Below, piece by piece: positions 1 to 64,000 of a stretch of DNA of 64,000 nt. Each line of letters opens with the position of its first letter. The first letter of the stretch is position 1. The DNA is from Octopus sinensis. Taxonomy: Eukaryota. A model generated the notes under the pieces. That model saw only the letters and a list, made by a program, of their open reading frames with translations, did not search any database and was not told the DNA's origin. Both the position numbers and the translations under genes were made by a program. The stretch lies in NCBI RefSeq assembly GCF_006345805.1, contig NC_043021.1, positions 5,332,001 through 5,396,000 on the forward strand. The letters are read 5' to 3'.

Positions 1-130
1 TCCAGCCATAGAAACATTGCCAGATCAGACTGGGCCTGGTGCAGCCTTCTGGCTTCCCAGACCCCAGTTGAACCGTCCAACCCATGCTAGCATGGAAAGC
101 GGACGCTAAACGATGATGATGATGATGATG
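1..130 (+). mobile_element. 3' end of retroposon family C, (GAT)n tail
   Basis: ...CCAACCCATGCTAGCATGGAAAGCGGACGCTAAAC followed by (GAT)n; same 3' end recurs near 8200, 16330, 18930, 32790, 57000. Confidence 0.8.
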
Positions 131-234
131 AACCTTCTTACAGGACATTATCTTCTGGACACAGATGTTATTTACCAGAGACTGAACAGAAAATAACAAA
201 AGGCAGTGATTATATATTTGAGAGGAAAACATGC

Positions 235-260
235 GCACACACACACACACACACACACAG

Positions 261-294
<34 letters not shown>

Positions 295-549
295 ACACAG
301 ACATACACACACACACACACACAGACACACACACAGACACACACACACACACACACACACAGACACACAACACACACAACACACACACAGACACACACAC
401 ACACACACAGAGACACACACACAGAGACACACACACAGACACACACACACAGACACACACACACAGACACACACACACAGACACACACACACAGACACAC
501 ACACACAGACACACACACACAGACACACACACACACACCACACACACAG

Positions 550-583
<34 letters not shown>

Positions 584-605
584 ACACACACACACACACA
601 CACCA

Positions 606-665
<60 letters not shown>

Positions 666-695
666 CACACACACACAACACACACACACACACAT
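235..695. repeat. Compound (CA)n/(CAGA)n microsatellite
   Basis: Visible in sequence; source of the spurious CV/HT ORFs at 172-866. Confidence 0.97.
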
Positions 696-1792
696 ATACT
701 CACTCATATTAACTCACTCTCACACTCACATGATATTTTTGTCCTACAAAGTTTTAAAATAATTTTCCCCCTGACCCTGACCCTTATTTGCCTGTCTGTT
801 GTCTTTGTTGCTTTGCAAACCCCCGGACACCCAATCTGCTTATGTAACTGTAGTTTCAAAAATTGATTGTTTTTGCTTTTGCCTTTTTTTTAATGAGTGA
901 ATGGCATTTCAAAAATTATGTATCATCACCATTGCCACTACCATTGCCTTCACCGTCATCACAACTGTTAGTATTCATCACCACTACTGCCTCCACCTTC
1001 AAGACCACTAGTATTATCACCACCACCACCACCACCACCATCATCAAGACCTAGTATCACCACCACCAACACTTCTATCATTATCAAGACCATTAGTACC
1101 TGTACTGACAGATCCCCCGCATTCATGTCTCAAACTTAGCTCTTCTTGAGGCCCACTATCCTGATATCTTCATTCTTTGTCATCTATGAACACACACACA
1201 CACACACACAACTCATCCTCTCTCTCCCTCCCCTTCTCTCTCCCATCCTCTATCTATCCCCTCTCTCTCCCACTCCTTGTTACTGAGAACAAATAGCATT
1301 TTGTTTGTTTTGTCTATCACACAATCATACTTGACTTGCACAATCAGCTCTCTCTCTCTCCCTCTCTCTCGCCCTCTCCCCCCTCTCTCTCTTTCTAGCT
1401 GATGCAATTAACCCTCTTGATATCACTCCACTTGAGATTGCCCCCTGGTTCTATGATAAAAACTTCCTGTTTTAATGTGACCTGAGTTGAAAGTTTCCAC
1501 CATAATTTCATGCTCTTATGTCCCAAATATCAACTTAACAACGATAAAGTTACTTTGCTAAATTATTGATTGTTTTCAAAATTAATTGAATCATGAGAAT
1601 TGGATCTCAACAGAAATGCATTAACAAAACAGTTGAAATCCAGTCAACATGCTCATGGCCATTTTGTACACTGAATGTCAACTTTACACATCCAATGTTC
1701 CATGCTTGCCTTATTCTTATCTGTTCTTTACAGACCAGTATTCAGTACCCTTGTCTCACTATAATGCAGCATCATATCTCTTAAATATTTTC

Positions 1793-2205
1793 ATAGGCGC
1801 AGGAGTGGCTGTGTGGTAATTAGCTTGTTTACCAACCACATGGTTCTGGGTTCAGTCCCACCGCGAGGCATCTTGAGCAAGTGTCTTCTACTATAGCCTC
1901 GGGCCGACCAAAGCCTTGTGAGTGGATTTGGTAGACGGAAACTGAAAGAAGCCTGTTGTATATATGTATATATATATATATATATGTGTGTGTTTGTGTG
2001 TCTGTGTTTGTCCTCCTAGCATTGCTTGACAACCGATGCTGGTGTGTTTACGTCCCCGTCACTTAGCGGTTCGGCAAAAGAGACCGATAGAATAAGTACT
2101 GGGCTTATAATGAATAAGTCCCGGGGTCAATTTGCTCGATTAAAGGCGGTGCTCCAGCATGGCCGCAGTCAAATGACTGAAACAAGTAAATGAGTAAAAG
2201 AGAGA
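1793..2205 (+). mobile_element. tRNA-derived SINE family A, full length
   Basis: Head TGGCTGTGTGG (A-box-like) and GGTTCAGTCCC (B-box-like), internal (TA)/(TG) tract, tail GGCGGTGCTCCAGCATGGCCGCAGTC...(GAGTAAAA)n; many copies in window. Confidence 0.88.
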
Positions 2206-3012
2206 GTAGAGTAGAAATCTTATGCAACATTTTTCCTGTGGAAAAAAGTTTGTGTGCATCATCATCATCATCATCATCATCATCATTTAACACTAATTGC
2301 ATAATGAGTATTATCATCAAATACTACATTACTTAAGGTAATTAATCTTTTGTGTATTCTTGTGTACACATTGAGAGATGATGATGAGTGTTTATAAACA
2401 TTAATTTCATTTGAGTATTGGTTGCAAGACATTTGCAGAGGCACGTGTGCATACGTAGTTTAATGAAAATAGTGCTTTGCCTAATGCATCAGTTTTTACA
2501 AGTGCATGGCTATGTGGTTAAAAAGTTTTCTTCCCAACCACACTGCTCCAGGTTCAGTTCTACTGCATGAATTATTGTGTTTCCATGGCATGAAACTGCT
2601 GGTAGCTCTTCTCTAATAACAGTGTATATCGGTTTCAAGTTTTGGCATGAGACCAGACGTTTGTGGGTGAGGAGGTAAGTTGATTACCTTGACCCCAGTG
2701 CTTAACTGGTACTTGTTTTATTGACTTTGAAAAGATGAAAGGCAAAGTCGACCTCAGTGGAATTTGAACTCAGAATGTAAAGATGGATGAAATGCTGCTA
2801 AGCATTTTGCCCAGTGTGCTAACAATTCTACCAGCTCACCATCTCAAGTACTGTGTATATTAAATGATATCTCTCACTGGATGGAGTACTTTTTTTGTTG
2901 TTCTTACCTATAACAGAACGGTAAATTGCATGCACGCACACACACACACAAAAAAACTTGGCACCTACTGTATTTTACCAGAATTGGTTTCTACAAGCCT
3001 ATGAAACTTTAA

Positions 3013-3233
3013 CACTTTAGTATTCGTATTATTCTGCCAAAATTAATGCTTTTTTATCCACATTGTTTTGAACTAATCATGCATTATCTTGTAGCTATGA
3101 GATTTTGATGAGGTAGCTCTTAATTTTTAAAACGATATTGTAGGGTTGGTGTGAGAGACCAGATCTGGCCAGTTTGAACATAAAACAGGCAGAATACTTT
3201 TGGCCGGATATGGCTGGTTTAAATGCTAAAGGG
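3013..3233. mobile_element. piggyBac-like MITE
   Basis: TTAA|cactttagtatt ... aatgctaaaggg|TTAA; related copies at 35643-36247 and ~43603-43829. Confidence 0.65.
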
Positions 3234-3699
3234 TTAAGTTGTGTATGGAGCTGAGGGTTTTATTCTGGCCACACCCATCACTACCATTTTAGTTTTCTCA
3301 GATACTCCCACCTACCCTCATATGACTGAAATGTAGCCATGTATCTACTCCATAGCAAGACACGTAAGCTTGTCCCTGGCATAAAATCTCTTCTGCACCC
3401 TCTCAAACACTATTTTCTCTTCCTCAATTGGAAGGGTTTTCCCCCATTTCCCTTTTCTTTTTCTTTTTTCTTGTTCTCTCCTGTCTTGCAAGTTACTTAG
3501 CATCCTCACTGGTGCTAGTGGCATGAAGAATGTATGTCCTACACTCTGTAAAGAGGTTGGCATTAGGAAGGGCATCCAATTGTAGGAACCATGTCAAGAA
3601 TGACATGGGGCACTTTCATCTGATCAAACTGTCCAACCTAGGCCAGCATGAAAAACATGTTAAATGATGATGGTATGTGCATGCAAGCCCATTACTTAT

Positions 3700-3925
3700 T
3701 TCTTTATTGCCCACAAGGGGCTAAACACAGAGTGGACAAACAAGGACAGACAAACGGATTAAGTCGATTACATCGACCTCAGTGCGCAACTGGTTCTTAA
3801 TTTATCGACCCCGAAAGGATGAAAGGCAAAGTCGACCTCGGCGGAATTTTAACTCAGAACGTAAAGACAGACGAAATACCAAGCATTTCGCTCGGTGTGC
3901 TAACATTTCTGCCAGCTTACCGCCT
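3700..3925 (-). mobile_element. SINE family B
   Basis: Reverse complement of GGCGAGCTGGCAGAAACGTTAGCAC...GAGTTCAAATTCCGCCGAGGTCGAC...AAAGAAATA family. Confidence 0.85.
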
Positions 3926-4294
3926 TCTTACTTACTACACCAAACACTAAGTCTGTTTCATGGAAACTGGATCGATAAATTGTGGAGATTCTTGTTACTT
4001 CGATTGATAAACCTGAGTGAACTTCTAAACAACAATCTGTACGTTGTTGTTGAAAGTGGATTTGCTGAAGTACTTTGAAGCTAAAGTACTTCAAGCTAAC
4101 AAAGAATCCTTAGCTTGACATATTAAAAATAGTAGCCAAACCTTCCTCATATCAAATGTTATTGTGTTAAAAGTAAGGAGACAGTAAATAACGTAAACCT
4201 AAAAAATGAAAAAATTTTAAATGCCTTTGGTCATACGTTTACTCAATCAGGGCTAACCTGGGGTTAAATAACAGTAAAGTACATCTTGGTAAGG

Positions 4295-4709
4295 TACTCT
4301 TTTTACTCTTTTACTTCTTTCAGTCATTTGACTGCGGCCATGCTGGAGCACCGCCTTTAATCGAGCAACTCGACCCCGGGACTTATTCTTTGTAAGCCCA
4401 GTACTTATTCTGTCGGTCTCTTTTTGCCGAACCGCTAAGTGATGGGAACATAAACACACCAGCATCGGTTGTCAAGCAATGCTAGGGGGACAAACACAGA
4501 CACACAAACACACACACACACATATATATATATATACATATATACGACGGGCTTCTTTCAGTTTCCATCTACCAAATCCACTCACAAGGCTTTGGTCGGC
4601 CCGAGGCTATAGTAGAAGACACTTGCCCAAGGTGCCACGCAGTGAGACTGAACCCAGAACCATGTGGTTGGTAAACAAGCTACTTACCACACAGCCACTC
4701 CTGCACCTA
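4295..4709 (-). mobile_element. SINE family A, full length
   Basis: Reverse complement of 1793-2205. Confidence 0.88.
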
Positions 4710-5370
4710 AGGTAGGTTATTACAATTTAGAAGTAAGTGTTCCTAATTAGCATCTAGTCTGGGACTGTGTATGTCTATCTTGGAGTAAGACAAGCGATGA
4801 TGATCAGAGATCAACCTGATCGAAACATCGAGGAGATAGATATAAAAGTATTGTAGATGTATGCACTTAAGATAAGGTTAATTAGTCTGGGAAATAATCA
4901 ATTTTGTAAACAACAAACTCATCACAGACATTTAATGAGAAATGTAATCAAGTGCTTGAGGAGCTTGCAGCCAGTGTGGTGAAGTAGAACTTAAAAAGTA
5001 AAATTGATGCGATTAATGGTTTAAAGTTGTGATTAAATTGTCCATAAAATTATAATCTTAATGATTCATCATCTAGTCAATTAGACGTTTAATTACCTTG
5101 GGAACAATTTTGAAAAAAGGTGTTCATTCATCTGGACTTGTCATGCTTATTCTTTGTGTGGCACAAAGCCACACCCATACATGTGCATACATGCACACGA
5201 CAGGCTTCCACACATTATCCATTTACCGAATTCGTGTACAAGCCCGGGGCTATTATAGAAGACACTTTCCCAAGGTGCCATGCAGCAGGATTGAACCTGA
5301 AACCACATGGTTGCAAAAGATTTTCTTAATCACATGACCATATGTTCTTGTTTATTCAAAGTTTGTTCAA

Positions 5371-5764
5371 TTACTCTTACTCTTTACTCTTTTACTTGTT
5401 TCAGTCATTTGACTGCGGCCATGCTGGAGCACCGCCTTTAATCGAGCAAATCGACTCCAGGAATTATTCTTTGTAAGCCCAGTACTTATTCTATCGGTCT
5501 CTTTTTGCCGAACCGCTAAGTAACGGGGACATAAACACACCAGCATCGGTTGTCAAGCAATGCTAGGGGGGACAAACACAGACAGACAAACACATATATA
5601 CATATACACGATGGGCTTCTTTCAGTTTCCGTCTACCAATTCCACTCACAAGGCTTTGGTCGGCCCGAGGCTATAGCAGAAGACACTTGCCCAAGGTGCC
5701 ACGCAGTGGGACTGAACCCGGAACCATGTGGTTGGTAAACAAGCTACTTACCACACAGCCACTC
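5371..5764 (-). mobile_element. SINE family A
   Basis: Reverse complement of family A; a further 3'-half copy at ~6230-6470. Confidence 0.86.
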
Positions 5765-7002
5765 GTTCATGTACATTAACATTTGTTCCTTTGTTTTGCG
5801 TTCCATCTCGGTTGTTTTGACTGGTTTTGAATAATGCCTAATATCCAAGACATAATTTATATCATGTGTGTTCTTTCTGTGAGCCTAATTTTTTTCTTTA
5901 TTAAACAAAAAAAAATGGCAAAAACAAAACTCAAACACTGAAACTACATCAACATGTTTGTAAAAATTAAATAATTTTAGTTGATGTGTGTTAATTTATT
6001 TAATCGTATCAATGTCACTAGGAGCCATATAATTTGCTTGAGGGTGTTTGGTTTCAGGAAAGTCAAAAAGACATTTCAGTAAAAATTAACAGTTGAAATT
6101 TCTGTCTGTTCGCTTGTGGTTTTGCCTCCTTTCAATACCAGCCTGTCTGAAACTGCTCCTGTTTTCTTCTTTTCTGTTTTTCCTTGACAGTCTACTCTTT
6201 CGTTAGCATATTTCTCTTGAAATATACCACCTTTACTCTTTTACTTGTTTCAGTCATTTGACTGCGGCCATGCTTGAGCACCGCCTTTAGTCGAGCAAAT
6301 CGACCCCAAGACTTATTCTTTGTAAGCCCAGTACTTATTCTATTGGTCTCTTTTGCCAAACCGCTAAGTGATGGGGACGTAAACACACCAGCATCAGTTG
6401 TCAAGCAATGCTAGGGGGACAAACACAGACACACAAACATATACACACACATACATATATATATATATGTAATCTTGGTGAGGTAATTTGGCTGCTATTT
6501 CTAACAGATGTAGCGACCACACAGTCTTGCTCATTGATTTGTTAATTTTTTAGGTTAATATATTGAGTGAAATATTCCATTTTGTTCTATTTTATGATGT
6601 AACAAAATGGGAGTGGAGGTGTATGTTTGCTCTAATCTTGTTTGAGACCATAACGTATACACCGGATTGTTTGGTTTTTCTAGGTGAAATCTTGTCTGTA
6701 TAATTTTCAGGATATGTCGTGTAAGTAAATTTGTACAGCCTTGCAGCCTGTAACGAGTTTCATTTGCTTATTGCCTGAAACAAGTAATATTGCTCATTTA
6801 GCAATCTTTTCTTTGTATACTGCCAGGCCTACTCTGGCTGATATGCTTTTCCACTATTGTGTAGTAAAATGAAACTACATATATCTATTACTGTATTGCA
6901 TGTATTTATCATTGCAATAATGGATCTCAAAGTACACAAATCTATAAGTAATAGCAGGTAAGTATTGGGTTAAGAGACCCTTATGGATAAAATTAATTTT
7001 CA

Positions 7003-7418
7003 ATAGGCATAGGAGTGGCTGTGTGGTAAGTAGCTTGTTTACCAACCACATGGTTCTGGGTTCAGTCCCACTGCATGGCATCTTGGGCAAGTGTCTTCTA
7101 CTATAGCCTCGGGCCGACCAAAGCCTTGTGAGTGGATTTGGTAGACGGAAAACTGAAAGAAGCCTGTCGCATATATGTATATCTATATGTGTATGTGTGT
7201 ATATGTTTGTGTGTCTGTATTTGTCTCCCCAACATCGCTTGACAACCGATGCTGGTGTGTTTACGTCTCTGTAACTTAGCAGTTTGGCAAAAGAGACCGA
7301 TAGAATAAGTACTAGGCTTACAAAGAATAAGTCCTGGGGTCGATTTGCTTGACTAAAGGTGGTGCTCCAGCATGGCCGCAGTCAAATGACTGAAAGAAGT
7401 CAAAGAGTAAAGAGTAAT
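7003..7418 (+). mobile_element. SINE family A, full length
   Basis: Matches 1793-2205. Confidence 0.88.
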
Positions 7419-7614
7419 GCAATATTTACATGCTGTTATTTACAGCTTTATGTGTGCTTCGAGATCCACTATTCCAAAGAAGAATCATAGAATTATTTTA
7501 TGTTCTCTTGAAAGTTTGTAAAATTGTTATTATGTTAACAATATATTATATATTGTCCTAGTCTAAAACCAAAGAAGCCTGATGTGTATATGTTTAAGTA
7601 TATATATGTATAAG

Positions 7615-8290
7615 TACTGTGCAGGTGGAAAGTGAAGAAACACCATTTCGACCCTGTGCTTGAGGAGATCCATTGAGTCAAGTACACCAACATCAAAATC
7701 AATGGAAACTTCAGTTGTGATCCCTGTGCAGGTGGCACGTAAAAAGCACCATCTGAATGTTGCCGATGCCAGCACCACCTAGACTGGCTTCCGTGCTAGT
7801 GGCATGTAAAAAGCACTATCCGAATTGTGACCGATGCCAGTGCCGCCTTGACTGGCTTCCGTGCCAGTGGCACGTAAAATGCACCAATCCGATCGTGGCC
7901 GTTTCCAGACTCCCCTGGCACCTGTGCTGGTGGCACGTAAAAAGCACCCACTACACTCACGGAGTGGTTGGCGTTAGGAAGGGCATCCAGCTGTAGAAAC
8001 ACTGCCAGATCAGACTGCAACCCTGTGCTTGAGGAGATCCATTGAGTCAAGTACACCAACATCAAAATCAATGGAAACTTCAGTTGTGATCCCTGTGCTG
8101 GTGGCACGTAAAAAGCACCCACTACACTCATGGAGTGGTTGGCGTTAGGAAGAGCATCCAGCTGTAGAAACACTGCGAGATCAGACTGGAGCCTGGTGCA
8201 GCCTTCTGGCTTCCCAGATCCCCGGTCGAACCGTCCAACCCATGCTAGCATGGAAAGCAGATGTTAAACGATGAGGATGATGATGATAAG
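7615..8290 (+). mobile_element. Retroposon family C with internal duplication
   Basis: Repeated GGCACGTAAAAAGCACC units, GTTGGCGTTAGGAAGGGCATCC block twice, (GAT)n tail. Confidence 0.8.
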
Positions 8291-8599
8291 TACGTATATG
8301 TGTGTGAGTGTGTGTATGTTTGTGTCTCCTTGTCTTGACATCACATGATAATTGTAAATAAGTGTCACGGTCATACAAGCAACGTCATTCATTTCCGATA
8401 TTCTGCAATGATATTTTTGGCTTTAGCACAACATGACCCCTATTTGGAAATAGGGGTGCTTGGCAATAGGAAGGGCATCAGGCTGTAGGAGATCTACCTG
8501 AATTGAAACTGGTACTGCACAAACAAGTTATGCAGGTTGTTCAGCAAAAACTGAACACTCATACATTATCTTTGACAGGAGATTCCGTCATCTCTCTCT

Positions 8600-9125
8600 C
8601 CATATTCAAGCCTCTTCTCCTTATCTCCTCAAAGACATACAGCATCTTGAAAGAGTCCAGAAGCTGGCTACCCGCATGGTTCTTGGTTTCAAGCATTTGT
8701 CTTATGAAGAAAGGCTGAAGACGCTCGACCTTTTTTCTCTCGAAAAACGACGACACCGTGGTGATCTCATTCTCGCTCACAACATCATAAGCAGAAAGTG
8801 TAACCTCTCGAAAGAGCTGTTCTTCACTCCTGCTCCAGTGCGTGGGCTGCGGGGTCACTCCGAAAAGCTCTATCTGCGACAATTTCATCTCAATTAAAGG
8901 AGAGGGGCTTTCTCTGTCTGGGTTGTGGATCATTGAATAAGCTGCCGGACGAGATAGTGAAGATGCCGACGACCGCTCGGTTCAAAGTCTCTCTTGACCA
9001 GAAATGGCCTGAACTCTTTGTATGAACACCCTCCCGGTACATAACTCCATGTCCCCCTACATGGCCTTGCTTTTTGAGCCAAATTAAATTAAATTAAAAA
9101 TAAAAAGAAATTAAATAAATTAAAT
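8600..9125 (+). mobile_element. CR1-clade LINE, 5'-truncated ORF2 C-terminus plus 3' UTR
   Basis: KDIQHLERVQKLATRMVLGFKHLSYEERLKTLDLFSLEKRRHRGDLILAHNII...LRGHSEKLY; typical CR1 RT C-terminal motifs; (TTAAA)n tail. Confidence 0.88.
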
Positions 9126-9280
9126 ATACATAAACACATGCACACCATCGTCATCATCATTTGACATCCATTTTCCATGCTGGCATGGGTTGGACTGTTT
9201 TACAGGAGCTATCCAGCTGAAGAGCTACTCAGGCTCCATGGCTGGTTTGGCATGGTTTATATATATTTATATATATATAA

Positions 9281-9592
9281 GTGGAGGCGCAATGGCCTAG
9301 TGGTTAGGGCAGCGGACTCGCGGTCGTAGGATCGCGGTTTCGATCCCTAGACCGAGCGTTGTGAGTGTTTATTGAGCAAAAACACCTAAAAGCTCCACGA
9401 GGCTCTGGCAGGGGGTGGTGATCCCTGCTGTACTCTTTCACCACAACTTTCTCTCACTCTTTCTTCTGTTGGCCTGCTCGCTTAAGCCAGCGGGGTGGCG
9501 TCATTTGAAGGCTAAAACAATGCGAACGCATTGTGACCAGCGATGTGTAACTACATCTGATAGGCTGGTCGGTCATGGTGATCACGGTGATA
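9281..9592 (+). mobile_element. tRNA(Arg-like)-derived SINE family D
   Basis: GGAGGCGCAATGGCCTAGTGGTTAGGGCAGCGGACTCGCGGTCG...GGTTTCGATCCC with A/B boxes; other copies 46301-46598(-), ~51914-52027(-), ~57480-57621(+). Confidence 0.85.
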
Positions 9593-11464
9593 TATATATA
9601 TATATATGGTAGAGAGAGAAAGGAGGACAAAGAGGAAGCAATAAAAGATAAAAAGCAAAAAGCTAACGTGGGCTAGAATCAAAAAGTTATATTTCCTGTT
9701 TATACCATACTTAGATTTATCAATTCTGCTTCTGGTTTCCTTCATTTTAATACAGTAATTTATAATCTTATATGGTTTATGTCTTGCCATTAGATCATTT
9801 TACCGTTATCCTATACGTGGGAACTTAATTTATTTCTCTGAACACTTTTCGAGAAGGCAGATTTTGAAAGAGAAAGAAAATCAAATAAACTTTAATTGCA
9901 CGTTTAAGTTTTATTTCTACTTTTAACTTTACTACACATGTTGTACTAGATTAGAGTTTTGAGGGGCTTAAGTCTTTAAAATTTAGTTACGTTTTTTAAT
10001 TAAAATAAATGTTTGACTAATTCTGAAAAATTAGAACCTAGAAGTTTAATGAAAATTAGTTTAAAAAAAAAAATTCCAACCAAAATGAAAAAAGGTTTAA
10101 TTTAAAAGTAATCCTTTTTATTCAAGCTAAGTAATAAATGGTTAGAGAAGAAAATCTAATTTAGGGCAAGAGAGAAAGAGATGAGGGTTTATGGAGGGGT
10201 GGGAAGGAATAAGGAAAGTAATAGATATGTGGGCGAGATCTGTTTTTAAGGACTGTTTCTTCTTTGTTTACTCAACGTGGGGCCCATAAAGACATTTTGT
10301 ATGTTCGTCTTACCTTGTAGGAGAGAAATTTATTTTACATGAAAGATACCATTAATTAGTGGCAGTGAAATTATATTGACAGCAATTAATCTTTTAGTCT
10401 TGTTAAATATGGCTATCGTTAATGAAAACTTTGGAGGAAAATTGCAGATAAACTGATGAGAAGAGATGGGGATAGAGAGAGGGGTGTGGAGGGTAGGTAG
10501 GTGAGGGAAAAAGAAGAGGGGAGGTAGAGCAAGAGAGAGAAAGGTAGAAAAGAGTGGGGAGAGAGAGAGGGGGGGACAGCAAAAGCAAGACAGAAGGATG
10601 GTGTAGGAGAGAGAGAAATGGCAGATTAAGACTGGAAGTGATGTTGGGGTGGCCATGATAGTAATGGAGTTGGTGATGGTGCAGTTAGGTCTGTAATGCA
10701 TCAACATAACCCTCTCTATATTTTTGGAACTAAAGTTGTCGTCCTCCTCTCAAGTGTAGAAATGTTAAAAGTTAGAAGACATCCACACCATATACCAAGG
10801 ATTTAGGGGATCAGGTGTATTAAAATTGCCCCTTTCCTTGATTCTTTATTAAAACTTATGACACCCTAATGGTAAAGTTATTTTTGCTCTGTATAATTCA
10901 TGCAGTTCCCATTGATTATAATTCTCTTTTGAGTATTGACTCCTAACATGCTATTAACCCCATCCCAGTTGTATATTATTAATTAAGTTTCCAGTGATTT
11001 GTATTTATGACGCACTTGGTTCCTGGTTTGAGGTACAGGAGTGAATGTGGTAAGAACATGGTTCCAGGTTCAGTCCCATAATGTGGCACCTTGGACAACT
11101 CATTTTTGCCAGATGAGTGGACTGGAGCAATGTGAAATAAAATGTCTTGCTCAAGGACACAACACACTGCTGGGAATTGATCTCATGACCTTCACAACTT
11201 GAATACACTAACCACAAAGCATGTGCCTTCGTGCTAAGAGGTTAAGCTAAAGATTAGCATACGTTTTACCTGAGAGGGCCTGCAAGGGTCATGGGCTGAG
11301 GCTCTTCCTTCAATGTCAGCAAGTAGAACATGCACACACAAAAAATACAACCCATGTCACCTTTTTTCCTATTTGCAGGGAGTCCAAGACTGCATTAGAA
11401 TGTTGTAGATGACAAATGAGGTTTTTTGCTGTATTTGTCTCAATTCTTCAGATGAATGTCTTGT

Positions 11465-12300
11465 GTTAGAACTGCAATGCTGCATGGGAGTGAAACATGA
11501 GGCTTGAATGTAGAGGATGTGAGACGGCTGGAGAGAAAATGGGATCTTTTCGGTTTGAACGGCAGTTTTTTCTAGTGGTATCATACGAAATTGTCACCCA
11601 TAATTATGACCCTAGTATCGATCTATTGCATTTCAATCTGTTTTAGGGTGAGGGTTGGTTAAAGTTAGGGTATCTTTTTTCTTCAGAAATGTAAATAAAC
11701 CCAATCTGTTTCTTAAACGAGGGACATATTCATACAGCACAGAATGTTTTCACCTCAATAGACGTCATTGATTGGTTGAAATTGCAGAAATTGAAGAAAA
11801 AAACAACAAATATCTTGCAACTTATAGAATTTTCTCAATAAAGCCAAGAGAAAAAGATGTTTTATAAACACATTCTACCAGTATACGAAGTTTAAAAGTG
11901 CTTAGTTACTTGGAAATTATTTAAAAAAAACTGCCGGTCAAACTGAAAAGATCCAGAAAATGAAGCAAGGATGTTCTGTTGGATGTGCAGTGCAAGTGTG
12001 TTTGAGCGACTTAGTATAAAATGTGTCAAGAGACAAACTGGGTGTGAAGGGAATCAGAGGTAGTGTGCAAGAAAGAAGACTGAATTAGTATGAACATGTG
12101 ATGTGAATGGATGAGGATAGCTGTATAAAAAAAAGTGCTGACCATGAAACATAGTTGGAGCTTGTGGAAAAGGGAGACCCAGGAAGATATAGGATGAAGT
12201 GGTGAAGGTTGACTGTAGAACCCTGAGCCTCATAGAGGAAATGACAAAGGGATGTCTGGTAATTTGTGGTTCTTTAGAAGAACTGCTTATTGCTATTAAA
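11465..12300 (+). mobile_element. RTE-clade LINE 3' fragment, split by a MITE
   Basis: VRTAMLHGSET...VEDVRRLE before the MITE, resuming ...GCAVQV/CVQERRL...GRPRK...DEVVKVDCRTLSL after it (frameshifted, with stops). Confidence 0.7.
11542..11954. mobile_element. 413-bp MITE, ~30-bp TIRs, 8-bp TSD (Merlin-like GG termini)
   Basis: Left TIR GGATCTTTTCGGTTTGAACGGCAGTTTTTT; right end reverse-complements to GGATCTTTTCAGTTTGACCGGCAGTTTTTT; AGAAAATG at 11534-11541 and 11955-11962. Confidence 0.85.
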
Positions 12301-12363
12301 CTAACTTCTGGAAGCGCTATGCATGTGTGTGTGTGTGTATGTATGTATATATGCATGTGTGTG

Positions 12364-12394
<31 letters not shown>

Positions 12395-13582
12395 ATGTGA
12401 ATAAATTGGCACATCACCTAATCCTCTGCTTCATATCTCACCACCATCTCCCACTGCAGTTCTTCCCCTGATATCACTCTATTTCTTTTTTGCTACTTGA
12501 AACCATTTCACTTGTTAGTCATTCAGGATTTATTTTTAAGGCTGGCACTTATTCCATCAGTGTCTTTTACTGAACTGCTAAGTTACAAGGATGTAAACAA
12601 ACCAACGTCTGTTGTCAAACAATGGGGATGAGGTCACAAACATATAAAGACACATACATATAGACACTCACACACACACACATGATGGGCTTCCACATAG
12701 TTTCCATTTACCAAATTCACTCACAAGGTATTGGTTGCCCAAGGTGTTGTGCTATGGGACTGAACCTGACACGACATGATTGCAAAGTTAGCTTATTAAC
12801 CACACTATCATACCTGAATATATTTTTCTCTTTTCCTCAATACTATGTCTTCATTACATTTCAATCTTTTGATTTCCGGCAGTCATCATATTTTTGTTGT
12901 TCTTATTGTTGTGCAGAAAGTTTAGAAGTATTTTTGTTGTTGTTGTTTCTGTTGTAGTTGTTGTTTTCATTGCAAGGAGGAAATTTTTTTCCTTCTTGCC
13001 AGCCATGGATGTTATCCAATGAAAAACACCAGAGTACTCAAAAATGGTGAGGCTGTATCATATTTATATCTTTGTTATCACATAGTCATAATTTGATAGA
13101 TAGATTGAAATATATATATATATATGTGTGTGTGTGTGTATCTGCGTGTGGTGTGTGTGTATCTGTGTGTGTGTGTATCTGTGTGTGTGTGTGTGTGTGT
13201 ATCTGTGTGTGTGTTTATTTACTCTTTTATCCTGATACAGGTTTCAGGCGCTTGTTTGTTGCGTGGCCTTGCTGGAGCACCAAAGTGTAAAAATAAAATA
13301 TTGCTTATCAGTGATAATAGTAGTCAACAAATTTATGTAACTTGATTATTAAAAGACTTATTTCCATCCAAGAGGAGGGCAGAAGGATGAGAATAGGCAA
13401 AGGAGAAAGAGGGAGGGAATGTGAGAACAAGAGCAAGAAGGATGTCAAGGAAGTGAGCAATGAGGGTGGGGGGGGGTGGAGCTCACAGAAAACGCCTGTC
13501 TTGTGACACATGCATGTGTGTGTGAATATATGTGCATATATGTACATGTACATATGCACACATTTTTCTGTGTTGGTATTGG

Positions 13583-13620
<38 letters not shown>

Positions 13621-13900
13621 TTATGTATATAGGGTGTGAGAGTTATTTGAGGATATATTTGGTAATTTAATAAAATGACTCTAATTTAGCAAAAAAAACT
13701 AATATATTGTAATAAAAATGTGCACGCATGTTCTTGATAAGATTTTTCTTTGCAAGATTATTCTATGAATATACCTTCAGCTTTAATGATTGCTTCAATG
13801 CAGAACCAGAATTACGGCCATTCTCCACTTGTTTACATTTAAATGGTGGTGCCCCAGCATGGCCACAGCTCAAGAGCTGAAACTGGAAAACAAACATAAA

Positions 13901-14010
13901 CATATCATGTTGAAAGAACCGGTTGTCGTCCGATCACCGAAGTTAAGCAACATTGAGCCTAGTTAGTACTTGGATGGGTGACCGCTTGGGAAACCTAGGT
14001 GCTGTAAGCA
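13901..14010 (+). pseudogene. 5S rRNA-derived sequence (first ~9 nt missing), fused to a SINE-type 3' tail
   Basis: CATATCATGTTGAA...CGTCCGATCACCGAAGTTAAGCAAC...GTTAGTACTTGGATGGGTGACCGCTTGGGAAACCTAGGTGCTGTAAGC matches invertebrate 5S including the internal control region; no oligo-T terminator immediately after it. Confidence 0.88.
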
Positions 14011-14199
14011 AAAGCAGCGGTGGTGCCCCAGCATGGCCACGGCCTTCGGGCTAAAACATTTTAAGGATTTAAGGATTTATATCTGCACTAAATGGTAACC
14101 TGATTGGTACTGGTGGCATGCAAAAAGCACCCAGTAAATGCTGTGAAGTGGTTGGTGTTAGGAAGGGCATTCAGCCACAGAAACAATGCGAAAGCAGGC

Positions 14200-14345
14200 A
14201 TTAGAGCACAATATGAGATCTAAATCATCTACATGCTCGAATCAAGAGGTCCTGGTTCATTTTGGACATTACTCTGACTATGGCAGCTTTCAAAGAATCT
14301 TTGGTGTTATGGGCGTGTTCATTGACCTCTCTCTCAACAACACTC
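14200..14345 (-). mobile_element. Tc1/mariner transposase C-terminal relic
   Basis: VEREVNEHAHNTKDSLKAAIVRVMSKMNQDLLIRACR*FRSHI. Confidence 0.65.
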
Positions 14346-15265
14346 TACAGAGCACTCACTGATCCTTCATCTGGAAACAATTTATATATCTAAATCTATA
14401 GAAGACAATTTTTTTTCCTAGAAGTACTAATTTCTTTCGTTTACTATGATAGAACATCACAAATTAGTGTTAGTAACAGCCGTGATTATTTACTTTCTGT
14501 AAATAACTTGGAAGATTTTTGTGTACCAAATCCCAAATGTTAGGTGGTCTTTTATGTGTAATGTCCAAAAGGTGACCATAAATTCCACTATTACCCTTGG
14601 AACGACTAATTCACCCCTGGTGTATTGGTGGATCTTTTCTAAAATAGAAATATAGAAATATATATGTAGTTAGAGATAGATATATATATAGAGAGAAAGA
14701 GACATCATCTATGTTACTCTTTCAGTATTTTTTTGTCTTTTACAACCTCTGGCTTCTGGTTTAGCTGATTCCTCGTCTTGTACCATGGCACCATGTATCA
14801 GGGGTGAGGGTACTGGTTCTAGTTCTGTTCTCTTGTAGTTTGTTTCTGAGTCAATTTTTATACAGATACATCATCTTTCAACCAACCCAACTCTCCCTTG
14901 TGAATGGGGTGGAATGGGATGGATTCAGCCCAACCCAACACAACATGGCACTGCCCCACCTTCGTCTTTATCCCCCTCCCCGCTCCTTATCCCTCACCTC
15001 CCTTCCTTCCTCTGCTCATCTCTTCACTCAACGCTTATATTCCACTGGGCTGTGTACTGTGTTCTATGTAGAATGTAACTTGATGCCAAAAATGTTCCAG
15101 TTATAACTTTTCATGTTGTGATATGTTTCTGATAAAATATAATGCTAGAAGACTAAATTATATATATATATACATATATGAGTGTGTGAAAGATATCCTT
15201 CAGTTTAACCACTCCCCACCCCTTGCCCTCATTTGCCTCAAATCTCTCTTTCTCTGTCTGTCTGC

Positions 15266-15304
<39 letters not shown>

Positions 15305-15667
15305 ATCATTCACTGTTTCTTATATTCATATAAACTCTAGGAATATTCCTGGATTTCCAGATGCATTTTCAGTAATACGATTAGAATTCCTTGTAAAATC
15401 TTGTCTGATAGCCGATACATGTAGAGAGGCTTCCTGAAGTCAACTATAAGGTTAATATCCTAATTGAATTTATATGTATGTATTTATGTATGACTGGCTT
15501 CTTGACCACATGGTTCTGGGTTCAATCCCACTGTGTGGCACCTTGGGCAAGTGTCTTCTACTATAGCCTTCGGCTGGCCAAAACCTGTGGCTATAGTAGA
15601 AGACAGTTGGTTGATGGAAACTGAAAGAAACCTCTCTGTGTGTGTGTGTGTATATGTGTCTCAATAC

Positions 15668-15900
15668 CTATTTCTTTACTACCCACAAGGGGTTAAACAC
15701 AGAAAGGACAAACAAGGACAGACAAATGGATTAAGTCGATTATATCAACCCCGGTGCATAACTAGTACTTATTTAATCGACCCCGAAAGGATGAAAGGCA
15801 AAGTCGACCTCAGCGGAATTTGATCTCTGAACGTAGTGGCAGACGAAATACTGCTAAGCATTTCGCCCGGTGTGCTAACGTTTCTGCCAGTTCACTACCT
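15668..15900 (-). mobile_element. SINE family B
   Basis: Reverse complement of family B. Confidence 0.82.
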
Positions 15901-16109
15901 TGTGTGTGTCTCAATACCATTTGACAATTGGTGTTGGTGTGTTTATGTTCCCATAGCTTAGCGATTTGATAAAAGAAAAAAAATAGAATAGGTACCAAGC
16001 TTAAAAACAAAAGTATTGGGGTTGATTCATTCAACTTAAAAGAATTCTTCAAGGCAGTGCCCTGGCATGGCTGCAGTCTAATGACTGAAACAAGTAAAAG
16101 ATAAGATAT

Positions 16110-16386
16110 ATATAAAAAGCACCATCCGAACGTGGCCGATGCCAGCACCGCCTCGACTGGCTTCTGTGCCGGTGGCACATAAAAAGCACCAACCAATCAT
16201 GGCCGATGCCAGACCCCTCCTGGCACCTGTGCAGGTGGCACGTAAAAAGCACCCACTACACTCGCTGTAGAAACACTGCCAGATCAGACCGGAGCCTGGA
16301 GCAGCCCCTGGCTCCCCAGACCCCGGTCGAACCGTCCAACCCGTGCTAACGCGGAAAACGGACGTTAAACGATGATGATGATGATA
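16110..16386 (+). mobile_element. Retroposon family C
   Basis: GGCACGTAAAAAGCACC units and (GAT)n tail running into (TA)n 16385-16600. Confidence 0.8.
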
Positions 16387-16390
16387 TATA

Positions 16391-16421
<31 letters not shown>

Positions 16422-16496
16422 ATATATATGTATATATATATGTATATATATAATATATATATATATATGTATATATATATGATATATATATATATG

Positions 16497-16566
<70 letters not shown>

Positions 16567-16964
16567 GATATATATATATATATGTATATATATATAAACA
16601 CACACACACACGGAATGGGGTCTTGATATACAGCCATAAATGTATACATATGTATGCATGCATGTGTATGCGTGCAGTTGTGTGTGTATTTTCCCTGTGT
16701 GTTGTTTCTGTCTATCCATGGCTCTGTTTTTAGCCAAAAAAATATGAGAAATATTATTTTCTGTTTTTGAAATTGGATCTTGATGCTCATAATAAGCTAT
16801 TAGTAAAAGCATGTAAATATTGGATTGAAAAGTTGAATGCTGCCTGTGGGACTCAGACCCCATGTCTCCTGTATATCTAACAAGAATTCTGTCATTATAG
16901 CTAAGTAATTTTTCGAAATTCTCTCTCCATTTTAGAAAATCTAATATTACCAGTGAGAATTATA

Positions 16965-17384
16965 TACTCTTTTTTACTCTTTTTACTTGTTTCAGTCAGT
17001 TGTCTGCGGCCATGCTGGAGCACCGCCTTTAGTCGAGCAAATCGACCCCGGGACTTATTCTTTTGTAAGCCCAGTACTTATTCTATCGGTCTCTTTTGCC
17101 GAACCGCTAAGTAACGGGGACGTAAACACACCAGCATCGGTTGTCAAGCAATGCTAGGGGAACAAACACAGACACACAAACATATTCACACACACTTATA
17201 TATATATATACATATATACGACAGGCTTCTTTCAGTTTCCGTCTACCAAATCCACTCACAAGGCATTGGTCGGCCCGGGGCTATAGCAGAAGACACTTGC
17301 CCAAGATGCCACGCAGTGGGACTGAACCCGGAACCATGTGGTTGGTTAGCAAGCTACTTACCAAACAGCCACTCCTGCGCCTAT
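16965..17384 (-). mobile_element. SINE family A, full length
   Basis: Reverse complement of family A. Confidence 0.88.
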
Positions 17385-17914
17385 GTTGTTGACCTTATGA
17401 GAATTTTATAAACATTTGAGAACGTGAAAGAGTTTTTCTTTTTTTTAAACCGGATCTCAGTGTATATGTATATAAGTATTGATAATAATATATTGATATT
17501 GGGTTGGAAAACTGTTGGCTCGGAACCCACATCTCTTGTATACGTGGCAGGCATTCTACCATTGTACCAAAGAAATCTTTTGAAATTCTTTATCCATCTT
17601 AGTAACTTTATTCTGACTGGCAAGAATTATGTTGTTGATATCATAAAAATTTTATAAGCTTTTGAGAGAATGTGGCATAATTCTTTTTTGGAACATTGCT
17701 TCCCAAAGCACATCATATAAAGCCATAAATAATAGCATGTAAATATTGGATCGATAAACCTTTTTGGATAGAAAAAGTTGAAGGCTATTTATGGAACTGA
17801 AACCTGAATATTCTGTAGAATGTAAACTTTAGCAAGCAACATGAAATGCATACATGGATGTTAACAGACCATTTGTATACACTCTTCCAGACACTTATAT
17901 ATGTACTTAGTCTA

Positions 17915-18325
17915 TTTCTTTACTACCCACAAGGGGCTAAACACAGAGAGGACAAACAAGGACAAACAGATTAAGTCGATTATATTGACCCAGTGCATAA
18001 CTGGTACTTATTTAATCGACCCCGAAAGGATGAAAGGCAAAGTTGACCTTGGTGGAATTTGAACTCAGAACATAAAGACAGACGAAATACCTATTTCTTT
18101 ACTACCCACAAGGGGCTAAACACAGAGAGGACAACAAGGACAGACAAACGGCTTATTAAGTCGATTATATCGACCCCAGTGCATAACTGGTACTTATTTA
18201 ATCGACCCCGAAAGGATGAAAGGCAAAGCCAACCTTGGTGGAATTTGAACTCAGAACGTAGTGGCAGACGAAATACCACTGAGCATTTCACTCAGTGTGC
18301 TAACGTTTCTGCCAGCTCGCCGCCT
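17915..18325 (-). mobile_element. SINE family B head-to-tail dimer
   Basis: Two bodies, one head; junction AAAGAAATA|GGTATTTCGTC on the minus strand. Confidence 0.83.
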
Positions 18326-18906
18326 TTTGTACTTAGTCTAGTAGTTGTTTGTGGTATTTGTATCTATAGTCTACTTGTGGTTTGTTGTTCATATATATTC
18401 AGCTCATTGGCTGAATACATTTGTAGTGGGAGTATTCAATAATCACCCAATGTCCTCATTTGCTAGAATATTACCCACTTCATAAAAAATTCTAACCAGT
18501 CACAAGTTCACCTAGAACTGGCTTCAGCAACAATTCCATCATTTTGGGCCTTTCTCTCTCAGCCTAAATATCAGTATAAATTCAGTACACATTGACTATT
18601 TGACAGAGAGCATTCAGAGACAGCAAAGATGTGACACGGACAGTGAACAGATGTGGATAAGGGCTAATCCGAGCTGACAAAAACCTCAATGAACGATTAG
18701 CAACAACAACATAACAACCAGCAGCTAACTTTTTGACTGCTATTACAATTACACTAAGAACAATAACATTCAAACTCCGTTGACATTTTGTTGTTCATTG
18801 TAATGACAATATTTGTTTTGTGTGTGTGTGGAAAGAATAAAATTTTGTTTATCAAAATTCGCAACAGATTCAGTGATCTTCTTTGTACGTGTTTTTCCTT
18901 CATATA

Positions 18907-19235
18907 CATCATCATCATCATCATCATCGTTTAGCGTCCGCTTTCCATGCTAGCATGGGTTGGACGGTTCAACTGGGGTCTGGGAAGCCAGAAGGCTGCA
19001 CCAGGCTCCGGTCTTATCTGGCAATGTTTCTACGGCTGGATGCCCTTCCTAACGCCAACCATTCCGTGAGTGTAGTGGGTGCTTTTTACGTGCCACCGGC
19101 ACAGGTGCCAGACGAGGCTGGCAAACGGCCACTATCAGATGATGCTTTTTACGTGCCACTGGCACAGAGGCCAGTCGGGGCGGTGCTGGCAACGGCCACG
19201 TACGGATGGTTCTCTTACGTGCCACCGGCACTGGT
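18907..19235 (-). mobile_element. Retroposon family C
   Basis: (CAT)n then reverse complement of family C; similar minus copies ~22714-23175 and ~56973-57357, plus copy ~32535-32840. Confidence 0.8.
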
Positions 19236-19509
19236 ATCACAGCTACGATTACAGTTTGTTCATTTTGCATAGCATTTGTATAATCTCTCTCAGCACATGT
19301 ATCTGTGATTTGTTGTGCAACATTCAGCTTGCTAAGTGAATGGGATTCCAGTCACTTATACTTATGCAGAGTCAGTTTGTGGTTCGTTGATCAAATTACA
19401 GCTTTTGGGACTTCAATTTTCTTCAGAAAAACTGTTCATTATTCAATTTGTTTGTTTAGGGAAGCGTTTGCATGCATATTTGTTTGTGTTTCTCTCTCTC
19501 TCCCTCTAA

Positions 19510-19574
19510 TATATATGTGTGTGTGTGTGTGGTGTATATATATATATATATATATATATATGCATGTGTGTGTG

Positions 19575-19614
<40 letters not shown>

Positions 19615-21288
19615 TGTATACACATATATGCATATATATATGCATGTATACACATATATGCATATATATATGCATGTATACATTATATGCATATATATAT
19701 ATGCATGTATACATATATATATATATGCATGTATGCACATATATATATATGCATGTGTGTGTGTGTGTATATATATATATACACATATATATATTACATA
19801 TGTGTGCACACACACATATGTGTGTGTGTGTATATATAACGTCTCTGTCTGTCTGTCTGTCTCACACACACACACACACACACGCACGATTCTTTCCTCT
19901 TGTCTCCATTCACTTGTCTTTCATTCTCTAATAATATCATGTATGCACCATTTCTCCACTGTCTCTATACTCTCCAACCCAAACCTCCTCTCTGAGCATG
20001 TGCCCCTCTGCCCCCCCCCCCCGCATAGTTAAGTGGGGCGTGACAGGAGTAGAGGGTCGGGGTGGGGGTGCGACAGGAGTGGAGGGGTCAGGGTGGGGTG
20101 GGGGTGGAAATTTGTTTGTGAATAGTTTTATGTATGGGTATTATTATATCCCAAACACAGATGGCATACAAGTCATGAGGCTGATGCCATCTGAAAATCG
20201 AGGATCATAAAACCTCGGTGCCTCTGCCATCTCCCTCTTTCATCTTCCATTTTCTTTCCCCGTTTACAGGAAACACGTCCGCCTCCCCACAAAAAAAGGA
20301 CAAACAAAACGGAGTAGAATTGATTGCCTTATCTTTATTTTTTTACCTTTGTATATCTGTGTATGTGTGTGTGTATCCATTAGGTGTATGGGTATGTGCA
20401 TATCTGTGTATGCATATGTGTGTACACATATGCCTGGGTGTGTCTGTATGTGTGCTGCTTATGTATATGTATGCATAAGTGTGTATATGTATGCATAAGT
20501 GTGTATATGTACACTACTTATATGCATGGATACATGTGTATATACATATGTGTGTATATGTAGGCTTCTTATGTATATGTGTGTATGTATGCAAAAGTGT
20601 GTATATGTATGCTGCTTATATGCATGGATGCATGTGTACGTGTGTATATACATATGTGTGTATATGTATACTTCTTATGTATATGTGTGTATGTATGCTG
20701 CTTATGTGTATGTATGCAAAAGTGTGTATATGTATACTGCTTATATGCATGTGTACATGTGTATATACATATGTGTGTATATGTATGCTTCTTATGTATA
20801 TGTGTGTATATGTATGCTTCTTATGTATATGTGTGTATGTATGCTGCTTATGTATATGTATGCAAAAGTGTGTATATGTATACTGCTTATATGCATGGAT
20901 GCATGTGTATGTGTGTATATGTATGCTTCTTATGTATATGTGTGTATGTATGCTGCTTATGTGTATGTATGCAAAAGTGTGTATATGTATACTGCTTATA
21001 TGCATGTGTACATGTGTATATACATATGCTTCTTATGTATATGTGTGTATGTATGCTGCTTATGTGTATGTATGAACGTGTGTGTCCTTGTTTGTATATG
21101 TATGCATTTGTGTGATTCTTATTACATGTATACTTAAATGTGTCTGTGTACAGACAGTTGTGTGTATATGTGTGTATGTGTGTGCATGTGTGTATGCTGG
21201 TATGTGTTCATGTATATGTATGAAATGCAAGAACCAGATTATTCCTTTGCTATTTTGGAAATTTTTACACTACATATGCATGCATGTT

Positions 21289-21320
<32 letters not shown>

Positions 21321-21420
21321 TGCATGCATGTGTGTATGTATGTATTTATGCATGCATGCATGTGTATATGCATATATGTATGTATGTATGTACACACATA
21401 TACACATACATGCACACACA
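19510..21420. repeat. Cluster of (TA)/(TG)-derived micro- and minisatellites, including a higher-order array at ~20400-21120
   Basis: Recurring sub-units such as ATGCTTCTTATGTATATGTGTGT and ATGCAAAAGTGTGTATATGT; explains the C/I/Y/M-rich ORFs. Confidence 0.92.
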
Positions 21421-21721
21421 TATCTTGTGTACCAATGTAAGGAAGGAGACATGCATGTTGGATTTCTAACACAGAGAGAGACAAGTCAGTTCTATGCAAG
21501 CCCCTATCCATAACTGATACAACAAATGTATCTCTGTTTAAGCAAACTAACCTCCTAACATCGCTAAAATGAGGAACGCATGTTAAATGATAGCATGTTC
21601 ACTGTAATAGTCTGAGGGGAGCGTTGATAAGGCTAATCAGAGGCTGCGGTACTGAAGTTCAAACCCCCATTCATTGTATCTTATATCATTTTGTGTCAGG
21701 ACTAGTCAGCGGTGTGATATA

Positions 21722-22325
21722 CCTATTTCTTTACTACCCAGAAGGGGCTAAACACAGAGAGGACAAACAAGGACATATAAATGGATTAAGGCGATTACAT
21801 CGACCACAGTGCGTAACTGGTACTTATTTAATCGACCCTGAAAGGATGAAAGGCAAAATCAACCTTGGCGGAATTTGAACTCAGAACGTAACGGCAGACA
21901 AAATATCTATTTCTTTACTGCCTACAAGGGACTAAACACAGAGGGGACAAACAAGGACAGACAAACGGATTAAGTCGATTACATCGACCCCCAGTGCGTA
22001 ACTGGTACTTATTTAATCGACCCTGAAAGGATGAAAGGCAAAGTCGACCATGGCAGAATTTGAACTCAGAACGTAACGGCAGACGAAATACCTATTTCTT
22101 TACTGCCCACAAGGGGCTAAACACAGAGAGGACAAACAAGGACAGACAAACGGATTAAGTCGATTATATCGACCCCAGTGCGTAACTGGTACTTGTTTTA
22201 TCGACCCCGAAAGGATGAAAGGCAAAGTCGACCTTGGTGGAATTTGAACTCAGAACATAACGGCAGACGAAATACCGTGAAGCATTTCGCCCAGCGTGCT
22301 AACGTTTCTACCAGCTCACCGCCTT
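21722..22325 (-). mobile_element. SINE family B tandem trimer (~184-bp unit)
   Basis: Units start near 21722, 21906 and 22090; single head near 22325. Confidence 0.87.
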
Positions 22326-22672
22326 GATATACCATACTGTAATAGAAAGGTTGACATTCATGCAGAGACGTTAAAGATTTTATATCAATTAACCGTGAGC
22401 ACCTTCTTAATAAAGATAATGAGTTAGGGATTTGTTGCAGACACTGGAAATGCAGAAAATTCTGAAATAATTGGAGTGGACACAATCTTGACTACAATGA
22501 GATATGCCTGTCTACTGCTGACATTCAAACTAGCATGGTGTCTATAACCATACTATGGTCATGGCAGTATCACACTTAGTATGGTTTAGTATCACCTTTT
22601 ACATGAACACCTTTGTATCTGTACTCCTGTACCAAACCCTTTTTTATCTACCTGTATGTATGTGTGTGTATG

Positions 22673-22713
<41 letters not shown>

Positions 22714-23695
22714 ATCATCATCATCATTTAATGTCCGCTTTCCATACTAGCATGGGTTGGATTTGACTGAGTCTGGCGAACCAGACTCCAATCTGATCTG
22801 GCAGAGTTTCTACAGCTGGATGCCCTTCTTAATGCCAACCACTCCGAGAGTGTAGTGGGTGCTTTTACGTGCCACCGGCACGAGGGCCAGTTTGGTGGTA
22901 CTGGCAACGGTCACACTCAAATGGTGCTTTTCACGTGCCACCTGCACAGGAGCCAGTCCAGTGGCACTGGCGACGACCTCATTCAAATGTTTCACATGCA
23001 CCAGCACAAGTGCTAGTAAGGCGACACGGTAATGATCACACTTGAACGGTGTGCTTAACGTGCCATCGGCATGAAGGCCACCTTGCTGATCAGACAACGA
23101 TCTCACTCGTATGGTACACTTAGCGCTCCACTAGCAATGGATGCCAGTCACCGAATTTGATTTCGACTTCGATTTCATAATATATATACACACACACACA
23201 CACTCCATCTTTGCTTATGTTGATGACTTTTTGTGGAGTGTTTGATGATAGCACATCACTCACGGATGTCAACACCAACTCGAGAGCACAGTATATCTTT
23301 CATTTGTGAGTACGGTCTTAGATCAGCTTCACGATTTTCCAGCCCATGTCTAGGATGTCTTTATGAGTCACAACTTGCATGGGATGGCCATTAGCTATTG
23401 GTTCACAGTGAGTCCATTCATCCTTGACAAGTTTTGTTTTTAGTCCTGCAGAGTGTCCACAACATCCTCCTCACCTGGAAAACCAGGTGAGGGAGCTGAT
23501 TTAGTCACTGGCCACCCCACCACGAAACAGGTAGTACTTTGTTATATGGTACTAATTACACAATTTTTCTGTCCTGACTTGATTACTAATAGAAACAATG
23601 TGGTGCATCATAATAAATAACTTGATGCCCCAGCTGGCCTGAATATTGACTGATCAAGGGTATATAATGCCCAAAGTAACAATATTGGGCTCATG

Positions 23696-24050
23696 TCCTT
23701 TATTCTCTAGAAAAACGCCGCCGCCATGGTGATCTCATTCTTGCTCACAACATCATAAGCGGTAAGTGTAACCTCTCGAAAGAGCTGTTCTTCACTCCTG
23801 CTCCAGAGCGTCGGCTGCGGGGTCACTCCGAAAAGCTCTATCTGCGACGATTTCATCTCAATCAAAGGAGAGGGGCTTTCTCCGTCCGGGTTGTGGATCC
23901 GTGGAATAAGCTGTCGGACGAGATAGTGAAGATGCCGACAACTGCTCGGTTCAAAGTCTCCCTTGACCACAAGTGGCCTGAACTCTTTACCTGAACACCA
24001 CCCTGTACATAACTCCATGTCCCCCTACATGGCCTTGCTTTTTGCTTAAC
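23696..24050 (+). mobile_element. CR1-clade LINE 3' fragment
   Basis: LEKRRRHGDLILAHNIISGKCNLSKELFFTPAPERRLRGHSEKLYLRRFHLNQRRGAFSVRVVDPWNKL. Confidence 0.88.
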
Positions 24051-24109
24051 TTACACCTGTATGTGTAATGAAGTTTGTATATCCTATGAATGTGGATGAA
24101 ATACATCTA

Positions 24110-24384
24110 CAGCCATGGCCAAAAGTTTGGAACATTTAAAAAAAAAAATCAAAATTGTTAAGCTCAAATACCATTATATTCAAATATATACAAAGTAGAG
24201 ATATATAGGTAAGTAGAGATACGTTTACCTAGTAACTGATCGAATGGTTCGTATCAAAGATATTGGTACCATTGGATCAGGTATTAGGTAAGTGTATCTC
24301 TATGTTGTATACATTTGAATCAGATTGTACTTGGGCATAAATTTTGATTTCTAAAAAAATGTTCTAAACTTTTAGCCACAACTT
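24110..24384. mobile_element. Tc1/mariner-type MITE
   Basis: TA|CAGCCATGGCCAAAAGTTTGGAACATTT ... AAATGTTCTAAACTTTTAGCCACAACTT|TA; imperfect TIRs and TA flanks. Confidence 0.7.
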
Positions 24385-24975
24385 TATAAACTTGCAGAGC
24401 TTTATTGACCTTTATAAAGCACTTGTATAATTTACTATCGCATTTGTGAAAACAAACAAACAAACAAACATATACACATTCATGATGGTCTTACAGGGTC
24501 CAAGTTGTTTGAATGCATGGCTGGTCACCACCGTGTGGTTATAATGGCAGAGTGGGTATTCATGTACGAGTGTCTGTTTGATATGCATGTGGCTGTGTTG
24601 GCTTGCATGTGTGTATGTCTGTGTGTAGATGATTTTACATGTGGTTCCAGATGTGTTTGTGTGTGTGCATATACACATGCAGGAGGCTGTATGCATGGAT
24701 GTGTGTGTGTGTGTGTGTGATATACAACCTGCTACTGCCTGGGGATTAAAAAAATATTTACACCACAATCTGAGACTACCTAAGGGGAAGTTTGAAATTG
24801 ATACCATAAACTTGTCATAGACATCAACATATTGTCTTGCTTCACTTCCTGATATATGCTGTATTTATTAATTAATGCCATTATTATTTTTGCTATTATT
24901 TGAGCCTTCATCAGTTTGGGGTTATTTAATTTTCTTCTCTCTACTTTGTATCGGCATATATATATATATATATGT

Positions 24976-25139
24976 ATAGGGAGAGTTTACGAAAAAAACA
25001 ACAAAATACGAAGACAGGTGGTGTAAAAAAACAAACAGGAATAGAGAAAAGTCTTTTACGTTTCGAGCCTACGCTCTTCTACAGAAAGGGACACAGAAAA
25101 CAAAGAGAGAAAAAAATGTGTGTAGTGGCTAACGATCTA
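24976..25139 (-). mobile_element. Short non-coding element with minimal hammerhead-like motif (family H3)
   Basis: Second copy at 50568-50765(+); minus strand 25092-25051 reads GTCCCTTT-CTGTAGA-A-GAGC-GTAG-GCTC-GAAA-CGTA-AAAGAC. Confidence 0.6.
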
Positions 25140-25159
25140 TCATGGTGTCTGACCAATAT

Positions 25160-25415
25160 ATATATATACATGTAAAATAATATGTTACAATTACTCAATA
25201 GTCAAGATAAAACTCTGAGTTTCAGATGCCGAAGTGGAAATCCACAACACCATCTCTTCGGTTATCTGGCCATCTGAAAAACGCTATGAAGCGTTTTTCA
25301 GATGGCCAGATAACCGAAGAGATGGTGTTGTGGATTTCCACTTCGGCATCTGAAACTCATAGTTTTATCTTGACTATTGAGTAATTGTAACATATTATTT
25401 TACATGTATATATAT
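25160..25415. repeat. 256-bp near-perfect palindrome with hammerhead-like motif in each arm (family H2)
   Basis: Arms are reverse complements with one mismatch found; 4-nt loop ATGA at 25286-25289. Confidence 0.93.
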
Positions 25416-26402
25416 GAGGGTGTATATGTGTCTGCTTGAATATGTATGAAGGGAGCATGGCCTCCACCAACCTCTTTGCATCAACCTTTCATCTATCCCT
25501 TATTGATACCATCCTACTAAACACTTTGTCACCCTCTATTCTGCCCTGCCAGTGATGCTGAATGTAATTTGCATAGCTGGAATGTATTAGGACAAGCATG
25601 CCACTGAGCTTTGTGTTTTTTGCTATGAATGCTGGGGAGGGGAATCAATTGTATCACACCATGTGGCTAAATGCTTTACGAAGTAATCCTTTCTACTTTA
25701 TATTATAAAAACTATTACAGTGTCACGTGGATGATTGATATTTTTCAAGTAGTCGAAAAATATGGATTATTCACGTGACATTGTAATTGTTTTATAATTT
25801 GTTCCAGAACTATCCAGGGGGAGATATTATAACCACCAGTATATAAATTTACAACCCTTTGATCTTCAACTAGTTTGATAAGTGTTAATACCCGAAACTT
25901 TCAGCCCTTGAGTCACTCTGTTTTTTCTGTTAAATATTAAGATATATATGTGAAGGCACATGGGTCAGTGGTTAGTGTCAATCTTATGACCGTGAGGTTG
26001 TGACTGTGAATCCCGGACCGGGCTACGTGTTGTGTTCTTGAGCAAGACACTTTATTTCACGTTGCTCCAGTTCATCAATAAGTTCAGTTAATCGCTATAC
26101 AAATCTTATTGACGAGTTTTGTTTTTTTCACTTACCTGAAGAGAAGATTGCATTGTTTATACCATTTATTCTTTTGAATAGTATCAGTGGAATTTTCGAA
26201 ACATGTGTCGAAAGTAAAAATATTTTATTTATACCTGAGTTGAACTCCATTTATTTATTCATGAACGGACGTTAAACGATGATATATATATATAGTTTGC
26301 TGTTCTGTTCTTGGTGGAATCAACAAAAAATGTACTCGATCCAGTGAGAACTAATGGTAATTTAATAAACACAGGATTCAAATGTAAGCTTCTATAAGTC
26401 TT

Positions 26403-26548
26403 ATGCTCTGATAGTACAATAGTCAGAAGGGCTTGTAAGTGTGCCATGCATTATCCTGCAATCTTTGAGGCTCAAAATAGCTTAAAAGATTGCAAGATAG
26501 TACATGGCATGCTTGCAAGTTCATCTGATTACTGTACTATCAGAGCAT
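26403..26548. repeat. Imperfect hairpin, ~70-bp arms and 6-nt loop
   Basis: ATGCTCTGATAGTACA...GAGGCT caaaat AGCTTAAA...TGTACTATCAGAGCAT; about 13 differences, mostly transitions. Confidence 0.85.
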
Positions 26549-27461
26549 GAAACTTACAGTCACTCATATTTAAATCCTGTGTTTATTAAATGATATATAT
26601 ATATTATATATATATATATATAATATATATATATTATCTGTCTATCTCTTTCTTGTTGACAAAACATACTTGTGTATGTGCACGCATGCAAACACACACT
26701 TTGTGGAGCATGCACAGATATTAAAACAACATTAGCATCCTTTGAACCTGCTGACTCCACCGCATCCAATGTCCTTATGAAAAGCTGTCACTTTACTTGA
26801 CTTTATACATCTTTCCCTCCCTTATTTTCTCTCTCTCTCACTTCACATCCCTCACCTTATAAAAACACGTGCTTCTCTCTCTTTAAACCTCACCCCTTCT
26901 TCACATGGTCCTCACCACTAGTTTACTAACCTTCAGCAAATTAAACACTAAATGTACTGAGTTTGTCTCACCTCCGCTCCATCCCATCCATTACATATCC
27001 CTGCTAGAGCTACTGTCATCATCACTACCCTCACCACGACTTTTGTTGCCATCACCACCACCGAAACCATTACTATCACCAAAGCCACCATCACCATCAC
27101 TTTTGCTGTACTCCTCACCAATACCACCAGCACCATCACCATCACTCACATAGCAACAGTATCATTACCACCACCACCACCACCATGATCAATGCAGTCA
27201 TAATATCAGTTCGCATATCGTAAGCTTTTGGCACAGCCCTTCCTCTAAAAGAGGAAGAGAAAAACTAAAGCACTTAGATGCGCATTCATGCACGTGCATC
27301 TACACACATACACACACAGCTACATGGACCTTGGTGCATATACACATATGTAGAATGTGTGTGTGTATATATATATATATACATACACATTATCAGTAAA
27401 ATTTGTTTATGAATTTTTCCAGTCTCAGGTTTTATGAAATCTATACTCTGTGTGTATGTGT

Positions 27462-27502
<41 letters not shown>

Positions 27503-27571
27503 TTCACACACACACACACTCACACACATATATGCATATACACAAAAGCATGCACTTACACATACACCAAC

Positions 27572-27618
<47 letters not shown>

Positions 27619-28544
27619 TCTAGGGCCTTTCCCATTCAGGGTGTTCCCAAATAGGCCTGCCCAGTCACAGATGTTAGACTGAGTCCCTGGATTGTTACCA
27701 GGTCCCAGGAAGGCGACCATCTTGCATCTGCCGTCAATGTGCAGACTAGTTTCACCAAAACTTGCTCCCAACATCCTTACCCCATTACCATTGGGCTTTT
27801 GTAGAAAAGAAGCTGGTGGGGTAGAGTTGGATCAAAAAGAAACCTGTCAATGGCACGAGTTTTTTAAGGGTGGAGACCTCCTTGTTAAGGGTGGAGATCT
27901 CCTTGTTAAGGGTGGAGATCTCCTTGCCAAGGGGTCCCCATGCACTATGGCCCCAAATTCTGCTGCTGCAGCACTACCTGGAGTGATATGCGAGGTCTGG
28001 AAGATGGGTAGCAATGAAATGCCACTAGCTCCAATGTCATCAGAGCTGTTCCTTTCTAGCCAGTCCCTCTGGCATTGCCCTCTTCCACAAGGATCAGTCG
28101 TTGAGTTTGGAGATCTAGCTTCCTCTGCTTGATCTACCATTGGGGGTCTTAGTTTGGTGTGGTAAGGGATAAGGACAGTACTCCTGTGCCCTTGTTTGAA
28201 CAGATCTTGCTTTTAGTTCTGATGGGTGCCCTCGTATCCTCCTTCAAGATCCAGCCAGCTGCAACAAGAGGGGAGCTGGTTTAGCTGTCAACGACCCAAA
28301 ACATTGGAGGTGGAAGCAGTCTTCTTGCTCACCAGCTCCTGTTGAACTGTCCAGTTCATACGATCATGGCAAATGGGCATTAAATAATGTCAGTGATGAA
28401 ATTAAAGGAGATGAATTTAACAACTATCAAGGTACTAACCAATAAGTGGGATACATCAAAAAATGATACTGAGTAGCTAACGAGAGGTACTAACTAGGTT
28501 GTGAGAGGTGTTGGTCAACTAGTAAGTGGTACTAACTTGATAGT

Positions 28545-28773
28545 AGGCGAGCTGGCAGAATCGTTAGCACGCCGGGCGAAATGCTTAGCGGTATTTCGGT
28601 TGCTGTTACGTTGTGAGTTCAAATTCCGCCGAGGTCGACTTTGCCTTTCATCCTTTCGGGGTCGATAAATTAAGTACCAGTTACGCACTGGGGTCGATGT
28701 AATCGACTTAATACCTATGTCTGTCCATGTTTGTCCCCTCTATGTTTAGCCCCTTGTGGGTAATAAAGAAATA
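28545..28773 (+). mobile_element. Young SINE family B with 17-bp TSD
   Basis: GGTACTAACTTGATAGT at 28528-28544 and 28774-28790; CpGs retained. Confidence 0.92.
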
Positions 28774-29799
28774 GGTACTAACTTGATAGTGAGCTGTAAT
28801 AAGTAACAAAGTACTTTATGGATCATGGTACTGTTGAGTGGAATTTTTGAAGAAATATTAAAAAGACAAAATAAGCAAAAAGCAAGTTTATTGTTGGCCT
28901 TGAAAATTACATGTAAACAGCTTTGCTACATTTCAAACTGTAAAAACATAATTGCTTTACTATATAACTATTATATAGCAATGGAATATACATACATGTT
29001 TATGCTTAAACACACACACACACACGCACACACGTGTGTGTATGTAGACATTTGTAGATAGATATACATACACACACTCACACAGACATGGGTACTTCCA
29101 CAAACATAATTTTCCCCACTATACATTAGCAACATATCTTGACTGAGAATTGGTACGAGGTTATGTTACCATTTCTTTGTATTGCTGAACACCTTCCTCC
29201 TCACTTACTTATTCACACACACACATTCTTGTTGTGCAATTTGTCCTTGCCCAACTTTTAAAGAAAGATTAAAACTTAGAAAAGTAGCAAAATAAGGAAT
29301 GAGCAGGAAAAAAATAATGATTATTGAAATAACTTTTAAATATTTATAAGAGAAATACCAAAACAGTATAAAATGAGTGAAATTTGAAAAGGCATTGATT
29401 TTTCTATTCTTGTTTGCATGTGGACAATATTTCCTTAATTTCTTTAACACTTTAGCATTTAAACTGACCATATCTGGCCAAAATACTCTGTTTTATATTC
29501 AAACTGGCCAGATCCAGCTTCTTACAATATTTATCCCGACTTATGCATGAATATTCTGTTAGAGCTAACTATACAGCCAATATAGGAGTTTCTTTCATGG
29601 TACCTCCTGCAGTGTAGTTTGTTCTAAAACGACATCCAGGTTTTAGTGGGGATAAATATTACTGCACAGTACTAATACTGCCTCTGTCACTAATATATAT
29701 TCTTTGAAATTGGAATGGTTAATGACTACCAGTATTACTCAGAGGTTGAATGCATTCTACAAATTTGTAGAATGTCTATGCAGAAAATTCATAAATAAT

Positions 29800-30420
29800 A
29801 ATAATAATGAAATTATTGTATACAGTGCTCAGGTGCACCACAACTTGTCAGAAAGTGCATATAAAGTACATGCAGTAATGTAAAAATGTCTGGAAAGCGA
29901 ACAGTGTATGAGTCAGATACATGCCTGTGTGTGTATGGAGGGGAGAAAATAAGGTGTAGTGTTGGCGAATCTCAGAAAGCATGGAAGTTTTGAAGGATGC
30001 AGTGCTCCGACAACTAACAACTGATGCCGGCAGTTTGTTCCATGCTTCAGCAACTCTCAGCGTGAAAAAATGTTTCCTGAAGTCATGGGAGCTGTGCTGT
30101 TTTCTGACTTTGTAAATATGTCCACGGATGTTACATGGGTGGAGTTTGAAAAGGTGCTCAGAGTTATTGTTTGTACGATGGTTGATAATTTTATGGGTGT
30201 CTGCCAAGTCAGCTGCCAGACGTCGGAGTTTCAATGTGTCCATGCCCAGGGAAGTAAGGCGTTCAGGATATGGCAAATGCCTGATGGAAGGTATTCTTTT
30301 GGTTACATGTCGCTGATCACTTACAGGGACAGAATTACAAACTCTGAAGTCCCGAGAATGCCAATCTGTGCAGCCTGCAGGAGATTGTGGTCGATAGAAG
30401 AGTGAGACTTGCAGGTCATG
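29800..30420 (-). mobile_element. Second CR1/L2-type LINE family, ORF2 C-terminal fragment
   Basis: MPYPERLTSLGMDTLKLRRLAADLADTHKII...IRGHIYKVRKQHSSHDFRKHFFTLRVAEAWNKLPASVV. Confidence 0.85.
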
Positions 30421-30429
30421 TTTTCCAAC

Positions 30430-30660
30430 TGCCAGAAGGTTGAATACCCAAGATTGCTATGAAATGGGTTCATCAGAGGGACAAAGAATGAGAGGGAGAC
30501 CCAAGAAGACATGGTGTGGCCCCTTCAGAGAAGATCTGAAGCAGCTTAGCATTGTCTGGGGAAGATGCAAGACACAGGGGACTCTACTCAAAACCAGGAT
30601 TATTGGAGATGTCATGTTGCCTGATGTAACAGGCCAATCATGTAGGAGGAATTAAGGCTA
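30430..30660 (+). mobile_element. RTE-clade LINE 3' relic
   Basis: GQRMRGRPKKTWCGPFREDLKQL; a similar relic lies at ~36560-36850(-). Confidence 0.6.
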
Positions 30661-30919
30661 ATAATCCTTATACATGCATCCTAGTGTGTGTATGTCTACA
30701 CATAGATGTTTACGTATTCATATATAACAACTACTTCAGTGTATGTGTGGGTGTGTATGTGTGTGCGTGCTCAGAACATATTTGTAGACAAAATATTTAT
30801 CATGCAGGCATACAGACATAAACAGTATGTCTCTGATTACATGTAACATTGGTGTTCAAAATATTACTACTACACCTGTTGTGTTATCAGAATCAGTTTA
30901 CTCTTTCAATACCAAGGTA

Positions 30920-31070
30920 TATATATTTATATATATATGTGTATATATGAGTGTGTGGTAGATGTTGGCGCCAGCTAGCATATATTTGTGTATATATATG
31001 TATATATATGTATATATATATATGTATATATATATCTATATCTATATATATGTACATATATGTGTATATA

Positions 31071-31125
<55 letters not shown>

Positions 31126-31354
31126 ATATGTATATATGTGTGTGTATATATGTATATATGTGTGTGTGTATATGTATATATGTGTGTGTGTGTATATATA
31201 TATGTATATATACGTGTGTGTATATATATATGTACATATATGTATATATGTGTGTATATATATATATATGTGTATATACGTGTGTATATATATATATGTA
31301 TATATGTGTGTATATATATGTATATATATATATGTATATATATATGTATATATA

Positions 31355-31396
<42 letters not shown>

Positions 31397-31410
31397 TATA
31401 TGTGTATATA

Positions 31411-31454
<44 letters not shown>

Positions 31455-31510
31455 TATATATGTATATATATGTACATATATGCATATATATATATATATA
31501 CATACATAGA
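30920..31510. repeat. (TA)n/(TG)n compound microsatellite
   Basis: Visible in sequence. Confidence 0.97.
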
Positions 31511-32996
31511 CAGATGCACAGATATCACAATATAAAACTGTGCGTGGTGAGATAAGAGAAGTGGAGGATGGTTCCAGTTATCTCACTGGTTAAGGAGGAG
31601 GAAAAGGAGGTTTGGAACCCGAGGAGTGAGGTTTCAATTTCTCTTTAGCTGAGTCATTAATATTTTTCTATCTCTTTGTGTACCAGTGTGTGTGTGTGTG
31701 TGTGTGAGAGAGTTTGTATCTAGTCAGAGAAAAACCTGACTCGTGCAAGCAGCAAGCATGGAAAAGAGGATGTTAAAATGATGGATGATGACGATGATGC
31801 TATATATATATGTGTGTGTGTGAGTGTGTATACATATGTATCTGTTTTTTTTTGTTTTTCTTTTACTTGTTTCAGTCATTAGATAGTAGCCATGCTAAGG
31901 CATCACCTTCAAGAATTTCAGTCAAATGAATCAATCCTACCATTTATTGTTTTAATGCCTGGTACAATTATATTGGTCATTTTTGCCGAACTGCTAAGTT
32001 ACAACCAACCCCGGTTATCAAATGCTTGTGGGAGAGACAAACACAAAAACATGTGCATACACACATACACACACACACATGTATATTTTTATGTATGTGA
32101 TGGGCTTCTTTTCAGTTTCCACCTACAAAATCCACTCACAAGGCTTTGGTCTGCCCCAAGTTATAGTAGAACACACTTGCCCAAGGTGCCATACAGTGGG
32201 ACTGAACCTGGGACCTTGTTGTTGGGAAGCAAGCTTCTTACCACACAGCCTTGCCTGATATAAATATATATGTGTGTGTGAAGATGCATCCCTTGTGGCC
32301 AGAGTGTTGCATTCATGATTGCAAGACTGTGGTTTCATTCAAACTCTTGTGTTGTCTCTGCTCAGTTCATCAACCATTTTACTGAGGCACTGGCTGCTAT
32401 TTTTCATGGCACCTGCACTAGTCAGGTTGCCTTGTATCTCACTAGGCTACAGTGCCCTTCAACTGCAAAGGAAAATAGAGGAGAGAGTGAGTATTTCTTT
32501 ATTCACCATGAGGTTGAGAAAAAGAGGGGATGGTGGCACATAAAAGCACCATCCGAACGTGGCCGATGCCAGCGCCGCCTTCGCTGGCTTCTGTGCCGGT
32601 GGCACGTTAAAAGCTCTAACCAATCATGGCCGATGCCGGACCCCCCTGGCACCTGTGCAGGTGGCACGTAAAAAGCACCCACTACACTCGCAGAGTGGTT
32701 GGCGTTAGGAAGGGCATCCAGCTGTAGAAACTCTGCTAGATCAAACTGGAGCCTGGTGCAGCCCTTGGCTTCCCAGACCCCGGTCGAACCGTCCAACCCA
32801 TGCTAGCGCAGAAAACGGACGTTAAACAATGATGATGAATACAGGGACAGACAAAACAAACGTTGGGGTCAGGGTGTCGAATGAGACGAAACGAATGAAT
32901 AAACAAACAATTAAAATATATACAATTAAATGAGAATGAGTGATTAACAAAAAATGAAGCGGAGGACGCGGTTGACCCCACAAACCACATACTCAC

Positions 32997-33079
32997 AATG
33001 AAGACTTTGCTTTCTCCTTTTTTACATTCTCGATTAAACAGGTTCTTTCACTCGCAACATACTTGCTATAGACTTCCAT
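32997..33079 (-). CDS. Candidate first coding exon MEVYSKYVASERTCLIENVKKEKAKSS (protein not recognised)
   Basis: aagATGG start with in-frame upstream TAA; att|GTGAGT donor at 32996; T-rich downstream sequence; local CpG retention. Upstream out-of-frame ATGs argue against. Confidence 0.25.
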
Positions 33080-33719
33080 CTTTTACGAAACACACTTTGC
33101 GACAGGCATTTCTTCTCCAGCCTTATTTTCCGTTTCATGTGGAAAACGAAGAAAAAGTCGATTAGCTCGAGACTGGAGATAAACATGACTTTTGGCAACT
33201 TGTTGAGAGAAGTTACACTGTCGTGAGAGGAATAGTTCTATTGTGAGAGCTTGGTGGTGTTGGTGGTGGAGAGTGCAGCAGAGGACACAATGTTGTTGTT
33301 GTGGTCTGTCTGTCTGTCCGTCACCATTTTCATTCATTCTCTATGCTGGCATCATCATCATCATCATTTTAATGTTTACTTTTCCTTGTTTGCATGGTTC
33401 AGACAATCCATCGAAGCAGATTTTCTATGGCCAGAGGCCCTTCCCTCTCTCAAACTCTCATTTGTTTCCAAGCAAGGTAAGATTTCCCCTTGACTGGATA
33501 TGTTTTCATGGAAGATTAGAACCAAATGACACCGCTTGTATGATGGTGATACTTGTTTACATCTATCACACAATGATCAGAAAAGGACACACACATACAC
33601 ATGCACATGACAGGCTTCTTTCAGTTTCTGTCTACCAAAACCACTCACAAGCCTCAAAGCTTTACTAGAAGACACTTGCTCAATGCAGTGGGATTGTCTG
33701 TCTGTCTGTTTGTCTGTCT

Positions 33720-34390
33720 CTACCTACCTACCTCCCTTACTATCTCTATCGAACTCCCTGTCTTACTATCTCTATCTAACTCCCTGTCTTACTATCTCTG
33801 TCTAACTCCCTGTCTTACTATCTCTATCTAACTCCCTGTCTTACTATCTCTGTCTAACTCCGTCTTACTATCTGTCTAACTCCCTGACTTACTATCCCTA
33901 TCTAACTCCCTGTCTTACTATTTATCTATCTGCTTGTCTTACTATATATCTAACTGCCTGGCTTACTATCTCTTTAAATGTTTGTCTTACTATCTCTGTC
34001 TATCTGTCTGTTTCTTTTTTTCTATCTATCTGTCCCTCTGCCTATCTGACTATATCTATCTGTTTGTCTCTCTGTCAATTTATCTGTCTATATGTGTGTC
34101 TATGTTTGTCTGTCTGTCTCTCTATCTCTCCATCTTTCATTCTCTCTAACTGCCTATCTTACTATCTGTTTTACTATCTCTGTCTAACTGTCTATCTGTC
34201 TGTCTCTCTGTCTAACTATCTATTTGTCTGTCTGTTTGTCTAACTATCTATTTGTCTGTCTGTTTGTCAAAATATCTATTTGTCTGTCTGCATAACTATC
34301 TTTTTGTCTGTCTGCATAACTATCTTTTTGTCTGTCTGTATAACTATATATCTGTCTGATAATATATTTATCTGTCTATCTACCTATTTA
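33720..34390. repeat. ~26-bp minisatellite (CTCCCTGTCTTACTATCTCTATCTAA) grading into (CTAT)/(CTGT)n
   Basis: Visible tandem units at 33750-33920. Confidence 0.9.
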
Positions 34391-34500
34391 ATAAATATAA
34401 TATGATATAATATAATATAAAATAATGTATTCTATTTTTCATTTCAGGTAAGTTCTACAGGATCATTATTATTATCATATCCTTGCTTATTTCCACTAAG

Positions 34501-34548
34501 ATGGAATATTCAAGTAATCCTTTTTATGGAATTAGTAGCAGTCACAAG
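34501..34548 (+). other. Candidate 48-nt exon
   Basis: ttccactaag| ... cacaag|GTATGT; two open frames; acceptor is AAG rather than YAG. Confidence 0.2.
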
Positions 34549-35104
34549 GTATGTACTTTCACTTCTTGGAGATAAACTTCTCATCTTTCGTTAATTAACT
34601 AATTAACTTACTAATTTACTAGTTCAGACACCAAATAACAGTTGTTCATGCACTGGCTAGAATGACTTGCAATATTTATTCCAGCTGTGTTCTGAGTTCA
34701 AATCCTACTGATATCAACTCTGCTTTTCCTCCTCTCGGGGTCAATAAAAATGTATTGATTCAGGGTGCAGGTAGGTTGACCGAACTGTAAGAACTTTAGG
34801 TCAACTATCTTGTGGGTTTTTCCATTCTGGGTTTTACCATTCTGAGTTAAAATCCTGTCTTGCAACCATGAGATTCTTTATATTCTATATACTCCTCATG
34901 AAGTAATTTTCAGTGCTCCAGCATGGCTGTAGTAAAATGACTGAAACAAGTAAAAGATAAAAAAAATATTCTTCATCTTAATTTTGTGTCTGTTTTTCTG
35001 TACTAGCATTGATTGGACGGGACAGAACCAGCATAGCATTTTACCGTTTGTCAGTTGGCACATACAGCAACAGAGAAAAACTGGCAATTTTCGTTGTTGT
35101 TGTA

Positions 35105-35160
<56 letters not shown>

Positions 35161-35642
35161 TCACAGAAATAGTCATTTATAAGAGTGTGATAGATGTCAG
35201 TAATGCATGACCTTGAGGAGAAGTGATGGTTGGCAGAGAGAGGGTGATAAAAATGGTATATCGGATACCAATGGATATGATGCAGTTCTCCATTCATTAT
35301 GCAAGCATCATGATAGTAGAGGGAATAAGAGAGAGAGAAAGACAGAGAGAGATAGTAAGAAGTTGCAGAGAGAGGGAGAGAGAGAGACAAAGAGAGTTAG
35401 AGAGTTAGAGTGATGTAGATGGTAGTAGGAGAATTGGTTACGAAGAGCTCCAATGTTATTTATTGTTACACAAGCAGCATGGTAATGTAAAGGAGAGTGG
35501 GGAGGACGAATGATAGAGATGAGAGGATTAGGAAAAGGCAGCGAGGGGAAGTGGATGGAAATTGAGTAGGAACCTAATAGGTGAGAGGCAGAAGTCTAGA
35601 TACATTACACATCCCAGCCTCCATAACTAACATCATTTTTAA

Positions 35643-36247
35643 CCCTTTTAGCATTCACATTATTCTCTCTAACGTAATGCTTGTTGATTCACATTGTTTT
35701 TTTTTATTATTCATGCATTATTTTGTAGCTTTGAGATTTTGATGAATTTTAAAATGATGCTGGGTTGGTGTGAGAAGCCAGATCCGGCTAGTTTGAACAT
35801 ATAAGAAGACACTAGACCTTTATTCTCTAGAAAAACGCCGCCGCCGTGGTGATCTCGTTCTCGCTCACAACATCATAAGCGGAAAGTGTAACCTCTCGAA
35901 AGAGCTGTTCTTCACTCCTGCTCCAGAGCGTCGGCTGCGGGGTCACTCCGAAAAGCTCTATCTGCGACGATTTCATCTCAATCAAAGGAGAGGGGCTTTC
36001 TCTGTCCGGGTTGCGGATCCGTGGAATAAGCTGCCGGACGAGATAGTGAAGATGCCGACGACCGCTCGGTTCAAAGTCTCTCTTGACTAGAAATGGCCTG
36101 AACTCTTTGCATGAACACCCTCCCTGTACATAACTCCATGCCCCCTACATGGCCTTGCTTTTTGCTTTTTGAGCCAAAAAATTAACTTAACTTAACTTAT
36201 ATAACTTGTAGTGTTTTGGCTGAATATAGCTGGTTACTGCTAAAGGT
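35643..36247. mobile_element. piggyBac-like MITE interrupted by a CR1 3' fragment (~35805-36200, +)
   Basis: TTAA|CCCTTTTAGCATT ... TGCTAAAGGT|TTAA enclosing the CR1 LEKRRRRGDL...WNKLPDE fragment with (TTAAC)n tail. Confidence 0.75.
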
Positions 36248-36987
36248 TTAATGAATGTTTTACCATGTTTACAGAGATTGGTGGGTCTTCTCCAGCACTA
36301 CATGTTACATGTCATTGCAATCCTTTATCATCTCCATCATGAGGTTCAAAGTAATTACGAAATCTGGCTAGAGAAGTGACATATAATTGTGAGGCCGGTA
36401 CTGTTTTTGCCTAGATTGCGGGTCAGATTTGCATGACTCCAAAGTTTGAATGGTGCTGGTGATCAAAAGATAAAGAACTTAAGTAAGATCAAATACTAGT
36501 CAGTCGATCCAGTGTGTGTATGTGTGTGTGTGTGTTCTAATCAGTGTAGGGAGGCTGGTGCACTATAAAGTTGTTGAGAAGAAGGCCCTGAAACTCTGAG
36601 ACTGCACATTCTTTCCTGATGACCTCTGAAGCCCTCAATGGGTAGCACTTGTACAAGCTGTTTACAAGTCTCCATCATGAGGTACACCTTGAAATTAGTC
36701 TTCACCACTTCATCCCATGTCATCTTCCACAGGTTCCATCCATTCTGAGTGCTTGGCACTTTTTCATACAACTGTCATCCCTATATGTATCACATGCTTA
36801 TTTCTTAAAATCTTTAGTCTTTGCTAAATTTTCTGTGAGGTCTCTTGATTCTAGGTTTTGCTTCCAAAGTTGGAATTTATTTTCTTTCTACCACACACAC
36901 ACACACCATGAGATCAAATTAACTGCAAAACTTTACATTATGTATATGAGCAGGATGCTTTAGTTTTCCTTGCCTAGACTCACTTAC

Positions 36988-37029
36988 CATTCTGGCGTGA
37001 ATAGGTACCAGATATCTGGGAATCTTTAC
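36988..37029 (-). other. Candidate 42-nt frame-preserving exon
   Basis: ggtttgtcatag|GTAAAGATTCC...CAGAATG|gtaagt; open in two frames (xKDSQISGTYSRQN or VKIPRYLVPIHARM). Confidence 0.3.
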
Positions 37030-37321
37030 CTATGACAAACCAGATTTATCACACCATCCCTTCATGCTTTGGAAGCAAAATCTCAAAAGCTCTTGAGAGC
37101 TTAAAAAAATCCCTTATGGATTTTCTTACACATAATGTTTATCCTTAATTTTTTTCTGCTTGTAACATCACTAAGCAGCCCATTAACAAATGAGTATTAA
37201 ATCTAATGAAAGTGTTGGTAAACTGAAACACATGTATTCTGTGAATTAAGGAATAATTTGTATTGAATTAGTTTTATTATTATTATTATTATTATTATAT
37301 TATTATTATTATTATTATTAT

Positions 37322-38380
37322 TATTTCCTCCACCTTAGCGAAGGCAAAGGTATTGTTTTCAGTTGTGTTTGTTAGTTTGTCCATGGACAAGATATCTCAT
37401 GAAGCGCTGGATGGATTTGGATGAAACGTCCAGGGATGTTTGGCCTTGTGACTGGTGCGAACTGATTAGATTTTGGGATCGATCTGATACCAGACAAGGA
37501 TTTTGGATTATTTGTTATATTTACTTTACACGAAGTATTATGATCTTACGTTCACTTTCAAGTCTTTCTCTGATTATCTCTCTTGAAAGCACGCTCATGG
37601 TTTCCACACAAGTTGTGGCAGCATTGCAGTTTCCAAAGTTTTATTTTTGTTTCTCTATTATTAATTTTACTCGTGTCTCTATCTTAGTAGAAACTAATGG
37701 ATAAAGAAATCAAAATACATAAACAAACAGTGGTAAAACTGTTCAGAAATTAAATAGCATTAACATATTCAGTAGCAATAATAAATTTAATTTATCCTTG
37801 ACAATTTTTAGTTTTACCAATTTTGAATATATTGCTCCTATTTAAAACCCCTTACCTACTTGAAAATTGCATTTCTGCCTTGAAGGAAGCTTTACTTCTT
37901 GGACTCACATTTTTGTGTGCAACGATGCTGTTAATAAACCTCTGTTAACAGCACCATATGCAGGTCCTTTCCATTTTCTTTTGTGCATGGATAAATTTTT
38001 CATTATAGACCTTAATGGTCGTAAAGACATTATATCAGTTGATAGATTAAAAAAAGGCCTTCATAGAGAAAACTGTCTCTGTTCCCACTGCAGACGACAC
38101 ACACTCACACAGAGCATTACAAACATGGCCCACACACCCACCTTCACATTCCATGACTACCATTGGGATCAATCAGGTACTGGACAAGGATTCTGGATTA
38201 TTTTTCCGGTTGTTTTACTTAATTTTTGGAGCAGTCAGGTTCATTTTGAGTATCCTCGTTTGTGAGAGCAGTCGAGTTTATTTCAGATATTCTCATTTTC
38301 GAATTCATCTCGAGCTAATCGTCGAGAGGACGTTGGTGTTGCCTCGGTGGAGGTTTGCGCTCTCTGAGTGCCCTTGTTAT
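37322..38380 (+). mobile_element. Helentron-associated (HINE/DINE-1-like) non-autonomous element
   Basis: 5' CCTCCACCTTAGCGAAGG...; 3' CCTCGGTGGAGGTTTGCGCTCTCTGAGTGC; subterminal inverted CCTCCACC/GGTGGAGG; begins after (ATT)n. Confidence 0.55.
37890..38060 (+). mobile_element. Ty3/Gypsy integrase C-terminal (GPY/F module) fragment
   Basis: HIFVCNDAVNKPLLTAPYAGPFHFLLCMDKFFIIDLNGRKDIISVDRLK resembles the VFVR.D....PL..PY.GPF...SIDRLK motif. Confidence 0.75.
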
Positions 38381-41300
38381 TATTCTAAATAGCAGCTTGG
38401 GTAGACTTTCTATTTTCATTTTATGGTTTATGTCTGAGAAGTTTTTAAGTTTACAGAATGGATTACCCCCATAGCCCCTCTCTCTCTAGCCTCCTCCATG
38501 AGCCCCTCTCTCTCTAGCCTCCTCCATGAGCCCCAATGGTCTGTAAACAAAGGTAAAGGGATGCTATGACGCAGATGTTGTTAAAACAGAGGTTGACACC
38601 CTGCTTTCCCCATACACACCCGTCACAAAGAACAACAACAACAACTACAGCAACAACAACAACAGACACTCCAGTTTGGCGATTAATGCCAAGGATATTT
38701 TTTTATGGTTTCAGTTTACAGACCACAGACGGTGTTTCTTGTGCTTCTTCATTGACTGTGTTGAAACCTTAGCAGCGCCAGCTGGAATTCTCCACTGTTT
38801 TAGTAATTATGCATAGAGTCTGCTACCGCTGTAGCATGTTGGTAATTACCATTCTTATTGAATGTCACTGGCAAAAAAAAAAACTCCCCATAAAAAAGCT
38901 ATCTACCCCCCCCCCCCCCAAAAAAAAAGACCCCTTAAAAAACTAAAAAGCCCCACCCCACTCCCTCTTTCATCCCAAATTCCCACACTGATGTATATTT
39001 AATTTCAGACAGAAACTGCAATATTGAAATGGATATAATATTTACTAATCTTTCATTAATATTATTATTTTTTTTTCATTAGAACCCATTTGTTTCCAAT
39101 TAGTTTTTCTAATCTTCTGTACATTAAATACATTCACGCCTATTTACTCGACTATTGCTTCACACAAAGACGGCATCTTTGAATTATTCAGTCTCTAAAC
39201 AATGCTATTTTCTTCGGCCAGAAAATGTATTGTATTGTACTGTACTTTATGTTCATTCGTTTACTTATTAATGATTCTTTTATTGCTATTTTGGCAAATA
39301 TCAAATATTCTTTACTGATGAGGTTTGAATAAGATTGAAACACTTGTGGAGTTCTCTCCCATACGTAATGGTTAATGAAAATATTAGACATTGTGATTAG
39401 TATCATTTTTTTTTCCTTACTACATAATTATTTCTATGATTGTGAGTACAACACCCTAAGACCTAAACACTAGTAGTTGGGGTGTTGTACTTGCAGTTGT
39501 AAGGTTCCATTCCCAGACCAGGCACTCAGTTCACATTGCTTCTGTCCATTCAGCTGAAAGTGATTGTTAGTAATATGCGTGGGATGAAGTTTGACCCTGT
39601 AACGGATTGGCTTTCCGATCCAGTTGGGTGGGGTGGTCTTCACAAGTAGGGGTGGAGACTACCTAATGGTCTTTTCTGCTATAGAAAGGTCATCACGATA
39701 CTCTGCATTGCCCCATTGGCCCCCCCAATGTAATAAATTCTAGTTAGCTTAAACTAAGCACCAATCCTTAAATGCCACTCCTTAAACTAAACACCAAATT
39801 CTAAATTAAACACCAGTGCCTGAAACAAAAAACAAACTCCTAAACTAAATACCAATCCTAAATTAAACATCAGACCCATTTTACACCAACACCAACCTCT
39901 AAACTAAACGCTAGCCTCTATATCAAACATCAGCCCTTAAATATGAGCCTTATGAGTCTTAATTCAGCTTTGACCAAAACCTAAACTAAACACCAACCTT
40001 TCAGTTAAACACCTTCACCTGCTTTTAAACCAAACACATATGCCTATATATATATATATATATATATATGAGGATTAGCATTGCACTTTGAAACTTACTA
40101 AGGGATTTGAATCAAACTGTTTTGATCCATATCTATCTATCTTTCCTTCATTTCTTTCTTTCTAACGAAAACTCAATATTGGAATCTCTGAACCCACTGT
40201 TGGTTCTTATAGCATTCTGGAAGTTTAATGATATCTCACAAATGCTTGTACAATATTGTATCTGTAATATACCAAGTCAATCTTGATTGGTGGGGGTTCT
40301 ACATTTACAGAGTGAAAAACATAGATAAATATTAAGTTGTTATATACAATGACTGCAAGGATTGAACTTTTTTTTAAATAAATGTCAATCCTTCAGACCT
40401 CTCCTCTTCCCCATGGAACAAACCAGTTTATACCATTTTGTGAACTTCAATACTACTTGAAGATAAATGTTATCACTAGTTTCCTCCAATTCTTCTGTTT
40501 TACTTTGAACTGTTGACAACCATGTTTTGAAGTGTCACCATTACAAGGCTTTGGTGGGCCCAAGGCTATAGCAGAAGACACTTGCCCAAGGTGCCGCGCA
40601 GTGGGACTGAACCCAGAAGCATGCGGTTGATAAGCAAGCTACTTACCACACAGCCACTCCTGCACCTATATTCAGTTATTTTTCTTCTTTTTAATATTAA
40701 TAACAGAGAGTTCTAAAATTAAACATAATACCATTTGTAGTTATTGCTATTTTAGAAAACCATGTTAACTAATAATAACTTTCTTGTGAACTTAAAAGCT
40801 GAGGGAGACGAGTTTTGTTAACATGTTAAATGCTTTTTATTTTTAAAATGTATGATGTCTTTTGGCAGTCCCCCAATATCATAATGGGATACAAAACTGA
40901 CCCCTCACCATTACCACCATTATACACATACTTTACATACATATATATACACACACTATTGTTGTTTAGCTCCCTGTCAGCTCTGCTCCAACAAACATAT
41001 AATCATCAGTATTCTGGCTTTGATTAGTTAATCATCGTTTGCCTTTTCCTATGGCATAGGGTATCTCGGACTACATTATCTAATGTATCCTTCCTTTTTT
41101 TTTTTTATAATAGTAAAGTGTGATTTAAAGGAGGTTTGGATACTATTTTTACCAGTTTGAGTAACCATAAAAGAAGTTCTCTCATTGCTACGTGCTGTTC
41201 TTTAACCCTGCGTCAATTTTGATCCCTTAGAAGACTAATAAAAAATGTCCCAGTCTTGACTATCCCATCTTTGTTTTGTTTTCTTTTTTCAGTTAGTCTA

Positions 41301-41504
41301 TTATGGACTACATTATCCAATGCATCCTACCATATTTTAAAATTAAAATATGGTGGTATGATGAGGGAGATCTGCTGCTATTTCTAATGGGCCAACATCA
41401 TTGCAGGATATGAACCCCTAACCCTTCAGTTTGTACTGTACCAGTCAAAACAAGTGACAGGGAGCTAAACAACAATAATGTGTGTATATGTGTGTATGTA
41501 AAAG

Positions 41505-41835
41505 TGAAAGAGCATAGCTTAGTGGTTGGGGGTATTTGGCTTATGATCATAAGGTCACATATTAGATTCCTAGCAGTGCATTGTGTCCTTGAGCAAGCCA
41601 CTCTATTTCCTATTGCTTCAGTCCACTCATCTGATGAAAATGGGTTGCACCTGTAATTCAAAGGGTCAGCTTTGTCTCATTCTGTTTTCGGCTGAATCTC
41701 CTTGAGACCTACATTAAGGGTGCACATGCCTGTGGAATGCTCAGCCACTTGCAATGTTAATTTCATGGGCAGGCTGTTCTGTTGATTGGATCAACCAGCT
41801 GGAACACACATCGTCATAACCAACAGAGTGCCAAT
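41505..41835 (+). mobile_element. Further tRNA-type SINE family E (degenerate)
   Basis: tRNA-like head, TGTGTCCTTGAGCAAG box, 3' part shared with ~50230-50420. Confidence 0.6.
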
Positions 41836-42433
41836 TATCAAAACAGATGAGTTTCGTTAATTATCCTAATTAACATTAAATTCATGGCTCAATGAAATAA
41901 GTGTAGCTAATGCTATAGAAATGCGCTCTCATTCATGTTTTCGGGGATCTTGATTTGATCCAGTAATACAATACTTTGAGACAATGAGGAAGCTTCTACC
42001 TCGGCCCATTAGAAATAGCAGCAGATCTCCCTCATCATACAACCATATTTTAATTTTAAAATATGGTAGGATACATTGGATAATGTAGTCCATAATAGAC
42101 TAACTGAAAAAAGAAAAGAAAACAAAGATGGGATAGTCAGGACTGGGACATTTTTTACTAAAGTCTTCTAAGGGATCAAAATTGATTTGGGGTTAAAGAA
42201 CAGCATGTAGCAATGAGAGAACTTCTATTATGGTTACTTAAACTGGTAAAAATAGTATCCAAACCCCCTTTAAATCACACTTTACTACTATAGAAAAAGA
42301 AAGGAAGGATACATTAGATAATGTAGTCCTAGATACACTATGTCATAGAAAAAGGCAAACGATGATTAACTAATCAAAGACAGAAAACTGATGATCATAT
42401 GTGTGTTGGAGCAGAGCTGACAGGGAGCTAAAC

Positions 42434-42734
42434 CGAAAGAGCTGTTCTTCACTCCTGCTCCAGAGCGTCGGCTGCGGGGTCACTCCGAAAAGCTCTATCT
42501 GCGACGATTTCATCTCAGTCGAAGGAGAGAGGCTTTCTCTGCCTGGGTTGCGGATCCGTGGAATAAGCTGCCGGACGAGATAGTGAAGATGCCGACGACC
42601 GCTCGGTTCAAAGTCTCTCTTGACCAGAAATGGCCCGAACTCTTTGCATGAACACCCTCCCTGTACATAACTCCATGTCCCCCTACATGGCCTTGCTTTT
42701 TGCTTTTTGGGCCAAAAAATTAACTTAACTTAAC
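42434..42734 (+). mobile_element. CR1 3' fragment present in only one arm of the inverted duplication
   Basis: ELFFTPAPERRLRGHSEKLYLRRF...; (TTAAC)n tail; absent at the homologous site (~40960) of the left arm. Confidence 0.88.
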
Positions 42735-43002
42735 AATTGTGTGTGTATATGTATGTATGTAAGTATGTGTATAATGGTGGTAATGGTGAGGGGTCAGTTT
42801 TGTATCCCATTATGATATTGGGGTACTGCCAAAAGACATCATACATTTTAAAAATAAAACTCGTCTCCCTCAGCTTTTAAGTTCACAAGAAAGTTATTAT
42901 TATGAGTAACATGGTTTTCTAAAATAGCAATAACTACAAATGGTATTATGTTTAATTTTAGAACACTCTGTTATTAATATTAAAAAGAAAAAAAAACTGA
43001 AT

Positions 43003-43400
43003 ATAGGCACAGAAGTGGCTGTGTGGTAAGTAGCTTGCTTATCAACTGCATGGTTCTGGGTTCAGTCCCACTGTGTGGCACCTTGGGCAAGTGTCTTCTG
43101 CTATAGCCCCGGGCCGACCAATGCCTTGTGAGTGGATTTGGTAGACGGAAACTGAAAGAAGCCTGTCGTATATATGTAATGTGTGTGTGTGTGTTTGTGT
43201 TTGTCCCCCCCAACATCGCTTGATAACCAATGCTGGTGTGTTTACGTCCCTGTAACTTAGCAGTTCAGCAAAAGTGACTGATAGAATAAGTTCTAGGCTT
43301 ACAAAGAATAAGTCCTGGGGGTGAATTTGCTCGACTAAAGATGGTGCTCCAACATGGCCGCAGTCAAATGACTGAAACAAGTAAAAGAGTAAAGGTGTAA
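43003..43400 (+). mobile_element. SINE family A, full length
   Basis: Matches family A. Confidence 0.86.
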
Positions 43401-44669
43401 GAGTAATGCTAAATAATGTAATCTCCTAGATATAAAAAAGACAGGATGGTCATATGTGGAACACCTTTGAGCATAGATTGAGTCGATCAAAGTTAACTAG
43501 GGTTTCCATCCATCTTCTCTGTCCACTATTCCTGGGAGGATCATTAGGGTGGAGTCATCAGGCACCTCCTCCATAGAATCCTATCAGAAGCAACCATCAT
43601 TATCCCTTTAGCATTCAGATTAGTCTCTCAAATGTAATGCTTATTTATCCACATTTTTAAAACTAATCCTGCATTATCTCTATCTCATAGCTTAGAGATT
43701 TTGATACGCGACTGTTTACTTTTAGAGTGATATTGTTGGGTTGGTGTGAGAGCCTGGATCTGGCTAGTTTGACCATAAAACTGGTAGAGTATTTTGGCTG
43801 GATATGGCCAGTCTTAATGCTAAAGAGTTATACTTTCCTGATGGATTTTCAGGCATGACCAATGGAGATTATGGCTATTATTCAATCATCTTGTTCTTGG
43901 GCTACACCTAAGTCTCCTGCTGGTTGGCTCAGCTTGAAGAATCTCTCTTGCAATTCTTTTCTGTGACATTCTAATCGCATTTTTGTAGTACTGGAGCTAT
44001 GACCTCTTACTGCAGAGAAGTAGTAAACCAACCTGGGGTGACTTACTGATCTCAGAGCCATACACTATATCAAGTAACATTATTCCAGAAATCCTTCAGA
44101 GGAACCCCAATTTTGGCCACTTGTATCTGCGATCATAATATTTTGGTTATTTACGCAGGTGAGGATAAATACTGAAACTGAACTGGAGATAGCAAATGTG
44201 GCTTTTTTGTTTTTTCTTTACCACCCTCTTTTGTGGATTGAATTCTGGTGCTGGTACATTACTGTACCAGCATCTGGAATTCTAGTGCCCAAATCAGCCT
44301 CCTGTGTCACATCACTCATGAATATAGGCCTTGAGGTACTTAAACCTCTCCTCTTGTATCAGTGATGTTCCACTAACATGCAGAGTGCAGTGGGAAGTCT
44401 TTCTTGAGAGAACCAACGTTTAAGTCTTCACAAGCCTATTTCTCATCCTTGTTTTGTAAGCACTTAGTTGACTTGGGACACAATAGCAACTACAGGAAAC
44501 TCTTTAGTGGCTCCTAATTAAGAGATAAGCTGTTAAGTTCTTGACAGTGTCTCATGATAAATAAAAGCCTCACAAAATGTCTACCTAATCTGGAATTAAT
44601 CGAAACTGACTGAAAGAGAAAGAGAGGAAAGAAAGCAAAGTTAAACTGTTTGTTTTCTTATATGTTTAA

Positions 44670-44877
44670 CCCTTTCGTTACTGTATTTATTTTGAGATGC
44701 TCTGTGTTTCTCTCAATTATTTTAAATATAACAAAGAATTTAGTAAAATAACTTAGTTATCATTCAGCTAGTGTTAGGAACATAAATTGTGACTAAGGTT
44801 TTAATTCAAAATTTACAAAAACAAGACATTTGTACTACAGAACCAGAGCCGTTTCAGCCGGGTTGGTAATGAAAGGG
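44670..44877. mobile_element. piggyBac-like MITE (second family)
   Basis: TTAA|CCCTTTCGTTAC ... GTAATGAAAGGG|TTAA. Confidence 0.75.
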
Positions 44878-45683
44878 TTAATGCTCGTGCATTATTCATT
44901 TTAGTCCAGCAATGTTAGGAAGCCGGCTCATCTCTCAGCTTCATAGAAACCAATAGTGAAGTAACTGGTTTGTAGTTAATAACAACAATACAACTTAAAA
45001 CAAGATTAAATGAACCACATCTTGTCAGCCTTCATTGTAGTTTCCTTTTTGTTTTTCTTAAAGTAAAGCAAATGTTGTAGTTTTTGTCTGGCATTCAAAT
45101 TAAAGAAAATTCTGTTTGTGGATTTTCTCCCACTTTCTTCAGAATTTCCTTATATTTCTTTGAACTTTGTACTTTTATAGGGACAGGCATGTCTGTGTTC
45201 TTAAGAAGTTCACTATGCAACCACCTGGTTCAGTCCCACTGCACGACCCCTTTCGTCATTGCCTCTGTGAGGCCCAACATTTAAAGGTCATGCTTGACCA
45301 CCTTGTCCCATGTCTTGAAAATATATTTTCTCCACTCCTTTTTTGATATCTATCATATGTTACTCCCTTTGTTACCTGGTGTGTTCATAAGGAGGTTGCT
45401 TTCTGTTGGTACACTAAAGGTTAACAGCTATTATGCATGAACATGGCATTAGACCAGAAAGTGGCATCTTCTTTTACTCTTTACTTGTTTTGGTCATTTG
45501 ACTGCAGCCATGCTGGGGCACCACCTTGAAGAAATTTTAGTCAAATGAATTGACCCCTGTACATCTTTTTTTCAAGTCTGGTACTTACTCTATCGGTTTC
45601 TTTTGCTGAACTATAGTTCCAGATTAATGCCGAGTGAGTGAATTTGTTTGACAGAAACTCTGTGGAAGCCTGTTATATATAAA

Positions 45684-45715
<32 letters not shown>

Positions 45716-46300
45716 TCAACCTCCCCACCCACCACCATACACACCTTACTGCTTGACAACTGTTGTTCGTTTGTTTACATCCCTGTAATCTTAGAAGTTT
45801 GGTAAAACAGACCAATAGAATAAGTTACCAGATTTGAAGATAAGTATGGTGGGGTCAATTGCTTGACTAAATCCTTCAAAGCGGTGCTCCAACATGGCCA
45901 CAGTCCAATGACTGAAACAATAAATGATATAAATTGGTTAGTGGAATGGGAATTTCTTAGTTGCTGTTGCTTAGCCTCAGGCCAGCCCTGATTGAGCAGA
46001 CCTCAAACTGTGGCTAATCGACGCCCGACCTTAGAGGAATTGTTTCTAATTTTCGTACAGGGCCAGCAATTTTAGGAGGAGGAGGAAGTAAGTTGATTAC
46101 ATCGACTCCGGTACTTGAGTGGTGCTAATTTTATAAACCCCGAAGATGAAAAGGCGAAGTTTACCTCATAAAAAGCAACAGAAATAGCACAAGACGTTTC
46201 TTCCCACCGACGCTTTACCGATTTTGCCAGCTCGCATGGGTATATTCAATGTAGACCGTTGGACAAAATGCAGAGAGGTTTTTCTTCTGTTTCATTATGT

Positions 46301-46598
46301 GATCACGTGATCGACCAGACCATCAGATGTTGTTACACATCGCTGGTCACAATGCGTTCGCATTGTTTTTTAGCCTTTGAATGACGCCACCCCGCTGGCT
46401 AAGCGAGCGGGCCAACAGAAGAAAGAGTGGTGAAAGAGTACAGCAGGGATCACCCCCACCCCTGCCGGAGCGTCGTGGAGCTTTTTTTTTTAGGTGTTTT
46501 CGCTCAATAAACACTCACAACGCCTAGTCTGGGAATCGAAACCGCGATCCTACGACCGCGAGTCCGCTGCCCTAACCACTGGGCCATTGCGCCTCCAC
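46301..46598 (-). mobile_element. SINE family D with 12-bp TSD
   Basis: GTTTCATTATGT at 46289-46300 and 46599-46610. Confidence 0.9.
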
Positions 46599-47456
46599 GT
46601 TTCATTATGTACTGGGTTTAAATTTTGCCGAGGCCAGATGCAAAACAAAATACAATTTAAATATGATTCAAATACTAAAAAAAAAAAAAAAAATAGTACA
46701 GCAGAAATATATTCATAAAATAAATTCATGTCATATCGATAAAATGTCTTTATATTTCCTACTGTTGTTACGTAGTCCCCAAGTCTGCCCTGAGAAATAT
46801 CTGAACTATTAGGAAAGACAATCTAACCTTTATCGAGGTCGATAAAATAAAGTACCGGTCAAGTACTGGAATTGTTGCTTTGGAAAGCAGAATGGGCCCT
46901 TGTATTTGAAGTACGCAAATAAAAAGGAAAAAACCCATAAATATTGTAAAATATTTATTTATTTATTGCGATGCTCTGTCTTAACGCTGCTCCGTGTGAA
47001 GAGCCCTTTCTAAAAATTTTTAATTATAATTTTGCGGCGAAGGAACTTTTAACCGTTTTGTGAACTCAAACCACAGATAAAGAATATATCTAAGGGAGAC
47101 AACCAGTGAATATCTCACCGAATATCATACACAGTTATCGTTCTTAGGCACGAATAATTTCATCGTTTTGCATTTAAAAAAAATATTGTTTATGTTTAAA
47201 AGGCATTGTGCTGGTCGTTTTTGTACGCTACCCGCCCACCCCCACTTGTCCCATGGCGGTGAGATTGGTGCTATTACCATTCCTTTTGACGACTGCAAGA
47301 AGACATATTTAGGGTGTGACTTCTAGACGTTCTGAGGGATGGATAGAACATGGGTGATGAGAAGATGAGAAAAGAAGGATCGGGTGAGCGGAGGGGGACT
47401 ACAGTTCAGGTAGAAACAAGCACTCGTGCCTTCTACTATATATTGCCTCGGGAAAG

Positions 47457-47688
47457 GCGGCGAGCTGGCAGAAACGTTAGCACGCCGGGCGAAATGCTTA
47501 GCCGTATTTCGTCTGACGTTACGTTCTGAGTTCAAATTCCGCCGAGGTCGACTTTGCCTTTCATCCTTTCGGGGTCGATAAATTAAGTACCAGTTACGCA
47601 CTGGGGTCGATGTAATCGACTAAATCCGTTTGTCTGTCCTTGTTTGTCCCCCCTGTGATTAGCCCCTTGTGGGTAGTAAAGAAATATA
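47457..47688 (+). mobile_element. SINE family B with ~15-bp TSD, inserted in a SINE A relic
   Basis: TATATATTGCCTCGG on both sides. Confidence 0.88.
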
Positions 47689-49509
47689 TATATTGCCTCG
47701 GACTGACCAATGCATTGTAAATTAATTTGATAGGCGGAAACTGTGTGGAATCCCGGCGTGTGTGTATAAGTTTGTCTCCCATCTTCACAACTAACGTATG
47801 ATAGCTACAGGTACCATTCCCGGTCTTTCTAATTCTGGTACAAGGCCTGCAACTTTGAGGGGAAGGGCAAGTCGATTGCAATCGATCGCAGTACTTTACT
47901 TGTACTTTATCGACTTTGAAAGGATGAAAGACAGAGCCTGATCTGGGTGGAATTTAACTGAGAACATAACGAACCAGAAGAAATACTGCAGGGTATTTTG
48001 TCCGACGCTCTTAACGATTCTGCCAGTTCACTACCGTAATAGTAATAATGATAATAAACAAGTAATGTTTCTGCTATAGGCATAAGGCCTGAAATTTCAG
48101 GGGGAGCGGGTAAGCTGATTATATCGACCCCGGTGTTTCACTGGTATTTAATTTATCGACCCCGAAAGGATGAAAGGCAAAATCGACCCCGGCGGAATTT
48201 GAATTCAGAACATAGCAACGGGCGAAATACCGCTAAGAATTCCGTCCAGCGGGCTAAGGATTCTGCCAGCTTAAGAAAAAAGAAAAAAAGAATTCTTTTT
48301 ACTATAGGCGCAAGGCCTGAAATTTTAGGGGATTGGGCCAGTCGATTACATTGACCACAATTCCACTGGTGCTTATTTCATCGACCCCGAAAGAATGAAA
48401 GACAAAATCGACCTCGGCGGAATTTGAACTCAGAACGTAAAGATGGATGAAACCCTGTCTGGTACTTATTTTATCGGTTCCGAAATTATGACATGTACAG
48501 TTGACCTCAAAAAAGGCGGAAGAAATGCCGCAAAATATTTTGTCCCCGACGACCTATCGATTTTGCCTGCTTCTATAAATATCATTCATAATTGTTTTCC
48601 TTCAAATATCCCATCTTTGCGATTGATTGAAAGGATAAGTTTTGGCGTTGGTTTCGACAAATGCGAATTAGAGTTTTTTGGTCAACGAAATTTTTTTTTT
48701 TAGAGTCTTTTTTTACATAGACTCTTGTATATGCACTCTATGGAATCTCCAGGCTGGCAACGATGTTTCAATTCTTCATTGAAAGATAAAATAATAAAAA
48801 TAAGGATTTATAATATGATAACCTATTTGTTTTTCCCTTCTCGTGTCGATAACAGCCGCAATAAATGTCGGTGAATTAGATATAAAATAAAAATATGTAT
48901 TGGTTATTCTAAATCTATCCCGTTTGCTGTGATAAAAATCAATTTATCGGATATATTACATTTAACAGTGCCCGTTCACGCACGCACGCGCATATATGTT
49001 GTGTGTGCGCCTGTTATAATGTATGTGTCTTGTGTGTACGTGTTGTGTCTATGTATATGTGTGTGCGTGCGTTTGTAAATTCAGATTTCGTGTTTAGTTC
49101 CTTTAGAATTCTCTCCCTTGGAATGATACGATTCTTTTACATTGAATTAGTAAATTAGTGTTGACATTTATTGGAGTGACTATCAGAAATCTAATTTAGA
49201 ATATTTGTGCAGTGAAGAGAAGTCTTAATTAGATCAACCAATAATTATTTTTACTGATTTTAGCCATTCGATTGCGGTCATCCTGGAGCACCGTCTCCAA
49301 GGGTTCTAGTCGATATTAATATTGGTCCCAAGAATTTCGTATGTTATTTTAGGTTACATTGTTTTTGTAAGCATACAAAACGCATTGATGTACAAAAGGA
49401 GACAACTCAGTCGGACTTTAATACCGCAGGGTATTTCTGTTCAATTACACCGGGCTGTAACCCGCACTCCTAAACACCTTCGATATATCCATATAATAGG
49501 GTCTCCGAA

Positions 49510-49925
49510 GGCGGCGAGTTGGTGGAAACGTTAGCGCGCCGGGTGAAATGTTTAGCGGTATTTCGTCTGTCGTTACGTTGTGAGTTCAAATTCCGCCGAG
49601 GTCGACTTTGCCTTTCATCTTTTCGAGGTCGATAAATAAAGTACCAGTTACGCACTGGGGTCGATGTAATCGTCTTAATACCTATGTCTGTCCTTGTTTG
49701 TCCCCTCTATGTTTAGCCCCTTGTGGGTAGTAAAGAAATAGGTATTTCGTCTGTCGTTACGTTCTGAGTTCAAATTCCGCCGAGGTCGACTTTGCCTTTC
49801 ATCCTTTCGAGGTCGATAAATAAAGTACCAGTTTTGCACTGGGGGTCGATGTAATCGACTTAATCCCTTTGTCTGTCCTTGTTTGTCCCCTCTATGTTTA
49901 GCCCCTTGTGGGCAGTATAGAAATA
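49510..49925 (+). mobile_element. SINE family B dimer
   Basis: Head+body+body; junction AAAGAAATA|GGTATTTCGTC at ~49740. Confidence 0.86.
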
Positions 49926-50175
49926 TCCATATGACAGGGTCTCCGGATACAGAGCTTAAGGTGACCATTCAGGCAGAGAAGCAAGAACTTGAATGTAGAT
50001 CACTCCGAGTCTTAGAAAAAATCGTTGGGCTTTGACTTAGCACTTTCGAAAATCATGTCCAACTGTCGGTACTATATGTGAAACTCAGAGTAGCAAGAGA
50101 CTGTTCGACCAAAATAAATGAAATATATTAATCACCTTTTCTATCGCGTTCTCTTTCTTCCGACTGTCAACACTA

Positions 50176-50217
<42 letters not shown>

Positions 50218-50420
50218 CATATATATATCGTGTGGGGTGTCACATTAAAAACACCCAGCATACACAGGGCCAGCATTTTCATACTCGGTGTCATGCTGAA
50301 TCTCCCCGAGAACTACGTTAAGGGTACATGTGTACTCAGCCACTTGCATATTAATTTCACAAGCAGGCTGCTCCGTTGATTGGATTAACTGGAACCCTTG
50401 TCATAACTGTCAGAGTACCA

Positions 50421-50489
<69 letters not shown>

Positions 50490-50567
50490 TATATGTGTGT
50501 ATATATATATATATACACACACACATATATGTGTGTATATATATATATATACATACATGTATATATA

Positions 50568-50760
50568 TAGATCGTTAGCCACTACACACATTTTTACTCT
50601 CCTTTTTTTTGTCTCCTTTTTTCTCCTGTGTCCCTTTCTGCAGAAGAGCGTAGGTTCGAAACGTAAAAGACTTTTTTTATTCCTGAGTGTTATACTAATA
50701 CATCTGTTTGTTTTGTACACCACCTGTCTTCGTCTTTTGTTGTTTTTTTTTGTAAACTCT

Positions 50761-50765
<5 letters not shown>
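50568..50765 (+). mobile_element. Family H3 element, second copy
   Basis: 50630-50671 reads GTCCCTTT-CTGCAGA-A-GAGC-GTAG-GTTC-GAAA-CGTA-AAAGAC; flanked by (TA)n. Confidence 0.6.
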
Positions 50766-50800
<35 letters not shown>

Positions 50801-51035
50801 TTAATAAGGGTGAGAGAATTAGATACTAATTTAATAGTATATCTATTCTACACCAATATTTTATAATATATTATAATATTTTTACAAAATAAATATAAGA
50901 GAGTGGTCACTATATGGCTCACTCTAGCACCAGTTAATCCAATAGGTTTCAACCACAAAAATACATGTTTCCCATGAAAGTCAGTACGATTGTTAGCTCA
51001 CACGGACAGGGCAAATAAAAAATAACAAAAATACA

Positions 51036-51127
51036 GATTATTTTGGGACAATTGTTTCGCTATTAATGAATTGAATGTAATTTTACTTACAAAAAAATCC
51101 ACTTGTAGCTCCTCAGCCAAAACTATC
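51036..51127 (-). ncRNA. Type I hammerhead ribozyme (copy 1)
   Basis: Reverse complement of 51649-51740 with one loop substitution; predicted cleavage between 51047 and 51046. Confidence 0.82.
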
Positions 51128-51648
51128 TGGATGAAATCCACTCAATCACACGCCAGATTTTATCATAACGATAAATACGCGTGTGGTTCAATTGATTACA
51201 TCCGACGTTATAATTCAAATGCCCCAACTAACAGCGCACCAAATTTTCACGGAAAACAAATACAGCATTTAGAAATAAATGCAGCATAATTATAATTAAT
51301 TAATAAGGTGGTGCTAGAGTGAGCCATATAGTGACCACTCTCTTATATTTATTTTGTAAAAATATTATAATATATTATAAAATATTATAATAATCCAGGT
51401 TTCTCGGAGCACTAGGCCACTTGGTGTAGAATAGATATACTATTAAATTAGTATCTAATTCTCTCACCCTTATTAATTAATTATAATTATGCTGCATTTA
51501 TTTCTAAATGCTGTATTTGTTTTCCGTGAAAATTTGGCGCGCTGTTAGTTGGGGCATTTGAATTATAACGTCGGATGTAATCAATTGAACCACACGCGTA
51601 TTTATCGTTATGATAAAATCTGGCGTGTGATTGAGTGGATTTCATCCA

Positions 51649-51740
51649 GATAGTTTTGGCTGAGGAGCTACAAGTGGATTTTTTTGTAAGTAAAATTACA
51701 TTTAATTCATTAATAGCGAAACAATTGTCCCAAAATAATC
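51649..51740 (+). ncRNA. Type I hammerhead ribozyme (copy 2)
   Basis: Stem I GATAGTTTTGG/CCAAAATAATC; core CTGAGGA (51660-66); stem II GCTA/TAGC; GAAA (51718-21); palindromic stem III ACAATTGT; GTC triplet at 51727-29. Confidence 0.85.
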
Positions 51741-52034
51741 TGTATTTTTGTTATTTTTTATTTGCCCTGTCCGTGTGAGCTAACAATCGTACTGACTTTC
51801 ATGGGAAACATGTATTTTTGTGGTTGAAACCTATTGGATTAACTGGTGCTAGAGTGAGCCATATAGTGACCACTCTCTTATATTTATTTTATATATATAT
51901 ATATATATATATCACGTCATGTGACTGACCAGACCATCAGATGTTGTTACACATCGCTAGTCACAATGCGTTCGCATTGTTTTAGCCTTCGAATGATGCC
52001 ACCCCGCTGGCTAAGCGAGCAGGCCAATATATAT

Positions 52035-52086
<52 letters not shown>

Positions 52087-53679
52087 GCAATGGTAAGATC
52101 CAACGATCAAGGTGTAGGAAGTTATTTATATATATATATGCATCATCCTCATCATTTAATGTCTGACTTCCATGTTGGCATCTGCGTATATATGCAAATG
52201 TATTCATATGTGCACATGCACATAACGCACTGACTGCATCAGTGTGCCAACCAGACTATCGGTTGTTGTTATATACTGCTTGCCTCAATGCACTTCCTCG
52301 AATTGTTGTAGCTTTCAGATGATGCCACCCCCCACACCTGGCAGGAAGTCAACATTCCTCTTGAGCAGAAGATGCCAGCCCGTTACAAAGTTCCTCCACT
52401 CCACACATTTACAGCTGAGTGGAGTGGAGGAACTTGGAAGGAAGTGTCATGTTCAAGAACACAACACACTGCTGAGTCTGGGGACCAAAACTACAATCTT
52501 GGCATAATGAGTTTGTCTCCCTAACCACTGGGCCAAGCAGTTTCACTACACACACACACACACACACACACGTATGTCTGTGTGTGTGTGTGTGTGCTGC
52601 ATGCATCATTGTATTTATCAAACTGGGATCATGAAAAACAAAAATAGAGAAATTTTAAATTTTCTCCTAAATAAGGTTGCATTTCTTAATTGTCATCTCT
52701 GACCTTTGACACCTAAGTTAATTGGACAATTAATAAGCTACAGCTTACTTCCATGACCTTCAACACTAACGTTTCATTCGAACTATTCTCCTTGAGCAAG
52801 TTTATTTTCCTTCTTCCTTGTGGCTGTTGAAGCTTTGATGTTCTTACTTTTGATGTATATGGTACAGAAATAGTTACAAAGTTTGAAGTTGTTAATGACC
52901 AGGTCATTCGTATTGGGATTTGAAGACTGAAAGAGGTTCTGAAGTGGTTTCTTGAATGTTAAGAGTGTTAAATGAAGAAATAAATAAATAAATAAAAATA
53001 CTAATGGTGAATGAAATAAAATAAGGAAGGGCAGGAAAGCTATAAATCTGTGGGCATTTGTTGCTGTTTCTGCTCTCAATTGCTACAACCACAACCACTG
53101 CTGCTGCTGCTGGTGTTGTTTTAGCCCAAACTCATCTCTGATCTAGTTTAGCAAACCTATGAACAAAGGTTGGTGAAGTGGCAGAGACAGCTTGAGTGAG
53201 TAGGATTACTCAAAGCAGGTGTCTGCAGTACAGGGGAGTGGGGAGTACTTCCCATAGTACACCTGGTGGGTGGGGTGGCTTAGGATCTGTGGTGCTCTTT
53301 GGTTCACCCTAGGTGGTATTTCCCCTCTGTTGGAGATTTTGTTAAAATCGGGCATGGCTGTGTGGTTAGGGAGCTTGCTTCCTGGCTACATGGTTTCGGG
53401 TTCAGTCCCACTGCGTGGCTCTTTGGGTAGGTGTCTTCCACTATAGCCCCGAGCCGACAGGAGCTTTGTGATTGAATTCGGTAGGTGGAGATTACTGACG
53501 TGTGTGTTTGTGTGCGTATAGCTGCTCAGTGCCTCTCCGAAAGAGAGAGAGAGGGTTTTGCAGACTGATATTCTTTTCTTTTGTTTGCATATTATTATGT
53601 AAACCCTCACTATCCTTTGTCCTATTGTCCTAAATGTTCTCACAACCCTTGTGGTCAATAAAGAAGGAATTATTATTAT

Positions 53680-53895
53680 CGCAGAAACGTTAGCACGCCG
53701 GGCGAAATGCTTTGCAGTATTTCGTCTGCCGCTACGTTCTGAATTCAAATTCCGCCGAGGTCGAGCTTTGCCTTTCATCCTTTTGGGGTCGATTAAATAA
53801 GTACCAGTTACGCACTGGGGTCGATATAATCAACTTAATCCGTTTGTCTGTCCCTGTTTGTCCTCTCTGTGTTTAGCCCCCTGTGGGTAGTAAAG
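53680..53895 (+). mobile_element. SINE family B abutting a (TAA)n run
   Basis: Family B body ending AAAGAAATA then (ATA)n. Confidence 0.85.
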
Positions 53896-53904
53896 AAATA
53901 ATAA

Positions 53905-55865
53905 TAATTATTATTGATTGTGAACACACCCTCCAATAGTCAGAAGGACAGAACATCTGTCTCTCCACAGAAATAGGGTTACTGATCTCCTTCATTCTCC
54001 TTCTCTCTGACAACCATGGCCTTGCTCACAATAGGCAGTGTAAATGCCTGTGGCCTGGCATTGTCTTTGTTTTCTTTCTCAATTAAGACTATGTCCAGCT
54101 TCCTATTCGCAATCTCATGGTTGCACTGAATCATAAAATCCCATAGGATCTTTGCATTTCTATTTTAGACAATGACTTCAGGTTTGAGGTCATACCAATT
54201 TTTTCTCTGTCAAGTTCATACTTGTGGCAAAGTGTCCAAAGGACAAGCCTTGCTATATTGTTGTGGCGTCTCTTATATTCCTTCTGGGCTAGTGGCGTAC
54301 ATTGGCTGGTAATAGGCCAAACAGTTTCACCATTTTGTTCACACATTCTGCACTTATCACCTTCTGAGGTGTTGTCTATTCTGTATTTTATGTAGTTTGT
54401 TCTTAGTGCTTGCTCTTGGGCAGCACACGCTAGGGCCTCCGTTTCTGGTTTTACATCACTTTTAGTCATCTACAGCAATCTTTTTTCTTTGTCTGTCTTA
54501 TCTTCAACATCCCTATGAATTTGACCATGGATACTTTTCTTTACCCACCTATTTTCAATTTCTTGTATAGTGCTTTATCTTTGCAATCTTTCATCCTACA
54601 CACACCTGACCTTCCTACTTCTAATAATAACGGTTCTGTGGCATTTTTTACATACCATACTATGTTGCTTTCTTCTGTTCTAATGCTGTGTTCACATCCA
54701 ATAAGTCCTCTTCCCTGTCTTTTTCTTGGTACATACAGTCTATCTGTGTCACTTTTTGGGTGGGATGTCCCATAGCAACTTCCTTGTCTTTCTGTCTAAG
54801 CTGTTTACCATAAAGTTTGAGGTCATCTATGAATAGCAAATGGTTGACTTTTTGTTGGTGGCTTTTGAATACATACCCAGCTTTTGCTTTCCTCAGAATC
54901 AGTGTCAGTGGTATCAAGCACAGTACAAAGATCAGTGGGGACAGGCAGTCCCCATGGAAGATGCCCCTCCTAATTTCTACTGTCCCTAAACTTCCGTATG
55001 CTGTCAGGTTCATCTTCCAATTTGCCATACTTTTTCCAAGCAATTGCTCAACATTCGATGCAGTACCAAATAGGTTCATACATTCCATAATCCAAGAATG
55101 TGGGATCCTTTCGTACACGTTACGATACTCAATCCATGACATGGCTAAGTTACTTTTCCTCCTCTTGCAGTCTCTGAGTACAGTTTTGTCTATCAGGAGT
55201 TGATCCTTGGTACCTCTGCACTTATGCTTGCAACCCTTCTGCTCATGTGGCAGGACTCCATTTTTTCCAGATGTTCGTACATTGACTCTGCAACTATTCC
55301 AGTCAATAACTTCCACATAAGTGGCAAACAAGATATTGGCCTGTAATTGTCTACCGTATTGTGTTTTTCAATGTTTTTCAGGCACAGCACTGTCCTACCC
55401 AATGTCAATCACTCTGGTGTTACTTGGTTGGCATTTAACAAGGTGTTGAGTTGCACAGCTATTCGTGCATGACATTCACCAAATCTTTTGATCCAGTAGC
55501 CTTGAACTCCATCGGGTCCAGAGGCCTTCCAGTTGCTCATTTTTTTGCTGATTTCCTTAACTTCCCTCACCGAAATGACTAGTTCTGCCTCTTTTGGACA
55601 GACTACTGTTTGTTTCAGTTCTTGCAACCATTCAGCATCCTTCTTATTCTCCTTGTCTTTTCTCCAGATGTCACTCCAAAGCCTTTGACTTCCAATGTCA
55701 TTTGCTATCAACTTTTCATCTGTACACTCTCCATCTATTTCTTTATAGAATCCCTTCTGAGCTATTCTGAATAACCTATTCTGGTGGTAACCCACCATTG
55801 TTTGGTCGTATCTTACCATCTTTGCTTTCTTTGCAACGAGGTGCTGTTTCAGTTCCACCACAGTT
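53905..55865 (-). mobile_element. R4/Dong-clade non-LTR retrotransposon, decayed and internally deleted (RT, zinc knuckle, restriction-like endonuclease)
   Basis: KASGPDGVQGYW; [17 protein letters not shown]; DQLLIDK...SWIEY...IPHSWI; [15 protein letters not shown]; [12 protein letters not shown]; AAQEQALRTN...KCRMC...KRRHN; ILWDF.IQ..RKLDIV; many stops and frameshifts. Confidence 0.85.
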
Positions 55866-56069
55866 CAGGACCTTTCTTTCAATATTATACTTCCTTTTCA
55901 GCACCCTGTATTACTACTACTACTACTGACTGAAATGGGAACCTGAATTCTGTAATTCCAGTCTCTGGTGATTTACTAGGAATAAATCACATTAACATCT
56001 GGCCAATATTAGGAAGAAATCCAGTTGTTTTTATTTTGTTTTTTCTTTTTGGCAAGAGTTCTACAATAG

Positions 56070-56100
<31 letters not shown>

Positions 56101-58094
56101 GCATCTTGTTACTAAGGTTATGGTTGTAATTGTTGTTACTGTCTGCTTTAGTTTCTGTGTCCAGTACCTATTGTTGCTTTAAATTCTTTTATTCATTTTA
56201 CTGGTTTCAGTCATAGGACTGTGGCCATGTTGGAGCACCTGGTACATATTTCTTTTTTTTTTTATAGATTGGAATCTGTCAGAATGCAGTTATTTGTTTT
56301 ATCTAGTTTTTTTTTCTGGCTTGTTTTTATTGTTTTCATTTTAGTTTTTTTTTCTTTTCTTTGAGATAAACCAGAAAACCTGGCATATATAAGACAAATA
56401 GTTTTGACAATTCTTCATTCAGCTTCCATTCAGGATCTCTCACCTCCCTCTATCCACCTCCTGCCCTCTCTCCCCCCTTCTCCTCTCCTTCCCATCTCCC
56501 TTTCTTCCTCCCTCTTTCCCTGTTCTCTATTCTTTTACCTTTTAACTCGAAGTTTCCGCTTCCCTTCCTCCCTCTTTGTTATTATTCCCTCTCCTCCCCT
56601 TGGCCAACTTTCTTATATTTCCATCTATCTCTCCTCATTTCCCTTCTATTCATTCTCTCTTCACCCCTCATCTCTTTCTCTTCTGTATCTCCTCTTCCCC
56701 TCTCTTCTTTCTATCGTTTCACGCTCTCCCTCTTCTTCTCTTCTTCTTCCTCCTCACATCTCTGCAGATAAATTGGTGTAAAATAAATCAAGGGGTAGGA
56801 CAAAATCAGTTATTCAGTATGATGGATTAAATGCTTTGGGTTGAACAAAATCTGAGAACAAAGGTTTGAAAACTTTCATGAGAACTTCAGACATCTCATA
56901 CAACTGTTTTTGGACACCTGTAAAAAATTGGAAAAGTCAAGAAAACAGATAGGTTTGTTACACATCAACTGAACATCATCATCATCATCATCGTTTAACG
57001 TCCGTTTTCTATGCTAGCATGGGTTGGACGATTTTGACTGAGGGCTGGCGAACCAGATGGCTGCGCCAGGCCCAGTTTGATCTGGCAGTGTTTCTACGGC
57101 TGGATGCCCTTCCTAATGCCAACCACTCCGAGAGTGTAGTGGGTGCTTTTTACATGCCACCTGCACAGGTGCCAGACGAGGCTGGCAAACGGCCACGATC
57201 GGATGGTGCTTTTTACGTGCCACCGGCACGGGGGCCAGACGGGGCTGTTAATGGCCACAATCGGAGGGTGCTTTTTACATGCCACTGGCACGGAGGCCAG
57301 TCGGGGCGGTGCTGGCAATGGCCACGTTCGGATGGTTCCCCTATGTGCCACCGGCACAAAAAATACAGATGCCTCGAAGTATACTCCTTATTGCTTTTTT
57401 GACCGGAAAAAGATCATTTTTGCATCAAATCATTACTTGTGATAAGAAATGGATACTCTTTGACAACAGTTGTACTCTTTTGCCGCAACTTTCTCTCACT
57501 CTTTCTTCTGTTGACCTGCTTGCTCAGCCAGCGGAGCGGCGTCATTTGAAGGCTAAAACAATGCGAAGCGCATTGTGACCAGCGATGTGTAGCAACATCT
57601 GATAGCCTGGTCAGTCACGTGATATATATATATATATATATATATGCACATACACACACATGATGGGCTCTCCTACACAGTTTCTGTGTACGAAATCTAT
57701 TCACAAAGCATTGATCGGCCCAGGGTTATAATAGAAGGCACTTGCCTAAAATGACATGCAGAGGACTGAACCTGAGACCATTTGGTTGTAAAGTGAGTTT
57801 CTTAACCACACAGTTATGTTTTTACAGAACTACAACCTGTTGCCCACATCTAAAGAATTCGGGCAGTTGCTCTTTCTCCCATTGAGTGGTTAAGGACTTG
57901 GAGCATATTAGCCTGTGTCATATCTGTTGGCTGCTGATACACTACTAATTAGACTTAGGTCCTCCTCACATGTTGTTAAATGCCTAAAGTAGCAAGCTTC
58001 CTCCAGCATGGCCAGTCTGCTGTATCTTTCTCCACTCTTGTCCAATATGGGTCATCATGCATTTAACCCCGGGGCTGTATGTATTTTTTTTTTT

Positions 58095-58492
58095 CTTTTT
58101 ACTTGTTTCAGTCATTTGACTGCGGCCATGCTGGAGCACCGCCTTTTAGTCGAGCAAATCGACCCCGGGACTTATTCTTTGTAAGCTCAGTACTTATTCT
58201 ATCGGTCTCTTTTGCCGAACCGCTAAGTGACGGGGACGTAAACACACCAGCATCGGTTGTCAAGCAATGCTAGAGGGACAAACACAGACATACAAACATA
58301 TACACACACACATATATATACATATATACGACAAGCTTCTTTCAGTTTCCGTCTACCAAATCCACTCACAAGGCATTGGTCGGCCCGGGGCTATAGCAGA
58401 AGACACTTGCCCAAGATGCCACGCAGTGGGACTGAACCCGGAACCATGTGGCTGGTTAGCAAGCTACTTACCATACATCCACTCCTGCGCCA
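58095..58492 (-). mobile_element. SINE family A, full length, followed by an opposite-strand 3' half (58520-58725)
   Basis: Matches family A in both orientations. Confidence 0.86.
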
Positions 58493-58729
58493 TGTATATA
58501 TTAATGTGTGTCTTCGTGTTTGTGTTTGTCCCCCCCCCCACCGTCGCTTGACAACCGATGTTGGTGTATTTACGTCCCCGTAACTTAGCGGTTCGGCAAA
58601 AACTTAGCGATATAATAAATACTAGGCTTACAAAGAATGAGTCCTGGGTCGATTTCTTCGATGGAATCCATTTAAGGCAGTGCCCCAGCGTGGCCGCAGC
58701 CAAATGACCGAAACTTGTGAAAGAATAAG

Positions 58730-59086
58730 AGAGCAAGTCTGTGTATGCAAGCATTTTGTATTTTGCTTGCGGGTGCGCGGAGTGTCTCTGGACACTGCAT
58801 GTGCTAAGGTTTCCTCACGCTGTGTGTGTGTGTGTGTGTGTGTGCATAGTTTCCGTTCTGTTCGAGTGTTTATGTGCACACAAAAAAACTTCCATACTAT
58901 ACACACACACACGCACACGGCCGCCCGCCCAGTTTTTTTCTTTTTAACTCTGCGTGTGTGGAAACATGTGAGTGCTCGCGCGCCCAACGTTTCCGTAAAA
59001 ATTTGTTTGTGTGTGTGTGTGCGTGAGGAGTACGCACGCGCATGGTTTCCGGGACTGTGCCGTGCGTAACAAAAGTTTTTGTACTG

Positions 59087-59119
<33 letters not shown>

Positions 59120-59380
59120 AAAGCAAAAGCCTGTACACTGTTTTCTTAACTTTCTCTTTTTGGTGGTTCCTTCACACCTTCCACCCTCGTCTTTCATCAC
59201 CACCTCCACCGAACCAATTCTTTTCTTTTTTCTTAACTTTCTTCCTCCAGCCGTCTTTTGCTAAGTAAAGTGACTGCCAATTCAAACTTTTTTCGGAAGT
59301 TAAGCTGCCTGACAAGAAGCCAGGCAGATAACTAACACCACACACACACACATAATAGTGTATATGTGTATGTGTGTGTG

Positions 59381-59421
<41 letters not shown>

Positions 59422-59720
59422 AGTAAGAGAGAGTTGGGGGAGATCTGTTGATAAGACAGTACAAAACCAGCAGGCACACGCGTGCGCACTCACATACGCA
59501 CACGCACACATACACTTGTACTTATTACACACAAACACGCGGATATTGCCTCAAGAACGGGCCGGGGCACCTTACACAGCGAGCTCGATAGATAGATAGA
59601 AAGGTCGAGCAACAAACTAGCACCGAATACCGCCACCCCTGCAAATCTCTCCCCTCACTTTCTAACCTCCGTCGACATCCACTCTTTGACTCCCCAAGCA
59701 AGACGGGAGGGGATCTCTAA
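58730..59720. promoter_or_regulatory. CpG-retaining unique region, candidate promoter/enhancer
   Basis: Dense CpG (GCGGGTGCGCGG, GGCCGCCCGCCC, CTCGCGCGCCC) in non-repeat DNA; clustered TTTCC/GGAAA motifs. Confidence 0.45.
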
Positions 59721-60989
59721 ACTTATAATATATAATATATTATATATATATACACACACACACATATAAATATTATATTATATATATACATATATATATA
59801 TATTATGTACACACGCGAATAAATACGCGTTTATATCAATATCTTTCTCCGAGATCTCAAATTTTTTGATTGGTAATCAAAATATTATAAGCACCACTCT
59901 CTTGTTGGATAATTGGATACTTAAAAATATATATATACATATATAAATACTACCACAGACAGTCTATTTATGATTCGGTAAGTAAAAATAACAAACATAA
60001 AAATTTCCTCTTTTTTTCTGTTTTCAAAACTATTCGAACTTTACGAAGCTTTGAAGGAAAGGAGAAAAAAATACTCAAGAAAACTTGCTTTTTTTGCTTA
60101 GATTCCGAAGAATTTTCAGATCTTTGTGTATGTATGTGTGTGTGTGTGTGTTTTCTTTTACTCTTACTTGTTCAGTCATTTGACTGTGGCCACGCTGGAG
60201 CACCGCCTTTAGTCGAATAAATCACCCTGCAGGACTTATTCTTTGTAAGCTTAGTACTTATTCTATCGGATCCTTTTGCCGAACCGCTGATCTACAGGGA
60301 CGTAAACACACCAACACTGGTTGTCAAGCGAAACACACACACACACGACGGGCTTCTTTCAGTTTCCGTCTACCAAATCCACTCAAGGCTTTGAACATAG
60401 AACTAATATATATAATGTTATTTTATTAATTTCATTTATTAAAATGGGGCACTGATGGGGTAGCACTGGGCCTTAAGGTCTTTTGTCGATTCTATTGACC
60501 CAGTCCTTTAATTTGTCATATTTTATTGGATCCACATCTCGAAGGCTAAGTCTGAAGACTAGATATTTTTCTTCGATGCACGGACATACATAGATACATA
60601 TATACATACCCATGTGTGTGTGTAATACTATGTGTGGAGAAAATTATGGAGTTATTGTTTTATTGAAGATATATATATATATATATATAAACAAAGTTAA
60701 AGATAAATGTTTCTAAATTCTTAAATGAAGCGAACTTTATGTGGAGTCTTAAAATATTTATAAATTCTTGAGTTATGTCGAAGTTTCACTTAGGCTGGTT
60801 TAGTCAAACTGTCATATCTATCTATCTGTCTGTCTGTCTGTCTTATGTGTGTCTATGTGATTTGTATGTATGTATTTATGTATGTGTGTATGTATGTATG
60901 TGCGTGCGTGCGTGCTTTGTCTGCGCATAGCCATATATATTATTTATTTATTGGACCCATAAATGAATGTCTTTGGAAGGAAACTGTTG

Positions 60990-61030
<41 letters not shown>

Positions 61031-61284
61031 GCTAGTGTATGTATGGTCAAGATGAATATGTGGTATTTGAAATATTTCATTAAAATTTAATTAACAACTC
61101 TAACATATACTTTCGCTTCTCACTACTTTAATATTTGTACCTGAAGTTCTCGCGGATGGAAGTTTACAATCACTTAATTGTGTTTAATTGCAAATACTTT
61201 AGTCTCGTATACAAAACATTTCCTTGTCTCGTTTTTTTACCTACCCTGCAACTTCGCTTCTTTTTGTTGCTGTTTTACAAACAG

Positions 61285-61389
61285 TTCAAGGAAGAAATTT
61301 CGGCAGATTTAAATAAAATACGAATAGAGGAAGCACTTTTTTTTTCAACCCTTTCGCTGACAATAATTCTTCAGTATCTATTTACACAG
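61285..61389 (+). other. Candidate 105-nt exon (probably UTR or weakly coding)
   Basis: Long pyrimidine tract ...ttttacaaacag| and acacag|GTATGT donor; open as FKEEISADLNKIRIEEALFFSTLSLTIILQYLFTQ. Confidence 0.35.
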
Positions 61390-61534
61390 GTATGTTGCGT
61401 GTAGGACGGATAGCTAGGCAGTTAGAATGGAGAAGGGTTGTCAGATAGATAGATAGGTAGGTAAGTTTATTTTGGAGACTTAACAATCGAACAAAACAAA
61501 AAGCAAAATGGGCGTGGGAAAGAGTATGTCTAAG

Positions 61535-61589
<55 letters not shown>

Positions 61590-61624
61590 TAAAAATATAT
61601 ATTGAATTCTGTTTATCCTGTTCA

Positions 61625-61692
61625 TTTTACCAAATCTATTTATCTATCTATCTATATATTTCTTTCTATCTATCGATCTATCTATTTGTCTG

Positions 61693-61733
<41 letters not shown>

Positions 61734-61796
61734 ATATTTCTTTCTATCTATCTATCTATCTATCTATTTGTCTGTCTGTCTGTCTGTCTATCTATT

Positions 61797-61831
<35 letters not shown>

Positions 61832-61902
61832 TTGTCTGTCTGTCTATCTATCTATCTATTTGTCTGTCTGTCTATCTATCTATCTATCTATTTGTCTGTC
61901 TG

Positions 61903-61980
<78 letters not shown>
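61625..61980. repeat. (TATC)n/(TGTC)n tetranucleotide array
   Basis: Visible in sequence. Confidence 0.96.
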
Positions 61981-64000
61981 CCTCTGTGCATATGGAAAGT
62001 ATTAATATTTGTGCGTGTGTCTGTGTATATATATATCTGTGTGCATGTATATAAGTATATGTATGTATACATCTGTACATTATATAAGTATACACACATA
62101 TATGTATAAGTGTGTGTGTAAAAAGGGGAGAGGTAGATACACGCTGTATGTTCGCGTAAGGGTATTAAGTTACAATATTTCAACTTGTATCTTTAACAAT
62201 GCATGCGTATATATGGGCATATAGATGCATGTCACTCCTTAATACCTAAAACATGCTAATATCTACCTATAGTTTGTAAACTCTCTTACTTCAGATCCCT
62301 CCCTCTGTCTGTCTTTCCCATGCACACACACACACACCTTTGGTTCTACAAGCGTTAAAAGAAATTATTCACGTACTCATACATATATCTGAATTCATAA
62401 GTGAAAGTTAAAACATTTCACTTGGTCGTTTTTTGTTTTGTTTTTTGGTACCCTGAGAAAAGTCCTTGGAAATGTGAACTCAGAGTAGCAACCAAACTAA
62501 GTTTTTATCTTCACACACACAGACACACACAAAGAGCAGAAGAGTACCTCTTTTTTCGTCGAGGTATTTCAAACAGGGAAATGACATGCTAACCTGAGCA
62601 ATCACAATTAGATGTCAAAGATGTGTGTATATGTGTATGTACATCTATCTGTGTGTGTGTGTAGCTATGGCCAAGCGCATATATACACGCCAAAATTTAA
62701 AAGGAAATGGAACCAGAAGTTCTGATTACGGCATCAGGAAATTAACTTTTAGTTATGAAACCTTGCCTCAAAACATTTTATTGCTCTTTCTCTCAGGTAC
62801 ACATCAGTACAGCAGCGTATGTATGTGTGTGTGTATGTATGTATGTATGTATTTATTTATTTATTTGTGTGTGCATGCATGCACGTACACATATATCCAT
62901 TGTTTACATGAAGGCTACATGTATGGACTGCCTGTGGCTTACAAGCTTCCTACACTGGGGTCCCTAGATACAACAACGTATATACGCACATATCGCTTGG
63001 GGAAACCCCCCCCCCAAAAAAAACCCATCAAATTAATTGAGGCATTTATCGTTCAAAATTTCATCCACAATTGTATAATAATGTAGAATAACGAAGGTAT
63101 AATGTAGTTTAACTGCGATAATTAAGAAAACTATGTCAACGAGCGAATGTATATATATCCGGATGGTTAGTAAGGTAGACTAATAACTGTAGTATTTACA
63201 TAGCTTGATTATTGGGTGGAAGGTCTATTGTTTTTTAATTAAATATCTTCTGATGCTAATTATAGATAATGGAAATTGTTGATCCGATTCATTCAGCGAA
63301 TGGTTAATACTCATTAGTTTGTAGTTTTTTTTTTTAATTTGAAATAATTAAATTATAGTTATATGTACGATATCACCATTCCTACACACCCACGATCGTC
63401 GGCGTGTGTGTAGGTATGTGTTTCTGAAATTAAGCTGGCTTCTAGCCTGACTATATCTTCTGTATATCTGTGTGTGTATACATACATACATACATACATA
63501 CATGTATATACATATGTGCATCCGTGTTCTCTGTTTATATGTACACACACACAGGTGAAAAACAAGGGTGGGGAATAGTACTCGAACAGCAAGGGTAGAG
63601 TAATATACTATTTTATCGAAGCTGGGGAAAAAATCACTAACAAATTGTGAAGTTCATTTCAATAAAGTTTATATATGTAAGTATGTGTGTGTGTAGATAT
63701 GTTTATATTTCTGTGTGCAAATAAAATTTCATATATGTATGCATATATAATTATTTTTAATCGGCAGAGTTTGTGACTCAAGGGTGAAGAGTTTCGTTCA
63801 TAGCACCTAACAAGCTCTGCGCGCTGTCAAGACAGCTGAGGCAAATAATCCCAAGGAATAGATTTCCTGCATACTAAATGTACACACTGTAACGTCTGTA
63901 TGAAATACAGTGAGTATACTATTGCAATTAGTCGATAGAATCTGTTCTGGTTGTTTAAAATAATAATTGAAAAATAAATAAAAGTAGGGGGAGATAACTG

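What the first reader, a model, noticed from the sequence alone, without database searches (positions are those of the whole stretch)
50794..51890. Very young fold-back mobile element built from circularly permuted, hammerhead-containing ~535-bp monomers
Seen: on the ribozyme-sense strand the right half (51309-51890, +) reads B-X-A-C-B, one monomer plus a repeated start (period 535 bp). The left half (51308 down to 50794, -) is the same monomer opened at a different point (C-B-A) and lacking the 36-bp X segment at a TT microhomology. The halves diverge head-to-head, differ by only two substitutions I could find, encode no protein, and sit in a (TA)n tract. Established: Penelope-like element pseudo-LTRs occur in tandem and inverted arrangements with type I hammerheads, and animal non-LTR retrozymes are tandem hammerhead repeats that replicate through circular RNA. 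Inference: two different permutations of one monomer at a single site fit reverse transcription of a circular or multimeric RNA with a template switch. This may be an active, possibly undescribed cephalopod retrozyme/PLE-parasite family.
Basis: partly seen in the sequence, partly recalled or inferred. Interest (0 to 1): 0.88.

Follow-up and report, generated by a model that had tools for sequence, protein, structure and literature searches.

The report
Inverted pair of hammerhead retrozyme copies
Two nearly identical, non-coding ~500-bp repeat copies, each carrying a textbook hammerhead ribozyme, sit head-to-head inside a (TA)n microsatellite in the arrangement left by Penelope-like retrotransposition, so this is a clear example of a known kind of animal mobile element and not a new kind.

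Summary
Window 50792-51890 holds two head-to-head copies of one non-coding unit.

- **Right arm** (51309-51890, +): 582 bp, 535-bp unit plus 47 bp repeated.
- **Left arm** (51308 down to 50792, -): 517 bp, 499-bp unit plus 18 bp repeated. It is opened 159 nt further along the unit and lacks a 36-bp segment (51385-51420).
- **Differences:** two substitutions.
- **Flanks:** both outer ends abut (TA)n.
- **Ribozyme:** each arm has one complete type I hammerhead. These are the only two in 64 kb, where 0.015 are expected by chance. Helix III is 2 bp with a palindromic loop, and two copies cofold into a double hammerhead. Rfam models miss it.

Neither arm can be a DNA copy of the other, so each was copied from a template longer than one unit.

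The best reading is a retrozyme-like non-autonomous element inserted by Penelope-type priming on both strands of an AT-rich break. A circular template is possible but not required.

"Very young" and "active" are not shown. The locus has one ribozyme per strand, so it cannot release unit-length RNA. No other copy was found in the window or in any reachable collection. I file it as a new member of a known kind, of modest interest.

The parts
50764..50795 (.). Left (TA)16 target tract. It is also the 3' tail of the flanking SINE-like repeat 50573-50763.
   Evidence: TRF. A paralogue at 24979-25134 also ends ...AAACTCTCCC(TA)n.
50792..51308 (-). Left arm: 517 bp, the 499-nt variant lacking X, 1.04 units. 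It reads M160-M535, M1-M76, M113-M177. The 5' end is at the centre and the 3' end lies at (TA)n with a 4-nt TATA overlap.
   Evidence: Alignment to the trimerised monomer.
51034..51129 (-). Left-arm type I hammerhead. The core motif spans 51116-51047, with predicted cleavage after C at 51047.
   Evidence: It is identical to the right-arm copy except 51073 C in the helix II hairpin.
51308..51309 (.). Head-to-head junction (AATAAGG|TGGTGC). It has no intervening TA, no palindrome and no microhomology.
51309..51890 (+). Right arm: 582 bp, the 535-nt variant, 1.09 units. It reads M1-M535 then M1-M47. The 5' end is at the centre and the 3' end lies at (TA)n.
   Evidence: Family D5.
51385..51420 (+). 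X: a 36-bp segment present only in the right arm, bounded by TT. It is unique in the window and is predicted to pair with M1-M7.
51647..51742 (+). Right-arm type I hammerhead. Helix I pairs 51647-51659 with 51730-51742. CUGAGGA is at 51660-51666. Helix II is a 51-nt hairpin at 51667-51717. GAAA is at 51718-51721. Helix III is C-AAUU-G. Cleavage falls after C17 at 51729.
   Evidence: MFE -25.0 kcal/mol, z -3.7. Double-hammerhead cofold.
51891..51913 (.). Right (TA)~12 target tract, adjoining the SINE-like repeat 51914-52022.

Best explanation
The locus is one insertion of a short, non-coding, hammerhead-bearing retroelement: an animal 'non-LTR retrozyme', that is, a non-autonomous parasite of Penelope-like elements. 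Proposed mechanism: a PLE-type RT/GIY-YIG complex cut both strands of a (TA)n tract, and each exposed 3'-OH primed reverse transcription at an internal AU-rich site of the element's RNA (M47 for the right arm, M177 for the left). Each cDNA ran a little more than once through the unit, overshooting by 47 nt and 18 nt. The two cDNA heads were then joined at the centre, giving two head-to-head copies opened at different points. The template was longer than one unit, either a multimeric transcript of a tandem master array or a circular monomer copied by rolling circle. In the RNA, the hammerhead processes multimers, most likely as a dimer through the 8-nt palindrome ACAAUUGU that forms an intermolecular helix III. 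In the unit-length RNA, helices I and II bring the two cleavage ends together, which would favour ligation to a circle. Shown: the anatomy, the motif, the folds, and the fact that neither arm can be copied from the other. Inferred: retrotransposition, the PLE machinery, the single event, and the nature of the template. This particular locus is probably a dead-end copy, with one ribozyme per strand. If transcribed through, it would form a ~440-bp double-stranded RNA hairpin.
For: (1) The full type I hammerhead occurs only in the two arms, against 0.015 expected per 64 kb. Its architecture is helix I of 6 Watson-Crick pairs plus a G-U, helix II of 4 bp before an internal loop, and helix III of 2 bp with a palindromic tetraloop. 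This matches the canonical metazoan type I description in PMC4209133. (2) Two 97-nt segments cofold into a double hammerhead at -55.8 kcal/mol, against 2 x -25.0 for separate monomers. (3) The unit-length RNA is strongly self-paired, -151.2 against -110.6 +/- 7.1 kcal/mol for shuffles (z -5.7), and its MFE contains helix I (11 of 13 pairs) and helix II. Retrozyme RNAs are described as highly self-paired (PMC7229834). (4) The unit has 32% GC and no ORF with relatives. (5) Head-to-head copies, short direct redundancy and a (TA)n target are the published PLE insertion hallmarks. Dual hammerheads 100-700 bp apart on opposite strands have been reported near PLEs. (6) A purified PLE protein cleaves and extends both target strands, initiates internally, and uses uncleaved multimeric RNA. 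(7) The right arm has X, which the left lacks. The left arm has a second pass through M48-M177 that the right lacks. So neither arm is a DNA copy of the other. (8) The arms abut with no TA between them, and the flanks are unrelated unique or SINE-like sequence.
Against: Only one locus is available. There is no other copy in 64 kb and none in the metagenome, prokaryote-genome, viral or protein collections, so mobility and family size are unproven. No PLE RT or GIY-YIG coding sequence is in the window: the only RT remnant, 54131-55861 (-), looks LINE-like, and a GIY-YIG regular expression found nothing. No target-site duplication can be read inside (TA)n. The two 3' ends lie 130 nt apart, not the 30-40 nt 'tail' spacing reported for PLEs. 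The unit (499/535 nt) is larger than the 170-400 nt reported for animal retrozymes. Rfam hammerhead models do not score the motif. With two near-identical copies there is no covariation evidence for the ribozyme.
Confidence: 0.6

Rival explanations
1. The same element was mobilised by a LINE-type reverse transcriptase rather than a PLE, and the inversion arose by L1-style twin priming on a multimeric RNA.
For: The only RT remnants seen in the window are LINE-like. The neighbouring SINE-like repeats carry (TA)n tails, so a TA-tailed LINE/SINE system appears to exist in this genome. PMC7229834 leaves LINEs open as retrozyme mobilisers.
Against: Short-helix-III type I hammerheads, partial tandems and head-to-head copies are hallmarks of PLEs. 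Extension from both strands has been shown for a PLE and contrasted with R2 and L1. Classic twin priming joins non-overlapping parts of one RNA, whereas here both arms cover the whole unit.
Confidence: 0.12
2. Two independent insertions of the same family landed in one (TA)n hot spot in opposite orientations.
For: The arms differ by the 36-bp X and have different 3' start points. (TA)n is evidently a preferred landing site, since other repeats here also border (TA)n.
Against: No TA remains between the arms, so the second insertion would have had to hit exactly the 5' edge of the first. The arms are 99.6% identical.
Confidence: 0.1
3. The arms are extremely 5'-truncated copies of an autonomous PLE whose pLTR or 3' region itself contains at least 1.33 tandem units of this sequence. 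On this reading there is no separate non-autonomous family.
For: Most PLE insertions are heavily 5'-truncated and reduced to terminal repeats. A 712-nt linear stretch (M1-M535 plus M1-M177) would suffice to template both arms.
Against: The sequence returns to its start after 535 or 499 nt with no ORF in between. The two 3' ends are 130 nt apart, whereas a PLE has a defined start site plus or minus a 30-40-nt tail.
Confidence: 0.08
4. This is a DNA-level rearrangement: an inverted duplication, followed by deletions, of a pre-existing local tandem satellite that happens to carry a hammerhead.
For: Hammerhead satellites exist in newts, schistosomes and cave crickets (and my own knowledge). Fold-back duplications do occur at AT-rich, hairpin-prone DNA.
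Against: A fold-back copy mirrors its template, but here each arm holds material the other lacks. At least three further events would be needed. The element is confined between two (TA)n tracts with unrelated flanks.
Confidence: 0.06
5. The fold-back is an assembly or read-chimera artefact.
For: PLE-type tandem and inverted structures are known to trouble assemblies. No reads were available.
Against: Read-level fold-back chimeras are exact mirrors running to the end of the read. Here the arms are offset by 159 nt, differ by a 36-bp indel and two substitutions, and are embedded in different flanks on each side.
Confidence: 0.04

Closest known systems
Animal non-LTR retrozymes (Cervera & de la Pena 2020, PMC7229834; Li et al. 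2026 preprint, 10.64898/2026.07.22.740005)
   Same: A non-coding, AT-rich unit carrying one type I hammerhead. The RNA is strongly self-paired. Copies run longer than one unit, which implies a multimeric or circular template. PLEs are the proposed mobilisers.
   Different: The unit is 499/535 nt against the reported 170-400 nt. There is no true tandem array here (1.04 and 1.09 units). The arrangement is inverted head-to-head, which the 2020 paper does not mention (0 occurrences of 'inverted'). Helix II is a 51-nt hairpin, so Rfam models miss the motif. Expression and circles are untested.
Penelope-like element insertions with pseudo-LTRs (PMC8557442, PMC3846280), especially the (TA)n-targeting Hydra, Neptune and Naiad clades
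   Same: A partial tandem redundancy, an inverted 5'-truncated copy abutting the 5' end, a (TA)n target, a hammerhead, and an unreadable target duplication.
   Different: There is no RT/GIY-YIG ORF. The redundancy is only 18 and 47 bp, against pLTRs of hundreds of bp. The two 3' ends are 130 nt apart instead of a 30-40-bp tail.
In vitro mechanism of the Anolis PLE PAc (Frangieh et al. 2024, PMC11167929)
   Same: Both strands of an AT-rich target are cleaved and extended. Reverse transcription starts internally at sites with little or no homology to the target (0-1 nt for the right arm, 4 nt for the left). Uncleaved multi-copy RNA serves as template.
   Different: PAc starts in an AC-rich stem-loop, whereas here both starts lie in AU-only runs just 3' of a CTCTC motif. 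Nothing here was tested biochemically.
Dimer-dependent type I hammerheads of newt satellite 2, axolotl retrozymes and PLE min-HHRs (PMC4209133, PMC7229834)
   Same: A 1-2-bp helix III capped by a palindromic loop, so that two ribozymes form an extended intermolecular helix III. Here that helix is ACAAUUGU, 8 bp.
   Different: Helix II continues past its 4-bp stem into a long imperfect hairpin instead of a small loop 2. The usual loop1-loop2 contacts cannot be recognised.
L1 twin-priming inversions (Ostertag & Kazazian 2001; from my own knowledge)
   Same: Two primers at one break give a head-to-head inverted product.
   Different: Twin priming joins adjacent, non-overlapping parts of one linear RNA. 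Here each arm contains the complete unit.

Membership tests
Hammerhead ribozyme, type I (canonical metazoan form) | Conserved core: C3 U4 G5 A6 N7 G8 A9, G12 A13 A14, the A15.1-U16.1 pair, and H17 at the cleavage site | tested here: met
   CUGAGGA ... GAAA ... GUC| is present in both arms.
Hammerhead ribozyme, type I (canonical metazoan form) | G10.1-C11.1 pair opening a closed helix II of about 4 bp; an open-ended helix I of about 6 bp | tested here: met
   GCUA/UAGC followed by an extended hairpin. Helix I has 7 contiguous pairs, 11 of 13 overall. Both helices form in the unconstrained MFE.
Hammerhead ribozyme, type I (canonical metazoan form) | Short helix III (1-2 bp) with a small palindromic loop that allows a dimeric ribozyme | tested here: met
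   A-C/AAUU/G-U. ACAAUUGU is self-complementary, and the two-copy cofold gives the double hammerhead at -55.8 kcal/mol.
Hammerhead ribozyme, type I (canonical metazoan form) | Score at or above the threshold of a curated Rfam hammerhead model | tested here: not met
   No hammerhead family is reported at the gathering score or at E<=10. The long helix II insertion is the likely cause; that is my inference.
Hammerhead ribozyme, type I (canonical metazoan form) | Compensatory changes in the helices across copies; self-cleavage | not testable with these tools
   Only two copies exist, differing at one position within the helix II hairpin.
Animal non-LTR retrozyme | Head-to-tail tandem repeats (dimers to multimers), each unit with a hammerhead | tested here: not met
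   Each arm is only 1.04 or 1.09 units and holds one hammerhead. The redundancy does show that the template was longer than one unit.
Animal non-LTR retrozyme | Monomer of about 170-400 bp | tested here: not met
   499 and 535 bp.
Animal non-LTR retrozyme | Low GC, non-coding, highly self-paired RNA | tested here: met
   GC 32%. The longest ORF is 72 aa with no relatives. MFE z = -5.7.
Animal non-LTR retrozyme | Many dispersed genomic copies; abundant linear and circular RNAs | not testable with these tools
   There is no other copy in 64 kb. The source genome and its transcriptomes are not in the reachable collections.
Penelope-like element (EN+) insertion | ORF with a telomerase-like RT and a GIY-YIG endonuclease | tested here: not met
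   The element has no ORF and no GIY-YIG pattern occurs in the window. At most it is a non-autonomous dependant.
Penelope-like element (EN+) insertion | Partial tandem (pLTR-like redundancy) plus an inverted 5'-truncated copy abutting the 5' end | tested here: met
   47-bp and 18-bp redundancies and a head-to-head junction at 51308|51309. Definition taken.
Penelope-like element (EN+) insertion | AT-rich or (TA)n target | tested here: met
   (TA)16 and (TA)~12 on the two sides. Such tracts cover 1.9% of the window.
Penelope-like element (EN+) insertion | [quoted passage not shown] | tested here: inconclusive
   A 36-bp segment (X) is present in one arm only, but it is internal: 29 nt beyond the right arm's 3' end position and 65 nt before the left arm's. 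The two 3' ends differ by 130 nt.
Penelope-like element (EN+) insertion | Sequence shared with the pLTR or 3' end of an autonomous PLE of the same genome | not testable with these tools
   No PLE is in the window and there is no access to the genome.
Foldback / MITE-type DNA transposon | Terminal inverted repeats at the element's two ends | tested here: not met
   The outer ends correspond to M177 and M47 of the unit and are not complementary to each other. The inverted repeat is internal and offset by 159 nt.

The most novel reading that the evidence does not exclude
The locus is an in-vivo footprint of circular-RNA-templated retrotransposition. On this reading a dimeric PLE complex primed on both strands of one (TA)n break and copied two separate circular retrozyme RNAs (a 535-nt and a 499-nt variant) once around each. 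It stalled 47 and 18 nt after closing the circle, where it ran into its own cDNA. The family would be a previously unrecognised large-unit retrozyme whose ribozyme escapes the Rfam models. It would also give structural evidence for the PLE-retrozyme link in an invertebrate, which the 2026 preprint says it did not examine.
Probability: 0.2. Interest if true: 0.6.

Novelty: new member of a known kind. Interest (0 to 1): 0.3.

Why it matters
How animal retrozymes are mobilised is still inferred mostly from co-occurrence with Penelope-like elements. This single insertion combines a retrozyme-type unit with the full PLE insertion signature: both strands primed, internal starts, a more-than-unit-length template and a (TA)n target. 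That makes it a natural counterpart to the in-vitro behaviour reported for one vertebrate PLE. If the family is multi-copy, the distribution of its 3' start points and overshoot lengths could separate circular from multimeric templates. The hammerhead here also shows that model-based annotation can miss ribozymes with a long helix II. By itself, however, the locus adds an example and not a new principle.

Tried and rejected
- **Rfam:** the gathering-score scan of the whole window and the E<=10 scan of 50700-52000 gave no hammerhead. The MIR6217 and mir-type hits merely reflect the long hairpin and the TA tract.
- **Relatives:** two hammerhead-anchored DNA patterns against JGI metagenomes and GTDB genomes, and one against IMG/VR, gave 0 hits.
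- **ORF route to other copies:** exact look-ups of the 72-aa and 47-aa ORFs and a homology search of the 72-aa ORF found nothing.
- **Organism identification:** the best relatives of the nearby RT remnant are only about 60% identical, on unnamed ENA contigs that contain no copy of the monomer. The organism stays unverified.
- **Simple snap-back or hairpin cDNA, or a DNA fold-back copy:** rejected, because the arms are offset by 159 nt and each holds sequence the other lacks.
- **Foldback or MITE transposon:** rejected, because the termini are not inverted repeats.
- **X as the PLE 'tail':** the length fits (36 bp) but the position does not. Left as inconclusive.
- **RT stops explained by RNA structure:** the left arm's 5' end lies at the base of a predicted hairpin (M115-M160), but the right arm's does not. 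Not pursued.
- **tRNA-like head:** ARAGORN finds none in the window.
- **PLE coding remnants in the window:** none seen among ORFs or by a GIY-YIG pattern. A full six-frame Pfam scan was not run.

Full report
**What is there**

Window 50792-51890 is a 1.1-kb block made of two copies of one non-coding unit placed head-to-head. I number the unit M1-M535 from 51309.

- The right arm (51309-51890, +) reads M1-M535 then M1-M47. The 47-bp redundancy is 47/47 identical.
- The left arm, read on the - strand from 51308 down to 50792, reads M160-M535, M1-M76, M113-M177.
- The left arm therefore lacks the 36-bp X (M77-M112 = 51385-51420, bounded by TT). Its unit is 499 nt and it has its own 18-bp redundancy (CCTTATTAATTAATTATA, 51291-51308 and 50792-50809).
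- Apart from X, the arms differ at two positions in 517. One is 51238 T against 51538 C, a CpG to TpG change. The other is 51073 C against 51703 T.
- The junction 51308|51309 has no TA, no palindrome and no microhomology.
- The outer ends run into (TA)16 (50764-50795) and about (TA)12 (51891-51913). Such tracts make up 1.9% of the window.
- The longest ORF is 72 aa and has no relatives.

The only adjustments are the left boundary (50792-50796, ambiguous within TA) and the left arm's length (517 bp).

**The ribozyme**

A descriptor requiring the complete hammerhead core, three helices and type I topology finds exactly two hits in 64 kb, one per arm. They lie at + 51660-51729 and - 51116-51047. 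The expectation from first-order Markov simulations of the window is 0.015, and a relaxed descriptor adds nothing.

The motif reads: helix I, CUGAGGA, G-C-opened helix II, GAAA, A-C/AAUU/G-U, then cleavage after C at 51729.

- Helix I has 6 Watson-Crick pairs plus a G-U, then an A-A mismatch and four more pairs.
- Helix II has 4 bp, then a 3x3 internal loop, and continues as a 51-nt imperfect hairpin.
- Helix III is 2 bp with a palindromic tetraloop.

This is the architecture described for canonical metazoan type I hammerheads that work as dimers (PMC4209133; PMC7229834). The 97-nt segment folds to -25.0 kcal/mol with helices I and II in the MFE (z -3.7). Two segments cofold into a double hammerhead with an 8-bp intermolecular helix III (ACAAUUGU) at -55.8 kcal/mol, against -50.0 for two monomers.

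Rfam reports no hammerhead, at the gathering score or at E<=10. I attribute that to the long helix II. With two almost identical copies there is no covariation test, and catalysis is untested.

**The RNA as a whole**

The unit-length RNA, opened at the cleavage site, has an MFE of -151.2 kcal/mol against -110.6 +/- 7.1 for dinucleotide shuffles (z -5.7). In that fold helix I (11 of 13 pairs) and helix II are formed, so the two cleavage ends lie side by side. GC content is 32%. These are properties reported for retrozyme RNAs.

**What the two permutations imply**

- The right arm contains X, which the left lacks.
- The left arm contains a second pass through M48-M177, which the right arm lacks because it ends at M47.

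Neither arm can therefore be a DNA copy of the other, and a simple snap-back product is excluded because the arms are offset by 159 nt. The outer ends (M177 and M47) are not complementary, so this is not a foldback or MITE element.

Both arms read straight across the ribozyme cleavage site, and each is longer than one unit. The templates were therefore uncleaved multimers or religated circles.

The two 3' ends fall in two of the unit's five AT-only runs of at least 10 nt. These are the two runs that directly follow the unit's only two CTCTC motifs, at M30 and M153. Overlap with the TA target is 0-1 nt for the right arm and 4 nt for the left.

**Fit to known mechanisms**

PLE insertions are typically partial tandems with an inverted 5'-truncated copy abutting the 5' end. 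They prefer AT-rich or (TA)n targets, with Hydra-clade PLEs combining canonical hammerheads and (TA)n insertion. They often carry a 30-40-bp tail at one end (PMC8557442, PMC3846280). Hammerhead pairs 100-700 bp apart on opposite strands have been noted around PLEs.

A purified PLE protein cleaves and extends both strands of an AT-rich target, unlike R2 and L1. It starts reverse transcription internally at sites not homologous to the target, and it uses unprocessed multi-copy RNA (PMC11167929).

Priming on both strands of one (TA)n break, with the two cDNA heads joined in the middle, reproduces this locus without any extra template switch. Animal retrozymes are proposed to be non-autonomous PLE derivatives.

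**Circle or multimer**

This is unresolved.

- For a circle: both arms stop shortly after completing one turn (47 and 18 nt). That is what a polymerase meeting its own cDNA on a small circle would do, and there is no defined 3' end.
- Against one shared monomeric circle: the arms differ by X and two substitutions. This needs two templates, or two units of a heterogeneous multimer, or later change. The CpG to TpG difference looks like a change in the DNA, though it could equally have been inherited from a different source copy.
- The PLE data show that a multimer is sufficient.

**What is not supported**

- *Very young.* The 0.4% divergence between inverted arms can be held down by gene conversion, and part of it may come from different templates.
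- *Active.* Each strand has one hammerhead, so no unit-length RNA can be excised from this locus. A read-through transcript would instead fold into a ~440-bp hairpin (-790 kcal/mol for the whole block).
- *A family.* No further copy, even a diverged one, is in the window (blastn and nhmmer). Nothing was retrieved from any collection.
- *PLE in the window.* None was seen. The RT remnant at 54131-55861 (-) has LINE-type motifs. Its closest relatives are about 60% identical, on unnamed contigs.
- *Cephalopod origin.* It could not be verified. Hammerhead_1 hits, Penelope elements and about 24,000 5S-derived loci are reported for the giant squid genome (PMC6962438), which fits the 5S-like sequence at 13892-14010. 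That is only a resemblance.

**Context**

Both flanks are dispersed SINE-like repeats that themselves end in (TA)n. The target tract is therefore the tail-to-tail meeting point of two older retroposons.

**Verdict**

This is a real, well-resolved example of a hammerhead-bearing non-autonomous retroelement inserted in PLE fashion. It is a new member of a known kind, with a larger unit and a longer helix II than usual. Interest is modest (0.3). It would rise if genome-wide copies showed that the start sites and overshoots seen here are the rule.

Noticed in passing
window 50573-50763 (+); paralogue 24979-25134 (-): The left flank is a dispersed SINE-like repeat (75.5% identity to its paralogue). 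It has a B-box-like GGTTCGAAAC and a 3' end ...AAACTCTCCC(TA)n, so the target (TA)n is this repeat's own tail.
   Followed up: partly
window 51914-52022; paralogues 46303-46408 (+), 9474-9575 (-), 57516-57622 (-), 52250-52331: The right flank belongs to a ~106-bp or longer repeat family (89-92% identity). Two of its paralogues are likewise directly bordered by (TA)n. In this copy the repeat is cut off at 52022 by another (TA)n tract (52027-52084).
   Followed up: partly
window M30/M153 = 51338-51342 and 51461-51465 (and the mirrored sites in the left arm): CTCTC occurs only twice in the 535-nt unit. Each occurrence lies just 5' of the AT-only run where one arm's 3' end sits. The left-flank SINE also ends CTCTCCC(TA)n. 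This may be a shared recognition or initiation motif, or it may be chance.
   Followed up: partly
window 13892-14010 (+): A 5S rRNA match at 80.8 bits over the full model length, but the terminal helix does not pair. It is probably a 5S pseudogene or the head of a 5S-derived SINE rather than a working gene.
   Followed up: no
window 54131-55861 (-): A degraded non-LTR (LINE-type) reverse transcriptase split over three reading frames (RVT_1, E 1.3e-09; NYRPISCLP and FIDDLKLY motifs). The best database relatives are about 60% identical.
   Followed up: partly
window 3725-4075, 18047-18439, 47326-47619, 48058-48351, 49678-49968, 53389-53829: The same pseudo-peptide (…YRPRKDERQSRPRRNLNSE…) recurs in stop-free stretches at six or more places, which marks a high-copy dispersed repeat family. 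A second recurring family (…LEKRRRHGDLILAHNIISGKCNL…) at 23680-23991 and 35797-36087 looks like LINE 3' ends.
   Followed up: no
window 51196-51580, both strands: Rfam MIR6217 hits (62 bits, below the gathering score of 110) are produced solely by the long inverted repeat. It is a reminder that hairpin models fire on such fold-backs.
   Followed up: yes
window 172-866, 19284-21207, 30896-31582: Long overlapping 'ORFs' on both strands are artefacts of (CA/TG)n and (TA)n-rich microsatellite blocks. The window holds 60 (TA)>=6 tracts.
   Followed up: yes
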